A DNA stretch of 64,000 bases from NCBI GenBank assembly GCA_000092065.1, contig CP000589.1. One strand, given 5' to 3'. A program made the position numbers and the translations under genes. Below the pieces are notes generated by a model. It saw only the letters and a program-made list of their open reading frames with translations, was not told the origin of the DNA and did not search any database. Numbering within the stretch: the stretch's first letter is position 1; each line of letters begins with the position of its first letter. Positions 1 through 64,000 of the stretch are shown one piece after another. The DNA is from Ostreococcus lucimarinus (lineage: Eukaryota).

Positions 1-1047
1 AGGTATTTCTCCTTCGCGCCGTACGTGTACAGGCGGGGCGCGCGCGTGGTGTCGGCGCAGGCGGGACATTCGATCAATAACGCGAACGCGAAGCGCGACG
101 GTGATGTGTTGATCTTCGTGGCGACGCACTCGCGCGAGACGTTCGAGGCGATGAGGACGGCGTTCGGCGACGCGGGATACGACGAGGGCGCGGTGAATTT
201 AGTGCCGCTCTTTGACGATGTGCGCTACGGCGGCGGGTTCGGAGATTTCGGAGATTTGCTCTCGATTTCGTTTCGCGTCGCGTTTTGGCCGTCGCGTTTG
301 AACGCGACCGGCGAGGACGCCCTCGGTGAGTGGTCGCGATTGGAATGGCCGGCGTTTTTCGCTCGGCGCGCGAGCTCCGGCGCCGCGCGCGGCGGGTCGA
401 CGGTTTCGCAAGCGTTACCGACGCCGACGCTGAATCTCACCGTCGAGGTCGATAAACAGCATGAATCATCGACGATCGTGGCGCCGGTTGTGGTCGTTGA
501 TGGCGCCGCGCGCGTCGGGTCGACGACGCTCGTCGTCATGCCCGTCGACCACGCGCGATGCAGGCGAGACCCGTTCTACTCGCCCTGGTCCACCGCCGGC
601 GTCAGCGTACGCTCGGCGTGTTTCGGCGCGACGACCGACGCGTTGTACTCGATCTCTCGAGACTTCATGCGCGTCGCGTCGCTTCGTCAATTTCTCATCG
701 TCGTCAGAGGTCGCGACGTCGTCTCTCGCGGACGCGCCGCGTTCACCACCATCGCTTTATACGCGACGGGCGGGCCGATATCATCCTTCGCGAGCGCGCG
801 AGACGTCCGCGTTCTCGCCGCCGTCGACGACCGCGCCTTCATCGTGGACGAGCGTTCATCGCTCTTCGCCGTCGCCTTCGGCTCTTCGCTCGCCGCGTGC
901 GCGCGCGTCGCCGTTCCCTGCGTCGTCGCCGCTTCGCCTCCCGCGCGTTCGACGTTATTCGTCGTGTGTCGCGACTACTTGAATCCTCGCACCGCCACCG
1001 CGCCGGCGAGCAGACCCGCGCTCGTCGTCGACGCCTTCGCGTTGTGA
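1..1047 (+). CDS. 5'-truncated hypothetical protein. The ORF enters from upstream of the window; frame 1 is open from nt 1. The first ~480 nt are clearly coding-like with strong GC3 bias (..RYFSFAPYVYRRG..DVLIFVATHSRETFEAMRTAFGDAGYDEG..). The distal part is less convincing.
   Basis: Open frame from base 1 and a codon-like GC3 pattern. I recognise no domain. The extent beyond ~480 is uncertain. Confidence 0.3.
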   Translation, partial: RYFSFAPYVYRRGARVVSAQAGHSINNANAKRDGDVLIFVATHSRETFEAMRTAFGDAGYDEGAVNLVPLFDDVRYGGGFGDFGDLLSISFRVAFWPSRLNATGEDALGEWSRLEWPAFFARRASSGAARGGSTVSQALPTPTLNLTVEVDKQHESSTIVAPVVVVDGAARVGSTTLVVMPVDHARCRRDPFYSPWSTAGVSVRSACFGATTDALYSISRDFMRVASLRQFLIVVRGRDVVSRGRAAFTTIALYATGGPISSFASARDVRVLAAVDDRAFIVDERSSLFAVAFGSSLAACARVAVPCVVAASPPARSTLFVVCRDYLNPRTATAPASRPALVVDAFAL

Positions 1048-1114
1048 CGCTCGATACCGGCCAAAATCACATCCGACATCGCGGAATCGCGGCGCTCGCG
1101 ACGTCGTCGTCCTT

Positions 1115-1231
1115 CGCCTCGGCGCGCTCGCGTCCAAATGTTTATGTTTTGCCCGCGTGTTTGTCGCCTCGGCGCGCTCGCGTCCAAATGTTTATGTCTT
1201 CCAAATGTTTATGTTTTGCCCACGCCTCGGC
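1115..1231. repeat. Tandem duplication of a ~40-55 bp unit (cgcctcggcgcgctcgcgtccaaatgtttatgt[c/t]tt...gccc). It includes a reiterated ccaaatgtttatgtttt core and lies immediately upstream of the ZNHIT3-like ATG.
   Basis: Direct repeats are visible in the sequence at 1115-1154, 1165-1219 and partially at 1221-1231. Confidence 0.8.
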
Positions 1232-1246
1232 GTTCCGCACACTCTC

Positions 1247-1780
1247 GCATGCCATCCGCCGCGCCCTGCGTCGCGTGCGCCGCGGAGACCTCATCGTACA
1301 AGTGTCCGACGTGTCGTTCGCCCTATTGCTCGGTCGCGTGCTACAAATCGCACAGGGGTGCGCCCGCGACGCGCGTTCGCGTCGACCGATTGCGCGCGAC
1401 GAATGCGACTTAAAACGACGACGGCGCGCTTTCAGACTGACGATGAACGACGCGCGCGCGCGATAGAGACGACGTGCGAACCGGTGCGCGCGTCGACCGC
1501 GCCCGCGGTCGCGGAACGCGCGAACGAGACGAGGGAACAGCCGTCTCGCGCGTTCGAGGAAGATTCCGAAGACGAACTCGGGACGCGGGCGCGTCGCGAG
1601 GATCTGCAACGCGTCGCCGACGACGCGAGCGTGCGAGAAAAGCTGCGAAGCGAGCGATTGCGAGAGATAATACGAGCGATCGACGCGGCGAAGGACGGTG
1701 AGAAGGCGCTGGCGAAGGCGAGGGAGGATCCAGAGTTCAGGGCGTTTACGGAGGACGCGCTGAGTCTGTTCGAGCGGTGA
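1247..1780 (+). CDS. ZNHIT3: zf-HIT zinc-finger protein, ZNHIT3/Hit1-like (box C/D snoRNP assembly factor family). It is split between two reading frames, probably as two exons, 1247-1374 and 1436-1780.
   Basis: The N-terminus CVACAAETSSYKCPTCRSPYCSVACYKSH fits the zf-HIT C-x2-C...C-x2-C...C-x3-H pattern. The C-terminal part (LRSERLREIIRAIDAAKDGEKALAKAREDPEFRAFTEDALSLFER) resembles the conserved ZNHIT3 C-terminus. The two parts are in frames +1 and +2. Confidence 0.6.
   Translation, partial: ACHPPRPASRAPRRPHRTSVRRVVRPIARSRATNRTGVRPRRAFASTDCARRMRLKTTTARFQTDDERRARAIETTCEPVRASTAPAVAERANETREQPSRAFEEDSEDELGTRARREDLQRVADDASVREKLRSERLREIIRAIDAAKDGEKALAKAREDPEFRAFTEDALSLFER
1375..1435 (+). other. 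Candidate 61-nt phase-0 intron (GTTCGC...TTTCAG) joining the two ZNHIT3-like frames. A frameshift is the alternative.
   Basis: A phase-consistent GT...AG pair restores the ZNHIT3-like protein. The donor is weak and I see no CTGAC branch point. Confidence 0.35.
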
Positions 1781-1790
1781 GCGCTCGCTG

Positions 1791-4700
1791 GTGAGGATCA
1801 TGGGGTTCATGGATAAGATGAAAGAGATGAAGACTAAGGCGAGCGTTAAGGCGGTGGGCATGCGGGATCGGGCGAAGGAGATGATGAATTCACCGAGTGG
1901 ACAGACGGCGCCGCGGTTTTCGACGACGAGTCGCAACGGCGGCGAAGAGTCGGCGACGACGACTCCACCGCCATCGCCGTATCGATACGAGTCGAATGTC
2001 GGGTTATCTATGTTAAACGTTATAGAATCGCCGGCGCCGGCGTCTCGCGCGCGTGATGTGCTTGTGGAGCGATCGAATGCGGCGGCGGCGACTCCGGAGC
2101 GACCCTCGCCGCGGCAACGACAAGAGTCGAGTGGAGTTTCTCTCGTGGATGGCATCGAGTGCGAATATTTTGATGAGCCATCCACAAGTGCGCCTTCGTT
2201 TGATCCAGTCTTAGTGTCTTTGAACCGCCTCGGCGCGGACTTCACTGTGGAGGACTTGAGCAAAGAGGAAGAGCGTCTGTCCGAGCTCGTCGAGCGCGTG
2301 TCGACGGAGTTGAATAGAGAGATTATGGCACATGGGGAAGACTTTGAGAAAGGGATAGAAAATATTGCAGAGATTTACAACGCACTTCAGTCGTCAGGGG
2401 TGTTACTGAGCAACTCTCGTCGTTTGCTCCAGCGCGTGGAGACCGACGTGAAGAGTGCGCTTCGAGTGCAAGGCTCGCATACGACGAAGGGTTCAATCAT
2501 GGGCGTGTTGCAGATTCTAGAAAATATTAGGTTTTGCCAAACGTGCGAAACTAAGATACGCGCGCGTCTGGATGTTTCTGAGTACGCGGATGCCATGTCG
2601 CTGTATTCCAAGGCGTGGGAAATTTTAGAAGACATGCACGCGTTGACGTGTACGTTAACGCTTCGAGAAGATTTCGTCGCGTTGCGATGGGAGCTCGTCA
2701 CCTGCGTTGATAACGTCTTGATTGATTTGTGTGGCACATTTGACGCTAAGAAGTTTGCAAACCTTTACGACACGTACCCAAAGCTTGGTCCAGAGGTGAA
2801 GCACTTGGCTGATAAGATTCAAGACGCGTTTCTCAAGGCGGTGGAGATGCAAACCGAAGGCATGTTGCGACTGCATGCCATGCTTTCGCACAATCAGGAC
2901 GAGGCTGACACCAAGCGCAAGAGTAGGATGGGTTACAAGCAACTGTGTTCGCAATTGTCTTCGATGCAGTTCGTACCGTGCCTACGCAAGACACTCGAGT
3001 CGTTACATGAAATTTTCCTTTCGTCGTATAGAATGACGGCGTGGTGCGAGACGGCGATGCGCGAGGTGATTGATAGCTCGGATGCAGAGGCGATCAATAA
3101 CTGCAGTGCATTGATTGCGGCGTTAGAAATTAACCGAAAACCAGTTGTTGAGATGGCGAGCGTGCGTCTGGCAGCCTTACTGCAAGCATCAGCCGCACCC
3201 AGTAACGCGGCGTTTCGCGAGGTTTTCGATCTGTGCCGCGTCTTCATAACATGCGCGGAGGCATTTTGTGGCGAAGAGTCTCGAGTTTTGCGCGCGCAGC
3301 TGGAGAGGATCGGTGATAGATACTTTGAATCGCTGCATAGCGCTAGAATGGACGCATCGAAGACGATGTTAGAGACAGAGCGATGGGTGCCAGTCTCCAC
3401 AGATGCCGTGAAGCGCGTGCAAGACGATTTGAAAAATGCCATGCAGCGCGGACGAGCGGCGAATGGGCTGGGCAAAACTTTAGGCGAGACGGTGATAACG
3501 ACTTTTACCTCGGAACAAGTCCTGAATTCTGAGTCGTTCATGAAGTTCATCGACCAGCCGAATCCATTCGTTTCAGAGTCTGGGAATTCCTCGGCGGAGG
3601 AAAATCACTCGCCGCGAGACATTCTCGCACAAAACGTCGTCGCCGCACATGAGACGACGACCACCACCAACACCACGGACGACGTCGACGATGGGTTTGA
3701 TGAAGAGATCAGCAATCAGAATGGCGATAAAACCGGTCTTGATCGCGTGGGCGTGAAGATTACGGCGTCTTCGTTGTACATTCTTCAGGGCATCGTCGAG
3801 TACACGGCGCTGATGCAAGTAATGCGGCCGAGCGTGCCGGTGATTTTCAACGGTATCTGTCAACTCTTCGAGCTCGCACTAGTGAAAACTTTTAACGCTT
3901 TCGGGCGAACGGAAGCTTTGCTTCCCGAATCGCACGACATGACGCCGCGGCTGCGAGGTACGTTGTCTAGACTCGGGAACTCGGGTGGCGCCATGGCGAT
4001 TCGACCTACGATTCGGGGACAAGGGGACGTAGACATCTTGTCCAGCGGTAATTTGTACGGTTTGAAGGAGCGCGGCATCGCGCTCGAGTCGCTCTCGCGC
4101 GTCGCCGATGAGTTCAAGCGCATCAAGGCGCGTGTGAAACGCTCGCTCCCGCTCAAAGACGCCGCGCTGGCGGATCGCTTTTACTCGCACACCGTCGCTG
4201 CGGTGGACGATTTGCGCGAGCACGTGTACAAGAACGTTGCTTCATTATTGCTCAACATTGAATTTTGCGCAGAAGCGATCGGAGACGGCGATCCAAACTT
4301 TGCGTTGGTGAACTCTACGTTCGTGGGCAAGTACAACATTCGCGAGACGCCGTCGAGGCACAACAAGTGGGTGGACGACGTCCAGGCCGAACTCTTACAG
4401 TTCACCACCAAACTCGCCTGCGCCGACGTCGCACCTGAAGCTCTGGATGTTCTGTGGCAGCACGCCGCGAGTGTGATCCAAGACTCTCTCGTCGATGGTT
4501 TCAGCAAGGTGAAAAAATGCACCGACGCCGGCAGAGCGCTCATGGCGCTCGACGTCGAAACCCTGCGCGGCGAATTCGCGAAACTCGCCCCGTCCCAGTC
4601 CCTTGCCTTCGACTGGCGCTACGTCAGCACCTACATCAACGCCTTCTACGTCCCAGAAAAAGACGTCGAGAAATGGATGCAAATCCATCCCGAGTTTTCC

Positions 4701-4817
4701 AAAAAACAAAAGCTCGCCTTGGTCGCCCACAACGCCTCGGCGGATCGCGACAGGCGCTGGACCGCGAAATTCCGCCAAGACTTGCTCAACGCCATCGAAA
4801 CCGACACGTTACTCTAG
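1791..4817 (+). CDS. Large helical tethering-complex-like protein, Vps54/syndetin (GARP/EARP, CATCHR-family)-like. The annotated ATG is only 11 nt after the ZNHIT3 stop, so the true start is probably a downstream Met.
   Basis: A 1008-aa ORF. The region LSKEEERLSELVERVSTELNREIMAHGEDFEKGIENIAEIYNALQSSGVLLSNSRRLLQRVETDVKSAL resembles the Vps54_N-type N-terminal domain. A TGTAA follows 10 nt after the stop. Confidence 0.45.
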   Translation: MRIMGFMDKMKEMKTKASVKAVGMRDRAKEMMNSPSGQTAPRFSTTSRNGGEESATTTPPPSPYRYESNVGLSMLNVIESPAPASRARDVLVERSNAAAATPERPSPRQRQESSGVSLVDGIECEYFDEPSTSAPSFDPVLVSLNRLGADFTVEDLSKEEERLSELVERVSTELNREIMAHGEDFEKGIENIAEIYNALQSSGVLLSNSRRLLQRVETDVKSALRVQGSHTTKGSIMGVLQILENIRFCQTCETKIRARLDVSEYADAMSLYSKAWEILEDMHALTCTLTLREDFVALRWELVTCVDNVLIDLCGTFDAKKFANLYDTYPKLGPEVKHLADKIQDAFLKAVEMQTEGMLRLHAMLSHNQDEADTKRKSRMGYKQLCSQLSSMQFVPCLRKTLESLHEIFLSSYRMTAWCETAMREVIDSSDAEAINNCSALIAALEINRKPVVEMASVRLAALLQASAAPSNAAFREVFDLCRVFITCAEAFCGEESRVLRAQLERIGDRYFESLHSARMDASKTMLETERWVPVSTDAVKRVQDDLKNAMQRGRAANGLGKTLGETVITTFTSEQVLNSESFMKFIDQPNPFVSESGNSSAEENHSPRDILAQNVVAAHETTTTTNTTDDVDDGFDEEISNQNGDKTGLDRVGVKITASSLYILQGIVEYTALMQVMRPSVPVIFNGICQLFELALVKTFNAFGRTEALLPESHDMTPRLRGTLSRLGNSGGAMAIRPTIRGQGDVDILSSGNLYGLKERGIALESLSRVADEFKRIKARVKRSLPLKDAALADRFYSHTVAAVDDLREHVYKNVASLLLNIEFCAEAIGDGDPNFALVNSTFVGKYNIRETPSRHNKWVDDVQAELLQFTTKLACADVAPEALDVLWQHAASVIQDSLVDGFSKVKKCTDAGRALMALDVETLRGEFAKLAPSQSLAFDWRYVSTYINAFYVPEKDVEKWMQIHPEFSKKQKLALVAHNASADRDRRWTAKFRQDLLNAIETDTLL

Positions 4818-5009
4818 CGCCTCGTGTAATCGAACGCGTTTTAGGCATTCACTCGGCGCGGTGCGACGCATCCACCGCGCGCGTCGTCCGCTCGCCCCGC
4901 GCTGACTAGGCAACTCCAATAATTCCCATCGCGCCATTTCACGAAGCGCGACGCACGACGCACGCACGCGCGCCCGACGACGCCGACCTACGCGAGCAAA
5001 CGCGCACCG

Positions 5010-5243
5010 ATGACCGCAGACGACAAGAAACTTCACACCCACGGCTTCTGGGCGCGATTCTGGTTCGGAAAGAAGCACAAGCACCAACCCTCGGCGCCGC
5101 TCCCCGGGTACATCAATGAGATGATGAACCCGGAACATCACACCGGTGACTCGAAGAACGATCTGGGAGAGTTCATTCGACGACGATCGATGGATGAGCG
5201 GTGCACGCCGCGAACGAGCGCGTCGAGCGAGGAAGAACAGTAG
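5010..5243 (+). CDS. Possible small protein (77 aa; MTADDKKLHTHGFWARFWFGKKHKH...).
   Basis: Codon-like GC3 bias in an otherwise gene-free 700-bp gap. No recognisable domain. Confidence 0.25.
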   Translation: MTADDKKLHTHGFWARFWFGKKHKHQPSAPLPGYINEMMNPEHHTGDSKNDLGEFIRRRSMDERCTPRTSASSEEEQ

Positions 5244-5518
5244 GGCGGCGGCTGCTCGGGGAATGAATCGCGCGCGCGCTGACGAGGACTGGGCGACCGG
5301 GACGCTCGCGAGCGATGAAACGGATCAGAGAATGATATGTGCTCCAACGCGAACGTCTGGATCGAACGGACGATGTAAAACGCGAACGATGACGCGCGCG
5401 CGGCGAGGGATACCGCGACGCGCGCGCGTGTACCAATTTTGTATTTCAACGTACGAAGCTGTGCGAACGACTCGCGAGACGTCGTCTCCCGGCGAAGGGT
5501 GCTCTTAAATGGCGCTGG

Positions 5519-6472
5519 CTACGCGTTATCGGTGAGCGCTGAGAGTTGCGATTTGAGGTCGAGCAAGACTTTAACCGCGGCTTTGACGTCGTCGTCGGCG
5601 TTCGTGAGCCCCGCGTCTTTGAGCGCTCGCACCTCGGCCGCCTTCGCGTCCACCGCGGCGGATAATTCTTCGATTTTCGCCGCGTCAACCGCCGGAGCTT
5701 CGCCCGTGGGCTCGTCCACTCGCGTCACCCAATGGCCTTCGTCGTTCACGACGCGAACTTCGCCGTCCGAACCGTCCGGCTGAAGACGCACGACGCGATC
5801 GAAGCGCACCGCCTGCCCCGTCTTGTTCCCGTCGCCATCCTTCATCGTCCACACCGTGGCGTCTTCAATCCTAAATTTCGCCCCTCTCGAGCTCACGCGC
5901 ACGCCGCTATAGTTCATGATCACCCCATCGCTCGCCGCTCGATCCAAAAGCGCCCGTCTTTCCGCTTGCGTCGCCTCGTCCGCCTCGTCCGCCGACTTTT
6001 TACTCGACATCCCCACGAACGCGTCCCACTCCATCTCCCACAGCTCCAGCGCCGCTTGATTCCCATAATTGAACACATCGTTCCCATCGTGACTCGCGCA
6101 CGCGAACGGCGCTCGAAACAGCGCCCTCGCCGCGTCGTGCACCATCACGTTCCCCTCCACCAGCTTCGTCCCCGTCGCCTTTTTATACGACAGCCCGAGG
6201 TCCAGCGCGTGAAACACCATCTCCGCCGTCTCGTGTCGCGCCGCCGACGTCCCGCCCGACCCGATCGCCGCTTCGTCTTCGTCCTCGTCCCCTGCCGCGC
6301 CGTCGCGCGGCGTCGTCGTCGCCAGATCCCTCGCGAACTCGCGCTGTTTCGCCGCGCGCGCCGCCTTTCGTTTTTTATCCTTCGCCCGCGCGCGCACGTC
6401 CCGTCGCGCTTCGCGCGCGCGCGTCGTCGTCGCGCGCGTCGTCGTCGCGCGCGTCATCGCGCCCGCCGTCAT
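5519..6472 (-). CDS. MEKHLA-domain protein with a C-terminal WHEP-TRS-like helix-turn-helix domain. The N-terminus is basic and Thr/Arg-rich, organelle-presequence-like.
   Basis: MEKHLA-like: EMVFHALDLGL...ALFRAPFACASHDGNDVFNYGNQAALELWEMEWDAFVGMSSKKSAD...DGVIMNYSGVRVSSRGAKFRIEDATVW. WHEP-like: AAEVRALKDAGLTNADDDVKAAVKVLLDLKSQL. Confidence 0.65.
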   Translation of the reverse strand: MTAGAMTRATTTRATTTRAREARRDVRARAKDKKRKAARAAKQREFARDLATTTPRDGAAGDEDEDEAAIGSGGTSAARHETAEMVFHALDLGLSYKKATGTKLVEGNVMVHDAARALFRAPFACASHDGNDVFNYGNQAALELWEMEWDAFVGMSSKKSADEADEATQAERRALLDRAASDGVIMNYSGVRVSSRGAKFRIEDATVWTMKDGDGNKTGQAVRFDRVVRLQPDGSDGEVRVVNDEGHWVTRVDEPTGEAPAVDAAKIEELSAAVDAKAAEVRALKDAGLTNADDDVKAAVKVLLDLKSQLSALTDNA

Positions 6473-6831
6473 CGCCCGTCGTCGCCGTCGTCGTGTGCGG
6501 CGCGCGTCGCGTCGCTGGCGTGTCCATCGCCTCGTATATATAGTCTACGTGTCTACTTTTATATGGGATTAGACCACATACATTGACAGTTTCACACGCG
6601 ATGGACGCGACACCCCCGACCGACACTAAACCCTAAAGATTCGCGCATGTGCGGTGCAGACGATAAAGACGGACGCCCCGTAGTGCGCGCCGCAAAACGC
6701 CAATCAACGCGACACTCGGGTGTAAAAAGATGGTCGCGCGCCGCGCACCACAACACCCGCCATCGCGCGCCGCGCGCGCCGCGTCACCGACGCGCGCTTC
6801 GGTCGATCGCGCGCGCGAACGCACGATGGAC

Positions 6832-7344
6832 GATTTCGACGACTTCGTGTTCGGGTTCGAGATCGGGACGACGACGACAAACGGCGCGACGGCGACGACG
6901 ACGACGATTCGCGACGCGATTCGACATCCGTTCGACGTCGTCGCGTTCGCGACGCGGAGCAAATCGCCGACGCCGGCGCCGACGCGGGAGGAGGTCGAGC
7001 GCGAGGCGGCGGCGAAGGCCGCCCTGAAGGCGGCGGCGCGGCGGGAGCGGGAGCGACGGCGAAGCGCGAGGCGGCGGTTGGCGCAGACGGAGGCGCAGCG
7101 CGAGGCGGAGCGCCTGCGGAGTCGACGACGACGCGAGGCGACGACGAGCGCGCGGCGGGCGAGCGAAGCGCGAGGGAAGGCGCGAGGACGCGCGCGCGCG
7201 AGGGAGACGGTCGAGGCGGCGGCGACGCCGGCGTCAGCGAGCGGGGACGCGGCGGCGAGGAAGAGCGTCGGCGAGCGGCGAGCGGCGACGATTCGCCTCG
7301 GCGCGCGGCGGCGAGCGGCGGCGAGCGGCGTCGCCGTGAATTGA
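6832..7344 (+). CDS. Hypothetical small charged (Arg/Ala/Glu-rich, coiled-coil-like) protein starting MDDFDDFVFGFEIG.
   Basis: An ORF in a very GC-rich zone. It is supported only by two TGTAA motifs just downstream of its stop, at 7433 and 7457. Confidence 0.3.
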   Translation, partial: DFDDFVFGFEIGTTTTNGATATTTTIRDAIRHPFDVVAFATRSKSPTPAPTREEVEREAAAKAALKAAARRERERRRSARRRLAQTEAQREAERLRSRRRREATTSARRASEARGKARGRARARETVEAAATPASASGDAAARKSVGERRAATIRLGARRRAAASGVAVN

Positions 7345-7525
7345 ATTCGCGCGCGCGTTTCGCGAGCGCGCGATCGGTCGTCTTTCGTCGTCTGTTTCGG
7401 TCGCCATCATTTAATCATCGTCGTCATGATAATGTAAACACTCGTCGTCACGATAATGTAACCACCGCCGAACGTCACTTCGTCCCGCGTCGCGGCGCGC
7501 GCGACGCGAACGACGCGCGGCGATC

Positions 7526-8447
7526 GATGACGAAGTTCGAACCGCTCGCGAAGGGCGAGCGCGGGCGCGATCGCGCGCGCCCGAGCGCGGCCGAGCGCCG
7601 ATCGCGCATGGAAACATTCAAGCGCACGGGCGCGCATCCAGAACTAGAGATCGACCCGGACGACGCGAGACGCGCGAAAAGGCTGGCGAACGTCGCGCGA
7701 AAGAACGCGTCGAACGTCAAGGCGTTCGTCGACGTCGAGGTGGCGGGCGAAAACCGAGGGTCGGTGGTGATCGAGGTGTTGGAGGAGGCGGCGCCGCGCG
7801 CGGCGAGACGCTTCGCGGAACGCTTGGAGGCGACGGAGGGCGATCGCGATGGGGTGTCGTATCGAGATTCGTGCGAGATGACGACGGTGGACGATGAGTT
7901 GCGAGTGAGTTTCGGGGTTTCGGGGAAACGGGTGAAAACGACGATCGAGGTGGAGGGAGAGCTCACGCACGCGGCGGCGGGCGTCGTCGGCGTGGATCGA
8001 AGGAGCGGGGAATTTTGCGTGACGACGGCGGCGTGTGAGTCTTTGGACGAATCCGCGCAGGTCGTGGGGAGGGTTATTAGTGGTTTAGAGATTTTGCGCG
8101 CGCTCACGCACCGCGAGAAGGGAGAGAAGGTGCCGACTCCGGTTCGAGTGACGGCGTGCGGCGTCGTGCGCGGCGGCGCGGACGTTTCGGCTCTCGTCGG
8201 CGTAGCGGCGCGAGGCCGCGCCGAGGCGGCGGCGAAGGCGCGTGCTGAAGCGGAAAAGATTAGAAATGAGTCTCAGCACGACACGCTGAAGCGTCTGCGC
8301 GCGGAATCGGCACAGAAAGGGGCTGAGATGAACGAAATCGTGCGCTCGACGTTGGGAAAGAAGCTGAAAGAGGCGCCAAAGAAGAAGCCGGGCGCGGGCA
8401 TGCTCGACTCCATGCTCGGTTCGTCTTCGAGCGATTCGGAGGATTAA
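7526..8447 (+). CDS. Divergent cyclophilin-like (PPIase-fold) domain protein with a Lys/Glu-rich C-terminal tail. The start is taken at MTKFEPL.
   Basis: FVDVEVAGENRGSVVIEVLEEAAPRAARRFAERL ... SAQVVGRVISGLEILRALT follows the cyclophilin pattern (FFDI.V.G...GR....L....P.T..NF..L). Confidence 0.55.
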
Positions 8448-8506
8448 TGGCTGGATCATAATTCGTTCAATAGAAATAGATTGCAATAAACAGTAGCGGC
8501 AAATCG

Positions 8507-9613
8507 TTAAATTTCGGCGAGCAAAGCGTCGATGATTTCGACGTCGATGGCGGCGGGCGCTTTTCCCTTGGCCATATCGTATCCTTTCCTTCGCTCGCGG
8601 TCTGTGGGTGGCGTCAGCGATTGCTCGCCGAAGAAGTTCGTCTTCGTCACCACGCTCAATACTTCCACATCGTCCGGAGCGTCGTCCACGCGCGTCGTGC
8701 TGACGTGGGCGATGAACTGCGCGAGATTTAACCGCTTCGTGTAGCCTTCGGAAGTATCGCCCCTTTTGAGGTACAAATCTTGAAACTTGACGTCGTACAT
8801 GTTATCGACCAACCGCGCGCTGTAATCTCCGAGCAACAACGGCCCATTACCGCGCAATTGCCCCGAACGCACGACCGTCAACGCGTATCCGAGCTCCTTC
8901 GCCCCGCGCTCGAGCGTCGCCTCCGCCGCCGCGTACGAATCCAACAGTCCCTTACTTCCATCCACGTCCCCTCCGATCGGCAGATTCATCTGTCCAACCT
9001 TCACCATCTTTTGCACCGGTCGATTCTGTTCTTTGAACGGATTTTCATCCCGACGATTCACCCCCACGCGCGACAGCGCCACGACGCGTTTCGCCTTCGT
9101 CGCCCCCCTTCGCACGCTCGCCGCCGCCGCCTCGCTCCTCGCCCCGCTCTCGTGCGCCACGATCACGACGTCGCTCGCCCGCATCGCTCGCTCCACCGCT
9201 TCGTCGTCGTTTTCGTTCACCAGCGCGCACTTCATCATCGCCGCCGCGCTCGTCCCGAACCGTCGCTCGAAGACGTCCTCGGGCATGTCCCGCGGCACGT
9301 ACGAGTCCGCGTCCTCCACCACCAGCGCCACGCCGTCGCCGCCGCGGCGCGCGAGCATGCCCGCGATGAGTCGTCCCGTGAGCGAGCGCGCGCCGACGAC
9401 GCACACGCGCGCCGACGACGCCGACGACGACGCGACGCGAATCATCGCGCGTCCGCGCGGATTCGACGCGCGCGTCGCGCGTCGCGCGCGCATCAGCGCG
9501 CGCGAATCGACGCGAACGCGCGCGCGCGTCGACATCGCGCGATTCGCGCCTCGCGTCGACGTCGCGGCGTCGCGCGCGCGTCGAGGCGCGTCGACGAGTG
9601 TCGATCGCGGCAC
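8507..9613 (-). CDS. NAD(P)-binding Rossmann-fold protein (NmrA/atypical-SDR-like) with an organelle-type presequence.
   Basis: A glycine-rich dinucleotide-binding motif VCVVGARSLTGRLIAGMLARRG occurs near the N-terminus after a Ser/Arg-rich leader. The ORF is 368 aa. Confidence 0.5.
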   Translation of the reverse strand: MPRSTLVDAPRRARDAATSTRGANRAMSTRARVRVDSRALMRARRATRASNPRGRAMIRVASSSASSARVCVVGARSLTGRLIAGMLARRGGDGVALVVEDADSYVPRDMPEDVFERRFGTSAAAMMKCALVNENDDEAVERAMRASDVVIVAHESGARSEAAAASVRRGATKAKRVVALSRVGVNRRDENPFKEQNRPVQKMVKVGQMNLPIGGDVDGSKGLLDSYAAAEATLERGAKELGYALTVVRSGQLRGNGPLLLGDYSARLVDNMYDVKFQDLYLKRGDTSEGYTKRLNLAQFIAHVSTTRVDDAPDDVEVLSVVTKTNFFGEQSLTPPTDRERRKGYDMAKGKAPAAIDVEIIDALLAEI

Positions 9614-10022
9614 AACGCGACGACCGAGCGCGCGCGCGCGCGAACGCGCGCGACGCTCGAGCGCGCGCGCGCGCGGTGAGAGCGTCGAGCGCTTTTGCGC
9701 GAGGCGAATCGCGGCGACGCGGACGCGGGCGAGGCGCGCGCGGGGGCGGGCGGGCGCGCGGGACGCGCGCGGGCGGTGGTGTCGAGGGCGATTCGACGAC
9801 TTCGCGACGATATGGCGTCGCAGCGGTGCGTGATTCGCGAGCGAGACGCGCGGTGCGCGGTGCGGGGGGGTCGTGAGCGTCGTTCGCGCGCGGTAGGGGA
9901 AGCGCGCGCGACGGGGGGCGCCGCGAGGGAGAATTTGAGTCGTGTTCTTAACAGAATTGCGAATTTGAATTCGGGCGGAAAGTCGACGATGACTGACGAC
10001 GCGCGAACGCGCGACGCGCAGG

Positions 10023-11651
10023 ATGAACGGACAAGGCGCGAAATTCGGACGATTTGTCTCGATCGGACGCGTCGGGGAGCCGAAACCGGCGCAATTGCCG
10101 AGCGAACGGCGCGAAGGCGGCGACGAGGACCGAAGCGCGAGACCGACGCCGGGACGGGACGAAGGACGGTGGCGAGACGAGAATGAATCGATCGATCCGC
10201 GGCGTCGGGAATCGGGAGACGGAGGCGCGCGACGATATGACGATGGGTACGGGCGAGAGCGAGGGTACGGCGATCGGGATCGAGGGTTCGGGTCGGCGTC
10301 GTTCGACGGCGGCGCGAGGCGGAGTCGGGACGACGACGGCGGTTACGGAGGGAGTTGGAGGTCGGCGGATCGGCGGATGAGCGGGGAACGCGCTGGAAGG
10401 GATTATGGAAGCGGTGGTTGGCAAGACAGGGATGATCACCGCGGATTCGGGAGACAGGCGCGGGAGAGTCCCGATCGCGAAAAGAGTTGGCGGCGGCGAG
10501 AAGAACCGGCGACGGCGACGGCGACGAGACCGGTTGCGACGGCGCCCGTCGTTCGAAGGAGCCTGGACGTGAATCATAACGCGGAGGGTGCTTTAGATAA
10601 GCTACACATTCCGCACGGCGCGCACGAATGGGGACAAGAAGACGACGATTTTGACGATTTGGCGCCTCCAGCTTGGTTGCTGCAGGACGAACGCGGCGCA
10701 AGCGGAGGCGACGACAGGCGAGCGCAACATCGCGTGCCTGAGCCGCGTCAGAGCTCCAGATCGCCACCTACGTCTCGTGTGAAAGCGCTCGTGAGGCCAA
10801 AGGGAGATGGTGGGCACTTCAACAGCGCGAAACTTCCGGACCATTTGAAAAATTTGAAGCGCGAACCCGGCGAAGAGAAGAAGCTGTGGACGCCTCCGGA
10901 ACCGGTCGGAGGCGCGGTTAAAAAGCGTCCAGAAAAGGTACACAGTACGCCTCCTAAGGCTGTACCTAAAGTCACGCCTAGGAGCGTACCAGAACCTAAG
11001 ACTCGCAGAAGCATGGACATCAGTCCCGTATCGCGAACGCCGCCTCAACCGCGCAAATCGAGCGCGTCCAAAAGGCAGCCTTCGCCTTCGGCGCCGCATT
11101 TACCGCCGCCTCATCCTTTACAACAAACACCACCACCGGCTCCACCTGGGGCTCCCCCACCGGGCGCTTCTAGAGCGCCGCCTCCGGTTCCTCCCGGCGT
11201 GCCGCCGCCGGCGACCCGGGCGCCCCCGTTGCCGCCGACTCCGCCGCCCCCGTTGCCGCCAGGCGCGCCGCCGGCGAGGCCTCCACTGCCGGCCGGTCCG
11301 CCACCAGCGATGCCACCGCTTGATGCGGCTTTGAAAGCCAAGTTAGCTGTCTCTGAAAAGTCTGCGCCCGCTAAAGCGGCGAAGAAAAAGAAAAAGAAGA
11401 GCAACATCTCCAGAACCGCGTCGTCGTCAGAGAATTTAGAGGACGCCGCGGAGAACAAGACACCGCCGCCGAAAGCGAAGATTGTCAAGGGTAAGTCGAA
11501 GGGCAAGAATTCAAAAAGTTCTTCGCACGACAATCTCGCCGCTGCGGCGAAGAAAGATGGCGGTTCTCCACCGAAACCGAACCTTTTACCAAAGGCAAAG
11601 GACAGCCCGGTGGGGAACGCGTCAAGAGCGGAGTCAAAAATCAGCATCTGA
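10023..11651 (+). CDS. Low-complexity protein. It has an N-terminal RD/RG/RE-rich region, a central polyproline tract (PPPAPPGAPPPGA...PPLPPTPPPPLPPGAPPARPPLP, FH1/WH2-like) and a Lys-rich tail.
   Basis: A 542-aa ORF with coherent composition. A TGTATAAAC lies shortly after its stop. Function unknown. Confidence 0.4.
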   Translation: MNGQGAKFGRFVSIGRVGEPKPAQLPSERREGGDEDRSARPTPGRDEGRWRDENESIDPRRRESGDGGARRYDDGYGRERGYGDRDRGFGSASFDGGARRSRDDDGGYGGSWRSADRRMSGERAGRDYGSGGWQDRDDHRGFGRQARESPDREKSWRRREEPATATATRPVATAPVVRRSLDVNHNAEGALDKLHIPHGAHEWGQEDDDFDDLAPPAWLLQDERGASGGDDRRAQHRVPEPRQSSRSPPTSRVKALVRPKGDGGHFNSAKLPDHLKNLKREPGEEKKLWTPPEPVGGAVKKRPEKVHSTPPKAVPKVTPRSVPEPKTRRSMDISPVSRTPPQPRKSSASKRQPSPSAPHLPPPHPLQQTPPPAPPGAPPPGASRAPPPVPPGVPPPATRAPPLPPTPPPPLPPGAPPARPPLPAGPPPAMPPLDAALKAKLAVSEKSAPAKAAKKKKKKSNISRTASSSENLEDAAENKTPPPKAKIVKGKSKGKNSKSSSHDNLAAAAKKDGGSPPKPNLLPKAKDSPVGNASRAESKISI

Positions 11652-11745
11652 TGCCGTCATGTATAAACATACCACTCTACACACGACACAGTTATTTCTA
11701 TAATCAAGATTTACCATTAGCTACAACTACACTACCTACATTTAC

Positions 11746-12474
11746 CTACGAATACGGCGTCGTGACGCCGAAGATGCTCTCGAGAGATGTCGCGGCTGTC
11801 GCGGAGCTAACCCCCGAGGTATCGACCACATCGAAACACTCCACTACCGCCTGATCGCTCGAAACCCTACAGGGTTTCGTTCCACACTTACACGAGCAGC
11901 AGCTATCGGCGCTCGCGTAAAAATGCTCCGCCGGCACCACCGCGAGCGCCGCGCTCAGCGGCGCTCGCCAATACAGCTTCGCCGAAAACGTCCCGCTCGC
12001 GCCGTTGTACGTGATCGCCTCGATCTCCACGTCTACATTCGCTTCCAAATATTTCCAACCCGTAATATTCCCCCCGCTCTCACTGCTCGCGACGACTCCA
12101 CCGTTGACGCGCAGCGCACCGCCGGCGTTCGCTTCCAGCGCGAACAGGTGCGCGCCGGTGACGTTCGCGCGCAGGCGTCCTCGAAAGCGCGCCAGCGCGT
12201 TCGCATCGACGGTTTGCCCGCTCGCCAGCGGCAGGCTCGAGACATCGATCGACGTAACGTTGGCCGTGTGCGCGGGCGCCGCGCCGCGCACGTCCGGCAC
12301 GCGCGTCGGCGCGACGGGATACGTGAAGACGTCCAGCCTCAGGCCGCGGGCATCGACCGGGACACTCGAAGAAACGGTCGACGTGTTCGCGATGTCGATC
12401 GCGGCCGCGGCGAAACGGACGCGCGCGACGACGAGGGCGATGAGGAAAAGCCGGGCCCGCGCGCGGAGGGACAT
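11746..12474 (-). CDS. Secreted (signal-peptide) protein with a PA14/GLEYA-like beta-sandwich domain.
   Basis: N-terminal hydrophobic leader MSLRARARLFLIALVVARV. RFRGRLRANVTGAHLFALEANAGGALRVNGGVVASSESGG...KLYWRAP...VVPAEHFY matches the PA14 pattern. Confidence 0.45.
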   Translation of the reverse strand: MSLRARARLFLIALVVARVRFAAAAIDIANTSTVSSSVPVDARGLRLDVFTYPVAPTRVPDVRGAAPAHTANVTSIDVSSLPLASGQTVDANALARFRGRLRANVTGAHLFALEANAGGALRVNGGVVASSESGGNITGWKYLEANVDVEIEAITYNGASGTFSAKLYWRAPLSAALAVVPAEHFYASADSCCSCKCGTKPCRVSSDQAVVECFDVVDTSGVSSATAATSLESIFGVTTPYS

Positions 12475-12579
12475 CGAGGACGGTGCGCCGAGGAGTGGGG
12501 CGAGGAGAGGCGCGAACGGGACAAACAGTTACTTTGGTTTGACGGTCGACGCGTGTTATTAATGCGTCGTGCGTCGTCG

Positions 12580-15500
12580 CTAGATGCGATAACGGCCTTG
12601 TGGTTGACCTGCGGCGCCGGGAAGGGCTTGCTTAGCGATGGCGGTCTCGATGATGTTCTTGACGTAGTTCTTTCCTTCCTTGACCACGCGCTCGGTGGGG
12701 CCTTCGATGAGGAGGTAGAGCTTGCGATCGCCGGGGGCGAGCGGACGCCCGGGGGCGGCGTATTGCCCTTTTGCCGTGACTGCGGCGCCGGTATGCTCCA
12801 TGATTTGCACTAACGTGTCTTTGTGAGTGACCTTGTAGCGCGCGAATTGTGGGAAGTCGTTGATCTCGAGCTCAGTCTCGAAGTGCGAGCCTGACTGCGT
12901 CGGCCCTCTGGACGTTTTTGCGTGCTGCGCGTTGAGCGCTGCGGCGAGGGCGGCGGCTTTAGCGGCACCCGCCGATGCGCCGTGCGCAAGCGCGTAGCTC
13001 TGAGCCAATGCGATCGCTTTCGTATTTTGCGCGCCTGCAGCTTGTTTTTGCGGCTGCTTCATTTTTGCAAAAACGGATTGCGCCGCAGCTTGCGCGATCT
13101 GCGCGGGCGTCAAGCCACCCTTGGCGACGAGCGCTCCTGGCGTGTGCGCAGCCTCCGCCGCCGCCGCCGCCGCCGCCGCCGCTGCTGCGGCCGCTTGTGC
13201 TGGTGCTTGAGCAGCTGCAGCTGCTTGCGCCGCGGATGCTTGCGCTGCGGCTTGACCGGACGGACCCACAGAGGCGTAGATTGGTCCTTCGTCTTCCGCA
13301 TTGCCATCGCCGAAGACTGGCTCTTCGTCACTATCGCTCTCACCATCGTCTACATCCAGGCCAGCCGCTCGAGCGGCGTCACGCTTCTGTTTGCGCAAGA
13401 GGTCTTGCTCTTCTTGGTTGAATTTGAATCCAGAACCACCGAAGCCAGAACCAGCGGCACCGACGAGACCCTCCTTGCGCTTACGAGTAAACTCATCCGC
13501 CATTGCTTGCACATCCTGCGGGACGTTTTGCTTCGACTCTTTAAGCGCCTTGACTAAGTCGGGTGCGAACTTTTCTTCGTCTTCTGAAATAAACGTTACT
13601 GCGGTCCCTTTCTGGCCGGCGCGTCCAGTACGTCCAACTCTGTGCACGTAATCCTCCAAGTGGTTAGGCGTGTCGTAGTTGATGACGAGCCTCAAATCCT
13701 TGACATCCAACCCGCGAGCGGCGACGGAGGTGGCGACGAGGATGTTACAGACGTCTGATTTGAAGTCTGAAATCGTACTTTGTCGGTCGCTTTGTTCTTT
13801 ACCGCCATGTAAGCTCAAACACGGATAACCGCTCTTGAGCAATTCCTTAAACGTCGAGTCCGCCTTGTCCTGGCTCGCGACGAAGATTATAATCTTGCCG
13901 CGCTCGTACCATTCGCCGAGTAATTCTAAGACTCGTAAAAATCGATCTTCTTCGGGACGAAGTTCCACAAGCTGCTCTATATCGGAGTTCACCACGGACT
14001 TTCCACCGATTTGGATCTCGATCGGGTTGTCCAGCGCGGCACGCGCCAACGCCTCCATCGTGTGCGGAAACGTGGCGCTAAACATCACCGTCTGGCGATC
14101 CGGACGAAGATTGGCCAGGATGCGAGTAATTTGTGGTTCAAAGCCCATATCGAACATACGGTCTGCCTCATCGAGCACCATGTAAGTTACTCTACGCAAG
14201 TTTGTAATTTTTCCCGAACCTGTCGTCAGCAAGTCAATCATGCGACCGGGCGTGCACGCGACGATTTCCGCGCCGCGTTTCAAATCGCCAATCTGCGCCG
14301 CTATACCCGAGCCACCGTACACGGACACGGCCGAAAACCCCATGGCTTTTCCGTAACGCTTGCAATCTTTACCAATCTGCGTCACCAACTCTCTCGTAGG
14401 TCCCATGATCATACCAATAGGTCCGTCGCCGGAGGCGAGGGGCTCCTGCGCGTTGATGTGGCGCAACATCGGTAAAATGTACGCTAAAGTCTTCCCGCTA
14501 CCGGTTTTCGCGACCCCGATGCAATCGCGTCCGGACATGATCACGGGAAGCGCTTGTGCCTGAATAGGCATCGGCTTTTCGAATCCAGACCGGCGAATCA
14601 GCTCATGCACGCGATTGTTCAAGCCCGCCTGCGCCCACGTCTTGATGGGTTTCGGCACCTTTTTACCTCGACACTTGATTCCGTCCAACTCCACACGAAG
14701 CTGCTTCACCTCCGCCTTGGTCATCGACGCTATTTCCTTCGCTTCGATGTAAAAGTTTTTCTTCACCGGTTCGTAATCGATCTCGTCGTGATTCACCGTC
14801 CCGAGACGTTCAGTCTTGCTCAATTTCGCGGTTTGCTTCTTTGCCCACGCTTCGTCGTCGTCGTCGTCGTCATCTACCTCAGTTTTTGCTTCGACCGCGT
14901 CTTCCGACAGAACATCCGTAGTTTTAGCTTCATCTCTTTCGGCTTCGTCTTCGGACGACTCGCCTCCGCTTGAGTCGAAGACCTCGTTCATGACTTGCGC
15001 GCGTTTGGACGTTCTTCTATTCTTCTTCACCGGCACATAATTCACCGCCGCGGTCGGGATCACTGGACGCAAAACCTCGACGACAGACTTTTTCACCCCC
15101 AAAACCAACGGTTTCGACGTCGACGCGCCGTCCGCGGAGGTGCCTCGCGCGCCAATCTTCCCCGCCGCCGCCGCCTTTTTCGCCGCCGCCGCGAACACGC
15201 TCATCAACGCGTCTTCCTCCGAAACCTCCATCGGCGTCGCTTCAGCCTTCGCCTTTGCCTCTAACTTGGCCGCTTCCTTTTCCTCGGCCTCGCGCTTAGC
15301 GCGCTCTTTCGCCTTTTCTCGCTCCTGGTCCATCGCGTCGTCGTTCGCCGCCATGAAAGCGTCGAGCGGGTCGTCGTCTTCATCCGTCGTCTCCCCCTTA
15401 CTCCTGGACCCACTCCTCCCGCGTCGTTTCGCACCCCCCGCGACCGTCGTTTTCGCCTTTTTACCCCTCTTCCCATCGTCCTCGTCCGCGTCCGCGTCCG

Positions 15501-15807
15501 CGTCCGCATCACCGAGCGTCAATTCCGGCGGCGGCTTCGACTTCGCCGAATTCGACCCGTCGCCGTCCTCCTCCTCCTCCGCCTCGAACAATCCTCGCAC
15601 CGCGCTCGGCCTCGCGCTCGGTCTTCGCGCCGTCAGCGCGAACGACGCCGAGCGCTCCGACGCCTCTCGTCCGCCCCCCGCGCGCTCGTTCGCCCACGCG
15701 CGCGCTTTCGCGTGCCGCCGCGCCTTGACGTCCGCGTCGTCATCGTCCTCTCGCTCCCCGTTCTCCGCGCGTCGGCGCTTCGTCGCGCGCGGTGGCATCG
15801 AACGCAC
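12580..15807 (-). CDS. DDX46: DEAD-box ATP-dependent RNA helicase, DDX46/Prp5 orthologue (spliceosomal).
   Basis: All DEAD-box motifs are present (AKTGSGKT, PTRELV, DEADRM, SAT, HRVGRTGRAG). The family-specific C-terminus is also present (GSGFGGSGFKFNQEEQ ... ELEINDFPQFARYKVTHKDTL...LYLLIEGPTE...GRYRI). An acidic/Lys-rich N-terminal region has a poly-Ala/Gln tract. Confidence 0.9.
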   Translation of the reverse strand: MRSMPPRATKRRRAENGEREDDDDADVKARRHAKARAWANERAGGGREASERSASFALTARRPSARPSAVRGLFEAEEEEDGDGSNSAKSKPPPELTLGDADADADADEDDGKRGKKAKTTVAGGAKRRGRSGSRSKGETTDEDDDPLDAFMAANDDAMDQEREKAKERAKREAEEKEAAKLEAKAKAEATPMEVSEEDALMSVFAAAAKKAAAAGKIGARGTSADGASTSKPLVLGVKKSVVEVLRPVIPTAAVNYVPVKKNRRTSKRAQVMNEVFDSSGGESSEDEAERDEAKTTDVLSEDAVEAKTEVDDDDDDDEAWAKKQTAKLSKTERLGTVNHDEIDYEPVKKNFYIEAKEIASMTKAEVKQLRVELDGIKCRGKKVPKPIKTWAQAGLNNRVHELIRRSGFEKPMPIQAQALPVIMSGRDCIGVAKTGSGKTLAYILPMLRHINAQEPLASGDGPIGMIMGPTRELVTQIGKDCKRYGKAMGFSAVSVYGGSGIAAQIGDLKRGAEIVACTPGRMIDLLTTGSGKITNLRRVTYMVLDEADRMFDMGFEPQITRILANLRPDRQTVMFSATFPHTMEALARAALDNPIEIQIGGKSVVNSDIEQLVELRPEEDRFLRVLELLGEWYERGKIIIFVASQDKADSTFKELLKSGYPCLSLHGGKEQSDRQSTISDFKSDVCNILVATSVAARGLDVKDLRLVINYDTPNHLEDYVHRVGRTGRAGQKGTAVTFISEDEEKFAPDLVKALKESKQNVPQDVQAMADEFTRKRKEGLVGAAGSGFGGSGFKFNQEEQDLLRKQKRDAARAAGLDVDDGESDSDEEPVFGDGNAEDEGPIYASVGPSGQAAAQASAAQAAAAAQAPAQAAAAAAAAAAAAAEAAHTPGALVAKGGLTPAQIAQAAAQSVFAKMKQPQKQAAGAQNTKAIALAQSYALAHGASAGAAKAAALAAALNAQHAKTSRGPTQSGSHFETELEINDFPQFARYKVTHKDTLVQIMEHTGAAVTAKGQYAAPGRPLAPGDRKLYLLIEGPTERVVKEGKNYVKNIIETAIAKQALPGAAGQPQGRYRI

Positions 15808-16124
15808 CCTCGTCGAGCGTTCACCGCGCGCGCTCGACGCGTGGGCGTCCGCGCGCGCGCGCGTCGTCGCGAAATGTCGATCGAGTCGGTTGGGTTTCGC
15901 AATCGCGACGCCGCACTTCGAGACGCCGCGCGCGCTTCCGACGCGTTTCGGACCGCGCGAGCGCGAGGCGGGAGGCGCGGGGCGCGTCGACGCGCGCGCC
16001 GCGCGTCGACGAGCGCGCGCGACGCGCGAGGGCGCGCGCGCGGTCGATAATCTGAGATTTCGAGCGCGCGACGCCTCGAAACGACGTCGACGCCTCGAAA
16101 CGACGACGCGCGCGCTCGAGAGAG

Positions 16125-17192
16125 ATGTTCTCCAGGTTCGGCGTCGGTCAGGCGCGGTTCAACGCGAGCTATCGCGCGTACCCGGTGAGCTTCATCGATC
16201 GCCCGCAGTTGGAGCTCGGGGACAAGGTGATCTTGCCGCCGAGCGCGCTCGAGAGGCTGACGCGGATGCAAATCGATGATTACCCGATGCTGTTCGAGGT
16301 GACGAACGCGAAGGAGGGGAAATCGACGCACTGCGGTGTGCTGGAATTCGTCGCGGACGAGGGGGTGGTGTACTTGCCGTATTGGATGATGCAAAACTTG
16401 TTGCTGGGCGAGGGAGACATCGTAAAGTTTTCGTACTCGACGCTGCCGAAGGGGACGTACGTGAAGTTGCAGCCGCAGACGCAGGACTTTTTGGATATAT
16501 CGAATCCGAAGGCGGTGTTGGAAACGACGCTGCGGCAGTACACGTGCTTGACGGTGGGAGATACGTTTGTGATTCATTACAATAACAAGCAGTATCACAT
16601 CGACGTCATCGAGGCGAAACCGGGGGACGCCATCGGAGTCGTGGACACGGATTGCGAGGTTGATTTCGCACCGCCGCTGGATTACGTCGATCCTTACGGA
16701 CCAGACACGACGAAGTTTGAGGATACGAATTCTGGGGCGATAAATGCGCCGAAGACGGCCGACAAGGCAGACGCGGGAGCGTCTGGCGACGCGGCGACAA
16801 ACGGCGAAACGCTCGCGGCGCCGCAACCGGTGGTGAATACTTTTCTCGCGTTCGCGGGTGGTGGGCATCGATTAGACGGTAAAGCGATCTCAGAAATCGC
16901 CCCGAAAGAGGTGGAGATTCCGACGTCTTCGCTCAACGTCACCAAGGAATGGCAGCAGCTTCGTCAAGGAGGTGTTTTGGGAGGAGAAACTAGCAAGGAA
17001 CCAGAAAAACCCGCCCCGGACGCCGACATCGACCGCAAGCGCAGCGGCAAGGTGGTGTTTGGTGGCGCGCGCGCGGCGGCGATCGCTCGCAAGAAAGAGA
17101 AAGCCGCGGTTGCGAAAAAAGACGATTCCTCGAAAGACAAACCGACGTCGACGTTCCAAGCGTTCCAAGGAAGCGGGAACAAGTTACGATGA
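16125..17192 (+). CDS. UFD1: Ubiquitin fusion degradation protein 1 (Cdc48/p97 cofactor).
   Basis: The N-domain is near-identical in pattern to UFD1: YRAYPVSFIDRPQLELGDKVILPPSALERLTRMQIDDYPMLFEVTN...THCGVLEFVADEGVVYLPYWMMQNLLLGEGD...QPQTQDFLDISNPKAVLE. Confidence 0.93.
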   Translation: MFSRFGVGQARFNASYRAYPVSFIDRPQLELGDKVILPPSALERLTRMQIDDYPMLFEVTNAKEGKSTHCGVLEFVADEGVVYLPYWMMQNLLLGEGDIVKFSYSTLPKGTYVKLQPQTQDFLDISNPKAVLETTLRQYTCLTVGDTFVIHYNNKQYHIDVIEAKPGDAIGVVDTDCEVDFAPPLDYVDPYGPDTTKFEDTNSGAINAPKTADKADAGASGDAATNGETLAAPQPVVNTFLAFAGGGHRLDGKAISEIAPKEVEIPTSSLNVTKEWQQLRQGGVLGGETSKEPEKPAPDADIDRKRSGKVVFGGARAAAIARKKEKAAVAKKDDSSKDKPTSTFQAFQGSGNKLR

Positions 17193-17283
17193 CACGATTG
17201 ATTGATGTGTACACACTGAATTGAAAATGAAAATAGCAAGCAGCCTACGGTTATTATACGATGCGATGATTTCGCGTTTTCGT

Positions 17284-17955
17284 TCAAACGAGCAACTGTT
17301 TTTTCACGTAGGCTCGAATCGCTCGACGCTTCTCCACAGCCTTGAGCGTCCACATATCCGCCACCACGTCCTCATCAACCATGCGATCGACGATTTCCTC
17401 CGCCCGCAGTAAATCATTCGACGCGCTGCAGCAATTCAACAGCACGTTATACGTGACGCTCGTCAGCGCGATGTCATGCTTTTCCCGCGCGCCGTTGACG
17501 AGTTGCATCGCTCGTCCCCAACCCGGCGGATCCATATTCAGATACCCTTTCGCCAACTCCGCCACCGCCACCTCATCCGGCGCGCACACTTCCTTTTCAA
17601 ATATCTCATCGTACACTTTTTGCGCCAATTCCATGTTTTTCCCGTTCACGCACGCCGATATGCACGCCGTCGCCGCGAACGCGTCCGGAGTCACCCCCTC
17701 CCGTCCCAGTCCGACGAGCAGATCCACCGCCGTCGCCGCCGCGCCTCGCTTCGCGCACTCCCTCAGCTTCGTCGTCGTGTCTTTCAGTATTCTCATCTCC
17801 TCGCTCGACGCCATCGCGCGCGTCGCGCGCATCGCGCGCGTCGTCGTCATCGGGACGCGCCGCCGCCGGGACGCGTCGGCGCCGAAAGACGCGCGAAGGA
17901 GCGCGCGCGAGCGCGCGAGCGACGCCGTGGACGCCATCGGAGCGTCGGAACTCAC
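17284..17955 (-). CDS. Small pentatricopeptide-repeat (PPR) protein with an organelle-type presequence.
   Basis: Degenerate 35-aa PPR-like repeats (GVTPDAFAATACISACVNGKNMELAQKVYDEI; TSVTYNVLLNCCSASNDLLRAEEIVDRMV) follow an Arg/Ser/Ala/Thr-rich N-terminus. Confidence 0.55.
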   Translation of the reverse strand: MSSDAPMASTASLARSRALLRASFGADASRRRRVPMTTTRAMRATRAMASSEEMRILKDTTTKLRECAKRGAAATAVDLLVGLGREGVTPDAFAATACISACVNGKNMELAQKVYDEIFEKEVCAPDEVAVAELAKGYLNMDPPGWGRAMQLVNGAREKHDIALTSVTYNVLLNCCSASNDLLRAEEIVDRMVDEDVVADMWTLKAVEKRRAIRAYVKKQLLV

Positions 17956-18122
17956 CGCGCGCGCGTTCGTGCGTCTCGCGAGGTCGTCGTCGCGACGCGG
18001 TGTGTCGGCGTCGCTCGCGAATCACATTCGCGAGGCGAAAACGCCCGCGCGAGGCGAACCACGACCACTGACTGACTGACTGCGCGACGTTACATTACAC
18101 TACGCGTAAAACAGCGAACGAG

Positions 18123-18716
18123 CTACGGCGCGACGCCGGAAAACAACGCCGCGAGCCCGATCGTGAGCGCGGTGCCGACGAGGACGGGATTATCTCCGGA
18201 CCAAAACTTGGGCGCGCGCCGCGCCGCGCGCGCGACGTCTTCGAGCGTCTCGACGCGGCGCGCCGCCGCCGGCGCGTCGTCTCGCAATAAATACCTCGTC
18301 TCCGGATCGATCTTCGTCAGCCACTGGGCGTAGAACCATTTTTCTAATCCCTTGCCGTCGCTCCGAGCGAGGTCGTCGAGGTAGGCGCGGAGTTCGCCCG
18401 ATTTTTTATTCTTCGCCAGCCGGACGCGCGCGCTCGGGACCAAAACGAGCCACCAGTACGCCGTCATCGCGCCGATCGCGCCGAGGACGACGAGCTCGTC
18501 GCGAAGCAGCGCGGGATCGATCGGCGTCGGGACGTACGCCGCCGCGATCGGGTCGACGGCGGAGATCGCGCGCGGGGCGGCGTCGGCGACGTCGGCCTCG
18601 AACGCGCGACGCGACGTCGACGCGCGCGGCGGCGGCGACGACGCGCGACAGGGCGCGCGACAGGGCGCGCGCGCGGCGTGGAGGACGGCGGTGGTGGTGG
18701 CGGTGACGGCGCGCAT
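18123..18716 (-). CDS. Hypothetical organelle-targeted protein with two predicted transmembrane helices.
   Basis: An Ala/Arg/Ser-rich leader. Hydrophobic segments LVVLGAIGAMTAYWWLVLVP and VLVGTALTIGLAALFSGV. No domain recognised. Confidence 0.35.
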   Translation of the reverse strand: MRAVTATTTAVLHAARAPCRAPCRASSPPPRASTSRRAFEADVADAAPRAISAVDPIAAAYVPTPIDPALLRDELVVLGAIGAMTAYWWLVLVPSARVRLAKNKKSGELRAYLDDLARSDGKGLEKWFYAQWLTKIDPETRYLLRDDAPAAARRVETLEDVARAARRAPKFWSGDNPVLVGTALTIGLAALFSGVAP

Positions 18717-18842
18717 GCGGCGACGCGAGAGAGACGCGACGACGCGAGAGAGGCGCGGCGCGGTGTCGCGACAAGATGACGCGGTCGGTCGGACGTGGAT
18801 TTCGCGGCGTCGAGGCGGCGGGCGGCTACAGGGCTGGGTGGG

Positions 18843-19778
18843 TTACAACGAATCGTGGAGATCTTTCGCGGCTCGGCACGCGTCGATGTACTCTTGTTCG
18901 GTCATTTGTTCTTTGCGGGATTCGATGACGTTGAACATGGTTTCAAGACTCTTTCTTTGCTTGACTTTTTTGTCGTGCCTCTTGGCGAAGGCAATCGTCT
19001 CGGCGTCGCCGCTCTTTTCAGCCGACGCCAGTGTTTCGTCGTCCCAAGGACAGCCATTCTCGACCAAGTGTTTCAACACGCGGACAACGCCCTTTCTTGC
19101 TACGTTCCAAGTGGCTGTCTCACTCCAACCGCAACCGCACTCTCTGAGGAAATCGATACACTGTATTACCTCGCCCGGCTGTCCCCTCGCGGCATTGGCG
19201 CACACCGCACCTATGAACGCGCTTCCTCGCTCAACAATCATATTTTTCGCGTCGTCTTCTCGTTTCCTCTTCCTTCGTTTCGTCTGCTCTTGGTAGGCCT
19301 CGATGAGGAGCGTGATTCTCGTCACACTTGTATTCTGACACGCGGTATGCACGGCGTCGTAGTCCACTTCCAGACCGAGTTCCAACGCGTACTTGAAGCA
19401 CTGCATCTGCGTCGGCACATCCGTGGCTTCGCGCAATAGGTTCGGATGCAGAGCGCAGCCATTCTCCACGGCGTACTTCAGACACCGAATGTGCCCTCTG
19501 CGAGTCGCCAGAAGCGTCGTAAAGTCACAAAACGCGCCGGTACCGAAAGACAGCGTCTGCCCGCGTGGCCACGCGGCGGCGTCCGGCCACGACTCGCGCA
19601 ATATGCACGCACACGTCTCTGGATCGCCCGTGACATGCGCGCGATATTCGGTTGTTGGCATCCGTGCCGTTTCACGCCCGTACCGACGCCGCGCGGAGTC
19701 GTCGGTGCGGCGATGAGTGACGACGATAAGACCTCGGTTTAGCGAAATCGGCGAAACCGGGCACTGGGAACCTGGCAC
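18843..19778 (-). CDS. Ankyrin-repeat protein of the ENGCPW-motif subfamily.
   Basis: Repeats such as GHIRCLKYAVENGCALHPNL and VLKHLVENGCPWDDETLASAEKSGDAETIAFAK. The gene has markedly lower GC than its neighbours. Confidence 0.5.
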   Translation of the reverse strand: MPGSQCPVSPISLNRGLIVVTHRRTDDSARRRYGRETARMPTTEYRAHVTGDPETCACILRESWPDAAAWPRGQTLSFGTGAFCDFTTLLATRRGHIRCLKYAVENGCALHPNLLREATDVPTQMQCFKYALELGLEVDYDAVHTACQNTSVTRITLLIEAYQEQTKRRKRKREDDAKNMIVERGSAFIGAVCANAARGQPGEVIQCIDFLRECGCGWSETATWNVARKGVVRVLKHLVENGCPWDDETLASAEKSGDAETIAFAKRHDKKVKQRKSLETMFNVIESRKEQMTEQEYIDACRAAKDLHDSL

Positions 19779-19866
19779 TGGTTTTTCTTTGGTTCTCTAA
19801 GCACTCGCATGGGAAAACGTACTACGGATTCTAATGAACGATACCTTAAGGCTGGTGATCGCGCGA

Positions 19867-21963
19867 TCACCAGCCGCCGCGATCGACGTCGTCGCCGGCG
19901 TCTTGACGCCAGACTTGAACGTCGTCCGCGGGACGGCGTTCGCCGGAATCGCGAGGCGGCGGTCGTCGACCGTCGTCGAAAGAGCGGCGACGATCGTCTC
20001 GCGGTGGCGAACGACGGTCGTCGTCGTTGAAAGAGCGACGCTGCGGACGGGCGCGGTAGCCTTCGTTGTCGTAGCGAGGACGGGAGTCGTCGTCGAAACG
20101 CTCGCGAGGGCGGAAGGAATCTCGCTCGGGGCGGCGATCGTCGAAACGACGGCCGAATTCGCCCCTGTCCTCGCTTCGCCGATCGTCGAAAGAGCGCCGT
20201 GGTGGGCGATCGTCGAAGTTGTCGCGGTTGCGGAAAGAATCGCGTCCACCGCGACCGCCGCGGTCGCCGAAACGTCCACCACCGCGACCGCCGTCCCGGT
20301 CGCCGAAGCGACCGCCGCCGCGGTCGCCGAAGCGTCCGCCACCGCGACTGCCGTCGCGATCGCCGAAGCGATCGCCGCCGCGACCGCCAAAGCGACCGCC
20401 GTCGCGACCGCCGAAGCGTTCGCCTCGATCTTCGAAGCGACCGCCACCGCGACCGCCTCTGTCATCGAATCGGCCGCCGAAGTCACCGCCGCGACCACCG
20501 CCGTCCCTGCGCTCGAATCGCGGCGGACGATCGTCGAACCGATCGAAAGATTGACGTCTATCGTCGTCGAAGCCGCGACCGCGGCCGCCGCGACCACCGC
20601 GACCTTCGTATCCGCCACGACCGCGTCCACCGCGGTCGCCGAAGCGATCGTCCGAGCGCCTGTCGTCGAATCTGCTTCCGAACTCCTCTCTTCGATCGTC
20701 CCTGTCTCTGCGCTCAAATCGCGGCGGCCCGTCGTCTCTTCTCCGTTCGTATCCACCGCGATCATCGCGGCGTTCAAACCTTGGCGCCCTGTCGTCTCTT
20801 CTTTCGTACGATCCACCGCCTCTTCCCCAGTCGTCTCGCCTTTGGCCTCGGAAAGAATCGCCGCGGCCGCGACCGCGACCGCGATCGTCGTAGCGAGGCG
20901 GTCTGTCGTCGAAAGATCTTCGTCCCGTGGACGATTTCGCGGTCGAAACTTTGGACGTGTCGATCGGCATTTCCTCCGGCGGTGGTTTCGGCGATTCCGC
21001 CAGGCGCAACAATCGTCGAACGCAATCCGACGCCAGTTCCTTGGACGGAAGATCGGCGAACTCGTCGGGATCGTCGATGTCATTCAGCACCAACAGAACG
21101 CGAAGCAAATCCGATAATTGCAGCGCCGGATTCTCTTGTCTGTCCTGAAGTTTATCGCACGCCGAGCACTTGCCTCGCAAATGCGAAACGTCCATCGACA
21201 TCGACGCTCGCAGGCGCTGCAAACCGGCGTTGAGCTTGCGATTATTCAACCTTCGAGGCAACGGCCAATCGATGAGTTGATACACCAGAGACTCGGGCAA
21301 TCGCGAAAATAAATCAGGTCGATCGCGCGCGAAAGAGAGCGCCAATCGTTTGATCTCTCCTGGATCCGACGGCGTCAAATCCTCTTCGTCGCTCTCGAAT
21401 TTAGACTCCGAGTCGGCGCCGGCGGCCGCGTCGTCTCCGCCGCCGCTCACGCCTCGCGCCCACTCCGGCGTCTTCGAATCCCCCGCCGCGACGACGATTT
21501 CATCCGCGTTCACCCCACTGTACCCGAGCGCTTGCAAACGCGCGAGAAATATGACAAACTCCGCCCAATCCCCTCCCCACGTCGTCGTCGTTCGCACGCT
21601 CGACAACAATTCGTCCACGTCGGCGTCCACGCGCGCGCCAACCACCGCTTCGTCCGCCGCGCGCACCGCGCCCTCGTCCGCGTCCTCGCTTTCGAAATCA
21701 TTCGCGTCGACGACGCGATCAACGTCGTCTTCTTCCGCGTCATCGCTCGCCGAGGCGACGACGCGTCCCGCGCGCGCCGCCGCCGTCCCGACTAACCCGC
21801 GCGCGCGCCGAGCGCCGAGCGATTCGAGCGCGACCGGCGCTCGCCACGGCGGTGCGACGCGCGGGAGCGCGCGCGCGGTCGTCGACGCGCGCGCGCGGTC
21901 GACGCGCGGGAGCGCGCGCGCGATGGGCGCGCATCGCGCGGACGCGACGCCGCCGCCGCGCAT
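19867..21963 (-). CDS. RGG/RD-repeat protein, putative RNA-binding. It has an organelle-type N-terminus, a conserved central domain, and a long C-terminal array of FGDRGGGR / RFERRDD repeats.
   Basis: A 698-aa ORF. About 15 tandem GRFGDRGG-type repeats are encoded by a coding minisatellite at ~20200-20520. The overlapping + strand ORFs are the antisense of these repeats. Confidence 0.55.
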   Translation of the reverse strand: MRGGGVASARCAPIARALPRVDRARASTTARALPRVAPPWRAPVALESLGARRARGLVGTAAARAGRVVASASDDAEEDDVDRVVDANDFESEDADEGAVRAADEAVVGARVDADVDELLSSVRTTTTWGGDWAEFVIFLARLQALGYSGVNADEIVVAAGDSKTPEWARGVSGGGDDAAAGADSESKFESDEEDLTPSDPGEIKRLALSFARDRPDLFSRLPESLVYQLIDWPLPRRLNNRKLNAGLQRLRASMSMDVSHLRGKCSACDKLQDRQENPALQLSDLLRVLLVLNDIDDPDEFADLPSKELASDCVRRLLRLAESPKPPPEEMPIDTSKVSTAKSSTGRRSFDDRPPRYDDRGRGRGRGDSFRGQRRDDWGRGGGSYERRDDRAPRFERRDDRGGYERRRDDGPPRFERRDRDDRREEFGSRFDDRRSDDRFGDRGGRGRGGYEGRGGRGGRGRGFDDDRRQSFDRFDDRPPRFERRDGGGRGGDFGGRFDDRGGRGGGRFEDRGERFGGRDGGRFGGRGGDRFGDRDGSRGGGRFGDRGGGRFGDRDGGRGGGRFGDRGGRGGRDSFRNRDNFDDRPPRRSFDDRRSEDRGEFGRRFDDRRPERDSFRPRERFDDDSRPRYDNEGYRARPQRRSFNDDDRRSPPRDDRRRSFDDGRRPPPRDSGERRPADDVQVWRQDAGDDVDRGGW

Positions 21964-22168
21964 GCGCTCGGTCGAACGCGCGCGCGCGCGCGCGGTCGCG
22001 CGAGCGATGGACGCGCGCGCGAGGGCGCGCAGGCGATCGGCGCGTATGGTTCGCGAGCGCGCCGCGACCTCGAGGACGGGCGCGAGGTGTCGAACGGTGA
22101 CGCGGTGCGAAGTGAGGGAATCGAACGGACGCGGCGGCGGTTCGTCGGTTGGTTGGACTGCGCTCGAG

Positions 22169-23944
22169 TTACATTTGGTCGAGATAGGCGCCGTAACCGA
22201 GCTCTTCGAGCTTGCTCGCCTTGTTCAACACGACGTTCTCCATGTCGTCTTGGTACGCTAACATTTTAGAGCACACGTCGGGCTCGAACGCGGCGACGAT
22301 GCGAGCGGCGATGAGACCGGCGTTGGCGCTGTTGCCGATGGCCACCGTCGCCACGGGAACGCCTTTGGGCATTTGAACGATGGAGAGCAAGGAATCCATG
22401 CCGTCGAGATACTTGAGCGGGACTGGGACGCCGATAACGGGAAGAGGGGTCATGGCGGCGACCATGCCGGGTAAGTGCGCGGCGCCGCCGGCGCCGGCGA
22501 TGATGGCGCGCAAGCCGCGCGTGTGCGCGCTTCTCGCGTACTCGTTCATACGCTCGGGCGTTCTGTGCGCCGAAATGACGGTGACTTCGCAACCGATGCC
22601 GAAAGATTCGAGGACCTCCGCAGCGGCGCTCATCGTGGGCAAGTCACTGTCGGAACCCATGATGATGCCGACTTGAGCCGCCTTCTTCGGCGGCGTCTTG
22701 TCCCCGCTCGCGGCGCGCAAAAGCGTGTCCAGACGCTCCGTCGCCACCGCCGCGCTCGGGCCGACGACGGTGAGGTGACCCATCTTGCGCGCGAGCTTCA
22801 TGTCAGGCTTTTCGTACCAGTGAATGCTCGCACCGGGAGTCGCTAGCGCGGCGCCCATGAGACGGTGCGCCCGGCCCATGGCCTCGTCGCCGTCGCCGTC
22901 TCCCAAAATATTCTTCATCACCGCCCCGCCAACCTTGAGCGAGGTGTCACCCAAGGGCCAACCCAAAATGGCGCGCAAGTGATTTTCGTACTGCGAGCAC
23001 GCGCAGCCTTCGATGGTGTAGTGACCGCTGTTGTGCGGTCTCGGCGCGCACTCGTTGAGCAAAATCGAGCCATCCTTGAGGAGGAAGAGCTCGACGCCAA
23101 AGATCCCCGCACCCGTGAAAGACCCGATCGCTCGCTTCGCCGCCGCTTGCACCGCTTCGGCAACTTTATTCGGAATCGGCGCCGGCGTCGTCGTCGTGTC
23201 GCAAATATTGTTTTCGTGAACGGTTTCGACGACGGGGTACGCCCGCGTCTCCCCATTCTTGGCGCGCACCACCATCACCGCCAATTCCTTCTCAAACGGC
23301 ACCCACTTCTCGCAATACAACCCTTGTTCAAACCCACCCAACTTCGCCACCGCATCGGCCAAATCCGCGGCGGTCTTCGCCACCGCGTTCCCGCGCCCGT
23401 CGTACGCCAAACGCTTGGACTTTAACATGAGCGGAAACCCAAACTCGCTCGCCGCGCTCTGCAACGCGGCTTCATTCGGGCAATCCGCGTACGGCCCGAG
23501 CGGGACCCCGGCGTTCGTGAAGTGTACCTTCTGCGCATACTTATCCTGAATCGTCGCCAACGTCTCCGGCGTCGGCTGCACGTCCACGCCCGCCGCGCTC
23601 AGCTCTCGCAGCGCCTCCACGTCGATGTGTTCAATCTCCACCGTCACCACATCGCACGTCTCCGCGAACGCCTTCACCGCCGCCTTATCCCTAAAACTCC
23701 CCACCACCTGCGTCGCCGCGATCGACGCCGGCGCGCGCTCCGTCGGATCCAGCGCTTTCAACCGCACCCCCATCGGCGCCCCCGCGATTGCGAGCATGCG
23801 TCCGAGCTGTCCGCCGCCCAATATCCCCACCCGACAGTCCCGTCCGTACCCCTCGAATCCCGGTTCATCGCTATCGCGTCCGCGCGCGTTCGCGCTTTCG
23901 TCAGTCCATCGCTCGATCGCTCGCGTCGTCCCGCGTTCGCGCAT
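22169..23944 (-). CDS. ADE2: Phosphoribosylaminoimidazole carboxylase, a fused PurK (N5-CAIR synthetase, ATP-grasp) and PurE (mutase) ADE2-type enzyme.
   Basis: PurK N-terminal half ([20 protein letters not shown]...ATP-grasp). PurE C-terminal half ([42 protein letters not shown]...[25 protein letters not shown]). Confidence 0.93.
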
Positions 23945-24181
23945 TCATTCATTCATTCATTCGCTCACTCATTCGCCCGGTTCAAACCGACGCACCTCAC
24001 TCGAAACTTGGCCTCCCCGCTCGCGCGCGCGCGCGTCCGGCGCGTTCGCCCGCGCGCGTTCGCCCGCGCGCATCGTCGCGTCGCGCGCGGCGCGCTCGCG
24101 TCGGTCGTCGCGCGCGCCGCGGCGCCCGTCATCGCCGTCGTCGTCGTCGATGTGACGACCGCGCGGCGGGCGGCGCGATCG

Positions 24182-24334
24182 CCCTCGCGTTCGCGTATTC
24201 GACCGGTCCTGACTCGTGAAGAGTCTCACACTACGACGCGCGCGCGAACGATCGCGATCGACCCTCGCGTTCGCGCATTCGACCGGTCCTGACTCGTGAA
24301 GAGTCTCACACTACGACGCGCGCGCGAACGATCG
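24182..24334. repeat. Two 73-bp direct repeats (one mismatch) separated by 7 bp. Each unit contains the palindrome GACTCgtgaaGAGTC. They lie in the divergent ADE2 / STY-kinase intergenic region.
   Basis: Read directly: ccctcgcgttcgcg[t/c]attcgaccggtcctgactcgtgaagagtctcacactacgacgcgcgcgcgaacgatcg occurs twice. Confidence 0.85.
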
Positions 24335-24516
24335 GCGACCGGGCGACCGACCGTCGCGAAAGGCCACGGGGCGCGGCGCCAACCGAAGCGTCGCCAACCG
24401 ACGCGTCGCGCGACGCCGACGCGCGCGACACCGCGCGACGCCCGCGCGAGCGCTCGAACGCGCGCGCGTATTTCGCGCGACCGGGCGCGCGGGCGCGCGG
24501 GCGCGGCGCGGGCGCG

Positions 24517-26376
24517 ATGGCGACGGCGCGCGGCGACGACGACGCGCGCGCGGCGACGACGCGACGCGAGGACGACGACGACGACGACGGGACGCGCGCG
24601 AGGACGCGCGACGCGCGGGACGCGGCGATGCGCGAGGAACTGGCGAAACGATTTCCCACGTGCGATTGGCGGGAGGCGCGGGCGATGGACGACGCGTGCC
24701 TGGTGCTCGTGCGCGCGGCGGTCGCGGCGGAGCGACACGGGGCGAGGGCGCTCTCGTGCGGGGCGCGGAGAGTCGCGGGCGAGGACGAGGACGACGCGTC
24801 GCAGAGAATGGCGCGGGGGGGATCGAACTCGTCGAGCGCGTCGGCGGGGACGTCGTTTTCGCGCGAGGCGTACGAGCTGGAACAGCTGACGGCGGCGGTG
24901 CGCGGCGCGGGTCTGAAGACGCCGGAGGAGACGGAGTATAAATTGGTGTTTTGCGGCGCGGACGTCGGTGGGATGCTAACGAGGACGATGCAGGTGGTAG
25001 ATAGGATCGGGTTGGAGGTGAAGGATGCGCAGGCGCACAAGAGCGTGGACGGAATGGCGTTGAATTTTTTCACCGTCGTCGGGTACGAGGGCGAGGACGA
25101 ACGCGCGCTCGAGGAAGCGGTGGAGGCTGCGCTTGTGAACGAGGAAAGCGAGGAGAAGAAGCCGCCGGTACCTTTGATCATCAACGCGGCACCGCCGAAG
25201 TCGGGAGTGAAGCGCCGGAGAGACGCACGGGCGCGAGGTGGTGAAGCTTTTTCCCCGAGCACGTCTGCGGAGCATCACGGTAAATCGCAACGGGCGGCTG
25301 CGAGCTTTGGCGGACGCGCTTCTAGTCGGCGTTCGCATTCGCGGTCTGGCTCAGAACTGTCGATGAATGACTCGTTCAACAATACAGCATCGGCGACGGA
25401 TACGCCGGGGAGTGAAGAAGCTACAGAGGAACCCATGTCGGAGGACAACAGCGACGGCGCGTTGAGCGTAGGAAGCGACATCGATTCGAAAAAGCTTCAA
25501 ATCGGACGCAAAATCGGTGAAGGGACGTTCGGAACGCTGTATCACGGCATTTATCCCAGCAGAACGAGAGAAGGACGAGTCGTTCACATCGAAGTCGCGC
25601 TAAAATATGTGACGCTCAAGCGGGACGATGTCAAATCGGCGCGGCTTGACTTTTTCCAAGAAGTCAAGATGCTTCGAACTCTCAAGCACGCAAACCTTGT
25701 CGGGTACGTTGGCTCGGTGGTCGAGGGATCGGAGCTATGCTTGGTGACAGAATTCATGGCAAAGGGTCCCTTACTAGAGTACTTGCGCGAAAATGGTCCG
25801 ATGCGAAAGGTGGAAGCGATACGAGTCGCCGTCGGCATCACGCGAGGCATGACGTACTTGCACGAAGTGGGCGTGATACATCGAGACTTGAGGGCTGCGA
25901 ACGTCTTACTTTCTGGATCTTTTGACGCAAAAATTTCCGATTTTGGTCTTGCACGTCGCGTACCTCGAAACCGATCGAGGATGACCGCGGAAACAGGCAC
26001 GTATCGATGGATGGCTCCGGAGGTCATCACGCACGGCGAGTACGACGTCAAGGCAGATGTGTTTTCTTTCGCCATTACGCTTTGGGAAATCGTCACCGGA
26101 GGCGCAAACCCGTACGGGGAGTTGAATCCTCTTCAAGCCGCAGTGGCGGTCGTTCAGAGAGGAATCCGCCCGCCGATACCGCATAAGTGCGATCCCCTGT
26201 TCGCAGAATTGATGCAGAATTGTTGGAAAACCGTGCCGCAGTCGCGGCCTCGTTTTAGAGATTTGCAGCCTTTACTCGAAGCGTGTGATTCTCCGGAAGA
26301 AGTCATCGAAACCTTGGCGAAACCTCCGAGCAAGTCTTTTTTCTCCAAGTTCCGCTTCGGAAGAAAGCAACAATAA
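24517..26376 (+). CDS. ACT-domain Ser/Thr/Tyr (STY-type, TKL-like) protein kinase. This is the plant STY8/17/46 architecture.
   Basis: ACT-like region KLVFCGADVGGMLTRTMQVVDRIGLEVKDAQAHKSVDGMALNFFTVVG. Kinase motifs GEGTFGTLYHG, VALK, HRDLRAANVLL, DFGLAR and GTYRWMAPEV. Confidence 0.85.
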   Translation: MATARGDDDARAATTRREDDDDDDGTRARTRDARDAAMREELAKRFPTCDWREARAMDDACLVLVRAAVAAERHGARALSCGARRVAGEDEDDASQRMARGGSNSSSASAGTSFSREAYELEQLTAAVRGAGLKTPEETEYKLVFCGADVGGMLTRTMQVVDRIGLEVKDAQAHKSVDGMALNFFTVVGYEGEDERALEEAVEAALVNEESEEKKPPVPLIINAAPPKSGVKRRRDARARGGEAFSPSTSAEHHGKSQRAAASFGGRASSRRSHSRSGSELSMNDSFNNTASATDTPGSEEATEEPMSEDNSDGALSVGSDIDSKKLQIGRKIGEGTFGTLYHGIYPSRTREGRVVHIEVALKYVTLKRDDVKSARLDFFQEVKMLRTLKHANLVGYVGSVVEGSELCLVTEFMAKGPLLEYLRENGPMRKVEAIRVAVGITRGMTYLHEVGVIHRDLRAANVLLSGSFDAKISDFGLARRVPRNRSRMTAETGTYRWMAPEVITHGEYDVKADVFSFAITLWEIVTGGANPYGELNPLQAAVAVVQRGIRPPIPHKCDPLFAELMQNCWKTVPQSRPRFRDLQPLLEACDSPEEVIETLAKPPSKSFFSKFRFGRKQQ

Positions 26377-26608
26377 AATAGCAAAAATACCGTATTTACG
26401 CAGAAGAGCGGCGCTCGCGAGCGCTTGCGCGCAAAATCTGAGCACGATGGACTATTCAACATCATCGAGTGCCAGTGTACCATCACCTCCCTAATAATGT
26501 TTATCTATTAGTTTGAGTTGAATAAAAACAGATGTACTGTATCACCCAAGAACACCAGCGTCGTTGCCTTCATTACGATGCGCGCGCATTACATACGAAT
26601 TAAAACTA

Positions 26609-27753
26609 CTACTTCTTAGTCGAAGGGAAAAGCGTCGTCAACGACGGTCGCGTCGGATTCACTTTGACGACTTGGTCGCCGACGACTTCGACGTTCTTGT
26701 ACGTGTAACCGACAAAGTTGGAATCTTTGCCCGCATCCGTTTCCCCAAGTTCACTCTTCTTTCGCATGCTCTCGTCCTCTTCGAAATCTTCAAAGTTACG
26801 AGTGTCCAATTGATGCGAAACGACGGGACTATGGGGTGGCTTCCTCGTGTAGAGAGTGTCCCAGTCGATGCCGCTAAAAAATTTGTGCGATTTGATCTCT
26901 TCCACGCCTCCGCTCGTTCCTAAACGCTGATCGACGTCGCATAACAGACGTTCGATCAAGTCGCGCGCTTCGGGAGAGATCGTCGCGTCGTCTGGAATTC
27001 TCAAGTGGTGTCTCCAGTGCACGATTTTACGGCACGTCGTCATCGGCTCGTCGCTGTAAAACGGCGCGTAACCCATGAGCATTTCAAACATGATAGCACC
27101 GACGCTCCACCAATCGCACTCCAAGCCGTATCCTTTCTTCAGGAGAACTTCTGGGGCGATGTAGTCCGGCGTACCAACTGTGCTGAACGCCAACCGACGT
27201 CGATTCTTCTGCCAGTTCGCGAGCTCTTCTGCGCGCTTTTGATCCGTCTCGATCGTGTTTGGCAAATTGCCCTCGCCGTCTCGACTCATCGCCGCTTCGT
27301 TCTCCAAGATTTCCGGGAGAACCGCCTGCTGATACGCCGGATCGATGGGTTTGCACAATCCGAAGTCGCTCAACTTCATGTGACCATCCTTGTCGAGCAA
27401 CAAGTTGTCCGGTTTGATGTCTCTGTGAATAAAGTTGTGTCGATGAATCGTCTCCAGCGCCGCCACCGTCTGCGCCAAGTAAAACCGCGTCTCTTCCTCC
27501 GTGAGCGTATCGCGTCGAATCAACAGAGTCATCACGTCTCCACCCGGTAAATATTCCATCACGAGGTACAAGAATTGATCGTCTTGAAACGAATAATACA
27601 GCGTCACCACCGCGCGCGAGTTCACCTCGGCGAGCAAGTTTCGCTCCGCCTTGACGTGATCGACTTGCCCGCGCCGAACCATTTCCGACTTTTTCAGCTT
27701 CTTCATCGCGAAAATCTCCCCCGTGCTCTTCTGTCGCACCAACCGCACCTCCC
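26609..27753 (-). CDS. NDR/LATS-family AGC protein kinase, exon 2 (kinase subdomains II-XI plus the hydrophobic-motif region).
   Basis: [24 protein letters not shown]...[25 protein letters not shown], then a long insert before [10 protein letters not shown], which is typical of NDR kinases. The frame continues upstream only through a splice. Confidence 0.85.
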
Positions 27754-27862
27754 CTGTTCGCGCGCGCGAAACGAATCCCACCCGTCGTCAGTCCCGCGTC
27801 CTCCCGGAATATTCCCGCGCGCGTCGTCGTCCGCGTCGCGTCGCGTCGCGTCGTTCACGCAC
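27754..27862 (-). other. 109-nt phase-1 intron of the NDR kinase gene (GTGCGTGA...CTGACGA...GCGAACAG).
   Basis: Splicing joins ...DFEPLKLIGRGAFG to EVRLVRQK, reconstituting an intact kinase subdomain I-II. A canonical CTGAC branch point lies about 34 nt before the AG. Confidence 0.8.
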
Positions 27863-27940
27863 CGAAAGCCCCTCGCCCGATCAACTTCAGCGGTTCAAAA
27901 TCCTCGACGCACATCCTTTTCCCCGTCCCCTGTTGCGCCT

Positions 27941-27984
<44 letters not shown>

Positions 27985-28133
27985 TCGCCCGCGCTCGCCT
28001 CGGTCCTCGCGCGCGCGTCCCCCGTCGTCATCCCTCCCTCTCGCTCGCTCGCCGCCCGCTGCGCCTTGCTCGCTCGCTGCGTCTTGCTCGACATCTTCGC
28101 CACCGCGCGCGAGAACCACGACTCCTTCCCCAT
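27863..28133 (-). CDS. NDR/LATS kinase exon 1. It carries the N-terminal regulatory region with a 14-residue poly-Thr tract and the glycine loop.
   Basis: MGKESWFSRAVAKMSSKTQRASKAQRAA...T14...CVEDFEPLKLIGRGAFG ends in a GT donor. Confidence 0.75.
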
Positions 28134-28522
28134 GTCGTCGCCGCGCCTCGTTCGTTCGTTCGTTCGTTCGAATCAAATCTCAAATCCGACCCCTCGTCGT
28201 CGCCGTCGTCGCGACGCGTTCGATCCCGATCGACGCGCGACGCCGCGCGTCGTCGTCCTTCGTCGCGCTCGCGCGGTCGCCGCGTCGCGATCGCCGTCGC
28301 TCGACGATCCGGGTCGCGTCGTCGCGCGCGCGCGAGTGCCGAGCTCGATCGATCGATCGAACGCGTCGCGTCGCGCGCGTCGACCGCGCGACCGCGGCGC
28401 CGGTCGACGACGCGCCGGCGCGCGGCGCGCGCGACGACGCCGACGCGCGCGCGCGACGTCGCGGCGCGCGACGGTCGGATTGGATGTCGTTTCGGACGCG
28501 CCGCGTCGGCACACGCGCGCGC

Positions 28523-28525
28523 ATG

Positions 28526-28561
<36 letters not shown>

Positions 28562-29170
28562 ACGCGACGCGTGCTGCGCGACGTCGTCCGCGCGCGACGC
28601 GCGCTTCGCGAGATCCGCGCGTCGCTCGACGCGAATCGCGCGCGGACGACGCGCGATTCGCGTCGAGCGTCGCGACGCGCGCGGTCGGACGCCGCGCGCG
28701 CGATCGCGCGCGACGCGAAGCGCGCGTCGAAGCGCGACGAAACGGACGCGCGAACGGCGACGGCGGCGACGCGCGCGCGGTTGGCGACGGCGGCGACGCG
28801 CGCGCGCGAGACGAGCGAGACGCTCGCGGCGGCGCTCGCGGCGGCGGCCGACGCGCGAGGCGGCGCGCGAGCGCTCGAGGACGCGCGAGGCGAGGTCGAG
28901 GACGCGAGGCGAGCGATTCGGGACGGCGCGCGCGCGATCGAGGCGCGCGCGAGGGCGATCGGGGCGACGATGGCGGCGACGGCGGCGGACGTCGAGGACG
29001 CGACGGAGGCGCGAGACGCGCGCGAGCGCGCGAGGCGGGCGACGGAGGCGGATTTCGAGCGCGCGCTCGCGCGCGAGCGGCGCGCGTGCGAGCGCGCGAT
29101 CGATGCGATGGACGCGCGCGCGCGCGATTGCGTCGTCGACGTCGCCGTCGCTCGACGCGGCGTCGCGTAA
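28523..29170 (+). CDS. Possible Ala/Arg/Asp-rich coiled-coil protein (MDDDDDDDDDDDATRRVLRDVV...). It lies inside an ~80 % GC zone where all six frames are open.
   Basis: The only support is the cluster of six TGTAA motifs immediately after its stop codon. The composition is repeat-driven. Confidence 0.25.
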
Positions 29171-29226
29171 CGTCACGTCAATGTAAAGTCAGTGTAATGT
29201 AATGTAACGTCAATGCAATGTAATGC
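29171..29226 (+). promoter_or_regulatory. Cluster of six (C/T)AATGTAA motifs (TGTAA-type putative polyadenylation signals) in an AT-rich island within very GC-rich DNA.
   Basis: cgtcaatgtaaagtcagtgtaatgtaatgtaacgtcaatgcaatgtaatg read directly. TGTAA is the green-algal poly(A) signal (established in Chlamydomonas). Confidence 0.5.
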
Positions 29227-29349
29227 GGCGCGTCGTAACGCGACGCGACGGACGCCGCGCCGACGGACGCCGCCTCGAATCGACGCCGCGTCGACGCGCG
29301 CGTCGGCGTCGCGTCGACGCGCGCGTCGACGTCGTCTCGCGTCGACGCG

Positions 29350-30441
29350 ATGACGATTTCATTCGCCGCGGCGGCGGCGGCGGCTTCGACGTCGACCGCG
29401 CGCGCGCGTCGACCGCGCGCGCGCGTCGACGCGGCGACGCGCGACGGCGACGGCGACCGCGCGCGTCGCCGCGTCGTCTGTCGCCTCGCGCGCGCGCCGC
29501 AGCGGCTGAGCGCCAACAAAAAGCGCGCGAAGCGCGAGCGCGAGGACGCGCGGCGAGAGGCGCGAAAAGTGTCGCGCGAGGACGGCGCGCTGCGCGGCCG
29601 GGTCGAGGACGCCGAGCACGAGGCGCGACGGTGGCTCGGACAACACTTTTTGGTGGACGCGAGCGTGGTGACGGACGCGGTGGAGGCGGCGAGGCTGGGA
29701 GCGGGGGAGCGAGTGCTGGAGATTGGACCGGGGACGGGAAACTTGACGAACGAGATGCTGAAGCGCGGGGCGCGCGTGTTGGCGGTGGAGAAGGATAGGA
29801 ATTTAGCGGAGAAATTACGGGAAGGGTTGTGCGTGGAGTATAAAGATGCGTTCGAGTTGGTGGAGGGGGATTTTTTGAAGTGGGACGGATTGGCGACGGC
29901 GTTTGAGCGCGCGACGCCGGAGACGCCGAGGGCGAAAGTGGTGGCGAATATTCCGTACAACATCACCACAGACGTGTTGAAGGTGTTGCTTCCGATGGGT
30001 GACACGTTTGAGGATATGATTTTTATGTTTCAAGAGGAAGTGGCGCAGCGTTTGGTGCGCGACGACGCCGGCGGCGGAGACTATCGGGCGATGAGCGTTC
30101 GCGTCCACTACTACTCCAAGCCGTATTACATCCGTCCAGTTTTGCGTGATTGCTTCATGCCGCCGCCGAACGTGGAATCGTGTTTAATCGGATTCAAGCC
30201 GAAAGAGCCGCACGAGCTCTTACCCTTGAACGGCACCGACAAGCAATTCTTCACCTTTGTCCAGGCGTGCTTCGCGCAAAAGCGTAAAATGTTACGCAAC
30301 AACCTCAAGGCGGTGTGCGACGAGGCGACGATGGACGGCGCGTTCGCGTTGCTCGACCGCGGACTTAAAGTTCGTCCGCAAGAGCTCACCATGGAGGAGT
30401 ACGTCAAACTATTCAATTTCGTACGCGATCGAGAGACGTGA
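29350..30441 (+). CDS. 16S/18S rRNA (adenine-N6,N6)-dimethyltransferase of the KsgA/Dim1 family, with an organellar presequence (PFC1/TFB1M-like).
   Basis: WLGQHFLVD...VLEIGPGTGNLT...ANIPYNITT and the C-terminal helical domain. An Ala/Arg-rich leader. Confidence 0.88.
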   Translation: MTISFAAAAAAASTSTARARRPRARVDAATRDGDGDRARRRVVCRLARAPQRLSANKKRAKREREDARREARKVSREDGALRGRVEDAEHEARRWLGQHFLVDASVVTDAVEAARLGAGERVLEIGPGTGNLTNEMLKRGARVLAVEKDRNLAEKLREGLCVEYKDAFELVEGDFLKWDGLATAFERATPETPRAKVVANIPYNITTDVLKVLLPMGDTFEDMIFMFQEEVAQRLVRDDAGGGDYRAMSVRVHYYSKPYYIRPVLRDCFMPPPNVESCLIGFKPKEPHELLPLNGTDKQFFTFVQACFAQKRKMLRNNLKAVCDEATMDGAFALLDRGLKVRPQELTMEEYVKLFNFVRDRET

Positions 30442-30494
30442 GCTCGCGTCTCGCGTCGTTGTAGCATTACATCGTTACCATATAATGTGTACTC

Positions 30495-30769
30495 TCACGC
30501 GCTCGCCTTCATGAACAACTGCACCCCGTGCACGATGCTCCACACCCATCCGACGAAGAACACGAAACACATCAACCACATCATCGCGAAACACTTCAAC
30601 CCTTCGAACGTTTTGTTTGCGGTCACGCACGCGACGAGCGTCCCCACTCCGGGGAAGATGATGTTCAGCACCATGGCGACGATGGCGATCGGTTTTTTCG
30701 CCTTGACGAGGGCATCGTCGTGCGTTTTGCGCAAAAAATCTTGAATCTTTTTCAGCGTGTCGCTCATCT
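30495..30769 (-). CDS. Small (~90 aa) two-TM membrane protein starting MSDTLKKIQDFL, possibly SPEC3/Stum-like. The Arg-rich ORF upstream of this Met is probably 5' UTR.
   Basis: KKPIAIVAMVLNIIFPGVGTLVACV and CFAMMWLMCFVFFVGWVWSIVHGV form a hydrophobic hairpin. The LNxxFPGxGT motif is suggestive only. Confidence 0.35.
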
Positions 30770-30919
30770 CGTGCTTCGCGCGTTCCAGGCGTCGTCGTCG
30801 TCGAGGGAGAGGCTCGTTTTGACGACGCGGTCGGTCTGGGCGGTCGGTCGGTCGGTCGCGGCGCAAACTGGAATCTGATAAAATACAACACGAATAAAGC
30901 CTAAATGCGGGCGAAGCGC

Positions 30920-31531
30920 TCATCCGAACGTGTTCAACGCGCCCTGGGTTTGCTCTAGAAAGCTCGCGAGTCGCGCGCGGGCGACTTTCGCCGCCGCCGG
31001 CTTGGCGCGCTCCGTCTCGTCGTCGTCCTCCGGCGGCGCGCGCCACGACTCGGCGAGCGGGCCGTCCCACCATCCGAACGGTACGTCCCGCAATCGCGCG
31101 TCGTGCGCTCGCAGAGCCTGCGCTATGAATTCTGCATCCTCAACGCTCACTTTACGCGCGTCTTCGTGCACGGTGGGCGTGAGTAAGACGCCTCCCGGAA
31201 TCGTCCCGGCGTCTCCGCGTCCGCCCAGCAGCGCGCGCGCCAGCGCCGTCGTCGGCGGCGACGCGCGCGAATCGCCGCGTATCATCACCACGCCTCGCGC
31301 GCTCGCGAGATTTAAGTACGCGTTCGACGCGCTCACGCCCCAGCACTTGGCGCACGCCGCGTCGTCGCGCGTCGTCGTCGTCGTCGTCTCGTCGCGCGCT
31401 GTCCCAGGGGGCGTCGCGCGCGCGGCGCCGGCGAAATCCGGCGGCAGCGCCACGGCGAAGATGGCGCGGTAGGGCTCGATGGCGGCGAAAAATGCGTCGC
31501 CTCTGAGCACGCCTCGCGCCGCGCCGCGCAT
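30920..31531 (-). CDS. Hypothetical protein (203 aa) with no recognised domain.
   Basis: An ORF with coding-like GC3 bias between two confident genes (MRGAARGVLRGDAFFAAIEPYRAIFAVALPP...). Confidence 0.3.
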   Translation of the reverse strand: MRGAARGVLRGDAFFAAIEPYRAIFAVALPPDFAGAARATPPGTARDETTTTTTRDDAACAKCWGVSASNAYLNLASARGVVMIRGDSRASPPTTALARALLGGRGDAGTIPGGVLLTPTVHEDARKVSVEDAEFIAQALRAHDARLRDVPFGWWDGPLAESWRAPPEDDDETERAKPAAAKVARARLASFLEQTQGALNTFG

Positions 31532-31663
31532 GGCGATTCCGCGCGTCGCGGAGTGCGCCGGAGCGGGCGCTTTCGAACGCGACGGTTTCGATTCCTCGTG
31601 CTAAAAGTTTGGTCTGCGCTAAAATGTTTCTACTGATTGCGACTGCTCGACCGCGACGTTGGG

Positions 31664-32299
31664 TCAATCCAACCCGTCGTGCGCCTCGACCGCGGCGCCA
31701 CCGCCCGTCATCTCTCGCTTCAACGCGGCGATGCGCTTCGCCACGTCCGGGTCCTCCTCCGCCTCTGACTCGGCGGATTTGCGCTTCTTGGTCGCCTTCT
31801 TCTCCACGTCCTCGGTGATCGGTGTGTTCCACCAGATTGGACCGCCCATGATACCGTCCCCGGAACAACACGAGATGCATCCCGTCTTCACGTTCGGCGT
31901 CAAGCGCTGTTGCGGCGCTCTCGACGCCATCGGCACGCGACAGATGCTCGCCGTGCCGAAATTCGTCGCCGACTTTTGAATCGACAAGAGCGAACACAAA
32001 TTCTCGTACCCTGGTTTGCGCCATTTTGAAATCAGCGCCTGATCAGCGATTTTCTCGCGGCACAAGTAATCGTACAGCTCGCGCTTCAACGCTTTGCGCT
32101 TGTACATCAAATCGAATACGAAGCGATTCTTCTCCCAGTGAATCCTGTGAATTCGCCACGACAACTCATTCTTCCTCTTCCCCTCGTGCTCCTCGTTCAC
32201 CGCGTCCTTCATCTGATTCTCGAAATCCTCGATCGCGTGTTCGATCATATCGAACCCCTCGGGCGGCTGTTTCCCTTTCAATCGTCGTCGAAACGACAT
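31664..32299 (-). CDS. BUD31: Pre-mRNA splicing factor BUD31/G10, with a C-terminal acidic extension.
   Basis: MIEHAIEDFENQMKDAVNEEHEGKRKNELSWRIHRIHWEKNRFVFDLMYKRKALKRELYDYLCREKIADQALISKWRKPGYENLC...TNFGTASICRVP is a strong match to the G10 family. Confidence 0.9.
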   Translation of the reverse strand: MSFRRRLKGKQPPEGFDMIEHAIEDFENQMKDAVNEEHEGKRKNELSWRIHRIHWEKNRFVFDLMYKRKALKRELYDYLCREKIADQALISKWRKPGYENLCSLLSIQKSATNFGTASICRVPMASRAPQQRLTPNVKTGCISCCSGDGIMGGPIWWNTPITEDVEKKATKKRKSAESEAEEDPDVAKRIAALKREMTGGGAAVEAHDGLD

Positions 32300-32549
32300 C
32301 GCGCCTCGCGTTGGCTTAGGGATTCACCGGGACGATTGGCGTCGAAATATCACCCGTCGCCGCGCGAGGAGACTGTGATGCGCGCCGCGCACCGCTTAGG
32401 GACGTGGACGTTGGATCACGCACTGTCGTGCGAACGCGCGCGCGCGTGATTCGGACGACGACGATTTGAAGACGCGCTGAGGAATGAGAACAAAGTCTAC
32501 GCGCGCGAGCGCCGACGCCTCGCGGCGGATGGTTTCAAAATCTAAATGT

Positions 32550-33938
32550 CTAGTTGTCGACCGAAATTACGCGTCCCGTGGCGTCGCGCGTGAGCTTAGA
32601 GTCGTCGCCGCCGTCCGCGGCGCGCCAAGCGACGTCGAGCTCGGGGCGGATGGCTCGCAGATTGTTGACGAGTCGCTCCCACTCGTCGTCTTGGGCGCCG
32701 GGATTGCCACCGACGACGAGCGTTCGTAAATCAGAGAAAGTCTGAGGGTTTTCGAACGCTTTGACGACCGCGCGGAGGCCTTCGACGGTTAAACCCACGG
32801 CACCGAGGTCGAGGAGCGTGAGAGAAGATCCTTGGCCGGCGCCGAAAATTTTTGCGACTCCGGCGTCGCCGAGTCCGGCGTTGTCGAAGAGCGCGAGAGA
32901 CTTTGAAGCCTTCAGCACAAACCCCAATGAGTCGGCCGCGTCGACGGTGATCGCGCACGCTCCGAGATCAAGTGATTCTGGCACTCGAGTCCCGAACGCA
33001 CCCTTCGCGAGCGTGGCTAATCCAGCGTCACCGAACGCGTTGCCTCGTAAATTCGCACTCACCAAATTTGGACACGCGGCGAGGAAGCTGTCGAGCGCCT
33101 CGACGTCTTTCGCGTCCTCGATCTCGCACTGCACGAACTCAACCGCGGTGATGCTTAATTTTTGCGTTCCAATCGTGAACAGGCCATCGCCGAAGCACGC
33201 GTGAGCGCCCCCTTTACCGAGCTTCACGCCGTTCATCTCTAGCGCCTCCACGCTCGCTCGCGACGCCAAACCCGCGCCCACGGCGCGCAACCCTTCCGCT
33301 CCGATGGCGCATCTCGTCAAACCCAGTCGCTTCAACGGGCACGGTGACTTCAAGAACTCCCCCAGTGCGCTCGCGCTGGCGGTATCGAGCGCGTTATCCG
33401 TCAAATCGAGCGTCTCGAGCGTCGCTCCCTCGCTCGCTCCGTTAAACGTCGCCGCGTATCCCACCGCGCCCAATTTCTCATTCCTCCCCAACCGCAGCTC
33501 GCGCATCGCGCACTGCGCCATGCACTTCCCCAACGCCCGTCCGTGCTCGTCTCGCACGCCTTTATACTCTAAATCGAGCCTCTCCAGCGCCGCTCCGTGC
33601 GCCGCGCCCCGCAGCGTCGTCTCCAGCGCGCTCTCCGTCCCGTCGTCCCCATCGTCCCCGAACGTTTCGTCTCCCACGCACATCGACTTGATGGACGTAT
33701 TTATCGCCAAGCACGCCGCCCACGCGCGCGCCGCGGGCGCGCTCACGCGATGCCCCGAGGCGTAAAACTCTCGCACGTGTTCATTCTCCTCGAGCGCCTT
33801 CGCCGTGGCGATTTGCGTCGCTTCGTCGAACGCGCGCACGCGCAGCACGTGCACCGATCGAAGCGCGGCGTCGTTCGCTTCGATGCGCGCGAGCCAGGAC
33901 GGTCGATCGCCCTCGGGCGCGCTTTTACCCCACGCCAT
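32550..33938 (-). CDS. Ribonuclease-inhibitor-type (RNI-like) leucine-rich-repeat protein with a tropomodulin-like N-terminal LRR cap.
   Basis: Repeating LxxLDLxxNxLGDAGxxAL units. N-terminal NDAALRSVHVLRVRAFDEATQIATAKALEENEHVREF. Confidence 0.6.
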   Translation of the reverse strand: MAWGKSAPEGDRPSWLARIEANDAALRSVHVLRVRAFDEATQIATAKALEENEHVREFYASGHRVSAPAARAWAACLAINTSIKSMCVGDETFGDDGDDGTESALETTLRGAAHGAALERLDLEYKGVRDEHGRALGKCMAQCAMRELRLGRNEKLGAVGYAATFNGASEGATLETLDLTDNALDTASASALGEFLKSPCPLKRLGLTRCAIGAEGLRAVGAGLASRASVEALEMNGVKLGKGGAHACFGDGLFTIGTQKLSITAVEFVQCEIEDAKDVEALDSFLAACPNLVSANLRGNAFGDAGLATLAKGAFGTRVPESLDLGACAITVDAADSLGFVLKASKSLALFDNAGLGDAGVAKIFGAGQGSSLTLLDLGAVGLTVEGLRAVVKAFENPQTFSDLRTLVVGGNPGAQDDEWERLVNNLRAIRPELDVAWRAADGGDDSKLTRDATGRVISVDN

Positions 33939-33981
33939 CGGCGCGCGCGCGCGACGCGCGGGACGAACGGCGCGGCACTCA

Positions 33982-34872
33982 ATGACGCTTCGACGCCTCG
34001 TGGCGCGATGCGCGACGACCGCGAGAGCGTCGACGAGCGCCGCGGCGATCGATGCGTCGCGCGCGACGCGAGTGCGACGTCACGAGACGTCGGCGGTGAA
34101 GGATGACGCGGGAAAGTTGCCGGGACAAGTGGACGCGAGGGAAAAGGCAAAGTTTGAAGCGGACGCCGCGCTGTGGTGGAACGAAGGCGAGGGCCCGTTC
34201 GCGGCGCTGCACGCGATGAATCCGGTGCGGGTGCGGTTCATACGGGACGGCCTGGTCGGACAGTACGGCGATGTGCTGGGCGGGAACGGGCCGGGGGCGG
34301 CGCTGCGCGGGTTGAAAATTTTAGACGTCGGCTGCGGGGGGGGGATATTGGCGGAGAGTTTGGCTCGATTGGGAGCGCAAGTGACGGCTATTGATGCGGG
34401 TGCGGCTAACATAGCGATCGCGCGCGCGCACGCGGAGTTGGATCCGGATTTAGTGAAGAATTTGAAGTACGAGGCGGTGACGGCGGAGGAACTCGTCGAA
34501 CGCGGCGAAACGTTTGACTGCGTGACGAGTTTGGAGGTCATCGAGCACGTCACCGATCCGTTGGAGTTCACGAAATCGATTGCGAAATTAGTGAAACCGA
34601 AAGGCGCGTTGTTCGTGAGCACGATCAATCGTACGGCGAGATCGTTCGCGTTCGCCATCTTGGCGGCGGAACGCGTGCTCGGCCTCGTGCCGCCGGGAAC
34701 ACATCAGTTCTCAAAGTTTCTCACCCCTGGAGAGATTGCGATGATGGCGGGTCACGCGAATTGTGAGATGGTCGAGCTCGCGGGGATGGTCTACGACCCG
34801 TTGCGAAACAAATGGTCGTTATCTTCCGACACGCAAATCAACTTCATCGCGCACTGCGTCAAGTCGTCGTGA
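33982..34872 (+). CDS. COQ3: Ubiquinone biosynthesis O-methyltransferase (COQ3/UbiG, class I SAM-dependent methyltransferase) with a mitochondrial-type presequence.
   Basis: EKAKFEADAALWWNEGEGPFAALHAMNPVRVRFIRD...ILDVGCGGGILAESLARLGAQVTAIDAGAANI...EVIEHV matches the UbiG signature regions. The start is taken at MTLRRLVARC. Confidence 0.88.
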   Translation: MTLRRLVARCATTARASTSAAAIDASRATRVRRHETSAVKDDAGKLPGQVDAREKAKFEADAALWWNEGEGPFAALHAMNPVRVRFIRDGLVGQYGDVLGGNGPGAALRGLKILDVGCGGGILAESLARLGAQVTAIDAGAANIAIARAHAELDPDLVKNLKYEAVTAEELVERGETFDCVTSLEVIEHVTDPLEFTKSIAKLVKPKGALFVSTINRTARSFAFAILAAERVLGLVPPGTHQFSKFLTPGEIAMMAGHANCEMVELAGMVYDPLRNKWSLSSDTQINFIAHCVKSS

Positions 34873-34954
34873 GTAAGCGCAGACGAATCGTTAGTTTTAG
34901 AGATTTATTTTATCATACACCGAAGCACGCGTCACGCATATTTCATCACGCGCG

Positions 34955-35491
34955 CTACGCCACGTCCCTGATCGCTATACGGCTCAGCACGGCGTCCGCT
35001 AAACTACCGATCTCGAGCTCATTCTCGTGCACCTTGTACCACTTCTTCAACGCCGCCTCGTCCACCGCCGGCCGCGCGTCGAACGCCACGAGCTCTCCCT
35101 TCACCACGCTTCGCACGCGCTCTAAATCTTCGTCGTTCGCGTCGAACTTACACACGATCAACGCCCTCGTGTTCTCGTCGCCGCCGAAGCGTCGAAACGC
35201 CTCGCTGATGTGCCGCGTCGGCGACAGACAAAACACCAGCTCGCTGTGCACCGCGCGCGTCACCATCGCCCCTCGCTCGCACGCGAGCGCCGCCTTGTAC
35301 GCCGCCAACTCCACGCACGCCAGGCTCGCGATCGCGCGCGCGTCCATCACCGCGCACTCGAGCGTCCCGTCGCGCACCGCCGCGCGCACCTCCTCGGCGT
35401 TCGCGACGTCCGCGAACGTCCACACCGCGAGCTCGCGCGCGGCGCCGCGAGCGGACGTCTTCGGCAGGCGCAGCGCGCGCGACGGCGTCAT
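34955..35491 (-). CDS. CGI121: EKC/KEOPS complex subunit Cgi121/TPRKB.
   Basis: Co-linear with TPRKB: FADVANAEEVRAAVRDGTLECAVMDARAI...LVFCLSPTRHISEAFRRFG...SLADAVLSRIAIRDV. Confidence 0.8.
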   Translation of the reverse strand: MTPSRALRLPKTSARGAARELAVWTFADVANAEEVRAAVRDGTLECAVMDARAIASLACVELAAYKAALACERGAMVTRAVHSELVFCLSPTRHISEAFRRFGGDENTRALIVCKFDANDEDLERVRSVVKGELVAFDARPAVDEAALKKWYKVHENELEIGSLADAVLSRIAIRDVA

Positions 35492-36264
35492 CCGCGCCGC
35501 TCGCGCGCGCGCTCGCGGTCGTCGTCCCGAATCGTCACTCGCGCGCGCGGCGATGACGACGACGTCCGACGCGCGCGCGAGCGCGAGCGCGAGCGCGAGC
35601 GCGCGTCGCCGCGCGAGCGAATCCCTGCGCGTGCTTCGCGACGGCGCCTACGCGCTCGCGCCGATCGCGTCGCCCGAGGACGACGCCGCGCTCGCGCTCG
35701 ACGGCGACGCCGCGCTCGACGGCGACGCGCGGCGACGCGACGACGCGACGACGCGCGTCGCCGTCCCGGTCGCGCTCGGCGCGAGCGAGCGGCGCGCGTT
35801 CGCGGACGCCGTCGCGGCGTCCGCGCGGGCGTCGAGGCGCGGATCGAGCGGCGCGCGGCGCGCGACGACGCCGCGCGCGACGCTCGAGCGCACCGAGAGC
35901 GAGCGCGCGCTCGAGGCGCTCGCGGCGACGGCGACGGCGACGTAGGCCGGTAGCCGCAGGCGTTAGGCGCGCGTGTATTTTACTCACCTCGATCGCGCGA
36001 CGACGCGTCGGATCGCCGCGCGCTCTGAGCGCGCGGCGATCGCATCGGTCGACGACGCGCGCGGTCGACCGCGCGACGCGACACATCCAGCCTCGCCTCG
36101 CTCGCGAGCGCCGCGGACGCGGACGCGCGGTCGAGCGCGGAACGACGTCGACGTCGACGCGGAATCGACCGCGCGAACGAGACCGTCGTCGTCGACGCGC
36201 GACGCGCGACGCGCGAATCGCGAATCCGAAATCGCGACGGAAACCTCGCGCTCGAACGCGCGCG

Positions 36265-36591
36265 GTGACGATGAGCGATGAAGAGGCGCGCGCGAGCGCC
36301 GTGCCGGCGTCGGCGATGCTGTTCGCGGTGCACAAACACCTGCAAACGCGATGCGCGGAGAAGACGAGCGCGTTCTTGAAGTGCAAGAAGGGCGATCAAG
36401 ACCCGGAAAAGTGCCTGCGACAGGGCGCGGCGATGACGGGGTGTCTGGTGGAGGTGCTCAGGGACTTGAAGGCGACGTGTGGGGATGAATTGAACGCGTA
36501 CGCGGAGTGCTTAGATTACAGGAGCAATAACTTTGAAAAGTGTCGGCGGGAACAAGAGGCGTTTGAGACGAAGTGCTCGCTCGGGAAGTAA
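36265..36591 (+). CDS. NDUFA8: NADH dehydrogenase 1 alpha subcomplex subunit 8 (double CHCH, twin Cx9C complex I accessory subunit).
   Basis: Four C-x9/10-C pairs with NDUFA8 spacing: CAEKTSAFLKC, CLRQGAAMTGC, CGDELNAYAEC(LDY), CRREQEAFETKC. Confidence 0.8.
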   Translation: MTMSDEEARASAVPASAMLFAVHKHLQTRCAEKTSAFLKCKKGDQDPEKCLRQGAAMTGCLVEVLRDLKATCGDELNAYAECLDYRSNNFEKCRREQEAFETKCSLGK

Positions 36592-36641
36592 GCGTTTGGA
36601 ACGCATTTTTTTTATCGCATCGTAGCAAAGTAGAAACATCC

Positions 36642-39143
36642 TTAATCTCCCTTCACCACGCGCGCGCCGCCGGATTCAACCTTGACTGAACGTAAAGGGC
36701 GGCGAACGAGCGATACGCACTGAATGACGTCCCCCATTCGGATGTCGACGACGTCTGCGAGAGCGATACCGCAGTCGCTACCTTTGCCGACGGCGTCGAC
36801 TTCGAGCCGGTGGCGGCGCATGGAAGAACAGTCGAGTAGCTCTTCGTGGATGCACACTCCGTCGCGAATCAACCTAAATTTCTCACCCGCTTTCATCGCT
36901 CCTTGGCCGACGACGCAGCCGGCGACGATGGTCGCGTTGTTGCCTTTCGCGCCGGACATGTCGAATATCTGCACGACGTTCGCCTCACCCTCGATTTGTT
37001 CGTGCTCCTCCATGGGCGCTAAGCCGGTGAGCATCTCTCCCACTTCGTCGAGTAAGTGGTAAATAACTCGGTGTCGAACGATGCGCACACCTTTCTGCTT
37101 GGCTAATTTCGCGAGCGAGTTGGGCGGCTCGCGCACGTTGAATCCCAGGACCGGAGCGCCGATGGCAGCGCTCAAGCTTATATCGCTTTCCGTGATGGCG
37201 CCAACGCCCATGAACACGACCTTCAATCCAACGGCTTCAGATGCGAGCCCTAAAAGAGCGTCGCGCACAGCTTCTGCCGTTCCTTGAACGTCAGCCTTGA
37301 TGATGACGTTTAAATGTCCTCGCTCTTCGGGATCAATTTCAGACTGATTCGCTGGCGCCGCCTCCTCGTCTTCACCTTTCATCCGCGCTTCGCGTTCTTC
37401 TCGTGCTTCGCTTATTCTCTTCGCTCTAGACTCGGATTCAACCATCGTGATGCTATCACCGGCCGAAGGAACCCCTTTCAAACCGACGAGCTCGAAAGGT
37501 TCAGCCGGACCAACGTGCGAGATTTGCTCGGCTTTGGCGTTGCGCAAGCTTCGAACTTTGCCATACTGATTACCCACGACCACATACGAACCGACTTTGA
37601 GCGTACCAGAGCGCAGTAATCCAGTAGCTGTCGGACCTTGCCCTTTATCTAACTTTGCCTCTAAAACAACACCATTAACTTTGCCCGAGAGAGACGCCTT
37701 TAACTCGAGCGCATCCGCCTCGAGGACGAGACACTCTTCCAATTCTGCCAATCCCTCACCTGTGATGGCTGAAATGGGAACACACTGCACTTTACCCCCG
37801 AATTCTTCTAATTCTATGCCCATGCTCCCGATCTCACTCTTCACTCGTCGTGGATCGGCATTTTCTCTATCAATCTTCGTAAGCGCGACGACCATCGGCA
37901 CCCCCGCCGCCTGTATGTGCGCCGCTGCCTCTCGCGTTTGTGGCATTACCCCATCATCCGCGGCGACAACAAGTACGGCAACATCCGTTGCCGTCGCTCC
38001 ACGCTGTCGCATCGCACTAAACGCGGCGTGACCGGGAGTATCGAGAAATGTCAGCGATCCGTGTCCGCCTGGAAGCTCGACGACGAAGGCGCCTATGTGT
38101 TGCGTGATTCCTCCCGCCTCGCCCGCGGCCACGGATGTCTTGCGCAACGAATCCAGCAGCGTCGTTTTCCCATGATCGACGTGTCCCATGACCGCCACTA
38201 CGCCTCGTCGCCGCACAACCTCTGTCGCGTCCGCGTTCGGATCCGGAGAGACGGAGATGTCCACGTTCAGTTCCAACCCGACCAACTCCATCACGTCCGT
38301 CGGCACCGCATCCTCGCTCGACGCCAAGGACTCACCCAAGTTCGCTAGCACAGTTTCTAAATCCCGAGTTTCCATCTCCAATACCCTCGCCAACTCTACC
38401 AAAGTCGTTCCCTCCGCGATCTCCGCGGCGCCGCCCGCGCGCGGACTCTCGAGCGACCGAGCCTCCCTCGCGTTCTCCCCGGCGGCGTCCTTCCTCTTCG
38501 CCCGCACCGTCCCTTTCCCAGCCACGCTAAATTTCCTATATTTAGAAATCTTTTCCTTCGTCTTCTTCGATCGCTTCCCGTCGCCGTCGTCCTCCTCCTC
38601 GTCAGCGGTGAGTTTCTTTCCCTTGTACCCGACGCGCGGCTTCTCTCTCGCCGTCGCGCTCGTCGCGCCCGTCCCGTCCCGACCCTTCGCCATCGTCATC
38701 ATCGACGACGTCCCGAACGATCTGCGCGCGCGCGACGACGGACGATCGCCGTCCGCGCGCGACGTCGTCGTCGTCCGCGCGCGAGCCGCCGCGAGCGCAC
38801 CAATCGCGCGCGCGTTCGCGGAATGCGGCGCGTCTCGCGCGTCCGAGCGCGCGCGCGCGCGATCGTCGACGCTCGGGGTCATCGTCGACAGCGCGCGCGT
38901 CGCGGCGCGGGCGCTCGTCGACGCGCGCGACGCCGCGCGACGAATCATCGTCGACGGCGCGCGCGACACACCGCGGCGATGACGGCGCGCGCGCTCGCGA
39001 CGACGTCGAGCGCGAGCGCGTCGACGAGCGCGCGCGCGCGTCGATGGAGCGCGCGCGCGACGCCGGACGCGAGGCGTCGACGAGTGTCGGCGGCGGCGAT
39101 GCGGCGCGGGCGTTCGGTGTCGACACCGCGCGAAGGCCGACAC
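36642..39143 (-). CDS. infB: Translation initiation factor IF-2 (bacterial/organellar type, presumably plastid). The real start may be an internal Met near ~38948.
   Basis: G domain GHVDHGKTTLLDSLR...DTPGHAAFSAMRQRG...ALTKID, plus the C-terminal IF-2 beta-barrel domains. A long Arg/Ala-rich leader. Confidence 0.93.
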   Translation of the reverse strand: MSAFARCRHRTPAPHRRRRHSSTPRVRRRARAPSTRARARRRARARRRRERARRHRRGVSRAPSTMIRRAASRASTSARAATRALSTMTPSVDDRARARSDARDAPHSANARAIGALAAARARTTTTSRADGDRPSSRARRSFGTSSMMTMAKGRDGTGATSATAREKPRVGYKGKKLTADEEEDDGDGKRSKKTKEKISKYRKFSVAGKGTVRAKRKDAAGENAREARSLESPRAGGAAEIAEGTTLVELARVLEMETRDLETVLANLGESLASSEDAVPTDVMELVGLELNVDISVSPDPNADATEVVRRRGVVAVMGHVDHGKTTLLDSLRKTSVAAGEAGGITQHIGAFVVELPGGHGSLTFLDTPGHAAFSAMRQRGATATDVAVLVVAADDGVMPQTREAAAHIQAAGVPMVVALTKIDRENADPRRVKSEIGSMGIELEEFGGKVQCVPISAITGEGLAELEECLVLEADALELKASLSGKVNGVVLEAKLDKGQGPTATGLLRSGTLKVGSYVVVGNQYGKVRSLRNAKAEQISHVGPAEPFELVGLKGVPSAGDSITMVESESRAKRISEAREEREARMKGEDEEAAPANQSEIDPEERGHLNVIIKADVQGTAEAVRDALLGLASEAVGLKVVFMGVGAITESDISLSAAIGAPVLGFNVREPPNSLAKLAKQKGVRIVRHRVIYHLLDEVGEMLTGLAPMEEHEQIEGEANVVQIFDMSGAKGNNATIVAGCVVGQGAMKAGEKFRLIRDGVCIHEELLDCSSMRRHRLEVDAVGKGSDCGIALADVVDIRMGDVIQCVSLVRRPLRSVKVESGGARVVKGD

Positions 39144-40256
39144 CGAAGACGCGTCGACGCGCGCTCGAGGGCGAGCGAGGACGATCCGGACGGCGAGGAC
39201 GATACCTCGGACGCGCGCGGGAGCGACGACGGCGTTCGGGCGGTGAAGGCGTGGTTGCGAGAGAACTTTTTCTTCGCGGGCGTGGGGGCGGCGGCGTGCG
39301 CGAGCGCGTCGCCAGAGTTTCGCGACGTCGTGGAGTCGTTCGGTGGTGCGGCGGGAGGGTCGTGGGGGTCGGGAGGGTTGGAAAAGTATGCCATCGCAGC
39401 CTTATTCTTCATCGCGGGCGTTGGATTACCGGTGAGAGCGTTGAAGGAAGCCGCGAGCGACGTGTCGCTCAACGCGTTTACGCAGGCGTTCATCTTCGTC
39501 TTTCCGACGATCGTCATAGCCGCAGCCGCGCCGGTTTTGATTGAATCGGGGTGGTTGAGCGAGAACGTGGTCGATGGTTTATTCGTGTTGGCGTGCTTGC
39601 CCACGACAGTAGGTTCCGGCGTGGCGTTCACGCGGTCGGCGAACGGGAACGTCGAAGCCGCCTTGCTGAATTCCATGGCGGCGAACCTCGCGGGTATTTT
39701 CTTGACCCCTGCGTTGATACATTTCTATCTCGGCGCCGACAGCTCGGTGGATCCGATCGCATCGAGTTCGAAGCTGCTCGTTCAAGCATTTTTACCCGTC
39801 GCTCTCGGTATGAGCTTGCGTTTGATCCCGGGCGTGGCGTCCGCCGCCGAGGGCGGCTTGAAGGAGCCGAGCAAACTGCTCGGCGATGCCATTTTGCTCG
39901 CCATCATCGCCAAAACCTTCGTCACAGCGGAACAAAGCGAGGCGGGGATGTTAGATTTCAACTCAAGCGCACACTTAGTGAGCGTCTTGTTGGTGTTCAT
40001 GCTCTTGCACAAGGGATCGATTTTTTTGGCGGCGTCTCGCGTCGGCGCCTTCTCGCGCGAGGACGTCGTCTGCGCCCTATACATGGGTTCGCACAAAACC
40101 TTAGCGTTCGGCTTGCCTTTGATATCGACCACGTTCGAGGGCGATCCCAATCTCGCGTCTTATGTGCTTCCCTTGGTGATTTACCACCCCCTTCAAATAT
40201 TCGCGAGCTCGCTCCTCGCGCGCCCTCTGGCGCGGTACGAGAAGCGGCGCGAATGA
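39089..40256 (+). CDS. Bile acid:sodium symporter (BASS/SBF-like) family transporter with an organellar leader. The start is uncertain.
   Basis: About 8-10 hydrophobic helices with FFIAGVGLP...LACLPTTVGSGVAFT...MGSHKTLAFGLPL motifs. The upstream ORF portion (38823-39088) overlaps the IF-2 5' end and is probably not translated. Confidence 0.7.
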
Positions 40257-40896
40257 ATCTTCCTAGCGACTTAGCGAGTCAAATAGCGAGCGATTAGCGA
40301 TTAGTGCGTGCATCGCGACGCGACGCGCGTTCGACGCGCGTCGACGTCGTCGATAAATTAAAAGCGAGCCCATCGTATTGACAAGCCGCCGAGCGCGCGC
40401 GCGCCCGGCGACGAAACCCTACGTCGTCCCTCGCGAAGAATCACAACCTACTAATTCGTCCGCCTCCGCGCTCGAACCGCCGTCGAGCGCTCCCCGCGCC
40501 TCGCGCGCGTCCCTCTTCTTCGGTGCGTTCACTTGGACACGACCGTCATCACCGCCGGCGCCGTCGCCGGATCCACCGTCGGGTACTCCACCGCCTTGCG
40601 GTTTCGGTCGCTCGGTCGATGCTTCTTCGGTCGCGTGTCGGTGTGTCCCTTCGTCGCCTTCTTCCGCACGTGTCGCGCCGCCTTCACGGTGAACGTCATC
40701 GGAGCCCCGATCGTGATCGCCATCGCGTCTCGCCGAGCGCGCGCGCGTGTGCGTGCGCCGCGGTGGCGGCGTGGCGCGCACGCATGCGTGCTCATTCATT
40801 CGCGTCGACGCCGCGTCGACGCCGCGCCCGACGTCGCCTTCTTCCGCACGATCGCCCTCGCGAGCGCCATCACCGCGCCGTCGCGTGCGCGCGCGC

Positions 40897-40925
40897 TAAA
40901 AAAATAAAAAAAAACCACCCCCCCC
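40897..40925. repeat. Homopolymer block A7-T-A9-CCA-C9, an anomaly in ~70 % GC context.
   Basis: taaaaaaataaaaaaaaaccacccccccccg read directly. Confidence 0.9.
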
Positions 40926-41172
40926 CGATCGAAGGGTCAGGACTCGTCGATCGCCGCCCCCGGACGAACGTAAAACCTAGCCCATCGCCGCGCGCGCGCG
41001 CTTCGATCGTCGTCCGCCGCGTCGCGTCGTTTTGTCGTTTTATCCAAAAGGGAGGCGCGCGCGCGTGTGCGTGCGCCGCGGCGACGCGCGCGGGATCGCC
41101 GCGCGGCACTCGCGGGCGGACGATCCGAGCCGTCGCGCGCGAAGGCGAAGCTCTCGCGCGCGTCGATCGACG

Positions 41173-43362
41173 ATGCGGGCGATGGACGCGTCGAGCGCGC
41201 TGGCGCCGCGGCGACGCGCGATCGGGACGCGCGGCGCCACGCGCGGGGCGAAGACCTCGAGGGCGATCGCGCGGGGGGCGGTGCGCGTCGCCGCGGGCGC
41301 GGTGTCGCAGGAGTACGCGATGGACGAACGAGGCGTGCTGATGCCGACGGGGAAGTACTGCGTGAATCACGCGGAGACGGTGCGAAGGAAGACGCGCACG
41401 GTGCACGTGGGCAACGTGAAGATTGGCTCGGAGCACCCAATCGTGAAGCAGACGATGACGACGAGCGACACGAGAGACGTCGAGAAGACGGTGGCGGAGG
41501 TGATTCGATGCGCCGATGCCGGTGCGGAGATGGTGCGGATCACGGTTCAGGGGATGCAAGAGGCGAAGGCGTGCAAGATCATCAAGGAGACGCTCGTGGC
41601 GAAGGGATACGATACGCCGCTCATCGCGGATATCCACTTCGCGCCGAAGGTGGCGATGATGGTGGCTGAATGCTTCGATAAGATTCGCGTGAACCCCGGT
41701 AACTTTGCGGATGGTCGTAAGACGTTTGAAAACATCCTGTACGAAACGGATGAAGAGTACAACGCCGAACTCGCGGAGATTGAAGAAATCTTCACGCCGC
41801 TCGTGTTGAAGTGCAAGGAGCGAGGCGTGGCGATGCGCATCGGTACGAACCACGGTTCTTTGTCCGCGCGCACGTTGTCGCGCTTTGGTGACACGCCGAT
41901 GGGGATGGTGGAATCTGCGTTCGAATTCGCGCGCATTTGCCGCAAGCACGATTACCACAACTTTGTCTTCTCCATGAAGGCGTCTAACCCTCTCGTCATG
42001 GTGCAAGCGTATCGCCTGTTGTCCCACGAGATGTACAAGCTCGGCTGGGACTACCCGCTTCACCTCGGCGTCACCGAAGCCGGCGAAGGCGAAGACGGTC
42101 GCATGAAGTCTTCCATCGGTATCGGTGCTCTCTTACTTGACGGTCTCGGAGACACCATTCGCGTGTCTCTCACCGAAGCATCCGAGCTCGAAATCGAGCC
42201 GTGCACGCGCTTGGCCAACCTCGGTATGAAGGCGTGCGCCGAAAACATCGGTGTCGAGCAATTCGAGGACTCTGTCCGTGACTTCAAGACCTTCACGCGC
42301 AGAACTGGTGATTTGCCCGAACAAAAGGACTCTGATGCGATTGATTTCCGGAACATTCTCCACCGCGACGGCTCTGTGCTCGCCGCCGTCACCACGGCGC
42401 AACTCGCGTCGGAAGATGGCTTCTACCGCGAATTGGGCGCCAAGCTTGCGGTCGGTATGCCGCTTCGTGATATCGCCACCTGTGATTCCATCTTGCTCAG
42501 CGAAGTTCCCGCCGCGTCCGAAGAGAAGGCGCTCCGATCTATCCGTCGCCTCCAAGAAATCGGCTGCGGCGTTGTCGTGCCGGCTGACCTTCTCCGAGCG
42601 ACGCCGTTGGAGAACGCCATCGCCCTCGTCAGCGCCGACGAAGTCGGTGCTCCGTTGCCGGCCGGTGCCGCGCGAAAGGCTGTCACGTTGAACGGCTTCG
42701 AGACCGTCGAACAACTCAAGGCTGTCGCAGCGTCTGACGCCGTCATGGTGCTCATCAAGACGAAGGATGGCGAGTCTCGTCTCCACTCTTCTCGCCGCAT
42801 CGCCGAAGTGATGGCGCAAGTCGGTGCGAAGATGCCGGTCATTCATCACATGTACATGCCGACCGGCGACAAGTCGGACATCGTCATTCAATCCGGCTCC
42901 CAAGTCGGTGGTTTGCTCGTCGACGGCTTTGGCGACGGCGTGTTGATCCAATACGCCGGCTCCGACAAGGATGTCTCATTGGACTTCCTTCGTACGACCT
43001 CGTTCGGTTTGCTCCAAGGCTCTCGTATGCGTAACACGAAGACGGAGTACGTCTCTTGCCCGTCGTGCGGACGCACCCTCTTCGACTTGCAAGAAGTCAC
43101 GGCGCAAATCCAAGAGAAGACTGGACACTTGCCTGGCGTCGCCATCGCCGTTATGGGTTGCATCGTCAACGGTCCGGGTGAGATGGCGGATGCGGATTTC
43201 GGTTATGTTGGTGGTGCTCCGGGTAAGATTGACTTGTACGTCGGTAAGGAAGTCGTCAAGCGAGGTATCGCGATGGAAACTGCGTGTGATGAACTCATTC
43301 AACTCATCAAGGACAACGACCGCTGGATCGAAAAAGAAGTCGAGGAAGCCGTCGCCGCGTGA
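41173..43362 (+). CDS. ispG: 4-hydroxy-3-methylbut-2-enyl diphosphate synthase (IspG/GcpE/HDS, MEP pathway). It is the plant/cyanobacterial type with the central insertion domain, and it has a plastid-type presequence.
   Basis: KYCVNHAETVRRKTRTVHVGNVKIGSEHPIVKQTMTT...RITVQG...IADIHF..., a large insert, then C-terminal ...YVSCPSCGRT...MGCIVNGPGEMADADFGYVGG. Confidence 0.93.
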   Translation: MRAMDASSALAPRRRAIGTRGATRGAKTSRAIARGAVRVAAGAVSQEYAMDERGVLMPTGKYCVNHAETVRRKTRTVHVGNVKIGSEHPIVKQTMTTSDTRDVEKTVAEVIRCADAGAEMVRITVQGMQEAKACKIIKETLVAKGYDTPLIADIHFAPKVAMMVAECFDKIRVNPGNFADGRKTFENILYETDEEYNAELAEIEEIFTPLVLKCKERGVAMRIGTNHGSLSARTLSRFGDTPMGMVESAFEFARICRKHDYHNFVFSMKASNPLVMVQAYRLLSHEMYKLGWDYPLHLGVTEAGEGEDGRMKSSIGIGALLLDGLGDTIRVSLTEASELEIEPCTRLANLGMKACAENIGVEQFEDSVRDFKTFTRRTGDLPEQKDSDAIDFRNILHRDGSVLAAVTTAQLASEDGFYRELGAKLAVGMPLRDIATCDSILLSEVPAASEEKALRSIRRLQEIGCGVVVPADLLRATPLENAIALVSADEVGAPLPAGAARKAVTLNGFETVEQLKAVAASDAVMVLIKTKDGESRLHSSRRIAEVMAQVGAKMPVIHHMYMPTGDKSDIVIQSGSQVGGLLVDGFGDGVLIQYAGSDKDVSLDFLRTTSFGLLQGSRMRNTKTEYVSCPSCGRTLFDLQEVTAQIQEKTGHLPGVAIAVMGCIVNGPGEMADADFGYVGGAPGKIDLYVGKEVVKRGIAMETACDELIQLIKDNDRWIEKEVEEAVAA

Positions 43363-43528
43363 TGTCGCACTCGTAGCTCGCATGATGTTTAATACTAAGT
43401 CGATTGATTCTTCAGATTCTTTTCTCTAATTCTTTCTGATTTTCTTAGTTACAATACGTGGGACGGGAGTTTAATTGAGCTTCGTCGCTCATTCTTTCGA
43501 AAACGACATGCAATGCACCGCACGCTTA

Positions 43529-44743
43529 TTAAATTTTCTCCAGGGCTTGAGCAATATCCGCTTCGATGTCGACGTAATCCTCAATCCCAGTCGAAAATCG
43601 AACGAGGTTATCCTTAATGCCAATCTCAGCGCGCTTTTCAGGACCCTGATCCCAATAAGAAACGACAGTCGGTTGTTCAATCAGCGACTCCACGCCACCG
43701 AGAGACGGCGCGATGTACGGAAGCTCGCAACTATCGATAAACTTTGCAGTCGCCCAAAGATCACCCTTGACCTCGAAAGATACCACCCCACCGAAACCTT
43801 TCATGTATTTTTTCGCAACTTCGTGGTCGCAGTGGCTCGGTAATCCCGGATAGTGCACTTTGTCAATCTTTGGATGCTTCTCGAGGTATTGAGCCAGTCT
43901 CATCGCGCTGTCGTTGTGGCGCTCGACTCGAAGCGACAAGGTCTTCAAACCTCGAAGAACCAAGTAAGCAGCGTGAGGATCGATGACACCACCCAAAATA
44001 TTATGAAATTGTCTGCACGCGGCGACTGCTTCCTTCTTACCGACGATGACACCGGCGAGAACGTCGTTGTGCCCGCCCATGAATTTCGACGCGCTGTGAA
44101 TCACCAAGTCGGCGCCAAAGTCGAGCGCGCGAGAGTTGCACGGCGTGGCAAAAGTACCATCGATGCACACGAGGCAACCCGTGGGCTTGCACAGGTTCAC
44201 GATTCGTTCGATATCGACGCAACGAAGGTACGGGTTCGTTGGTGATTCGGAAAAGTACAGCGAGCACTTGTTCTCCTTGAGCGCCTTTTCCAAGCCGTCG
44301 TAATCGGACGGATCGAGCACCGTGGACGTGATGCCCATCTTCGGCAAGAAAGTTTGAATGAATTGTCGAGTGCGTCTGTAGCAGTCCGTGGTGGTGACAA
44401 TGTGTCCACCGGCTGGGACGAGCGCGAGCAGCATAGTCGTCGCCGTGCACATGCCGGACGCGCTCAACAGAGCGTCTTCTCCGCCCTCGAGTTGGCGAAT
44501 CTTCTCTTCGCACGCCTTGGTCGTCGGATTCCCGTATCGACCGTACTCAAAGCTCCCATATCGTCCCTCTTGATACGCGATCAACTCTTCCGTGTCCTTG
44601 AAGTGGTACGTCGACGTGCACACGATCGGGGTCGTCAACGAGTCGGATACCCTCGGTCGCCCCTCCTTGCGTTCGCCTGCGTCAAAGTAACAACCGCGAT
44701 CATCACCGTCAGTCCGCGCGTCTCCCCCCTCGCGTCTCCTCAC
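43529..44743 (-). CDS. Cys/Met-metabolism PLP-dependent enzyme, most likely cystathionine gamma-synthase.
   Basis: YGRYGNPTT, SASGMCA, LVIHSASKFMGGHNDVLAGV (PLP lysine) and a C-terminal fold match. Confidence 0.8.
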   Translation of the reverse strand: MRRREGGDARTDGDDRGCYFDAGERKEGRPRVSDSLTTPIVCTSTYHFKDTEELIAYQEGRYGSFEYGRYGNPTTKACEEKIRQLEGGEDALLSASGMCTATTMLLALVPAGGHIVTTTDCYRRTRQFIQTFLPKMGITSTVLDPSDYDGLEKALKENKCSLYFSESPTNPYLRCVDIERIVNLCKPTGCLVCIDGTFATPCNSRALDFGADLVIHSASKFMGGHNDVLAGVIVGKKEAVAACRQFHNILGGVIDPHAAYLVLRGLKTLSLRVERHNDSAMRLAQYLEKHPKIDKVHYPGLPSHCDHEVAKKYMKGFGGVVSFEVKGDLWATAKFIDSCELPYIAPSLGGVESLIEQPTVVSYWDQGPEKRAEIGIKDNLVRFSTGIEDYVDIEADIAQALEKI

Positions 44744-45465
44744 TCGCGCATCACATTTTTATGCACCATCGCGCGTCCATCGCGCGTCGCTCCTCGTCGT
44801 TCGACGCACCGTTTTGCACGCACTGCGTCGAGTCGCCCCAAGGTTTCTCGCCGTTCGCCGCGCGCGTCGTCGCGCCTCGTCGTCCCGTCCCTCCTCGGCT
44901 CTTCCGCGTCGTCGCGCTCAGCTTCACCACCGTTCGCGCCTTCGCGCTCATCGCCGCGCTCATCCTACGCTCGAATCCCGTCGTCGTCGTCGTCGTCGTC
45001 AGTCCTCGCTCGGCTCGATCGCGTCGAACCTCTCGCGCCTCGGCTGGCCCTCGCGCGTCGTCGCGTCGTCGCGTCGTCTCGCGCGCCCGCGACGCGTCGG
45101 CGTCGTCCCGCGCGCGTCGCGCGTCGCGCGTCGCGTCGCGTCGCGTCGCTCGACGGACGCACCGCGCGCGTCGTCCCGGACTCGACCTCGATGTGCGGGC
45201 GCGACGCGACGCGGCGGGCGGCCGAGGATCGAGGATCGAGGATAAAAAAAAATCCGCGCGCGACGCGCATAAAGCGCGAACGATTCGCCATGAAGGCCGA
45301 AACGCGTGACGCGCGGTCGATCTCGAACGACCGATCGATCGATCGATCGATCGATCGAACGAACGAACGATCGAACGATCGATCGACGGACGAACGATTC
45401 GAGGGCGCGGCGAAGCCGAACGCGCGGCGGTGAGGGTCGAAGGAACTACGGGTCTATGAATGTGA

Positions 45466-46650
45466 TCACACGATGATGCTCTCGCACGTGCAGCAGTCGT
45501 ATCCGGGAACGGTGCACTCGGTCGTCGCGTTGGCGGCGACGTGGGCGCATCGACACGCGTCGGCGCCGCGCGCGCCGGGAACGCACGAGAGGGAGACGCC
45601 GGCGTCGGACGCCGCTCGACACGACGCGTCGCAGTCCGTGGTGCCCGCACCGCAGCTCTGCGCGCACAGGGCGTTGTAAATACCGGCGTGTGCGGGATCG
45701 GTGCACACTCCGGTGTCTAAAGTGGTGACTTCGGGCATGTGGGACGCCGGACACCCGCTCGGCGCTTTCAGCGCGCATCCCTCGTCGCACGAACCGTAGA
45801 CGTACGTGAACGTCTTCCCATCGAATACGCGGTTGTAAAAGATGTCATCGCCCTCCTCGATGACAGAGGTACAAACCTCCATGCCTTCGAGAGCCGATGG
45901 AGTCGCAAATTTCGGACATCGCCCGCCCCCCCTGTGCAAGCAACCGATGTCGGACACCGTCGCCTCGTCGCTCGTGTTGTCGAGCGGGTACAAATAAAAT
46001 CCAAACTGCTCCCCTGCACCGAGCATGACGTCCACTTCAAACGTTCCACACCTTGTTTGCGTCATTTCCTGCGCTTGGGAGAATAAAAAGTCGTTCGACA
46101 TCGACTTTGTCGTCACCCGAGCGCCGACGACGTCCTCCCACGCTCCCGGCGCAAACGTCAACGACCCGAGTTGCGCGCACGCCGTGAGCAACGTCAAGTG
46201 CACCATCGTCGCCGCCGCGCGTGGTATCATCTCGACATCTTCTCTGTGATTCACCTCTATGTCTCCACTCGACGACATTTGCGATTTCCGCACTAAAGAA
46301 TACTCCTCGCTCGCTCCGTCGTCGTCGCCGCCGCCCGTGACGAACGGGTCGCTCACCACCGCGAACGGCGTCGTCCCGTCTCCGCTCGTCGCCAACGCGG
46401 CCGCGCTCCCGAACGCGCTCATTTTCCCTCGTTCATTCGCGCTCGCGCGTTCGCGCGCGTCGTCTCCAGACATCCAGTCGCGCGCGATCGTTCGTCCAAC
46501 ACCATTCGTCTTCGCCAGCGCGCACGCGCACGCGAGCGTCACGCCCAGCGCGAACGTCGGTCGAAACACCGACGTGGACGCGCGCGCGCGCGACGAGCGG
46601 TGTCGTCGATCCCCGTCGCCGTCGCGCGTCAACAGCGGGGCGTCCTCCAT
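45466..46650 (-). CDS. Hypothetical cysteine-rich protein. It has a charged N-terminus, one N-terminal TM/signal-anchor (FALGVTLACACALA) and a C-terminal domain with over 25 Cys.
   Basis: A 394-aa ORF. The domain is not recognised. Confidence 0.35.
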   Translation of the reverse strand: MEDAPLLTRDGDGDRRHRSSRARASTSVFRPTFALGVTLACACALAKTNGVGRTIARDWMSGDDARERASANERGKMSAFGSAAALATSGDGTTPFAVVSDPFVTGGGDDDGASEEYSLVRKSQMSSSGDIEVNHREDVEMIPRAAATMVHLTLLTACAQLGSLTFAPGAWEDVVGARVTTKSMSNDFLFSQAQEMTQTRCGTFEVDVMLGAGEQFGFYLYPLDNTSDEATVSDIGCLHRGGGRCPKFATPSALEGMEVCTSVIEEGDDIFYNRVFDGKTFTYVYGSCDEGCALKAPSGCPASHMPEVTTLDTGVCTDPAHAGIYNALCAQSCGAGTTDCDASCRAASDAGVSLSCVPGARGADACRCAHVAANATTECTVPGYDCCTCESIIV

Positions 46651-46679
46651 CGCCGTCGTCGTCGCGTCGTCGTCGCGAT

Positions 46680-46897
46680 GTGACGCGCCGCGTCGCCGCC
46701 GCCCGCACTGCGCGACGCGCGCGACGACGACGACGCGCGACGACGACGACGGGGGCGATGCGCGCGATGACGACGACGCGCGGGCGCGGGCGCGCTCGCG
46801 CGGCGAACGCGACGACGACGACGACGACGCGACACCGGCGACGTCACCGCGCGGTGCGGGCGCGAGCGAGCGAGGACGCGAACGAGGCCAGCGAGCG

Positions 46898-46929
<32 letters not shown>

Positions 46930-48131
46930 AAGTGGTCGTCCTCGGCGGCACCGGACGCGTCGGGAGCGCGACGGCGGCGGCGCTGGTGCGAGGCGCGAAC
47001 GGCGGGGTGGAGGTGACGCTCGGCGGACGGTCGAGAGAGCGAGACGCGGAGGCCAAGGCGCGACATCGAGGGTTGGCGAACGCGTCGTTCGTTGAGGTGG
47101 ACGTGTGCGATAAGGCGAGCGTGACGCGAGCGATTCAAGGCGCTGACTTGGTGATCAACACCGCGGGACCGTTTCAGAGACGAAAGAGTTGCGCCGCGCT
47201 CGAGGCGGCGCTGGAGAGCGGGGTCAAGTATTTAGACGTCTGTGACGACGCGTCGTACGGCGCCGAGGCAAAGAAATTGAGCGAAAAGGCGAAAGCCGCG
47301 GGTGTGGCCGCGATCACGTGCGCGGGCATCTATCCCGGGGTGTCAAACCTTATGGCGCGAGACATCGTGGAGTCGATGAAGGCGGAGTTTCGCGCGACTG
47401 AAGAAAACGAAGGCAAAGAACCCGAGGTGGAGTACGTGCTTTACAACTACTTCACTGCGGGGTCGGGTGGGGTCGGGACGACGATTTTAGCCACGAGCTA
47501 TTTGCTCTGTGGCGAAGATGTCGTGTGTTGGGAAGACGGTCAGCGCATCGTCGAGAAACCAGCTTCGCAACGCAAAGTCGTCGATTTCGGCAAGGGCGTG
47601 GGCCGACGCGAGGTGTTCCTGTACAACTTGCCCGAAGTTGCATCGACACGTGAAATTTTCGGTGCGCGCACCGTGAAGGCTCGATTCGGTACGTCGCCAG
47701 GGATTTGGAACGGGGCCATGGTGGCAATAGCGAATTTAGTTCCAAAGTCGCTCTTGGAAAATCAAGACGCAATGAAAGGATTGGCGAACTTCTCCGCCCC
47801 GATCGTGCGCTCGGTGGATGCGATCGTTGGAGAAACTACATCCATCCGCGTGGACGTCAAACTGAAGGACGGCAAGCAGTCTGTGGGTTTGTATACGCAT
47901 CCGCGTTTAAGCGAGTGCGTCGGCACGTGCACGGCGTCTTTTGCAACGGCGATGTTGAATGGTGAATGTGCTCCTGGGGTTTGGTATCCTGAAGAAGTGG
48001 AAGCCATCAGCGATCGGGATGCGTTGTTCGAACGTGCCAAAGAAGGAACGTCGTTGTTTGCTTTGAATCAAGCGCCGTGGATGGTGGAATCAAAGCCAGT
48101 GAATTTGGGTTTCGGATTGTATTGGACGTAG
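46680..48131 (+). CDS. Saccharopine-dehydrogenase-like NAD(P)-binding oxidoreductase. The start is probably a downstream Met; the annotated N-terminus is Arg/Thr low complexity.
   Basis: KVVVLGGTGRVGSATAAAL...LVINTAGPFQ...YLDVCDD is the Sacchrp_dh_NADP pattern. Confidence 0.7.
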
Positions 48132-48283
48132 CTCGTGATAGGAAGCATGAATGTTATGAAAACGAAAGCGCGCGCCATGATTTCTTTATTTTCTTTATGT
48201 GTGCAGTATTTGCATCGAATTCGCTTGCATAATCGTTTACTAATATCTTTACTAATATTCAAACCGCCGAGCTCTCGAGTCTA

Positions 48284-49330
48284 TTACGCCGCGGACGCCA
48301 TCTTTGCCAGCGCCTTGATGGACGTGCTCACCAACGTGGCCAACTGCATTCCCTCATCCGCTCCTTGTGCCAAAAACCTGTCTACTTCACCGAGTTTGAT
48401 GAAGATCTCCGCCTTGACCTCGTCCGAGCAATCTGCCTCCAGGACGTAGTCAGAGTACTGATCGAGAATTTTGAGTCCTGAAAAACCGTCGCGCAAAATG
48501 TCCTCCATGTGCGCCTGCGCCTCTTCAAACTTGCCTTCACGGCACAGATCATACATCTTTTTGATTTTTTCATCTGGAATGTGCCCCGCCACTTCAACGA
48601 TGCTCGCACCACTAATCTTCCCCGCGAACAAACGCGCTGCGCTTTGCAACAACGTAATCGCCTTGCGCATGTCTCCTCCCGAGTGCTTTGAACACATCGC
48701 GAACACGTCGTCACTCATCTCCAAACCTTCTTGTTCGCCGATGAACTTCAATCGCGCACCCATAGTTTCCTGAGCGAGCGGTGAGAATCTAAACTTTGCG
48801 CATCGACTCGCGATCGGATCGATGATTTTCGTCACGTAGTTGCACAACAGAAAGAACCGAGTGACTTTTGAATACGTCTCCATCATCCTTCGCAGCGCCG
48901 ATTGCGCGTCGCCCGTCATGGCGTCCGCTTCGTCCAAGATTAATATCTTATACGGCGGAGACGGGTATCCCGGCGCGGGCGCACCGACGGCTTGCGAGGC
49001 AAAGGTTTTGATCTTGTTGCGGACCACGCTGATGCCTCTCTCGTCCGACGCGTTCAACTCCTTCACCCTTTGCTTATACAGCTCCGGTCCGTACAACTCC
49101 TTCGCGATCGCCAGCGCGGTGGTGGTTTTCCCAGTTCCCGGCGGTCCGTAGAACAGGCAGTGGGGCATGTTCCCCGTCTTCAGCGCGTTTTCCAGCACCC
49201 CCACGATTTGCTCCTGGCTCGCCACATCCTTGACGACGCGAGGGCGGTATTTCTCCACCCACGGCGCGTGCGCCTCGGCGCGCTGCGGACGCGTCGCTTC
49301 CGCGTCGACCATGGTCGTATCCGCAACCAT
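48284..49330 (-). CDS. Replication factor C small subunit (AAA+ clamp loader, RFC2/RFC4 type).
   Basis: PWVEKYRP, LFYGPPGTGKTT, ILDEADAMT, SRC motif (IASRCAKFRF). Confidence 0.9.
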   Translation of the reverse strand: MVADTTMVDAEATRPQRAEAHAPWVEKYRPRVVKDVASQEQIVGVLENALKTGNMPHCLFYGPPGTGKTTTALAIAKELYGPELYKQRVKELNASDERGISVVRNKIKTFASQAVGAPAPGYPSPPYKILILDEADAMTGDAQSALRRMMETYSKVTRFFLLCNYVTKIIDPIASRCAKFRFSPLAQETMGARLKFIGEQEGLEMSDDVFAMCSKHSGGDMRKAITLLQSAARLFAGKISGASIVEVAGHIPDEKIKKMYDLCREGKFEEAQAHMEDILRDGFSGLKILDQYSDYVLEADCSDEVKAEIFIKLGEVDRFLAQGADEGMQLATLVSTSIKALAKMASAA

Positions 49331-49476
49331 CGCGTCCGTGCGTCCGTCCGTCCGTCAGTCGTCGGCGTCGTGTGACGCGCGCGCACCCGCGAACGCCCGC
49401 CGCGCATCTCGCGCGCGGCGTCGCGGAATTTGAAATCGCGCCCGCGGCGAGGGCGTTCGGGCGTAGGGTTCGGTGA

Positions 49477-51012
49477 ATGATAAACGATAGAGATAGCGTT
49501 AAGAACGCACTGAATGCGTCGAATGTGGACGTGTTTTGTATTTTCAACGGCGCGACGACGCGCGCGACGCGGTCGGTCGGTCGCTCCGTCGCCGTCTCGC
49601 ACTGCGCGGCGACGGCGACGGCGACGGCGACGGCGATGTCGGACGCCGCGCGCGCGTCGACGCGGACGTCGTCGACATCGCGCCTCGCGCGTCGCGCGGT
49701 GGATCGAAGCGTCCGCGCGAACGACGCGACGACGCGACGGCGACGACGACCGCCGCCGGCGCGCGCTCGAGGCGAAGTGGACACGTGGACAGACGTCACG
49801 CTGCCGCTGAGCGAGGACGCGCGCGAGGCGTTCATGCGAGAGTATTGGCAGAAAAAGCCTCTGCTGATGCGGCAGGCGATACCGAACTTTCGACCGCCGC
49901 TGGATGGGAACGAAATCGCTGGTTTGGCGTGCGAGGAGGACGCGAGCGCGCGCATCTTCGTGCGCGAGGGGGACGACGAGCAGTCGTGGAGGAAGAAGAT
50001 TGGACCGTTCGAAGAAAGTGATTTGACATCCTTACCCGAAGACAAGCCGTGGAGCCTGATCGTTAACGATTTGGACGTGCAGGCGCAACCGTTTGGGGAC
50101 ATGTTGGAACTCTTCAACTGTTTTCCGCGTTGGCGAATTTCTGATATTCAAGCGAGCGTATCACCGGACGGCGGGGGCGTAGGACCGCACTCCGATCACT
50201 TTGATGTATTTCTTCTTCAAGCCGAAGGCGAAAAAGTTTGGGCCGTGGCGGATAACGAGGAGTACTGGCCAGATAATGATGCGGCATTTGTCCCAGAATG
50301 TGAAATTCGCGTGCTCAAAAGCTTTGTCGAGGACGATTCCTTCACGTTGGTTCCGGGTGATATGCTTTACTTGCCCCCCAAAATCGCTCACAACGGCGTG
50401 GCGACGAACTCAAAACCAGGCGTGAGCGTAACGTTGAGTATAGGCTTTCTAGCGCCGACGACGGATGAACTCGTCTTGTCTTACACGCAACGAGCATCTG
50501 AAAAATTGAAGGGCTCGCGTTGGTCCGATCCTTGGCTCAAACCGGTCGAAGACGTCGGTGCAATATCCGCTGAATCTATCACGTATGCATCGGAGATAAT
50601 TAAGCGCACGTATCCGAAGAATGATGCCGAAGTGGCGCGTTGGTTTGGTTGTCACACGACGGCGCGCACCGGCGAGGACGACGACGCGGACGAGAACGAA
50701 GTGAGCATCGAAGAACTATTAGCGGCTTGGGAACACCAAGGTCTAGTCGCGAGAGAAGATTTACGCTTCGCTTTCGTGGAAAAGGTTGCGGATGATAGTT
50801 TGAAGAACGCGCTGTTTTTCGCAAACGGAGAATGTTGGGATGTCGTCAGCCCGGCCGCTGTGAAAACAGCCACCGTCATCGCAAATAGAGGCGAGCTTTA
50901 CGAAGAAGACACGCAGACGGAGGAGTGTGATTTCGATGATGAAGCCTTAAAGCTCGCACTAACGCTATTTGAGCGTGGTTATCTCTATTTCCCCGAGGAT
51001 GAAGACGATTAA
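49477..51012 (+). CDS. Cupin-4/JmjC-like oxygenase (bacterial YcfD/RoxA-type ribosomal-protein hydroxylase family). The start is probably at a downstream Met.
   Basis: FMREYWQKKPLLMRQAIPNF...GLACEE, and an HxD...H double-stranded beta-helix (GPHSDHFDVFLLQAEGEK...IAHNGVA). Confidence 0.7.
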   Translation: MINDRDSVKNALNASNVDVFCIFNGATTRATRSVGRSVAVSHCAATATATATAMSDAARASTRTSSTSRLARRAVDRSVRANDATTRRRRRPPPARARGEVDTWTDVTLPLSEDAREAFMREYWQKKPLLMRQAIPNFRPPLDGNEIAGLACEEDASARIFVREGDDEQSWRKKIGPFEESDLTSLPEDKPWSLIVNDLDVQAQPFGDMLELFNCFPRWRISDIQASVSPDGGGVGPHSDHFDVFLLQAEGEKVWAVADNEEYWPDNDAAFVPECEIRVLKSFVEDDSFTLVPGDMLYLPPKIAHNGVATNSKPGVSVTLSIGFLAPTTDELVLSYTQRASEKLKGSRWSDPWLKPVEDVGAISAESITYASEIIKRTYPKNDAEVARWFGCHTTARTGEDDDADENEVSIEELLAAWEHQGLVAREDLRFAFVEKVADDSLKNALFFANGECWDVVSPAAVKTATVIANRGELYEEDTQTEECDFDDEALKLALTLFERGYLYFPEDEDD

Positions 51013-51028
51013 TGCTATTCCTAGTGTC

Positions 51029-51743
51029 CTATTGCGCCTCTCGGCTCTTGTCAATCCCCGTTCCCCAAGTACCTCGCGGCGCGTCGCTATATGAAGCTGG
51101 ATCCATTGGATCGAGCGGCTCAGATTCTTTCCTCGCCGGCGCGCGCGCAGCGATAGCTTTCCTTTTCGGTGCACGTTCATGATTCGAGTTGCCCTGCGCG
51201 CCCGACGGACCGATGTCTCGCCGCACGCTCGCCGGTTTGCTCACGGCGGAAGCCTTCGTCTCGACTCGCGCCGTGCCCGTCGCGGTCGATGCTTTCGCTC
51301 GCTGTTGTTTCGTCATGAATGGGTTATCGACGACGTCCAATGAACTCACGCCCGGAGGATACCGACCCAAAATTCGCGAGCAGTGTAAACAGTAACCGTG
51401 CGCCTTCACGAGTCCGCGCCCGAATCCGCCGCACCCCGAGCACCTTCGCATCCCCACCGCCGTCGCACCGTCGCGCGGTCGCTCCCAAGACGTTCTCTGC
51501 GTGTGTGGATTAAAGAAATATTCTCTTCCACTCGCCGGATCCGTCGTCGCTCGCCATCCCGGCGGCAACGGCGTCGCCGCCGGCGGCGGCGGCGGCGGCG
51601 GTCTCGTCTTCTCCGCCTCCACAGGTCGTTCCCACTGCGTCTTATTCAGCGCTTTGTTGTAGTAATACGTCTGTCCGTACGTCGGATCGACTTTCGCTCT
51701 CCACCCTCGCGGCAGCTTCGCGTCGACGTCCGTTCCCGTCCCA

Positions 51744-51774
<31 letters not shown>

Positions 51775-51792
51775 GTCGTCGCTTCGTCGTCG

Positions 51793-51832
<40 letters not shown>

Positions 51833-51892
51833 CGGCACCGCGATCCCTCGCTTCGCCAGTCGCGCCAGCAGCGCTTCCGGGAGCGCGCCCAT
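51029..51892 (-). CDS. Protein with two WW domains, an acidic N-terminus and a C-terminal Cys/His cluster.
   Basis: [31 protein letters not shown] and [52 protein letters not shown]. Confidence 0.7.
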
Positions 51893-52113
51893 CGCGTCGC
51901 GCGGTGCCGACCGGCCGGGACGCCCGACGGGGAGTCAAAACACCCGGTCGCGCGGTCGCGCCGAAACACGAACGCGAAAACGGTCGCGACGCGGCGGGAA
52001 ACGCACGCGACCGACGCGTTCGAACGAGCGAGCGAACGCGCGCACACGCGAGCGCGCGAGCGACCGCGCTCGCGAACGAAAGGCGTCGACGGCGTCGGGT
52101 CGGGTCGCGCCGA

Positions 52114-52177
52114 CGGCGAACGGCGAACGGCGAACGGCGAACGGCGAACGGCGAACGGCGAACGGCGAACGGCGAAC
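52114..52177. repeat. (CGGCGAA)9 heptanucleotide microsatellite in the 336-bp divergent WW / TPR promoter region.
   Basis: Read directly. Confidence 0.9.
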
Positions 52178-52228
52178 GACGGTTCGAGCGGGCGCGCGCG
52201 CGCGGAATCGAGTCGACCCGCGCGAGCG

Positions 52229-53518
52229 ATGGAAGAGAGCGATGGATGCGCGACGTCGCGAGACTTTGCGAGCGTGAAGATGGAATATTTTAAGACGCGC
52301 GCGCGCGAGGCGCTGGGGAACGGGAACTATAAGGAGGCGTACGCGACGTACACGAAGTGTCTGGAGGAACTCGCGCCGAGGGACGCGGGCGAACGCGCGA
52401 AACTGCTGTGTAACCGTTCGATGGCGTACGCCAAGTCTGCAAACTTTAAAGCGGCGCTGGAGGACGCGTCTGCGGCGGTGTCGTTGATGCCGACGTTCGC
52501 CAAGGGGTGGTGGCGCAAGGCGACCGCGCACGTGGGGCTGCGACAGTTCCCGGACGCGCTCGCCGCGTACAGGCAATCGTTCGAATGTCAGGACGAAGGC
52601 GACGCCGGCGTGATCGACGAGCACGTGAAAGCGATGAATAAAACGATCACTTCATTTACGCGCGAGCAACTTGCGAACTGGATTCTTGAAACTCTGCAAG
52701 ACATGGAGAATCGCGAGCTCATCGAGCACGCGCACCTCGAAAACGTCACGTCGTTGGAGATGGCAGAGGGAATGTTTTGTCAAATCAAAGGCATAAATGA
52801 AGGAAGCAAGCCGCGCGGCGACTACTATCGGTTCGTACAACATTGGAACGTACACGGTATGAGCGTGCCGATGGCTTACACCCAGCGTGCGAGCATGTAC
52901 CGCCACGCGTTGTGCTTTATGCAAGCTCGCGCCGACGCGGCGGCGGCGTTGACCTTGTTACAAGACGACGCATCGCTTTCTGACAAGGAAACGGAGATGA
53001 CCTTCACGTACAAAGTCGATGACTTCTCGCCTTTCAAGGAAGATACAGTCATCACCAAAGCTTGGGCGTGGTACGAGATGGGCAAGGCTTTTGAAGGGCG
53101 CGAAAATGGTGACACGCAAGCGGCGGCGAAGTGCTTCTCGGCGATAACGCACTTGGACACCAAGTATCCGATGTTCACGAACGCCTTCAAGAATGTGTGC
53201 AGTCGTATGACTGATGTCGAGGCTGGGAAAATATTGAGCGACATCAACGATCAGTACGGCGTGGCGGAGTATGGCGTGCGCACCGTTCCCGACGCTTTGG
53301 CAACTTACGTGGTCACCGTCAGCCTTCTCTTCAAAACTGGCAAGCTCGTCGGCTTCAACTCTAAAGTGCGAGACTCGTTTCGAGAAAACGTCGCGAAGGG
53401 TGCGAATGTCATCAAAGAAAAGGTACTCATAGAAAGCGTGCGCTCAAGGTTTCGTGGAGCGCCTGGTGTCGCGCTTTCGTATCGAATTCTCGCCGGCGAA
53501 GATAAATTAAACTCCGAG
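52229..53518 (+). CDS. TPR-repeat protein, first (GC-rich) exon starting MEESDGCATSRDF. It appears to continue through a GTACGT donor at 53519 rather than stop at the TGA at 53528.
   Basis: TPR units YKEAYATYTKCLEELAPRDAGERAKLLCNRSMAYAKSANFKAALEDASAAVSLMPTFAKGWWRKATAHVGLRQFPDALAAYRQSFE. A phase-0 GTACGT lies immediately before the stop. Confidence 0.6.
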
Positions 53519-53571
53519 GTACGTGTTTGATATCCGTCGTTCGGCGGCTGGTATTCACGATGTTAGCGCAG

Positions 53572-54828
53572 AAAATGCTCGAGAAAATTCAAGCACACGA
53601 TTTGATGTTACTGGGTGGCGCAGAAACGGAGGCTGCGATGGGTACGGCGAGCGACGTGCAAGGTGAGTTAATTAAATGGAATAAATTGATGAGGAATTAA
53701 ATAATTCATCACGTAGGCGAGCTCAAGGAACTGAAGTCGGAGGACTTGGTAGATCGCATCAACAACTTACAAGGAATTATCTTATCGACATTAAAAAGTG
53801 GCAAGGAGATCGTAGTCGCGAAGCGACCACCAACCGACATGGAGCTTCCTTACAGAACGTACAAATTAGTTTACAACGACGGCACCCCGGTCGAACGAGT
53901 GAACAAAACGGGCTATCAAATGTCACAAGTGCACTACTCGGCGCAAGGAATGCACAAACGCGAAGTATGGGCTGAGATGATGGTGCGAACGACCGCAATT
54001 AATTATTTACAATTAAATTAAATTTGACACAGGACAAGTCTTGCCGATGGCACCAGAGCTCATCTGAGATAGCCGTTCAAGCGTTACAAGTGCCGAAGGA
54101 CGCCAAGAAGCAAGATTTGGATGTCTGCATCACGCCGTCGACCGTCAGAGTGTCATGTCGAAACACTGGACGCACGTACCTAGAGGTGATTTAAATTAAT
54201 TATTTCTCGACACGCAATTATTTACAATTCATTCGCTATCAGGGAGAGTTATTTCGACAAATCATACCAGAAGAGTCTGCGTGGGTTCACCTTGGTACGT
54301 GACAAATTAAATCAATCTTCACTATCGTTTCGCGATCGAAATTAATTATTTTGCTTCAGGCGGAGAGGATGACGACGGTTTCGTGTTGTACCTGAAGAAG
54401 ATGAACCTGGAGCTTTTCAAAGATAAGAACGCCGCGCCCAGTGATAGCTGGTGGGAACGGCTGTTTAATTCTCATGGAGATATTGCATTCGATGACTACG
54501 ATAAGGATTTCACGGATCTACCCACTCCTATCGCTGAGGTGAGTGTGCTTGTTTGTTTGTATCTCCTGTTTGAGCACCGCACTGACCAACTGCATTGCGC
54601 CCGACATAGTCCATCGCAGCCGCCGAAGATGCGTCAAGTGTACTGCAGGCGAGAGAAGAGGAAGAATATAAGGAGCGCGAAGCCGCACGCGAACGTGATG
54701 ACCTCCGAAAGCGCGAGAGACAAGTGCGCCTGGCTGAACTTCGCGGGGGCAAGTATTTGTCGTGGGTTGAGCTCGACAGACGCAATCCCGCGCCGAATCC
54801 TCTGGCACAACGCAGCGAGCCTGCGTAA
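53572..54828 (+). CDS. Multi-exon region encoding a NudC-type CS domain plus a charged C-terminal tail, probably the 3' exons of the TPR gene. Proposed exons are 53572-53662, 53717-53982 (or -53964), 54033-54185, 54243-54294, 54360-54538 and 54610-54828. The introns are 50-71 nt and AT-rich.
   Basis: GT-AG sites are phase-consistent. The joined translation DKSCRWHQSSSEIAVQALQVPKDAKKQDLDVCITPSTVRVSCRNTGRTYLEGELFRQIIPEESAWVHLGGEDDDGFVLYLKKMNLELFKDKNAAPSDSWWERLF follows the NudC CS-domain pattern. The first exon could alternatively start an independent gene at ATG 53560. Confidence 0.5.
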
Positions 54829-54983
54829 TTCCAGTATGTTTTCCACGATTTTGCCTCAAAATGACCATAACCAGCGCTTGTCGTGAAAGTTACTAATTTG
54901 TGCTTGAATTCTCGCCCGGTTGAACGAGCCGTCTAGACGTCCACGCGTTTGTCCCGTCGACACACGTCGAACTGTGCGCGAAC

Positions 54984-56128
54984 TCACGCCTTTTTCACTG
55001 TCCATAGCCAACTCCAGTATGTTTTGCTCGGATTTACTCCGTATCTTGCCCGTGGATCCGCCATGATCCGGAGCAATACTTCAACGACCCCCATGTCCTG
55101 TGTCACGAACTTGGGCACCTCAGCCGTGTGCATGAATGTGTGTTCGCGGATGAACACGACGGCCGTCGCGAGCAAAGACAGTAGCATGCATACCGTAGAA
55201 ATTGAGAAAAACATCGAAAGACAAAGCAACATGCTTTTCAAGTCGAAAAGAAGCACCTCTTCACCGAATAGATGACTGCACAACATCGTGTTGAAGCCCA
55301 AAATAGTGGATTGCCAAACCATGCGGTACCCCACAGTCCAGCACCACGCCTTCATGTAGCACCCCTTACAAGACGGACTGATCGTGGCAAATAGAAAATT
55401 ACCGCGATATTTGATGAAATTGTCGAGTTGAACTCGTGCGAGCCTTGGTTTATCGTCTATTTCGCTGGCTTGCATCGCAAGTCTGTGTTCGAGAATCGAG
55501 TCGCCAACGACGGTGTGTAGTATGGGTGGATCTCCCTGCGCGATAGGTGTGAGCGAACGTGTTCAGGGTGAAAAGCGAAAAGTCTTACGTGATAATAACC
55601 ATTATGAGACACGATAGAATGACAGATCGGACACGTTCCAGAGCCCTCTTGTCCTGTGAAAGGACACATCAATTTTGACTCTGCTTTCGTCAGCTCGTCG
55701 GAGTCTTCCAGTAGTGGAGCGGCGTTTTGCCATGGCTTTGTGTCGAAAACGGCACGAATTCCCTCGTATCGACCGGTTTCTAGCAAAACGAAACACGTAA
55801 CGCTAAAAAACATCATAAACGACGACACCAAGAGCGTCCACCATTCTGCAAAGTGTCGTGAGTGTCTCGAGTTTGACTGCGACATGGTCAACTCACCACA
55901 AAAGCTGTACAAGGCCGTGCTCTTTGGAGCCGTTAGGGCCGCCGCTAGGGCTGCAGTTGCGCTGATCGGGACTGAAATCTTGCCTCTCAAGGCATTCATG
56001 ATGCCAAAAGGCTGCATCATCACTTGCATAACGGTCATGGTTGGAGGCAAACTGTGACGTTCTCCCCTCGTTTCCAAAATTGAGACTTGATTAGACTCGT
56101 CTTGAGCGCGTGCGTCATGGGGCGACAA
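54984..56128 (-). CDS. Hypothetical multi-pass membrane protein in the low-GC region: join(55589..56128, 54984..55524), with a 64-nt GTAAGA...CGCGCAG intron at 55525-55588.
   Basis: Two overlapping out-of-frame ORFs are reconciled by a phase-consistent intron (...CPICHSIVSHNGYYH | GDPPILHTVVGD...). There are several hydrophobic helices. No domain recognised. Confidence 0.45.
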
Positions 56129-56241
56129 TTTCGCGCGTGCATCGATTTATCGATTTGTGAGTGAAGTAAATTATTACGGTGTAAGGAGTTGCGATGAAAG
56201 TTCGGGATGATTCTCATCTCACATTCAAACGATCTAAAGTT

Positions 56242-59141
56242 CTACTTTTCCATTTCCTCGACCCACTCCGGGTTCTTCTTTAAGATGACAACTCCCTCTA
56301 AAACAGGAGTCAAAGGAATGTATTTCTCGCTCGCCAGCTCCGCTCGATCGCCAACTGACAGAAGTACGGGAGTGTTATGTGTTTGGAAGCCAGTGATAGT
56401 CTTTGGTCGCCCAGCCTGTCCCACGACGTCAACAGCTTGACCGACTCGAACAGACACTTGCAACGGTTCCCCTTGTTCATCCACAGTCATGAGCATGCGC
56501 GGTTGGGCAGCGACAAACAAATAGTACAGCATGTAGTGATGCTTACCCAAAATCGTATGCTTCATGTCGAGTCCCGCAAAGGCGGTGATGATCAAACCAG
56601 CAAGTGCGACGTTTGACACCAGCGCTCGGTCCGAGTGCGCCGGAGAAAGCGTGAGCAAGCCCTTACCCATATGCACAAGACCCTGTGAGACACGCACGAG
56701 GAACAAACACGACGGCTCCTTGTAGTAGTAACTACTAAGTTGTCGTAGCTGCGAGGCCAAGCGCGCGTTGTTGGTTCCCGCTCCAACAATACCGAGGGCA
56801 AGGCACGCGGACTGCGCGACCTCTTCATTGCTATCGTGACTGAGTCTACCAAGTAAATCCGTGACATCAAGCTTCGGGTTGGAGGTGTGTAACAGCGCAA
56901 ATGCGAGAGGAACGGCTTTCTTTACTGCCGCGTCACCATACTGAATAAGGTGATCGTACGCACGGACCGCCATGTCTGCTCCAAGTTCTTCGCCCATGGC
57001 AACGAGAGCGATGCCCAACACAGCGACACTCTGGGGATCTGCAATCCATTCATCGCCTTCGTCAGCCTCCGGGTGCTCGCCGCACTTCGCCAAAAGAGAC
57101 TGAATTTTCAACACATTACCACTACCGGCGTACGCGCACACGTCCAGCACAGTTTGTAAATATCCGCTGATTCGCGCCGGGAGAGTTTTCGCAACTTCCA
57201 ATGTCGCTTCCACTTCCGCTTGACGCTGTAAGAAAAGTAAACCTAAACCTAGGCACAAAAAGTGCACAAACGTATTGTCGAGTTCTTTCTCAGGCCGCAT
57301 CATCAGCGTTTGGACGATGGTCGACACAGACTCTTCGTGGCACGTGCCGCAGAAGACGAGGCCAAGCGACAGCGCTGCGAAAGCAACGACTTCCAACGGA
57401 GCACTGTCATCGTGAATCACCTCCGTGAGAAGCTCGGAAACTTCTTCTTTTTGAGTACCAGCATATGCCAAACCAAGTCCCATTATCGCACCGATTCTTA
57501 CTGCGGAGTTTTCCTTGGTCACGCTCTCGTACAACAAACCGTAAGCGGGATCGCAATCGTTCCGCACATTAGTGTTGATGAGACCAACGGCAAGCAAGCC
57601 ACCCGCAACGATGTTCGGTTCCTCGCTATAGAGATAAGCATCGACTTGCGGTAGACCGCCTTCAACGTCCCAAAGCAAGATGCTCCCAAGGCTAGCAGCT
57701 GCTGACATTTTACCGTGATCTTTGTTTTTGAAAATCCAGCTCACATTAGATGTGGAACCATCCGCGGCTTCTGAAGAAGTTAAAAGCTTATCTTGTCCGA
57801 AACCGGCGTTCACGAACGCGTTCACGAATGTCGCTGCGAGGTTAGCACGAGCACTATCCACTGCGGCGCCCGAAGGAGCGCGAACTTCCATTAAATGCGA
57901 TTTGTAAATGTCCTCGGGTAACTTCGCCTCCATGACATCCAAGTCACGCGCCAGCATCAAGTAGTTCTTTGTCAAGTCTGAGTGACTCATGATGTTCTGC
58001 AGCATATCCAGGTTATCTTCTTCAACCTCACACGGGCCTTCATCGAGCTTCAACGGATGGCCGTGACGGGCCAACATGTAGCAAAGTTGCTTCTTGATGG
58101 CCAAGTTGGTGCACGCGTTGAACGTCTCTTCGATGATGCTCTGCTCGCAGAGCTTGAGCGCAACTCGCATAGCGTCTGGCATCTTCCCAACCTTCATGAA
58201 AATCGCATGCGCCGTCTTCAACACGATTGCATCTTCTGGCTCAGGAAGATAGTTGGCACAGCTGAACAGGTACAAGCATGTCCTCGAATAGTTGGCGTCG
58301 TTCACGTTGTCGAGCAAAATGTCGAGCTTCTCAACTTCCAATAGTAAATCGACAGCCTCTGGCTCGGCGTTGTGTTGCATGTGAAAAGGAACGATTTCGT
58401 GCACCAAACCCATGAGATCTTCCATCGAAGCCTTGTCCCCATCTTGCTCTATGCGACGATGGTATTCAGTGCCGATCTCTGCGGCGAGATTACGCACATA
58501 CTCGTGTCCCCAGTTCCCGATGTCCTCCTTTGACCCTAATAATCTGTACTTCAACGACTCTGGAATTTCCCCAGCCACCGGAGCGTTGGTCATGGACAAC
58601 AAGGAAATGATATCCGCCAGCAGTAACTTGTTTTCTCCATTCTTCGTTTTGTCGTACACCTCCTTCAAGGTTTGCAAGTGCGGTCTCAAAAACTTTAAAG
58701 GCTTTGGGACCGAAGTCATCGAACTGTTCGCATCGCCGTAAAGTACCGTATCATTTCGTCAGTATCGCGCATATCACTCACTCAATCGTCGCGTGATCCA
58801 CGATCGCGTCGTAATCGTTCATGCGACCTCGTCGCTCTCGCACTCGCGCACCTCGTCGCCGTTCGGATCTCGCGTCTCATCGTTTCAAGCGCCAATTTCG
58901 CCACCCCCGCCTTCGGATCGCTCGCTCGCATCACCATCAGTTCCAAGTTCTCCTTCAGCGCCGCGTCTTCTTCGCTCAACTCCACCTCGTTCTTCTTATC
59001 CTTTCTATTCTTCGTCGTCGATGACTTTCCATCGCCAACGACCCCATCGCCGTTTTTGTCGTCTTTGTCGTCGCCCGCGGCGTTCTTTCCTTTCTTCGCG
59101 CTCGCCGCGGCGACGGCGTCGTTGGGTTTCTTCGTCACCAT
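56242..59141 (-). CDS. PSMD2: 26S proteasome regulatory subunit RPN1/PSMD2, two exons: join(58852..59141, 56242..58733).
   Basis: Exon 1 ...ELSEEDAALKENLELMVMRASD...METMRREIRTAT splices at a phase-2 GT to ...S-SMTSVPKPLKFLRPH, matching the conserved RPN1 N-terminus. The remainder contains the PC-repeat body. Confidence 0.9.
58734..58851 (-). other. 118-nt intron of PSMD2 (GTGCGCGA...CTGACGA...GCGAACAG).
   Basis: Required to join the two conserved RPN1 segments. A CTGAC branch point lies ~34 nt before the AG. Confidence 0.8.
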
Positions 59142-59395
59142 CGCGTGAGTCGGTTAAAGCGTCGCGTCGGGTGACGACGCGTCGACGAGAGCGGCGATCA
59201 TTTGCTCGCCGATCTTCATAGGCATCCTCAGCTCACCGTCTGCGCTCGTGCCCTGGGCGAGCGCTCGACGACGCGACCTCGCGAGCGCGAAGGGACGCGC
59301 GGATGGCTTTAGAAAACGAAAATCGCGAGCAATAATGTAAAAGAAAACCGACAGATGCTAAGATATCACTAAAAAATGCGTCGCGTTTCGTTCGT

Positions 59396-61444
59396 CTACT
59401 CTACGGAAGCCGCCGCTCGCGCGTCGAGCGTCTTGCGCTTGTGCGAGCTCACCGAGGTGTTCGCCTTCATCAACTCCCGAAGAACCATGGTGGCGTAAGA
59501 AGACGGGGGCAGAGTGAACTTCACCGTTACGGCACGTAAAGGGCCGTCTTCGATGGTGCGTTCGGTGATGCCATTGATGCGATCGAGATCGGTCAAAACC
59601 AAATCCGCCGCCGCGTCCGCGTACGAAATGACGGTGTGCGATACGTTTGTGGGTTTGAGAAAGCATCTACGGTAGTCACCGGTGAATGAGTTGATTGCGA
59701 ATTCACGAACCGAATGCGTCGTAGTATTCAAACTGATTCCATCCTCCGCGGCGAATCGATCGTAAACATCACCCAAATTTGTTGGGTACGTTATCGAGTT
59801 TCCAGGAAGCGGCAGCACCACGAGCGACGAGTCAATCGCACCCAAAGCGGCTTCCTCGGCTGTCACTACGCGAACCCTCGGCATACTCACCCGAGTATCG
59901 CCATTCATATCGTCTTCGCCTTCATCTCCGGCACAGTTTCCCTCTTCGAGCACTAAGTCACCTTCGACGACCGTGTTGACTCCGTACTTACGAATGCGCT
60001 CCGACACGACACGATTAAACAAGTATGCCTGGTAGGCGTGAATGTACATCAGTCTAATCTGCTTCGGCACGGCCAACAGCGATCCGACCAAGTCCGTGGA
60101 GCGAACTTTTGACATGCGCTCGAGCACACAGCGCTCTGCCGCGCACCAGCGTGGCATCAACTTCAAAGTCTCATTGGGATCCTTTGTTTCCATCCATTTC
60201 AAGCGCGCCTTCATGACATCGTCGCGCTCGCCTTCGCGCGGCAGCAGCAAAGCGTCGATCGCAGCTTGCCATTCGCCACGTAAAAGTTCAATTCCAATTT
60301 TATGCGTTGCGTGTTTGCCCCCAGCGCTACCAAATCTCTGCAAACCGTAGTAGTTGATGGTCCCTGAAGACTTGAGTGCGCGCACTGCCTCCTCCACGTT
60401 CCCGACGACGTCTGGGTCGATGCCTCGGAGCGTTATCTCAAACTCGTTCCCGCAATGGTCTCCGAAACCAAGTTGTCTGTCGACATACGTATAGTTACCA
60501 ATTTTACACCCATAAAGTACCAGCTTGGCCAACCTTTTCGCCCGAACTCTGTGCACGGTGACGTGTTGCGTTGTCACTCCGCGCTTGTCCTTCGTTCCGG
60601 CGACGCCAATAGACTTGAAGTTCACCTTCAAGGCCCGGGCTATGACGTTGAGCATCTCGTAAGACTCTTTGTTTTCTTTGCAAAACGCAAATCGCACATG
60701 TTCTGGAACGCCTTCGGGCCAAAAGTTTCCCACCGCTCGATGATCCATTGCCTCCACGCGCGTTCGCTTCTTGCCTTGCTTGACGGCGGCATGCACGCGC
60801 ACGCTCGAAGACGGCTTTTTCAAGTTCTTGAGAGCTTCCTTCTCTTCCTCGTTCGACTCCACGACGTTGTCCGTAGGTAATAAAAAGTGTTTCTTGAAAA
60901 ATTGATGAATTTGCGTCCGTTTCGCTTTATCCGTCGTCGGCTCGAGCACGAGCGGTTGGGGCGTTTCCGCCTTTCCATCGTGCGTCTTCTGACTTCGACG
61001 CGTCACCCCGGGAGTGGCTAAAAATTCTCTCAGTCGCCGCGCGTCCTCTGCACCGCACAGCGCTTCGAATTCTTTCATTGCCTCCTCAATACTCTCTTCT
61101 TTATCCCCCTCCACGTCATCCTTCGCCGCGTCCTCGTCCTCCGCTTCGTCGTCCGGCCCGCGCTCGCGTTCCATGGCTTGCACTTTCGCCTTCATCGCCT
61201 CAAACTTCTTCCGCTCTCGCGCGTCGATCTCTACATCGCACGTCGCGCTCAGTTCATTCAAAACCACCGCCTCACCGCTCTCGATGTCGATCTCCCGCAC
61301 GATGAAATCGCTGTAGCGTTCTTTCAGCACACCATCGAATCCGGCGGCGGCGTTGGCGTAGAGCTCGAGGCCGACGAGTCGCTCCTCCACGTGCTCGATC
61401 GCGTCGTTCTCGCGCCACGATGCCGACGACGGCGCGTGCGACAT
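59396..61444 (-). CDS. PUS7: tRNA pseudouridine(13) synthase of the TruD/Pus7 family.
   Basis: RYSDFIVREI, GVAGTKDKRGVTTQHVTV (catalytic Asp motif), NYYGLQRFG. Confidence 0.88.
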   Translation of the reverse strand: MSHAPSSASWRENDAIEHVEERLVGLELYANAAAGFDGVLKERYSDFIVREIDIESGEAVVLNELSATCDVEIDARERKKFEAMKAKVQAMERERGPDDEAEDEDAAKDDVEGDKEESIEEAMKEFEALCGAEDARRLREFLATPGVTRRSQKTHDGKAETPQPLVLEPTTDKAKRTQIHQFFKKHFLLPTDNVVESNEEEKEALKNLKKPSSSVRVHAAVKQGKKRTRVEAMDHRAVGNFWPEGVPEHVRFAFCKENKESYEMLNVIARALKVNFKSIGVAGTKDKRGVTTQHVTVHRVRAKRLAKLVLYGCKIGNYTYVDRQLGFGDHCGNEFEITLRGIDPDVVGNVEEAVRALKSSGTINYYGLQRFGSAGGKHATHKIGIELLRGEWQAAIDALLLPREGERDDVMKARLKWMETKDPNETLKLMPRWCAAERCVLERMSKVRSTDLVGSLLAVPKQIRLMYIHAYQAYLFNRVVSERIRKYGVNTVVEGDLVLEEGNCAGDEGEDDMNGDTRVSMPRVRVVTAEEAALGAIDSSLVVLPLPGNSITYPTNLGDVYDRFAAEDGISLNTTTHSVREFAINSFTGDYRRCFLKPTNVSHTVISYADAAADLVLTDLDRINGITERTIEDGPLRAVTVKFTLPPSSYATMVLRELMKANTSVSSHKRKTLDARAAASVE

Positions 61445-61578
61445 CGTTCACGACCGCTCGACGCGACGAAAGGTGACGCCGAACGCGCTCGCGCTCGTCG
61501 CGACGCCGCGCGCGCGAGTGTGACCGCCCAACAAACTCGTTCGAGACTGTTCGCCGCATTGTTCGCCGCGCGCGCGCG

Positions 61579-62295
61579 ATGGGCGCTTCGATCGAGGGCG
61601 AGGTCGATGAAATAATCGCTCGTCATCGCGCGTGCGTGTTACGCGGACGCGCGTTCTTCGTCGCGTGGCACGGGACGCTGACGCTCGCGTTTCAAGCTTG
61701 GAGCGAAGATTTCGCGAGACTCAAGCGCGCGCTGAACGAGATCGACGCGATGCAAGCCGAGGCGTTCGGATCGAAGTGGCCGAAAATTTCATTGGGGTGC
61801 TTGAAATCAGACGACGCGGGGGGGAGGTTGACGATGGAGGAGTACGAAGCGTTGCGCGACGTCTGCGATGGCTTTCGCGGTCGAGCGGAGCGCGACGCTC
61901 GAGTTCGAGCGAGCGAGCTGAAAGTCGTGGTTTTTGGTTCGAGATGCTGCGAGCGACGCGTGAGCGTAAAGCGCGTGAAACTGCGCCCAGAGGAATGCGG
62001 TGAGGAGGCATCGAGGGAAAGTGTAGCGCTCGTTGAGTCTGTGCTAAGTGAGGGACGGCGTGACGAAGAATACTTAAATCGCGTCAACGCGCCGGGGCAT
62101 CGAGCGTGTCATTACGAACAAGGAAGCGGTGTCACGCTCGTGGCCGACGCTCTCGAAGGAAACACCTCCGACGTTTCTGATTTGACAGCGTTGCTGCTCG
62201 AGTTTCGGAGCGCGGTTGAGAAAATATTACCGGGACGCTTCCGTTGGTTTCGAGACGATTCTCTGCACGTCACCGTGCGCGGTCTCGTAAACTAG
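61579..62295 (+). CDS. 2H phosphoesterase superfamily protein (LigT/CPDase/USB1-like).
   Basis: Two H-x-T-x motifs at the expected spacing: AWHGTLTLAF and SLHVTVRGL. Confidence 0.5.
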   Translation: MGASIEGEVDEIIARHRACVLRGRAFFVAWHGTLTLAFQAWSEDFARLKRALNEIDAMQAEAFGSKWPKISLGCLKSDDAGGRLTMEEYEALRDVCDGFRGRAERDARVRASELKVVVFGSRCCERRVSVKRVKLRPEECGEEASRESVALVESVLSEGRRDEEYLNRVNAPGHRACHYEQGSGVTLVADALEGNTSDVSDLTALLLEFRSAVEKILPGRFRWFRDDSLHVTVRGLVN

Positions 62296-62333
62296 ACAAA
62301 TAGAGTTAGAAAAAATAGGGCATTGTTTTAGAC

Positions 62334-63983
62334 TTACATTCGATCAACATAGAAATCATTTTCTTCGTCATACGCGATGACGTTATCAGCAACGCGCGCG
62401 GGATCAACAATCATGGGCCCGCGAGTCATTCCTCGCGCGGTCGCGGACGATCCGGCGTAATCGGCCACGCTGAGTGCCACGCGTTGCAAAATATCCCATT
62501 GCCACGACGACGCATTAGCGCCCGCACCACCAAATAATGTCGCCGCCGGCGACGGTTGCTTAAGCTGGACGCTAAAAATTTCGGCGCCAGCGCTGAGGAG
62601 GTCGAGAAGGACATCGTCAGACGTTTTGAGTTTGTCCACCAAATTTCTCGACAGCGCATCTTTGCCAAACCACGTCTCGCCCGTCGCGACGTTGTCAATG
62701 TCCAAAGTCGGTCTATTTTCGGCGACAAAACCCTTGAAGAGCACCAAAACGTCTTCGATGTCCTTCTTTGACTTTTCCAAGTCTTCCTCGGTGACCTTCT
62801 TCGTGGGCGTCAAGGTTCGCTTGAACTTGCCAGCGGTGACAGTTTGAAATTCGATACCTTCCCGTTGAAGCCGCTCGTAGACATTAGGTTGCTCGCTAAT
62901 GACACCGATAGAACCGAGAACCGCGAACGGAGACGCAACGATTTCGTCGGCCACGCAAGCCATCATGTACCCACCAGAGGCGGCGACTTGCTCGACACAG
63001 ATGGTCAGCTTGAGACCGGCGTCTTTGATTCGCATCAGCTGCGCAGCGGCAAGCCCGTAGCCAGTGACCGTACCGCCACCCGTATTCAACCGCAAAACAA
63101 CTTCATCACCTCGTTCCTTTTTCGCCGAACGTAACAAACCAGTGACTTCTTCACGGAGCTGTTCCGCTTGAGATGCGCGCACGTCGCCAAAAAAGTTCAA
63201 CACAAAGACATGCTTCTTCTTTATCTTCGAGTTTTGGTCCGTTTCCGGGTTCAAAGCGAGCACGTCCGCGTTCATTTGCCAACCAGCAATTTCGCGTGGG
63301 TCAGACAGCAATTTCATGAGACTCTCGCGGCGAGCTTTCGGCAACGCCGCGCCGACGGTTTGCAAGTACGCGTCTTCAGCGGCGGCGCGGTCGGCGGTCA
63401 ATTTGCTGAGCTTCTTGGTCAAACCCGCGAGCTTATCGCCACCAAACGGATTCTTGAATCCACTACTTTTCGTTTCACCGTCCGGCTCGGACTTCTCGGA
63501 ATCTTCGCTCTCGGTGTCGCTCTTTGCGCGCTTTCCGCCAGATTCCAACGACGTCGCCCGCATTTGAGCCAAAAGCTCGTTCATCTGGTCCATCAAACGC
63601 TTGTCCGTCATCGTCCACTTCTTGTTCGCTTCGAGAATGGCATTGCACTCGTCTTCGCTGAGCGATCCGAGGGCGGCGCCGAACTTTTTGCTGAATTCCA
63701 TATTCTTGCGGCGTCGTTCGGCTTGCATTTCGCTCACCGTCGCCGCTTCAAACGACAGCGAATATCCGTCGAGTTTATCATTCATGCGCTTGATCTCCAA
63801 GTAAGGCTCCGTGCGCGGTTTCGCACCCGCGCCCCCTTTGATGAAACCGAAAGGTCCGCTACCCTTCTCGCGGTCCCGTCTCCCTCCGCGTCTCGAAGAA
63901 GCAATCAGAAAAAACGCGCCCGCCGCGACCGTCGCGCTCGGCACCCCCCACGAGATGAGCGTCTTCAGCGTGTACAATCCCAA
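62334..63983 (-). CDS. S49-family serine peptidase (SppA/SohB-like, ClpP/crotonase fold) with an N-terminal membrane anchor.
   Basis: LNTGGGTVTGYGLAAAQLMRIKDAGLKLTICVEQVAASGGYMMACVADEIVASPFAVLGSIGV matches the S49 active-site region. N-terminal hydrophobic segment SATVAAGAFFLIASS. Confidence 0.8.
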   Translation of the reverse strand: MGLYTLKTLISWGVPSATVAAGAFFLIASSRRGGRRDREKGSGPFGFIKGGAGAKPRTEPYLEIKRMNDKLDGYSLSFEAATVSEMQAERRRKNMEFSKKFGAALGSLSEDECNAILEANKKWTMTDKRLMDQMNELLAQMRATSLESGGKRAKSDTESEDSEKSEPDGETKSSGFKNPFGGDKLAGLTKKLSKLTADRAAAEDAYLQTVGAALPKARRESLMKLLSDPREIAGWQMNADVLALNPETDQNSKIKKKHVFVLNFFGDVRASQAEQLREEVTGLLRSAKKERGDEVVLRLNTGGGTVTGYGLAAAQLMRIKDAGLKLTICVEQVAASGGYMMACVADEIVASPFAVLGSIGVISEQPNVYERLQREGIEFQTVTAGKFKRTLTPTKKVTEEDLEKSKKDIEDVLVLFKGFVAENRPTLDIDNVATGETWFGKDALSRNLVDKLKTSDDVLLDLLSAGAEIFSVQLKQPSPAATLFGGAGANASSWQWDILQRVALSVADYAGSSATARGMTRGPMIVDPARVADNVIAYDEENDFYVDRM

Positions 63984-64000
63984 CTCCTTCGCCTCGGGCG

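What the first reader, a model, noticed from the sequence alone, without database searches (positions are those of the whole stretch)
5519..6472. Unusual domain fusion: MEKHLA domain joined to a WHEP-TRS domain
MEKHLA (PAS-like) is known from the C-terminus of plant HD-ZIP III factors and from stand-alone cyanobacterial and plastid proteins. WHEP-TRS is a helix-turn-helix normally appended to aminoacyl-tRNA synthetases. I am not aware of the two in one polypeptide. It could be a plastid-targeted sensor, given the Thr/Arg-rich leader, with an RNA- or protein-interaction module.
Basis: partly seen in the sequence, partly recalled or inferred. Interest (0 to 1): 0.6.

Follow-up and report, generated by a model that had tools for sequence, protein, structure and literature searches.

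The report
Green-algal MEKHLA sensor fused to WHEP
This Ostreococcus gene really does encode a PAS-like MEKHLA sensor domain joined to a WHEP helix-turn-helix otherwise known from tRNA synthetases, and the combination defines a conserved, unstudied protein family found across green algae, so it is real and moderately interesting but not unique to this genome.

Summary
ORF 5519-6472 (-) encodes 317 aa. It hits MEKHLA strongly (143 bits; cut-off 23.7). It hits WHEP-TRS only marginally (32.6 bits; cut-off 32.5).

Independent evidence supports the WHEP call:
- 31 of 38 family members hit WHEP-TRS.
- A family profile of the C-terminal module finds only solved aaRS WHEP domains at the top (MetRS 2DJV, E=1.4e-7).
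- The module folds as a confident two-helix hairpin.
- dN/dS is about 0.10.

The window is Ostreococcus lucimarinus CCE9901. Its reference annotation holds only a 140-aa partial model (XP_001419706.1, residues 85-224), which hides the fusion.

The architecture is not unique. It recurs in every chlorophyte class sampled, including Micromonas, Chloropicon, Cymbomonas, Chlamydomonas, Volvox, Monoraphidium, Myrmecia and Ostreobium. UniProt already auto-names some members "WHEP-TRS domain-containing protein". I found no paper describing it.

All members share one layout: a variable, acid-poor leader ending V-x-A|A-K-K, a Lys-rich tract, MEKHLA, a linker, then WHEP.

The best reading is a probably plastid-targeted, one-component-style sensor whose output is RNA or protein binding. 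Targeting, ligand and partner are inferred, not shown.

The parts
5519..6472 (-). Complete intron-less CDS, 317 aa plus stop, of the MEKHLA-WHEP protein
   Evidence: ORF listing. Identical 317-aa gene calls on 17 marine metagenome contigs. Aligns end to end with MMETSP transcript-derived homologues marked 'type:complete'. Residues 85-224 equal XP_001419706.1 of O. lucimarinus CCE9901.
6389..6472 (-). Thr/Arg/Ala-rich leader, residues 1-28, a putative organelle (plastid) transit peptide ending V26-R27-A28
   Evidence: Across the family, leaders are 20-50 aa, carry 0-2 acidic residues, vary in sequence and end V-x-A just before a conserved A-K-K. IspG, a plastid enzyme of the same window, has a leader of the same style. 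dN/dS is 0.5 to above 1. Function is inferred.
6405..6494 (.). (ACG/GCG)n low-complexity tract that encodes most of the leader and differs by indels between strains
   Evidence: Tandem Repeats Finder periods 3, 12 and 15. Alignment with two related loci shows indels here and conservation resuming at the RRDVRARAKDKKRK codons.
6332..6388 (-). Lys/Arg-rich basic tract, residues 29-47 (RAKDKKRKAARAAKQREFA)
   Evidence: Family members carry 8-14 K+R in the 40 residues after the junction. The tract is K/R-rich in Mamiellophyceae and K/G-rich in other classes. Modelled as a low-confidence helix. Its role, RNA binding or NLS, is inferred.
6221..6331 (-). Acidic, low-complexity disordered linker, residues 48-84
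   Evidence: pLDDT 29-36. The Asp/Glu-rich patch is conserved in character, not in sequence.
5777..6220 (-). MEKHLA (PAS-like) sensor domain with its N-terminal cap helices, residues 85-232
   Evidence: Pfam PF08670, 143.2 bits. pLDDT 80-94 with a five-stranded sheet plus helices. Foldseek hits PAS/LOV domains, e.g. NifL 2GJ3 with target-normalised TM 0.82, rmsd 2.7 A. dN/dS 0.15.
5684..5776 (-). Beta-hairpin extension (residues 233-250) and flexible linker (251-263)
   Evidence: Strands 236-242 and 248-250 in the model, and pLDDT about 52 for the linker. 'LxxDGSDG..VV...G.W' is conserved in Mamiellophyceae and replaced by 'W.YEDG' in other classes.
5522..5683 (-). WHEP-TRS helix-turn-helix module, residues 264-317
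   Evidence: Pfam PF00458, 32.6 bits against cut-off 32.5. Family profile hits MetRS WHEP 2DJV at E=1.4e-7, then EPRS, HisRS, TrpRS and GlyRS. Isolated model pLDDT 94.7 with helices 3-25 and 33-55. dN/dS 0.10.
6557..6563 (-). TATAAAA element about 90 nt upstream of the ATG, in a 257-bp divergent intergenic region
   Evidence: Read directly from the sequence. Conserved in the locus of the 97% relative. Promoter function is inferred.

Best explanation
This is a complete nuclear gene of Ostreococcus lucimarinus. It encodes a member of a conserved chlorophyte protein family with five parts: an N-terminal organelle-targeting leader (most likely a plastid transit peptide cleaved near V-R-A28), a Lys/Arg-rich tract, an acidic linker, a MEKHLA/PAS-like sensor domain, and a C-terminal WHEP helix-turn-helix.

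The most likely mechanism is that of a one-component sensor. The MEKHLA pocket binds an as yet unknown small molecule or senses a redox cue. That state controls how the flanking basic tract and the WHEP hairpin engage a partner. By analogy with WHEP domains of synthetases, the partner would be an RNA (tRNA, rRNA or mRNA) or a protein of the translation machinery.

Shown here: the ORF, both domains, the fold, family-wide conservation and purifying selection on every module.

Inferred: the location, the existence of a ligand, and the nature of the partner.
For: - Architecture.
- Conservation of the full layout in Mamiellophyceae, Chloropicophyceae, Pyramimonadophyceae, Chlorophyceae, Trebouxiophyceae and Ulvophyceae.
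- Purifying selection: WHEP dN/dS 0.10 and MEKHLA 0.15, against a fast-evolving leader.
- Leader: 20-50 acid-poor residues ending V-x-A|A-K-K in nearly all full-length members, the same style as plastid IspG encoded in this window. V-x-A is the stromal processing consensus reported for Chlamydomonas transit peptides (my own knowledge, Franzen et al. 1990).
- Sensor: invariant polar residues H128, Y136, N138, S157, S160, Q169, R172 and R192 lie on the A/B strands, the E/F helices and the G strand, the elements that form the cofactor pocket in PAS domains.
- Precedent: in REVOLUTA, MEKHLA acts as a regulatory sensor that blocks dimerisation until a stimulus arrives (PMC4496561).
- Output: WHEP domains are used for RNA or protein interaction (PMC7564348).
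- Expression: MMETSP transcripts exist for homologues.
Against: - No targeting predictor or localisation data were available.
- WHEP has been reported only on cytosolic synthetase isoforms in plants (PMC7564348), which fits a cytosolic protein better.
- 'KKRK' in the basic tract matches a classical nuclear localisation signal.
- No ligand is known for any MEKHLA domain.
- The flavin-adduct Cys of LOV and the F-helix His of FixL are absent.
- The linker between MEKHLA and WHEP has low confidence, so there is no evidence of docking.
- The WHEP Pfam score decays to E=0.03 in C. reinhardtii and to nothing in Chlamydomonas sp. UWO241.
- Some relatives (P0126, P0021) lack WHEP.
- Prokaryotic gene contexts gave no functional lead.
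Confidence: 0.5

Rival explanations
1. It is a nucleo-cytosolic, or dual plastid/nucleus, protein. The basic tract is a nuclear localisation signal, and the WHEP hairpin ties the MEKHLA sensor to cytosolic aminoacyl-tRNA synthetases or cytosolic/nuclear RNAs. This would be a free-standing counterpart of the nuclear MEKHLA of HD-ZIP III factors.
For: - 'KDKKRKAARAAKQR' contains a K-K/R-x-K/R motif.
- In plants WHEP is reported only on cytosolic aaRS isoforms (PMC7564348).
- Lys-rich appendages plus WHEP are typical of eukaryotic cytosolic synthetases (my own knowledge).
- The only characterised MEKHLA domains act in the nucleus (PMC4496561).
Against: - A variable, acid-poor leader of 20-50 residues precedes the basic tract in nearly all members and ends in a shared V-x-A junction. 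That would be unnecessary for a purely nucleo-cytosolic protein.
- The leader resembles that of plastid IspG in the same genome.
- In Chlorophyceae the basic tract is K/G-rich ('KKGDKGGKGGKG') and less like an NLS.
Confidence: 0.25
2. The C-terminal hairpin descends from a WHEP domain but now serves only as a structural or regulatory helical element. It could be a dimerisation coiled coil, or a J-alpha-like lid on the PAS sheet. It would bind no RNA and have no link to translation.
For: - PAS domains commonly signal through flanking helices. The top Foldseek hits of the full model are LOV2 constructs aligned over about 215 columns, including their C-terminal helices.
- The isolated hairpin matches many generic helical hairpins as well as it matches WHEP.
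- The Pfam WHEP signal erodes in Chlorophyceae while the helices persist.
Against: - The WHEP signature is retained over the depth of Chlorophyta ('QA..VR.LK' in helix 1, 'V..AV..LL..K' in helix 2, with R282, K285 and K307 nearly invariant).
- dN/dS is 0.10.
- A flexible linker of about 13 residues separates it from the PAS core.
Confidence: 0.2
3. The WHEP call is a chance match of an Ala/Lys/Glu-rich helical segment, or an artefact of the gene model, and the protein is simply a stand-alone MEKHLA protein.
For: - The single-sequence Pfam score exceeds the cut-off by only 0.1 bit.
- phmmer of the single segment against the PDB finds no WHEP.
- The fold search is not significant.
- The reference annotation stops before this region.
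Against: - The family profile hits WHEP domains of five different synthetases first (E=1.4e-7).
- 31 of 38 members hit PF00458 (best E=1.3e-10), with scores of 40.6, 34.8 and 33.5 bits in Chloropicon, Cymbomonas and Myrmecia.
- The reading frame is continuous to the stop codon and under purifying selection.
- Transcript-derived homologues include the segment.
Confidence: 0.03

Closest known systems
MEKHLA domain of class III HD-ZIP transcription factors (e.g. REVOLUTA)
   Same: The same Pfam family (PF08670) and a PAS-like fold. It is presumed to be a sensor that regulates an attached effector. In REV it inhibits dimerisation until a stimulus arrives (PMC4496561).
   Different: There is no homeodomain, leucine zipper or START domain. 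The MEKHLA sits in the middle of a small 317-aa protein rather than at the C-terminus of an approximately 840-aa factor. The effector is a WHEP hairpin. The lineage is chlorophyte, not streptophyte. No HD-ZIP III-length protein appears among the 150 best profile hits, whereas prokaryotic-size proteins of about 160 aa do.
Stand-alone MEKHLA proteins of bacteria and cyanobacteria (about 150-165 aa), and the Chlamydomonas MEKHLA protein noted by Mukherjee and Burglin (PMC2775110)
   Same: They share the MEKHLA core at 35-43% identity. The Chlamydomonas protein XP_001691837.1 shares the window protein's layout and is its probable orthologue, by strong sequence similarity and positional alignment (no phylogeny was made).
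   Different: The prokaryotic proteins lack the leader, the basic tract and WHEP. The accessible literature records only that a MEKHLA domain exists in Chlamydomonas and does not mention the WHEP partner. In C. reinhardtii WHEP scores only E=0.03 in Pfam.
WHEP-TRS domains of eukaryotic aminoacyl-tRNA synthetases (MetRS, GluProRS, HisRS, TrpRS, GlyRS; plant cytosolic AsnRS)
   Same: A helix-turn-helix of about 50 residues with the conserved 'VR.LK' and 'V..LL.LK' signature. The best solved match is human MetRS WHEP 2DJV (E=1.4e-7, 33% identity, rmsd 2.0 A).
   Different: It is not attached to any synthetase core. The turn is two residues longer and carries a family-specific 'G-x-T-N-x-D' motif. 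It sits on a protein with an organelle-type leader, whereas plant WHEPs are reported on cytosolic isoforms only (PMC7564348).
One-component PAS/LOV sensors with helical effectors (LOV2 with its J-alpha helix; the LOV-HTH protein EL222)
   Same: A PAS core followed by a short linker and a small helical output module. The full model's best structural matches are LOV2 constructs. This is a resemblance in logic only.
   Different: There is no flavin-binding Cys or LOV motif. The output is a WHEP hairpin, not a DNA-binding LuxR-type HTH. Docking of the hairpin on the sheet was not tested. The comparison with EL222 rests on my own knowledge.

Membership tests
MEKHLA domain (Pfam PF08670) | Sequence match to the family profile above the curated cut-off | tested here: met
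   143.2 bits against cut-off 23.7, E=6.6e-42, profile positions 7-140 of 143. 38 of 38 family members match.
MEKHLA domain (Pfam PF08670) | PAS-like alpha/beta fold | tested here: met
   The AF2 core has pLDDT 80-94 with five main strands and flanking helices. Foldseek matches PAS/LOV domains, e.g. NifL 2GJ3 with TM 0.82 on the target and rmsd 2.7 A.
Class III HD-ZIP transcription factors | Homeodomain, leucine zipper and START domains N-terminal to MEKHLA | tested here: not met
   Pfam finds only MEKHLA and WHEP-TRS in the 317-aa protein. It is not a member of this family.
WHEP-TRS domain (Pfam PF00458) | Sequence match to the family profile above the curated cut-off | tested here: met
   Marginal for the window protein (32.6 against 32.5 bits, E=8e-8). 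Clearer in relatives: Chloropicon 40.6, Cymbomonas 34.8, Myrmecia 33.5. 31 of 38 members match at E<=0.01.
WHEP-TRS domain (Pfam PF00458) | Specific similarity to experimentally solved WHEP domains | tested here: met
   The family profile of the C-terminal module hits MetRS 2DJV (E=1.4e-7), EPRS 1FYJ and 1D2D, HisRS 1X59, TrpRS and GlyRS before any other protein.
WHEP-TRS domain (Pfam PF00458) | Helix-turn-helix of about 50 residues, as judged by 3D comparison | tested here: inconclusive
   Two helices are predicted with pLDDT 94.7. Foldseek gives no hit at E<=0.001. WHEP of HisRS and MetRS rank 3rd and 4th among many generic hairpins.
WHEP-TRS domain (Pfam PF00458) | Appended to or inserted in an aminoacyl-tRNA synthetase | tested here: not met
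   There is no aaRS domain in the protein or in adjacent genes. This reflects the usual context of the domain rather than its fold, and it is the unusual point of the finding.
WHEP-TRS domain (Pfam PF00458) | Binds RNA or partner proteins | not testable with these tools
   Needs EMSA, CLIP or pull-down experiments.
Nuclear-encoded plastid proteins with a cleavable transit peptide | Acid-poor N-terminal leader rich in Arg, Ala and hydroxylated residues, variable between species | tested here: met
   The window leader has 28-29 residues, 2 acidic and 8 basic, and is 52% Ser+Thr+Ala. Family leaders carry 0-2 acidic residues. It is similar to IspG of the same window and evolves fast.
Nuclear-encoded plastid proteins with a cleavable transit peptide | V-x-A type processing site (consensus recalled from Chlamydomonas work) | tested here: met
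   The junction reads 'VRA|RAK' here and 'VVA|AKK', 'VLA|AKK', 'VCA|AKK' or 'VRA|AKK' in other members, and conservation starts exactly there. This is a motif match only.
Nuclear-encoded plastid proteins with a cleavable transit peptide | Demonstrated import or localisation, or a calibrated predictor score | not testable with these tools
   No TargetP or PredAlgo was available. No paper cites the C. reinhardtii accession.
LOV (flavin) photosensory PAS domains | Conserved adduct-forming Cys in the E-alpha helix motif | tested here: not met
   The E-alpha region reads S157-K-K-S160 and there is no conserved Cys in the family alignment.
FixL-type haem PAS domains | Proximal His on the F-alpha helix | tested here: not met
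   The F-alpha helix (residues 166-182, ATQAERRALLDRAASDG) contains no His. The conserved residues there are Q169 and R172.

The most novel reading that the evidence does not exclude
The protein is a dual-located plastid and nucleus/cytosol signal carrier. It would be imported through its leader and would sense a plastid metabolite or redox state through MEKHLA. It would then act on translation or gene expression through its WHEP and basic modules. It would also represent the free-standing nuclear-encoded MEKHLA lineage from which streptophytes built the sensor end of HD-ZIP III factors. On that reading, the unknown MEKHLA ligand could be identified in a small soluble algal protein.
Probability: 0.1. 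Interest if true: 0.8.

Novelty: new variant of a known kind. Interest (0 to 1): 0.45.

Why it matters
What the MEKHLA domain senses is still unknown almost twenty years after it was described in HD-ZIP III developmental regulators. A small, soluble, single-copy algal protein with the same domain is a simpler system for finding the ligand. Such proteins exist in tractable species (Chlamydomonas, Ostreococcus).

The family would also be a rare case of a WHEP domain working outside an aminoacyl-tRNA synthetase. If the leader is a transit peptide, it would be a WHEP domain working inside an organelle. That would point to a sensor-controlled link to plastid RNA or translation.

At a practical level, the reference annotations of O. 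lucimarinus (140-aa partial) and M. pusilla CCMP1545 (no leader) are truncated and should be corrected.

Tried and rejected
- Single-sequence phmmer of the C-terminal 63 residues against the PDB found only a weak DnaK match. I replaced it with a family profile, which worked.
- Foldseek of the isolated hairpin was not discriminating.
- The afdb50 fold library was unavailable.
- NCBIfam gave nothing.
- The sub-threshold Pfam hits (Phage_gene29, 23 bits against cut-off 29, and others) overlap the linker and helix 1. I dismissed them as compositional.
- Gene neighbourhoods of prokaryotic stand-alone MEKHLA proteins differ from each other (P450/DJ-1/aldehyde dehydrogenase in one; MiaB-like/TsaB/RimI/Nfu in the other) and gave no functional lead.
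With one bacterial query it returned only a Rhodocyclaceae MAG and a Cyanothece MAG, so a cyanobacterial origin was neither supported nor refuted.
- The 2006 MEKHLA paper is not held.
- Searches for MEKHLA with WHEP, for the C. reinhardtii accession, and for the two database names found no paper.
- Three algal papers that appeared to mention MEKHLA actually cite an author named Al-Mekhlafi.
- I considered and rejected LOV-type and FixL-type cofactor binding, because the key Cys and His are absent.
- I considered and rejected read-through into a neighbouring synthetase gene. The neighbours are Vps54/syndetin, an unknown ORF and a cyclophilin.
Full report
**What is there**

The window has an uninterrupted ORF at exactly 5519-6472 on the minus strand (ATG to TAG, 317 aa). 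Pfam finds MEKHLA (PF08670) at residues 92-226, with 143.2 bits against a cut-off of 23.7 (E=6.6e-42). It finds WHEP-TRS (PF00458) at residues 270-315, with 32.6 bits against a cut-off of 32.5 (E=8e-8). NCBIfam finds nothing. So the MEKHLA call is beyond doubt. The WHEP call was borderline and needed independent support.

**Testing the WHEP call**

Several lines of evidence agree.
- 16 of 18 close homologues and 31 of 38 homologues from across the family hit PF00458 on their own (best E=1.3e-10). Chloropicon, Cymbomonas and Myrmecia score 40.6, 34.8 and 33.5 bits.
- A profile built only from the C-terminal 56-63 residues of 12 members was searched against all PDB sequences. It returns the WHEP domain of human MetRS first (2DJV, E=1.4e-7). 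WHEP domains of GluProRS (1FYJ, 1D2D), HisRS (1X59), TrpRS and GlyRS follow, and unrelated coiled coils appear only at E>0.07.
- AlphaFold2 models residues 264-286 and 294-316 as two helices joined by a turn. pLDDT is about 90 in the full-length model and 94.7 for the module alone.
- Against a 65%-identical relative, dN/dS of the WHEP codons is 0.10. MEKHLA gives 0.15 and the N-terminal 84 residues give 0.50.

Two tests did not help.
- phmmer with the single sequence found no WHEP.
- Foldseek with the isolated hairpin gave no significant hit. The HisRS and MetRS WHEP domains were ranks 3 and 4 and had the highest identities (33-35%).

A two-helix hairpin is simply too generic for structure alone to decide, so the sequence-profile evidence carries the call. 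Compared with synthetase WHEPs, the turn is two residues longer and carries a family-specific G-x-T-N-x-D motif.

**The MEKHLA part**

The model of residues 83-250 is confident (pLDDT 80-94). It shows two N-terminal cap helices, a five-stranded sheet with the usual PAS helices, and an extra beta-hairpin at 236-250. Foldseek against the PDB gives PAS/LOV domains only, for example NifL PAS 2GJ3 (target-normalised TM 0.82, rmsd 2.7 A).

In the alignment of 38 sequences, Y136, S157, R172, R192 and G197 are invariant. H128, N138, S160, Q169, F200 and G219-Q220-A221 are nearly so. These residues lie on the strands and on the E/F helices that line the cofactor pocket in PAS domains, which suggests a bound ligand, possibly anionic. 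That is inference.

The adduct-forming Cys of LOV domains and the F-helix His of FixL are absent. Neither of those known sensing chemistries applies.

**Organism and gene model**

Residues 85-224 are 100% identical to XP_001419706.1 / ABO97999.1, [quoted passage not shown], a 140-aa model on a 670,853-bp record. The window is therefore O. lucimarinus CCE9901 or a near-identical strain. The reference annotation keeps only the MEKHLA core and hides both the leader and the WHEP.

Several observations support the full ORF.
- Identical 317-aa gene calls occur on 17 marine metagenome contigs, including a TARA scaffold.
- Transcript-derived homologues from MMETSP marked "complete" align end to end.
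- The selection analysis covers the whole ORF.

The neighbours are ordinary nuclear genes. A Vps54/syndetin gene converges on the 3' end. An unknown Arg/Ala-rich ORF and a cyclophilin lie upstream. This microsynteny is kept in the 65% relative. No synthetase gene is nearby, so the WHEP is not read-through from a neighbour.

**How widespread it is**

An exhaustive profile search of 1.84 billion cluster representatives gave 1631 hits at E<=0.001. About 36 of the best 150 match through both MEKHLA and WHEP. The rest are mostly stand-alone MEKHLA proteins of 150-170 aa.

Named members with the full layout come from these classes.
- Mamiellophyceae: Ostreococcus mediterraneus (UniRef A0A7S0T7N4) and Micromonas pusilla CCMP1545.
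- Chloropicophyceae: Chloropicon primus.
- Pyramimonadophyceae: Cymbomonas tetramitiformis.
- Chlorophyceae: Chlamydomonas reinhardtii XP_001691837.1, C. incerta, C. schloesseri, Volvox, Gonium, Astrephomene, Pleodorina, Edaphochlamys and Monoraphidium.
- Trebouxiophyceae: [Myrmecia] bisecta.
- Ulvophyceae: Ostreobium quekettii.

The fusion therefore probably dates to the base of Chlorophyta. I saw no streptophyte member, but I did not test for absence.

UniProt already titles several members "WHEP-TRS domain-containing protein" or "MEKHLA domain-containing protein". The architecture is thus visible to automatic annotation.

The Pfam WHEP score fades in Chlorophyceae, to E=0.03 in C. reinhardtii and nothing in Chlamydomonas sp. 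UWO241. Several reference models are also truncated. This may explain why the Chlamydomonas MEKHLA protein was noted without a partner domain (PMC2775110).

I found no paper that mentions MEKHLA with WHEP, the C. reinhardtii accession, or either database name. A survey of plant synthetases states that WHEP had only been found in aaRSs, and in plants only in GlyRS and cytosolic AsnRS (PMC7564348).

**The N-terminal region**

Nearly all full-length members begin with a leader that has these features.
- It is 20-50 residues long.
- It is variable in sequence.
- It carries 0-2 acidic residues and several Arg.
- It ends in V-x-A just before a conserved A-K-K. The junction reads "VRA|RAK" here and "VVA|AKK", "VLA|AKK", "VCA|AKK" or "VRA|AKK" elsewhere.

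After the junction comes a Lys/Arg- or Lys/Gly-rich tract with 8-14 basic residues in 40, and then an acidic patch.

In this window the leader is encoded by an (ACG/GCG)n tract at 6405-6494 that differs by indels between strains. Nucleotide conservation resumes exactly at the codons for RRDVRARAKDKKRK. The leader's dN/dS is 0.5 to above 1.

IspG, a plastid enzyme encoded at 41032-43362, has a leader of the same style, ending "VRVAA|G".

All of this is what a green-algal transit peptide and its processing site look like. The V-x-A consensus is recalled from Chlamydomonas work and was not tested here. Even so, this is not a localisation result. A mitochondrial presequence is not excluded, and the "KKRK" motif immediately after the junction also fits a nuclear localisation signal.

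**Most likely mechanism**

I read the protein as an organelle-targeted, most likely plastid, one-component-style sensor. A PAS-like MEKHLA domain perceives a small molecule or a redox change. That state modulates how two flanking nucleic-acid- or protein-binding elements engage a partner. The two elements are the basic tract and the WHEP hairpin.

The logic rests on three precedents.
- MEKHLA in REVOLUTA gates dimerisation (PMC4496561).
- WHEP domains generally mediate RNA or protein contacts (PMC7564348).
- PAS sensors commonly signal through flanking helices, and the structural matches to LOV2 constructs fit this.

My rough estimates are as follows.
- That the architecture and its conservation are real: above 0.95.
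- Organelle targeting: about 0.7, of which plastid about 0.55.
- RNA or translation-linked output: about 0.35.

The rivals are these.
- A nucleo-cytosolic or dual-located protein, with the basic tract acting as an NLS and WHEP linking to cytosolic synthetases.
- A hairpin that has become a purely structural or regulatory helix pair.
- A spurious WHEP call, which the evidence above largely excludes.

**Comparison with known families**

The protein is a member of the MEKHLA and WHEP-TRS domain families by their profile definitions. It is not an HD-ZIP III factor, since it has no homeodomain, zipper or START domain. It is not a synthetase. It lacks the defining residues of LOV and FixL sensors.

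It works like a PAS sensor with a small helical output module. Whether the hairpin docks on the sheet, as J-alpha does in LOV2, could not be tested, because the linker has low confidence and no error matrix was available.

Prokaryotic stand-alone MEKHLA proteins are closer to it in sequence than HD-ZIP III-length proteins, none of which appear among the 150 best hits. Their gene contexts vary and tell us nothing. The one genome scan I could run returned a Rhodocyclaceae and a Cyanothece relative. The proposed cyanobacterial origin of MEKHLA remains untested here.

**Verdict**

The fusion is not peculiar to this genome. It defines an ancient, uncharacterised chlorophyte family that databases already tag automatically, while the accessible literature is silent on it.

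I rate it a new variant of a known kind: a PAS-type sensor with an unusual, synthetase-derived output module. Interest is moderate (0.45). Its main value is as a simple system for finding what MEKHLA senses, and as a rare WHEP domain outside a synthetase.

Noticed in passing
window 5519-6472 (-), compared with XP_001419706.1: The O. lucimarinus CCE9901 reference annotation holds only a 140-aa 'partial' model, equal to residues 85-224 of the 317-aa ORF. The M. pusilla CCMP1545 model XP_003056792.1 (269 aa) likewise starts at an internal Met and lacks the leader. Both look like gene-model truncations.
   Followed up: yes
window 6405-6494: The Thr/Arg-rich leader is encoded by an (ACG/GCG)n microsatellite-like tract that varies by indels between closely related strains. 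One relative (P0003) has a much longer Thr-rich leader.
   Followed up: yes
window 6473-6729 and 6730-7344 (+): A 257-bp divergent intergenic region carries a conserved TATAAAA at 6557-6563 (-). It is shared with an Arg/Ala-rich ORF of 204 aa that has no Pfam match but is also called as a gene on metagenome contigs.
   Followed up: partly
P0126 and P0021 (relatives from metagenomes): P0126 is a low-GC relative, possibly Bathycoccus-like. It has the leader, basic tract, MEKHLA and hairpin but no WHEP, and ends in an acidic tail. P0021 has a divergent C-terminus without WHEP. These could be WHEP loss or assembly artefacts on short contigs.
   Followed up: no
P0301, P0308, P0245 (Chlorophyceae orthologues): The Pfam WHEP score decays from 40.6 bits in Chloropicon to 14.8 in C. 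reinhardtii and to none in Chlamydomonas sp. UWO241, although the segment stays alignable. Chlorophycean members also gain an acidic C-terminal tail ('AAFDDDDE').
   Followed up: partly
window 36642-39143 (-), 41032-43362 (+), 62334-63983 (-): These are genes for proteins that are organellar in the green lineage: a bacterial-type IF-2, GcpE/IspG of the MEP pathway, and an SppA-type S49 peptidase. The IspG and IF-2 leaders resemble the leader of the MEKHLA-WHEP protein.
   Followed up: partly
window 52000-64000: GC content falls from about 0.60-0.68 to 0.49-0.58 over the last 12 kb of the window. This may be a compositional boundary of the kind known for outlier regions of Mamiellales chromosomes.
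   Followed up: no
window 27575-30005: This is the most GC-rich stretch of the window (0.725), with long overlapping ORFs in several frames on both strands. It is probably a low-complexity, GC-rich coding region or a repeat.
   Followed up: no
window 12580-15807 (-): A large DEAD-box helicase of 1075 aa carries a C-terminal KH domain (Pfam KH_12).
   Followed up: no
P0022 cluster (245 aa, 67 members, metagenomes): This is a separate MEKHLA-only eukaryote-like family at 41% identity over the core. It has a hydrophobic, signal-peptide-like N-terminus and no WHEP. Its source organism is unknown.
   Followed up: no

Follow-up and report, generated by a model that had tools for sequence, protein, structure and literature searches.

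UGUAA has been described as the near-upstream poly(A) signal of chlorophyte algae, including Chlamydomonas, Volvox and Ostreococcus lucimarinus (PMC6413133, PMC1868727, PMC4025486), where it is published as a single element per site. In O. lucimarinus it is the dominant near-upstream signal, occurring at 30.4% of EST-mapped sites (Z = 30) and at ~40% of poly(A) sites over a wider window, and UGCAA is a frequent one-base variant of it (PMC6413133). We analysed a window of 64,000 nucleotides from O. lucimarinus (contig CP000589.1, assembly GCA_000092065.1), in which a tandem array of TGTAA closely follows a GC-rich open reading frame (ORF). The array shares with the chlorophyte signal its pentamer, its sense orientation and its placement after a stop codon, and its one off-consensus unit, UGCAA in the RNA, is the variant already listed as frequent. 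It differs in having five copies in 42 nt, each a putative signal, arranged in tandem and variable in number. A first-pass annotation, made from the letters alone, had named TGTAA as the green-algal poly(A) signal. The literature bears this out and, since UGUAA is published for O. lucimarinus itself, the notion that the organism uses a different signal fails.

Two other known systems invite comparison. With pentanucleotide microsatellites the array shares head-to-tail units of period 5, degenerate edges and a copy number that differs between alleles and sister lineages; unlike them, its unit coincides with an RNA-processing motif and it occupies a fixed place, past a stop codon and ahead of the promoter that follows. 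The ORF ahead of it resembles the orphan or taxonomically restricted, fast-evolving, low-complexity genes of the Mamiellophyceae in its high GC content, its richness in Ala, Arg, Asp and Glu, its lack of a Pfam domain, its confinement to Ostreococcus, a dN/dS near 1 and its absence from the annotated protein sets searched. We place it provisionally among such genes on the basis of codon usage, synteny and preservation of the reading frame.

The TGTAA array and its relatives

The window is nuclear DNA, 60.5% GC overall, with blocks of 70-78% GC alternating with blocks near 50%. Its genes are densely packed and mostly intronless, 29 of its ORFs have Pfam support, and the same DNA is abundant in marine metagenomes, Tara Oceans samples included. 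The description of this DNA as ~80% GC holds locally, for ORF 28523-29170 (78.4%) and ORF 6826-7344 (75.1%), but not for the window as a whole; the array itself is 37.5% GC. The features around it are as follows.

26609-28133, minus strand: gene for a protein kinase of the NDR/STK38 type, lying upstream in divergent orientation; its GT..AG intron (27755-27863) is 109 nt long (identified by Pfam and spliced contigs)
28523-29170, plus strand: ORF rich in Ala, Arg, Asp and Glu, 215 aa; an alternative ATG at 28484 gives 228 aa
29180-29225, plus strand: degenerate pentamer array, unit AATGT, ~9 units, proposed to be stacked poly(A) signals
29227-29349, plus strand: spacer of 78% GC with CG-rich tandem repeats of 12-23 nt
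29350-30441, plus strand: rRNA adenine dimethyltransferase gene (RrnaAD, chloroplast KsgA-like), the tandem downstream neighbour, used as synteny anchor (identified by Pfam PF00398 and homologues)

The kinase (26609-27706) falls in a 90%-identity cluster with XP_001419715.1 of O. lucimarinus CCE9901, and contigs encoding exactly the same kinase protein are 99.8-99.9% identical to the window. This RefSeq protein starts at an internal Met (MCVEDFEPL...), which suggests that it is probably truncated at its N-terminus. Logan contigs L012-L021 join 27864 directly to 27754 and thus derive from spliced RNA. They break at both ends at (GAC)n repeats of neighbouring kinase genes, merging two convergent genes, and the poly(A) sites lie outside their coverage. 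Elsewhere in the window, the GC-rich spacer ahead of a protein kinase gene starting at 24517 contains a tandem duplication with an 80-nt unit (24174-24334; 2.0 copies, 97% identical).

Exact TGTAA occurs five times on the plus strand, at 29182, 29193, 29198, 29203 and 29219, and the variant TGCAA occurs once, at 29214, within the stretch 29182-29223. The array had originally been described as six (C/T)AATGTAA motifs within 56 bp of the ORF. The cluster is real, but that pattern is matched at only four sites (29179, 29195, 29200 and 29216); the remaining two sites of the array read CAGTGTAA and CAATGCAA. Tandem Repeats Finder (TRF) reports 29180-29225 as a period-5 array with consensus AATGT, 8.8 copies and 72% matches. 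The array starts 12 nt past the TAA stop (29168-29170) of ORF 28523-29170, and the TGTAA copies span 12-53 nt after it. The spacer from this ORF to the ATG of the dimethyltransferase gene (29350) is 179 nt long, the two reading frames being in tandem orientation, and the array ends ~125 nt ahead of the next gene. This spacer has two parts, an AT-rich patch of 37.5% GC on the 3'-end side and then 123 nt at 78% GC. The composition of the second part (29227-29349) is like that of promoter-only (divergent) spacers, which are 63-84% GC, and we therefore read it as the putative promoter and 5' UTR of the downstream gene. Cores of the bZIP-like motif ACGTCA, at 29171-29181 and 29208-29213, interleave with or flank the TGTAA copies.

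Elsewhere in the window, a 56-nt span has at most two TGTAA on one strand. Shuffling the 56-mer 29171-29226 100,000 times never gave five or more copies, and the Poisson probability of the cluster is ~3e-8 at the TGTAA density of 3' flanks. The cluster has no equal in the window and is far above chance.

We then compared the array between alleles and lineages. All five copies are identical in five near-identical contigs. Copy number is five in the window and in L063, four in allele L151, three in L106 and two in L034-L036. In the sister lineage represented by the last two, the array is at the same place and consists of two (L034-L036) or three (L106) TGTAA followed by TGTAT, while the surrounding spacer is poorly alignable. 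In the more distant Ostreococcus (O. tauri, L026 and L028) the TGTAA array was not found; an AT-rich patch with variant pentamers (TGTAT, TGTAC, TGAAA) is present there, the syntenic patch reading TGTAT and TGTAC in O. tauri and TGAAATGAAATGA in L028. In L030, TGTAA stands directly ahead of the stop. The signal is thus kept over short evolutionary distances and turned over on longer ones, a pattern that fits a short, degenerate motif used by only about one third of genes.

A scan of metagenome contigs for (TGTAA)3 with CGCG flanks returned 120 hits. Most of them are contigs of 38-50% GC from an unrelated organism, in which a repeated element consists of (TGTAA)n followed by ATTTATAGAGCGCG; the informative GC-rich contigs are few (L053/L129, L063, L106 and L151). 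One of these, L053 (66% GC), supplies an independent analogue, with (TGTAA)3 placed 62 nt after the stop of a gene encoding Pkinase and cNMP-binding domains and 75 nt ahead of the next gene, a radical-SAM gene. Many of the contigs L038-L156, which are mostly 38-50% GC and come from a small number of JGI metagenome series, have (TGTAA)3-6 with ATTTATAGAGCGCG or GTCGGACAATTTATAAAGCGCGG after it, and this shared element looks like a dispersed repeat of the unrelated lower-GC organism. A separate contig of 68% GC, L133, carries two five-copy TGTAA arrays, at 1439-1469 on the minus strand and 1862-1892 on the plus strand, separated by ~400 nt and divergent in orientation; neither stands at the end of a clear ORF.

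These comparisons bear on whether the array could be a neutral pentanucleotide microsatellite of the spacer, with no more than one copy serving as a signal and the surplus copies functionless. Its degenerate period-5 structure, the series of five, four, three and two copies among alleles and lineages, its loss from more distant species and the existence of (TGTAA)n arrays in many unrelated lower-GC contigs would all be expected of such a repeat. However, its position and orientation are exactly those that the known signal predicts, at least two intact TGTAA are kept in the sister lineage despite non-coding surroundings that barely align, and the independent case in L053 stands behind a well-supported gene. 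We consider this reading unlikely.

TGTAA at gene ends across the window

TGTAA occurs 58 times in the window (both strands), against 32 +/- 6 in dinucleotide shuffles, a null that ignores the heterogeneity of GC content in this window. In spacers where a gene ends (convergent and tandem), 21 copies are oriented with the gene, against 3 in the opposite sense, while the 13 promoter-only (divergent) spacers, which together make up 3.7 kb at 63-84% GC, contain a single TGTAA in total. Relative to the stop, sense TGTAA falls within -4 to +150 for 7 of the 29 Pfam-supported genes, and it lies within 200 nt at the 3' end of 13 of 49 gene-like ORFs. The 29 Pfam-supported genes contain 8 sense and 22 antisense copies; depletion of sense TGTAA within coding sequence was not significant (5 observed, 7.2 expected). 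Since 22 of these 29 genes have no TGTAA at the 3' end, the motif is neither necessary nor specific. Given the small sample and the lack of significant avoidance in coding sequence, the window agrees with the published genome-wide result and cannot establish it alone. The individual cases to which we refer are listed here.

4825-4829, plus strand: single TGTAA, 8 nt after the TAG stop of a Vps54/syndetin-like gene
6826-7344, plus strand: ORF of 172 aa beginning MDDFDDFVFGFEI, conserved and fast-evolving, found only in metagenome protein calls
7418-7465, plus strand: 24-nt tandem duplication, two copies, 91% match, with TGTAA in each (7433 and 7457)
18090-18099, minus strand: head-to-tail pair of TGTAA placed 24-29 nt past the stop of gene-like ORF 18123-18716 (minus strand), a second small tandem case
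22169-22173, minus strand: TGTAA whose TAA is the stop codon of a PurK/AIRC gene

The Vps54-like ORF (1800-4817) has Pfam matches to Vps54_N and Syndetin_C. The TGTAA reported after it is present, but starts 8 nt after the TAG rather than 10, and this copy (4825) is conserved in contigs L031 and L033. In three minus-strand genes the stop codon TAA forms the last three bases of TGTAA, at 18843 (ankyrin-like), 22169 (PurK/AIRC) and 62334 (peptidase S49); this overlap of the stop with a putative poly(A) signal implies extremely short 3' UTRs.

Two further repeats had been reported behind the upstream ORF, and both are there, as GATAATGTAAACAC (7428) and GATAATGTAACCAC (7452), one in each copy of the 24-nt duplication. 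The ORF itself begins with an ATG at 6826, 6 nt from the start originally assigned (6832). Its two TGTAA lie 89 and 113 nt after its stop, and the duplication is ~65 nt ahead of the cyclophilin ATG (7527). In L031, where the flanking genes are 91% identical, this TGTAA pair is absent. About 50 nt upstream of the cyclophilin ATG, at 7468-7480 of the window and at ~3740-3755 of L031, stands AACGTCAC / ACGTCA, with a bZIP-like ACGT core, which may be a promoter element. A region of ~2.7 kb at 53500-56240 stands apart in composition from the remainder of the window, with 49-50% GC, and contains more than its share of the minus-strand TGTAA (7 of 31, at 53767-54222 and 55366). Its ORFs (54401-54886, plus; 54984-55475, minus; 55457-56038, minus) are all short, with weak codon bias and a GC3 of 0.56-0.62.

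The near-absence of TGTAA from promoter-only spacers, one copy in 3.7 kb, also weighs against a regulatory reading of the array, according to which its repeats would be transcription-factor sites for the downstream dimethyltransferase gene or, in the 3' UTR, sites of the PUF/Pumilio type. The array does lie 125-170 nt upstream of the next ATG, with ACGTCA cores interleaved, and UGUA is the core of PUF sites. However, O. tauri, L026 and L028 lack the array ahead of their dimethyltransferase gene, and none of its five copies in the window fits the UGUANAUA octamer; they read TGTAAAGT, TGTAATGT, TGTAATGT, TGTAACGT and TGTAATGC. We regard this reading, in either form, as very improbable.

Coding potential of the two GC-rich ORFs

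The first-pass annotation had taken TGTAA as evidence that the Ala/Arg-rich ORFs upstream are real genes, otherwise indistinguishable from GC noise. We scored codon usage by a log-odds measure for which the 29 Pfam-supported genes served as training set and their off-frames as contrast; the training genes range from 0.20 to 0.57. ORF 28523-29170 scores +0.37 per codon in frame and -0.15 to -0.56 in the other five frames, and no frame scores above 0 in the upstream non-coding DNA (27803-28483), which is just as GC-rich. GC by codon position is 0.80/0.65/0.90 in the 228-aa version that starts at 28484. ORF 6826-7344 scores +0.26 in frame; four of its other frames are negative and one is near zero (+0.08). 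By this separation both ORFs are easily told from GC noise without the motif, and synteny sets them apart as well; the log-odds scores further distinguish them from flanking DNA of equal GC. The comparison with noise consequently does not stand. The broader claim survives in part: both ORFs are gene-like by independent criteria, but TGTAA alone is a weak marker, as it accompanies about one quarter of good genes and 33 of its 58 copies fall outside spacers between gene-like ORFs.

With the downstream dimethyltransferase gene as anchor, a same-strand ORF is found at the syntenic position in six Ostreococcus lineages. In the interval between kinase and dimethyltransferase it extends for at least 160-270 codons in L025 (O. 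tauri-like), L026/L027, L028, L030 and the sister lineage L034-L036. The sister-lineage ORF (220 aa) is 60% identical to ORF 28523-29170; the neighbouring protein is 94% identical in the same comparison. Raw BLOSUM62 scores in six frames between orthologous regions were discarded because Arg-rich off-frames dominated them, and shuffle z-scores per frame were used instead. For 14 more distant pairs the mean z-score was 4.0 in the ORF frame, compared with 1.1-2.0 in the five other frames.

Insertions and deletions within the ORF preserve its frame, although trinucleotide repeats are common here and slippage by multiples of three is favoured anyway. Between the window and L151 there is a single 3-column indel within the ORF. 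For L034 and L106 we compared 1,263 nt, made up of 400 nt upstream, the ORF and 200 nt downstream; of 27 gap columns over this span, none falls in the 663 nt of the ORF, and the 400 nt upstream contain 45 differing columns.

ORF 6826-7344 has metagenomic homologues at 56-98% identity, the divergent ones at 56-71%, with an invariant N-terminal MDDFD.VFGFEI and a conserved basic core. It is syntenic in L031 and L033, between the MEKHLA and cyclophilin genes, and its dN/dS is 0.82. Across 6758-7260 of the window, compared with 3011-3489 of L031, the DNA of this ORF is ~75% identical and the flanking genes are 90-92% identical.

The substitution pattern is less favourable to strong constraint. The whole of ORF 28523-29170 has a dN/dS of 0.96 and its best gap-free 87 codons one of 0.84, within the spread of five control frames; a ratio well below 1, as purifying selection on the protein would give, was not obtained for this ORF, while the neighbouring dimethyltransferase has 0.30 and neighbouring genes in general 0.24-0.65. 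Differences by codon position number 12/14/19 for ORF 28523-29170 and 36/36/37 in the comparison of the other ORF, with no clear excess at third positions. We therefore set dN/dS aside as proof of coding: at 0.8-1.0 it is inseparable from control frames and counts against strong constraint.

Searches of protein collections were negative for both ORFs. Pfam scans of the two ORFs and their orthologues gave no match. The homologue search with the 228-aa ORF, which was saturated by low-complexity words, returned no annotated O. lucimarinus or O. tauri protein, and the search with ORF 6826-7344 likewise returned none. An exact-protein look-up of ORF 28523-29170 found five contigs, all from JGI samples, and no transcript-derived Logan contigs. 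Two apparent homologues, P0061 (L023) and P0062 (L022), were discarded, because in both ~55 residues of the ORF are fused to unrelated sequence. The fusion partner in P0062 is part of the dimethyltransferase in inverted order, and both are probably chimeric scaffolds. In O. tauri, kinase and dimethyltransferase are separated by a syntenic 1.1-kb gap for which the NCBI annotation gives no gene model. The O. tauri reference itself (L024, 5470-5600; GCA_000214015.2, CAID01000009.2) has three 1-nt insertions within ~110 nt relative to the near-identical metagenome contig L025, which break the ORF. Either the assembly is in error here and conceals a gene, or the strain has a pseudogene specific to it.

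ORF 28523-29170 might instead be untranslated, either as a non-coding or divergent-promoter transcript or as DNA that is not transcribed at all, and the array would then terminate that transcript or bound the downstream promoter. The dN/dS of 0.84-0.96 and the 12/14/19 distribution of differences point in this direction, as do the openness of all three plus frames and one minus frame across the region, the lack of a Pfam match or annotated homologue, and the missing gene model and interrupted ORF in the O. tauri reference. Against it, the log-odds signal of +0.37 is confined to one frame, falls within the Pfam-supported range and is lacking in adjacent DNA of equal GC; the ORF is syntenic and open in lineages of 60-64% GC, a composition in which chance would seldom leave 220-360 codons open; and its indels keep the frame in which protein similarity is best. 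We judge an untranslated ORF to be quite unlikely. With dN/dS of ~0.8-1.0, a real protein-coding gene is likely, not proven, in both cases, and it is possible that the two ORFs are non-coding transcripts. We think it probable that ORFs 28523-29170 and 6826-7344 encode real, taxonomically restricted, low-complexity proteins with weak constraint on residue identity. Both are places of locally raised divergence within GC-saturated coding DNA.

A candidate 3'-end processing region

Taken together, we propose, with a probability of roughly 0.7 for the joint reading that includes the other sites and the reality of the ORFs, that 29180-29225 is the mRNA 3'-end processing region of ORF 28523-29170, in the form of a pentanucleotide microsatellite whose unit contains the known UGUAA signal. 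The ORF would be transcribed by RNA polymerase II from the 390-nt GC-rich divergent promoter that it would have in common with the NDR kinase gene. One or more of the five UGUAA would be recognised by the cleavage and polyadenylation machinery, which would cut ~10-30 nt downstream, at a predicted position of ~29195-29250, leaving a 3' UTR of ~25-80 nt. With several copies, processing sites could be redundant or alternative, and transcription could terminate efficiently ahead of the downstream promoter; the ATG of the downstream gene lies only 180 nt past the stop. The variation in copy number between alleles and lineages may be due to replication slippage, by which the array would grow and shrink, while close relatives keep at least two copies. 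ORF 6826-7344 would have the same kind of signal in the 24-nt duplication at 7418-7465, and the Vps54/syndetin gene in the TGTAA at 4825.

By motif, strand, position and organism, the array is thus most likely the ordinary, known chlorophyte UGUAA signal, here marking a probably real, fast-evolving gene. It goes slightly beyond the available literature in that the signal is stacked as a pentamer array of variable copy number and in its association with two ORFs apparently missing from public protein sets. A more far-reaching possibility, which we hold to be doubtful, is that in compact Mamiellophyceae genomes the poly(A) signal became a slippage-prone microsatellite; the number of UGUAA copies would then set how strongly transcription terminates or which poly(A) site is chosen, and so insulate tandem genes less than 200 bp apart, and the arrays would preferentially flag GC-saturated, fast-evolving orphan genes missed in the annotation of O. 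tauri and O. lucimarinus.

The array leaves knowledge of green-algal polyadenylation unchanged. If our reading is right, a sense TGTAA, single or stacked, just past an ORF, together with a codon-usage score, would be a cheap cue of modest value for short, GC-rich, fast-evolving genes, and the copy-number-variable array would be a small case of slippage adjusting termination between tightly packed genes.

Follow-up and report, generated by a model that had tools for sequence, protein, structure and literature searches.

In the window analysed here (the whole stretch of 64,000 nt from Ostreococcus lucimarinus, contig CP000589.1), the forward-strand segment 52229–54828 raised the question of whether a reading frame that ends in a stop codon belongs to the same gene as the coding sequence beyond it. 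The initial frame opens with the ATG at 52229 and is closed by the TGA at 53528–53530, as a preliminary description had it. A GTACGT donor in phase 0 begins at 53519, which places it 9 nt ahead of the TGA instead of the 10 nt first given, and removal of the proposed 53-nt intron ending in GCGCAG (53519–53571) does keep the frame open. All six of the proposed introns were recovered within the expected range of 50–71 nt, with lengths of 53, 54, 50, 57, 65 and 71 nt, and the seven exons joined in frame to give 2250 nt, encoding a 749-aa product with zero internal stops. The segment was interpreted, with a probability of roughly 0.93, as one nuclear gene of the minute marine green alga Ostreococcus (Mamiellales) that encodes a co-chaperone-like protein with TPR and NudC-type CS domains; the exon-intron structure and the identity of both domains are firm. 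A single pre-mRNA would be transcribed across 52229–54828, the ordinary spliceosome would take out the six short GT-AG introns, and the TGA at 53528 would never be read by a ribosome because it lies inside intron 1. To speak of a bypassed stop codon, as was done initially, is misleading: the TGA is simply intronic and the position of the stop differs among lineages. Programmed readthrough or ribosomal bypass was rejected on the same grounds, the TGA falling within a conserved GT-AG intron and being variable in position between lineages.

Exon 1 (52229–53518, 1290 nt, aa 1–430), delimited by its reading frame, encodes the TPR module, a series of helical repeats and three strands with which an alpha/beta domain begins; it was colinear with, and 72% identical to, exon 1 (1293 nt) of the O. 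tauri orthologue. Intron 1 (phase 0, GC 0.53) contains the in-frame TGA and leads to exon 2 (53572–53662, 91 nt), intron 2 (53663–53716, 54 nt, phase 1, GC 0.26), exon 3 (53717–53982, 266 nt) and intron 3 (53983–54032, 50 nt, phase 0, GC 0.30). The CS beta-sandwich begins in exon 4 (54033–54185, 153 nt), continues across intron 4 (54186–54242, 57 nt, phase 0, GC 0.28), exon 5 (54243–54294, 52 nt) and intron 5 (54295–54359, 65 nt, phase 1, GC 0.32), and ends in exon 6 (54360–54538, 179 nt), which also carries the WW motif SDSWWERLF. Intron 6 (54539–54609, 71 nt, phase 0, GC 0.51) is canonical in type, a CTGAC lying 24 nt from the 3' splice site, and exon 7 (54610–54828, 219 nt including the TAA stop) encodes a charged helical tail.

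The gene model stands well above chance, and eight diverged lineages have the very same exon structure. The O. tauri orthologue (CEF98972.1, referred to below as P0001, 750 aa) was 72% identical to the window protein over 99% coverage; its exons measure 1293, 91, 266, 153, 52, 179 and 219 nt and its introns 55, 55, 60, 58, 66 and 74 nt. RNA-seq validated 89% of introns in the O. tauri annotation release (PMC4378021). Six intron positions were common to all eight Ostreococcus-like lineages, among which protein identity ranged from 61 to 92%, and the internal exons of 91, 266, 153 and 52 nt were identical in length in every one, while intron lengths varied. Seven lineages had a fifth internal exon of 179 nt; in the model of the eighth (L008), whose boundary between exons 6 and 7 is provisional, it measured 176 nt. 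Intron 2 was of the GC-AG type in one lineage. Intron 1 occupies the same position in all eight lineages, at 50–57 nt, and its lengths include all three classes modulo 3; ORF-style calls of the TPR half all stop right past the same point (an E or K followed by GT). Evidence of splicing came from a transcript contig (L005) of a sister lineage (L002), from which introns 2–6 were exactly absent; this contig begins 29 nt inside exon 2, and no transcript was found for junction 1. A scan of JGI metagenome contigs for the spliced form of junction 1 of the window species (TTAAACTCCGAG joined to AAAATGCTCGAG) returned 0 matches and was uninformative, because junction 2 was equally absent (0 matches) from a collection that contains no cDNA of this gene.

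The genomic neighbourhood was likewise constant. In every Ostreococcus-like locus the gene order was RFC, JmjC, WW, the present gene, a small gene and RPN1. The O. tauri locus (CAID01000009.2:149,754-152,374, chromosome 9), annotated as 'Tetratricopeptide repeat' (CEF98972.1 / XP_022839573.1) and also as 'Hsc70/Hsp90-organizing protein HOP' (OUS49016.1), resembles the window in having RFC, JmjC and WW upstream and a small membrane-like gene and RPN1 downstream, as well as in its seven exons, the internal ones matching those of the window in length, and in a drop in GC at the start of the gene. It differs in the lengths and sequences of its introns, apart from the splice sites and the AATTAATT blocks considered below. 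When introns were solved by brute force for the neighbouring 310-aa gene of O. tauri, several equally valid answers were obtained.

Beyond Ostreococcus, the window protein could be aligned from end to end with Bathycoccus-like, Picochlorum and Apatococcus proteins. Two homologues, the Bathycoccus-like P0099 (825 aa) and P0098 (796 aa), each have one uninterrupted ORF across the position of junction 1, and those of Picochlorum (694 aa) and Apatococcus (722 aa) were colinear over their full length. Judged by alignment, exon-intron structure and gene neighbourhood, the window gene is a member of the O. tauri CEF98972.1 orthologue group, which forms part of a family of TPR-CS proteins colinear throughout the chlorophyte green algae. 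Colinearity of these homologues indicates that the TPR-CS architecture is old; it is not new, being annotated in O. tauri and present in other green algae.

An alternative arrangement would place two adjacent genes here: a 433-aa TPR protein that ends at TGA 53528, and a CS gene that starts either at ATG 53575 or at a semi-conserved ATG at 53638. Prokaryote-style gene callers do report the 433-aa ORF as complete, in more than 160 metagenome assembly blocks, the window has an ATG 3 nt past the proposed acceptor, and a methionine in exon 2 (within AAMG) is found in seven of the eight lineages. Nevertheless, this arrangement was considered highly improbable. The TGA is followed by the first ATG after only 44 nt; ATG 53575 is missing in six of eight lineages, and exon 2 of lineage L009 contains no Met at all. 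The 22 codons that precede the semi-conserved Met showed pairwise differences of 323, 198 and 408 at codon positions 1, 2 and 3 respectively, as for coding sequence in the spliced frame, which is the only frame in which exon 2 is open. From its pattern of substitution, exon 2 is taken to be coding, including the stretch upstream of any Met. The donor and the acceptor have stayed in place although the intron between them has changed in length; the Bathycoccus-like and other homologues run through the junction without interruption, both halves are fused in the O. tauri annotation, and a folded alpha/beta domain in an AlphaFold model spans junction 1.

That domain was predicted at about aa 360–467 (53306–53736), straddling introns 1 and 2. 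The model was of O. tauri P0001, aligned with database homologues; it had a pLDDT of 82.5 overall and of 85–90 for residues 361–460. Its strands at 361–371, 402–410 and 414–424 derive from exon 1, whereas the helices spanning 427–454 and the strand at 457–468 derive from exons 2–3. According to this model, intron 1 falls inside one confidently folded alpha/beta domain.

A single spliced gene might still yield a second product, if intron 1 or other short introns were often retained and the TPR-only form ending in NSEVRV were substantial and possibly used. Retention of short AT-rich introns of the mating-type or BOC1 region of Mamiellales averages 0.33 in M. pusilla (PMC13298755), and translation of a window transcript that kept intron 1 would stop after three extra codons. 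Such a product was thought quite unlikely to be of consequence. The place of the first in-frame stop past the donor varies by lineage: L007 has none inside intron 1, and in L008 the read-through runs on out of frame beyond the intron. Since neither the read-through peptide nor its stop is conserved, no conserved truncated isoform is evident. Stopping at aa 430 would also cut the alpha/beta domain, and with a GC of 0.53 the window's intron 1 lies outside the AT-rich class. In this Ostreococcus, which is abundant in the environment, ORF-style annotation breaks up a conserved gene for a 749-aa co-chaperone-like protein into a 433-aa 'TPR protein' and unannotated fragments; for the window species itself, the protein collection contained only incomplete ORF calls, none longer than 433 aa, and a full-length model was not found there. 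The right model is a seven-exon orthologue of the annotated O. tauri gene, which requires neither recoding nor a new domain fusion.

The order of domains first described, in which a single spliced product carries a TPR module, a CS domain of NudC type and then a charged tail, was confirmed; in a Pfam search the joined exon translation matched both CS and TPR repeats. In full, the product would run from the TPR module through helical repeats, the small alpha/beta domain and the NudC-type CS domain to a long charged C-terminal helix. The TPR domain (about aa 17–122, 52277–52594) comprises three repeats of the Hop/SGT/PP5 type (Pfam TPR_2/TPR_1/TPR_8). Sequence matches in PDB were to Hop, SPAG1, RPAP3, SGTA and PP5, and fold matches to SGT, Sti1 TPR2B and Hop TPR1 had TM-scores of about 0.8 (target-normalised). 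The module as a whole, three motifs plus a capping helix, had TM-scores of 0.74–0.85, likewise target-normalised, against the EEVD-binding modules of Hop TPR1/TPR2B, SGT, RPAP3, SPAG1 and PP5. The five residues of the carboxylate clamp of Hop TPR1 are reportedly K8, N12, N43, K73 and R77 (Scheufler et al. 2000). In alignment, four of these positions correspond to K22, N62, K92 and R96 of the window protein, which do not vary within the family, while the fifth, that of Hop N12, is occupied by R, K, S or D among TPR-CS members. The module would be of the type found in Hsp70/Hsp90 (EEVD-peptide) co-chaperones.

The CS domain, a p23/HSP20-like beta-sandwich (about aa 544–631, 53965–54400), is split by introns 3, 4 and 5. 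Its Pfam match (PF04969, aa 553–615) had an E-value of 5e-9 and a score of 37.4 bits against a curated cut-off of 21.3, and each of the 10 family members tested gave a match to the profile. When a profile built from the C-terminal half was compared with PDB, it returned only 3qor, 1wfi and 2cr0 (NudC), 1wgv (NUDCD3) and 2rh0 (NUDCD2). A Foldseek search of a PDB library aligned the domain with human NudC (3qor) at an rmsd of 3.0 Å and a TM-score of 0.68–0.73 (target-normalised). The C-terminal tail is charged and was predicted as one long helix in the model of P0001; its pattern, RDDxRKRxRQxRLAELRGG..SWV.L.R.NP, is kept in the family. The protein may work as an Hsp90/Hsp70 co-chaperone or adaptor, because two modules of co-chaperone type are present.

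Comparison with known CS proteins showed that the CS profile and fold are nearest to the NudC family (NudC, NUDCD2 and NUDCD3), with which the window protein also shares a WW motif after the sandwich. Unlike NudC, however, it has a TPR module, helical repeats and an alpha/beta domain before the CS domain and a different charged helix behind it; NudC proper was rejected, as Nudc_N was unmatched and the N-terminus consists of TPR and helical repeats. SGT1 and DYX1C1 are Hsp90-linked proteins that combine TPR and CS domains. The initial comparison with them took the order of domains to be different. SGT1 (TPR-CS-SGS) has its TPR before its CS domain, so that the order is the same as here, yet the window protein has about 400 extra residues between the two and a CS domain of the NudC type rather than the SGT1 type. 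It was rejected as an identity because the SGS profile was unmatched in 10 of 10 members and the tail is a single charged helix. The order does differ from that of DYX1C1/DNAAF4 (CS-TPR), which likewise joins the two domains; it was rejected in turn, TPR coming first and CS last in the window protein, which is therefore neither of the two.

Having established the gene, its introns were compared with others by length and base composition. The preliminary description of all six as AT-rich held for introns 2–5 (GC 0.26–0.32) and failed for introns 1 (0.53) and 6 (0.51). CTRAC was absent from introns 2–5 of the window and occurred in only 2 of the 32 corresponding introns across eight lineages, whereas intron 6 had CTGAC or CTAAC 21–27 nt from the 3' splice site in six lineages. 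The canonical type is represented by intron 6, and intron 1 is nearer to it than to the AT-rich class. A pattern scan of the rest of the window found candidate introns of about 100–200 nt (two of them 109 nt) with GC of 0.6–0.7 and GACTGACGA branch sites, which upheld the contrast drawn previously between the short introns and GC-rich introns elsewhere. The claim that the 3' half of the gene lies in a different compositional compartment did not survive. The drop in GC comes about 400 nt into exon 1, before the splice; the remainder of exon 1 and exons 2–7 both have a GC of 0.52, and low GC persists downstream. A compositional boundary at the splice was therefore rejected.

Short, AT-rich introns are known from the low-GC part of the big outlier or mating-type chromosome of Mamiellales (PMC3491373, PMC3879977, PMC13298755), and such BOC1-type introns are defined as being under 75 nt and under 43% GC, without a discernible CTGAC-type branch site (PMC3879977). 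By their properties introns 2–5 belong to this class: they are GT-AG introns of 50–65 nt with the low GC given above and no CTGAC branch site, and several occur per gene within a locally low-GC stretch. Introns 1 and 6 exceed the GC limit. Two features set introns 2–5 apart. The BOC1 region of O. tauri is chromosome 2:1-575,000 (Table S2, PMC3491373), while the O. tauri orthologue is on chromosome 9, outside it; and BOC1 introns are described as lacking a conserved motif, while introns 2–5 carry a conserved AATTAATT block. Judging by the O. tauri orthologue, short AT-rich introns of a kind described as restricted to the big outlier chromosome would here lie on a standard one, within low-GC sequence that the genus has conserved.

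The palindrome AATTAATT, the sole unusual feature of an otherwise ordinary gene, was present in 25 of the 32 short AT-rich introns (introns 2–5 of eight lineages), against about 0.5 expected. Its three copies in the 64-kb window lie in introns 3 (at 53997), 4 (54194) and 5 (54340), while intron 2 has TTAATTAA at 53668–53675. Reiteration of AATTAA in these introns, remarked upon at the outset, was also borne out, since 9 of the 13 copies in the window fall within the gene and 8 of these within introns 2–5. No other copies were encountered across about 150 kb examined, and a search of the literature for the motif in Ostreococcus produced a sole match, to an irrelevant Hi-C ligation-site string. 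Across six metagenome contigs, polymorphism within the window species was limited to three synonymous SNPs in the gene; the introns had none, which is too little to test constraint on the motif.

Introns 2–5 might instead be copies of an introner-like mobile element, or have arisen together in a single burst along the Ostreococcus stem lineage, in which case AATTAATT would be a remnant and not a splicing signal. Introner elements are known from Micromonas (PMC3879977), the homologous region of the Bathycoccus-like orthologue, in the same neighbourhood, is intronless, and the 796-aa homologue P0098 is likewise a single ORF. Moreover, four introns inside 700 nt have the motif in common, and one 12-mer and one 13-mer occur in both intron 3 and intron 4 of the window. 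Even so, such an origin is rather unlikely. Outside the AT-rich motif introns 2–5 are mutually unalignable, and the motif is donor-proximal in introns 2 and 4 but acceptor-proximal in introns 3 and 5; further copies were absent from the region examined, and loss of the introns in Bathycoccus would account for their distribution just as simply. The motif was kept throughout the Ostreococcus radiation while the remaining intron sequence diverged, which favours selection over a decaying remnant.

A tentative possibility is that introns 2–5 form a distinct subclass of Mamiellales micro-introns on an ordinary chromosome, recognised via the conserved palindromic AAUUAAUU. Were the element general, the view that BOC1-type introns contain no sequence signal would need revision, and the short AT-rich form could not be explained by residence in the non-recombining mating-type region alone; as a splicing signal, AATTAATT would offer a testable route to the recognition of short AT-rich introns. 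AAUUAAUU could be an AT-shifted branch site, or a binding site for an intronic splicing factor. UUAAU is CUGAC after three GC-to-AT transitions, and still satisfies YURAY.

The TPR-CS locus at 52229–54828 (+) is one spliced gene, as the preliminary description had read it. An ORF opened by the ATG at 52229 met its first in-frame stop at a TGA (53528–53530), and 9 nt upstream of this TGA, not 10 nt as first described, a GTACGT donor was present at 53519 on a codon boundary, that is, in phase 0. Intron 1 (53519–53571) was followed on the same strand by five further GT..AG segments at 53663–53716, 53983–54032, 54186–54242, 54295–54359 and 54539–54609 (introns 2–6), the six measuring 53, 54, 50, 57, 65 and 71 nt. 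Their removal produced seven exons of 1290, 91, 266, 153, 52, 179 and 219 nt, or 2250 nt in all, which encoded 749 aa without an internal stop and terminated at TAA 54826–54828. When this translation was compared with Pfam, both expected domains were found: TPR repeats close to the N-terminus and a CS domain at aa 553–615 (37.4 bits; cut-off 21.3). Since the spliced frame was open and both domains were matched, the proposed coordinates and frames were correct. The TGA is indeed removed by splicing, but the 'bypass' of a stop codon is ordinary, since the TGA is simply intronic.

A search of protein collections identified an O. tauri ortholog (P0001; CEF98972.1/XP_022839573.1, 750 aa) with 72% identity over 99% of the model, from a release in which 89% of introns are reported as validated by RNA-seq (PMC4378021). 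Threaded exactly on its own locus, P0001 had exons of 1293, 91, 266, 153, 52, 179 and 219 nt and introns of 55, 55, 60, 58, 66 and 74 nt. Spliced alignments were made for six further Ostreococcus-like loci, metagenomic or genomic, with two boundaries corrected by hand. All six intron positions were common to the eight lineages (the window, L001, L002 and L007–L011; between-lineage protein identity 61–92%); exons 2–5 were exactly 91, 266, 153 and 52 nt throughout, while exon 6 was 179 nt in seven and 176 nt in the L008 lineage model, where the boundary was not hand-checked. The lengths of all six introns differed among lineages, those of intron 1 (50–57 nt) covering all three classes modulo 3. 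In L008 the orthologous intron 2 (5444–5496) was of GC-AG type (GCAAGT...GATGCAG), and exon 2 was still 91 nt. Where the TPR half had been called as a plain ORF, conservation ended exactly after ...(S/A)(E/K/Q), the V that follows being the GT of the donor. Two older public ortholog models, the 763-aa P0084 of O. tauri and the 749-aa P0028 of the L002 lineage, already fuse the TPR and CS halves; both leave out exon 2 and translate introns 5 and 6 as if coding, which means that wrongly spliced versions persist in sequence databases. The window species is plentiful in marine metagenomes, with the gene on >160 assembly blocks (e.g., L012–L017), where 52229–53530 is called as a stand-alone 433-aa TPR protein. 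Six of its metagenome contigs showed three SNPs in the gene, all synonymous, and none in introns 1–5.

A separate CS gene could begin at the ATG lying 3 bases past the intron 1 acceptor in the window; this ATG was missing from six of the eight lineages, and exon 2 of L009 lacked any Met. Over the 22 exon 2 codons before a semi-conserved Met, pairwise differences numbered 323, 198 and 408 at codon positions 1, 2 and 3, and these codons were open in the spliced frame only. In a Bathycoccus-like contig (L006), one uninterrupted, intronless ORF comprised the CS half together with the C-terminal region of the TPR side, the gene continuing past the contig's 5' edge; the complete form, a single ORF of 825 aa (P0099), was present on many contigs. 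An exhaustive HMMER search with P0001 recovered full-length colinear homologues of 694–796 aa, including those of Picochlorum and Apatococcus. In the AlphaFold model of P0001 (mean pLDDT 82.5), the intron 1 position fell within a confidently predicted alpha/beta domain, to which exon 1 contributes three strands and a helix, and exons 2–3 the other helices and the last strand. The five downstream junctions were borne out by a transcript-derived contig of the L002 lineage (L005; Logan SRR28369142), which aligned to the genome of that lineage in six blocks with gaps corresponding to introns 2–6. L005 starts 29 nt inside exon 2, and therefore direct cDNA support covers junctions 2–6 and not junction 1. 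When JGI metagenome contigs were scanned for the spliced forms of junctions 1 and 2, neither was matched, an uninformative outcome.

G-C content was 0.62 over 1–52228 against 0.53 over 52229–64000. The 3' half of the gene had been assigned to a separate compositional compartment; this did not hold, because G-C falls about 400 nt inside exon 1 and not at the splice. The first 400 nt of exon 1 had a G-C content of 0.63, the rest of exon 1 0.52, exons 2–7 0.52, the introns 0.37 and the next 4 kb downstream 0.50, and the same step was seen in all eight lineages. The conserved low-GC stretch (52600–64000 in the window, 6400–12000 in the L001 lineage; about 0.48–0.53 against 0.54–0.62 upstream) holds nearly the whole TPR-CS gene, a small downstream neighbour and RPN1. 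RPN1 (56242–58719) was intronless, and its G-C3 of 0.59 was the window minimum.

The introns had been described as AT-rich, which was true of introns 2–5 (G-C 0.26–0.32) but not of introns 1 (0.53) and 6 (0.51); in intron 6, CTGAC lies 24 nt before the 3' end. Elsewhere in the window, candidate canonical introns of about 100–200 nt and G-C about 0.55–0.70 were found by pattern only (a GTGCG(T/C) donor with GACTGACGA) at 1358–1466 (+), 9826–10021 (+), 23871–23995 (-), 27754–27862 (-), 44677–44809 (-) and 58724–58851 (-). GACTGACGA is the extended branch site reported for Ostreococcus (PMC3879977). BOC1-type introns, defined as under 75 nt, under 43% G-C and with no discernible branch site (PMC3879977), have been reported in all Mamiellales, where they occupy the low-GC portion of the big outlier chromosome (PMC3491373, PMC3879977). 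That portion is now interpreted as a mating-type region that does not recombine, in which branch sites are depleted and intron retention is high (PMC13298755). Introns 2–5 share all three properties; in O. tauri, however, the ortholog maps to chromosome 9 (CAID01000009.2, near 150 kb), outside the BOC1 of that species (chromosome 2:1–575,000; PMC3491373). Introns 2–5 thus resemble BOC1 introns but reside on a standard chromosome, and in O. tauri the low-GC stretch, too, belongs to chromosome 9 and not to the outlier chromosome. With its stop intronic, its architecture ancient in green algae, its ortholog annotated and its intron class known, the gene is ordinary.

A palindromic octamer, AATTAATT, occurred three times in the 64-kb window, exclusively in introns 3 (53997–54004), 4 (54194–54201) and 5 (54340–54347); intron 2 carried TTAATTAA at 53668–53675. 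Of the 32 copies of introns 2–5 in the eight lineages, 25 contained AATTAATT, against a mean of 0.46 and a maximum of 4 over 300 composition-preserving shuffles, although these counts are not independent events because the lineages are kin. Within about 150 kb examined, 34 of 35 copies lay in introns of this gene, with almost none elsewhere. Each intron kept its own site for the octamer: introns 2 and 4 had it beside the donor, introns 3 and 5 at a distance of 9–22 nt from the acceptor. In alignments it was the best conserved block outside the splice sites, the remaining intron sequence having diverged. TTAAT differs from CTGAC by three GC-to-AT transitions and still satisfies YTRAY, so one reading is that AATTAATT may be an AT-shifted branch site; however, given the donor-proximal copies, no single branch-to-acceptor distance fits. 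No mention of the motif was found in the literature collection searched, and specialist follow-up could pay off for this conserved block in BOC1-like introns outside BOC1.

By sequence, the N-terminal 120 residues resembled the three-repeat TPR modules of Hop/STIP1, SPAG1, RPAP3, SGTA and PP5, with fold matches at TM-scores of 0.74–0.85 (normalised to target). Of the five carboxylate-clamp positions of Hop TPR1 (Scheufler et al. 2000), four were aligned with K22, N62, K92 and R96, all invariant in the family; the fifth position was not Asn in the family. Among all PDB sequences, a profile of the C-terminal half matched NudC, NUDCD3 and NUDCD2 only, and the modelled CS sandwich superposed on human NudC at 3.0 A; the label 'NudC-type' was therefore right. 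Profile searches detected no SGS domain in 10 family members, unlike SGT1, and no NudC N-terminal domain. Identity with SGT1, DYX1C1 or NudC itself was rejected, and the protein belongs to a chlorophyte TPR-CS family. Judging by its two modules, it probably acts as an Hsp70/Hsp90 co-chaperone or adaptor.

Upstream, a perfect 7-nt microsatellite (ACGGCGA) x 9.4 occupied 52113–52178, within the 336-nt divergent intergenic region between a WW-domain gene (51029–51892, -) and the TPR-CS gene. L006, which has a GT29 sialyltransferase neighbour, carried the same gene set as the window (TPR-CS, WW, JmjC, RFC and RPN1), but with the WW-JmjC-RFC block in inverted orientation, flanked by the TPR-CS gene on one side and RPN1 on the other. 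The small downstream gene (54984–56128, -; L001 8781–9807) appeared as two overlapping ORFs. In O. tauri the annotated ortholog has 310 aa and a total of about 94 nt of intron sequence, most simply explained by a pair of short introns, about 41 and 53 nt long (G-C 0.40–0.49), which lack AATTAATT. In the window copy, a GT directly after ...NGYYH agreed with one of these proposed donors.
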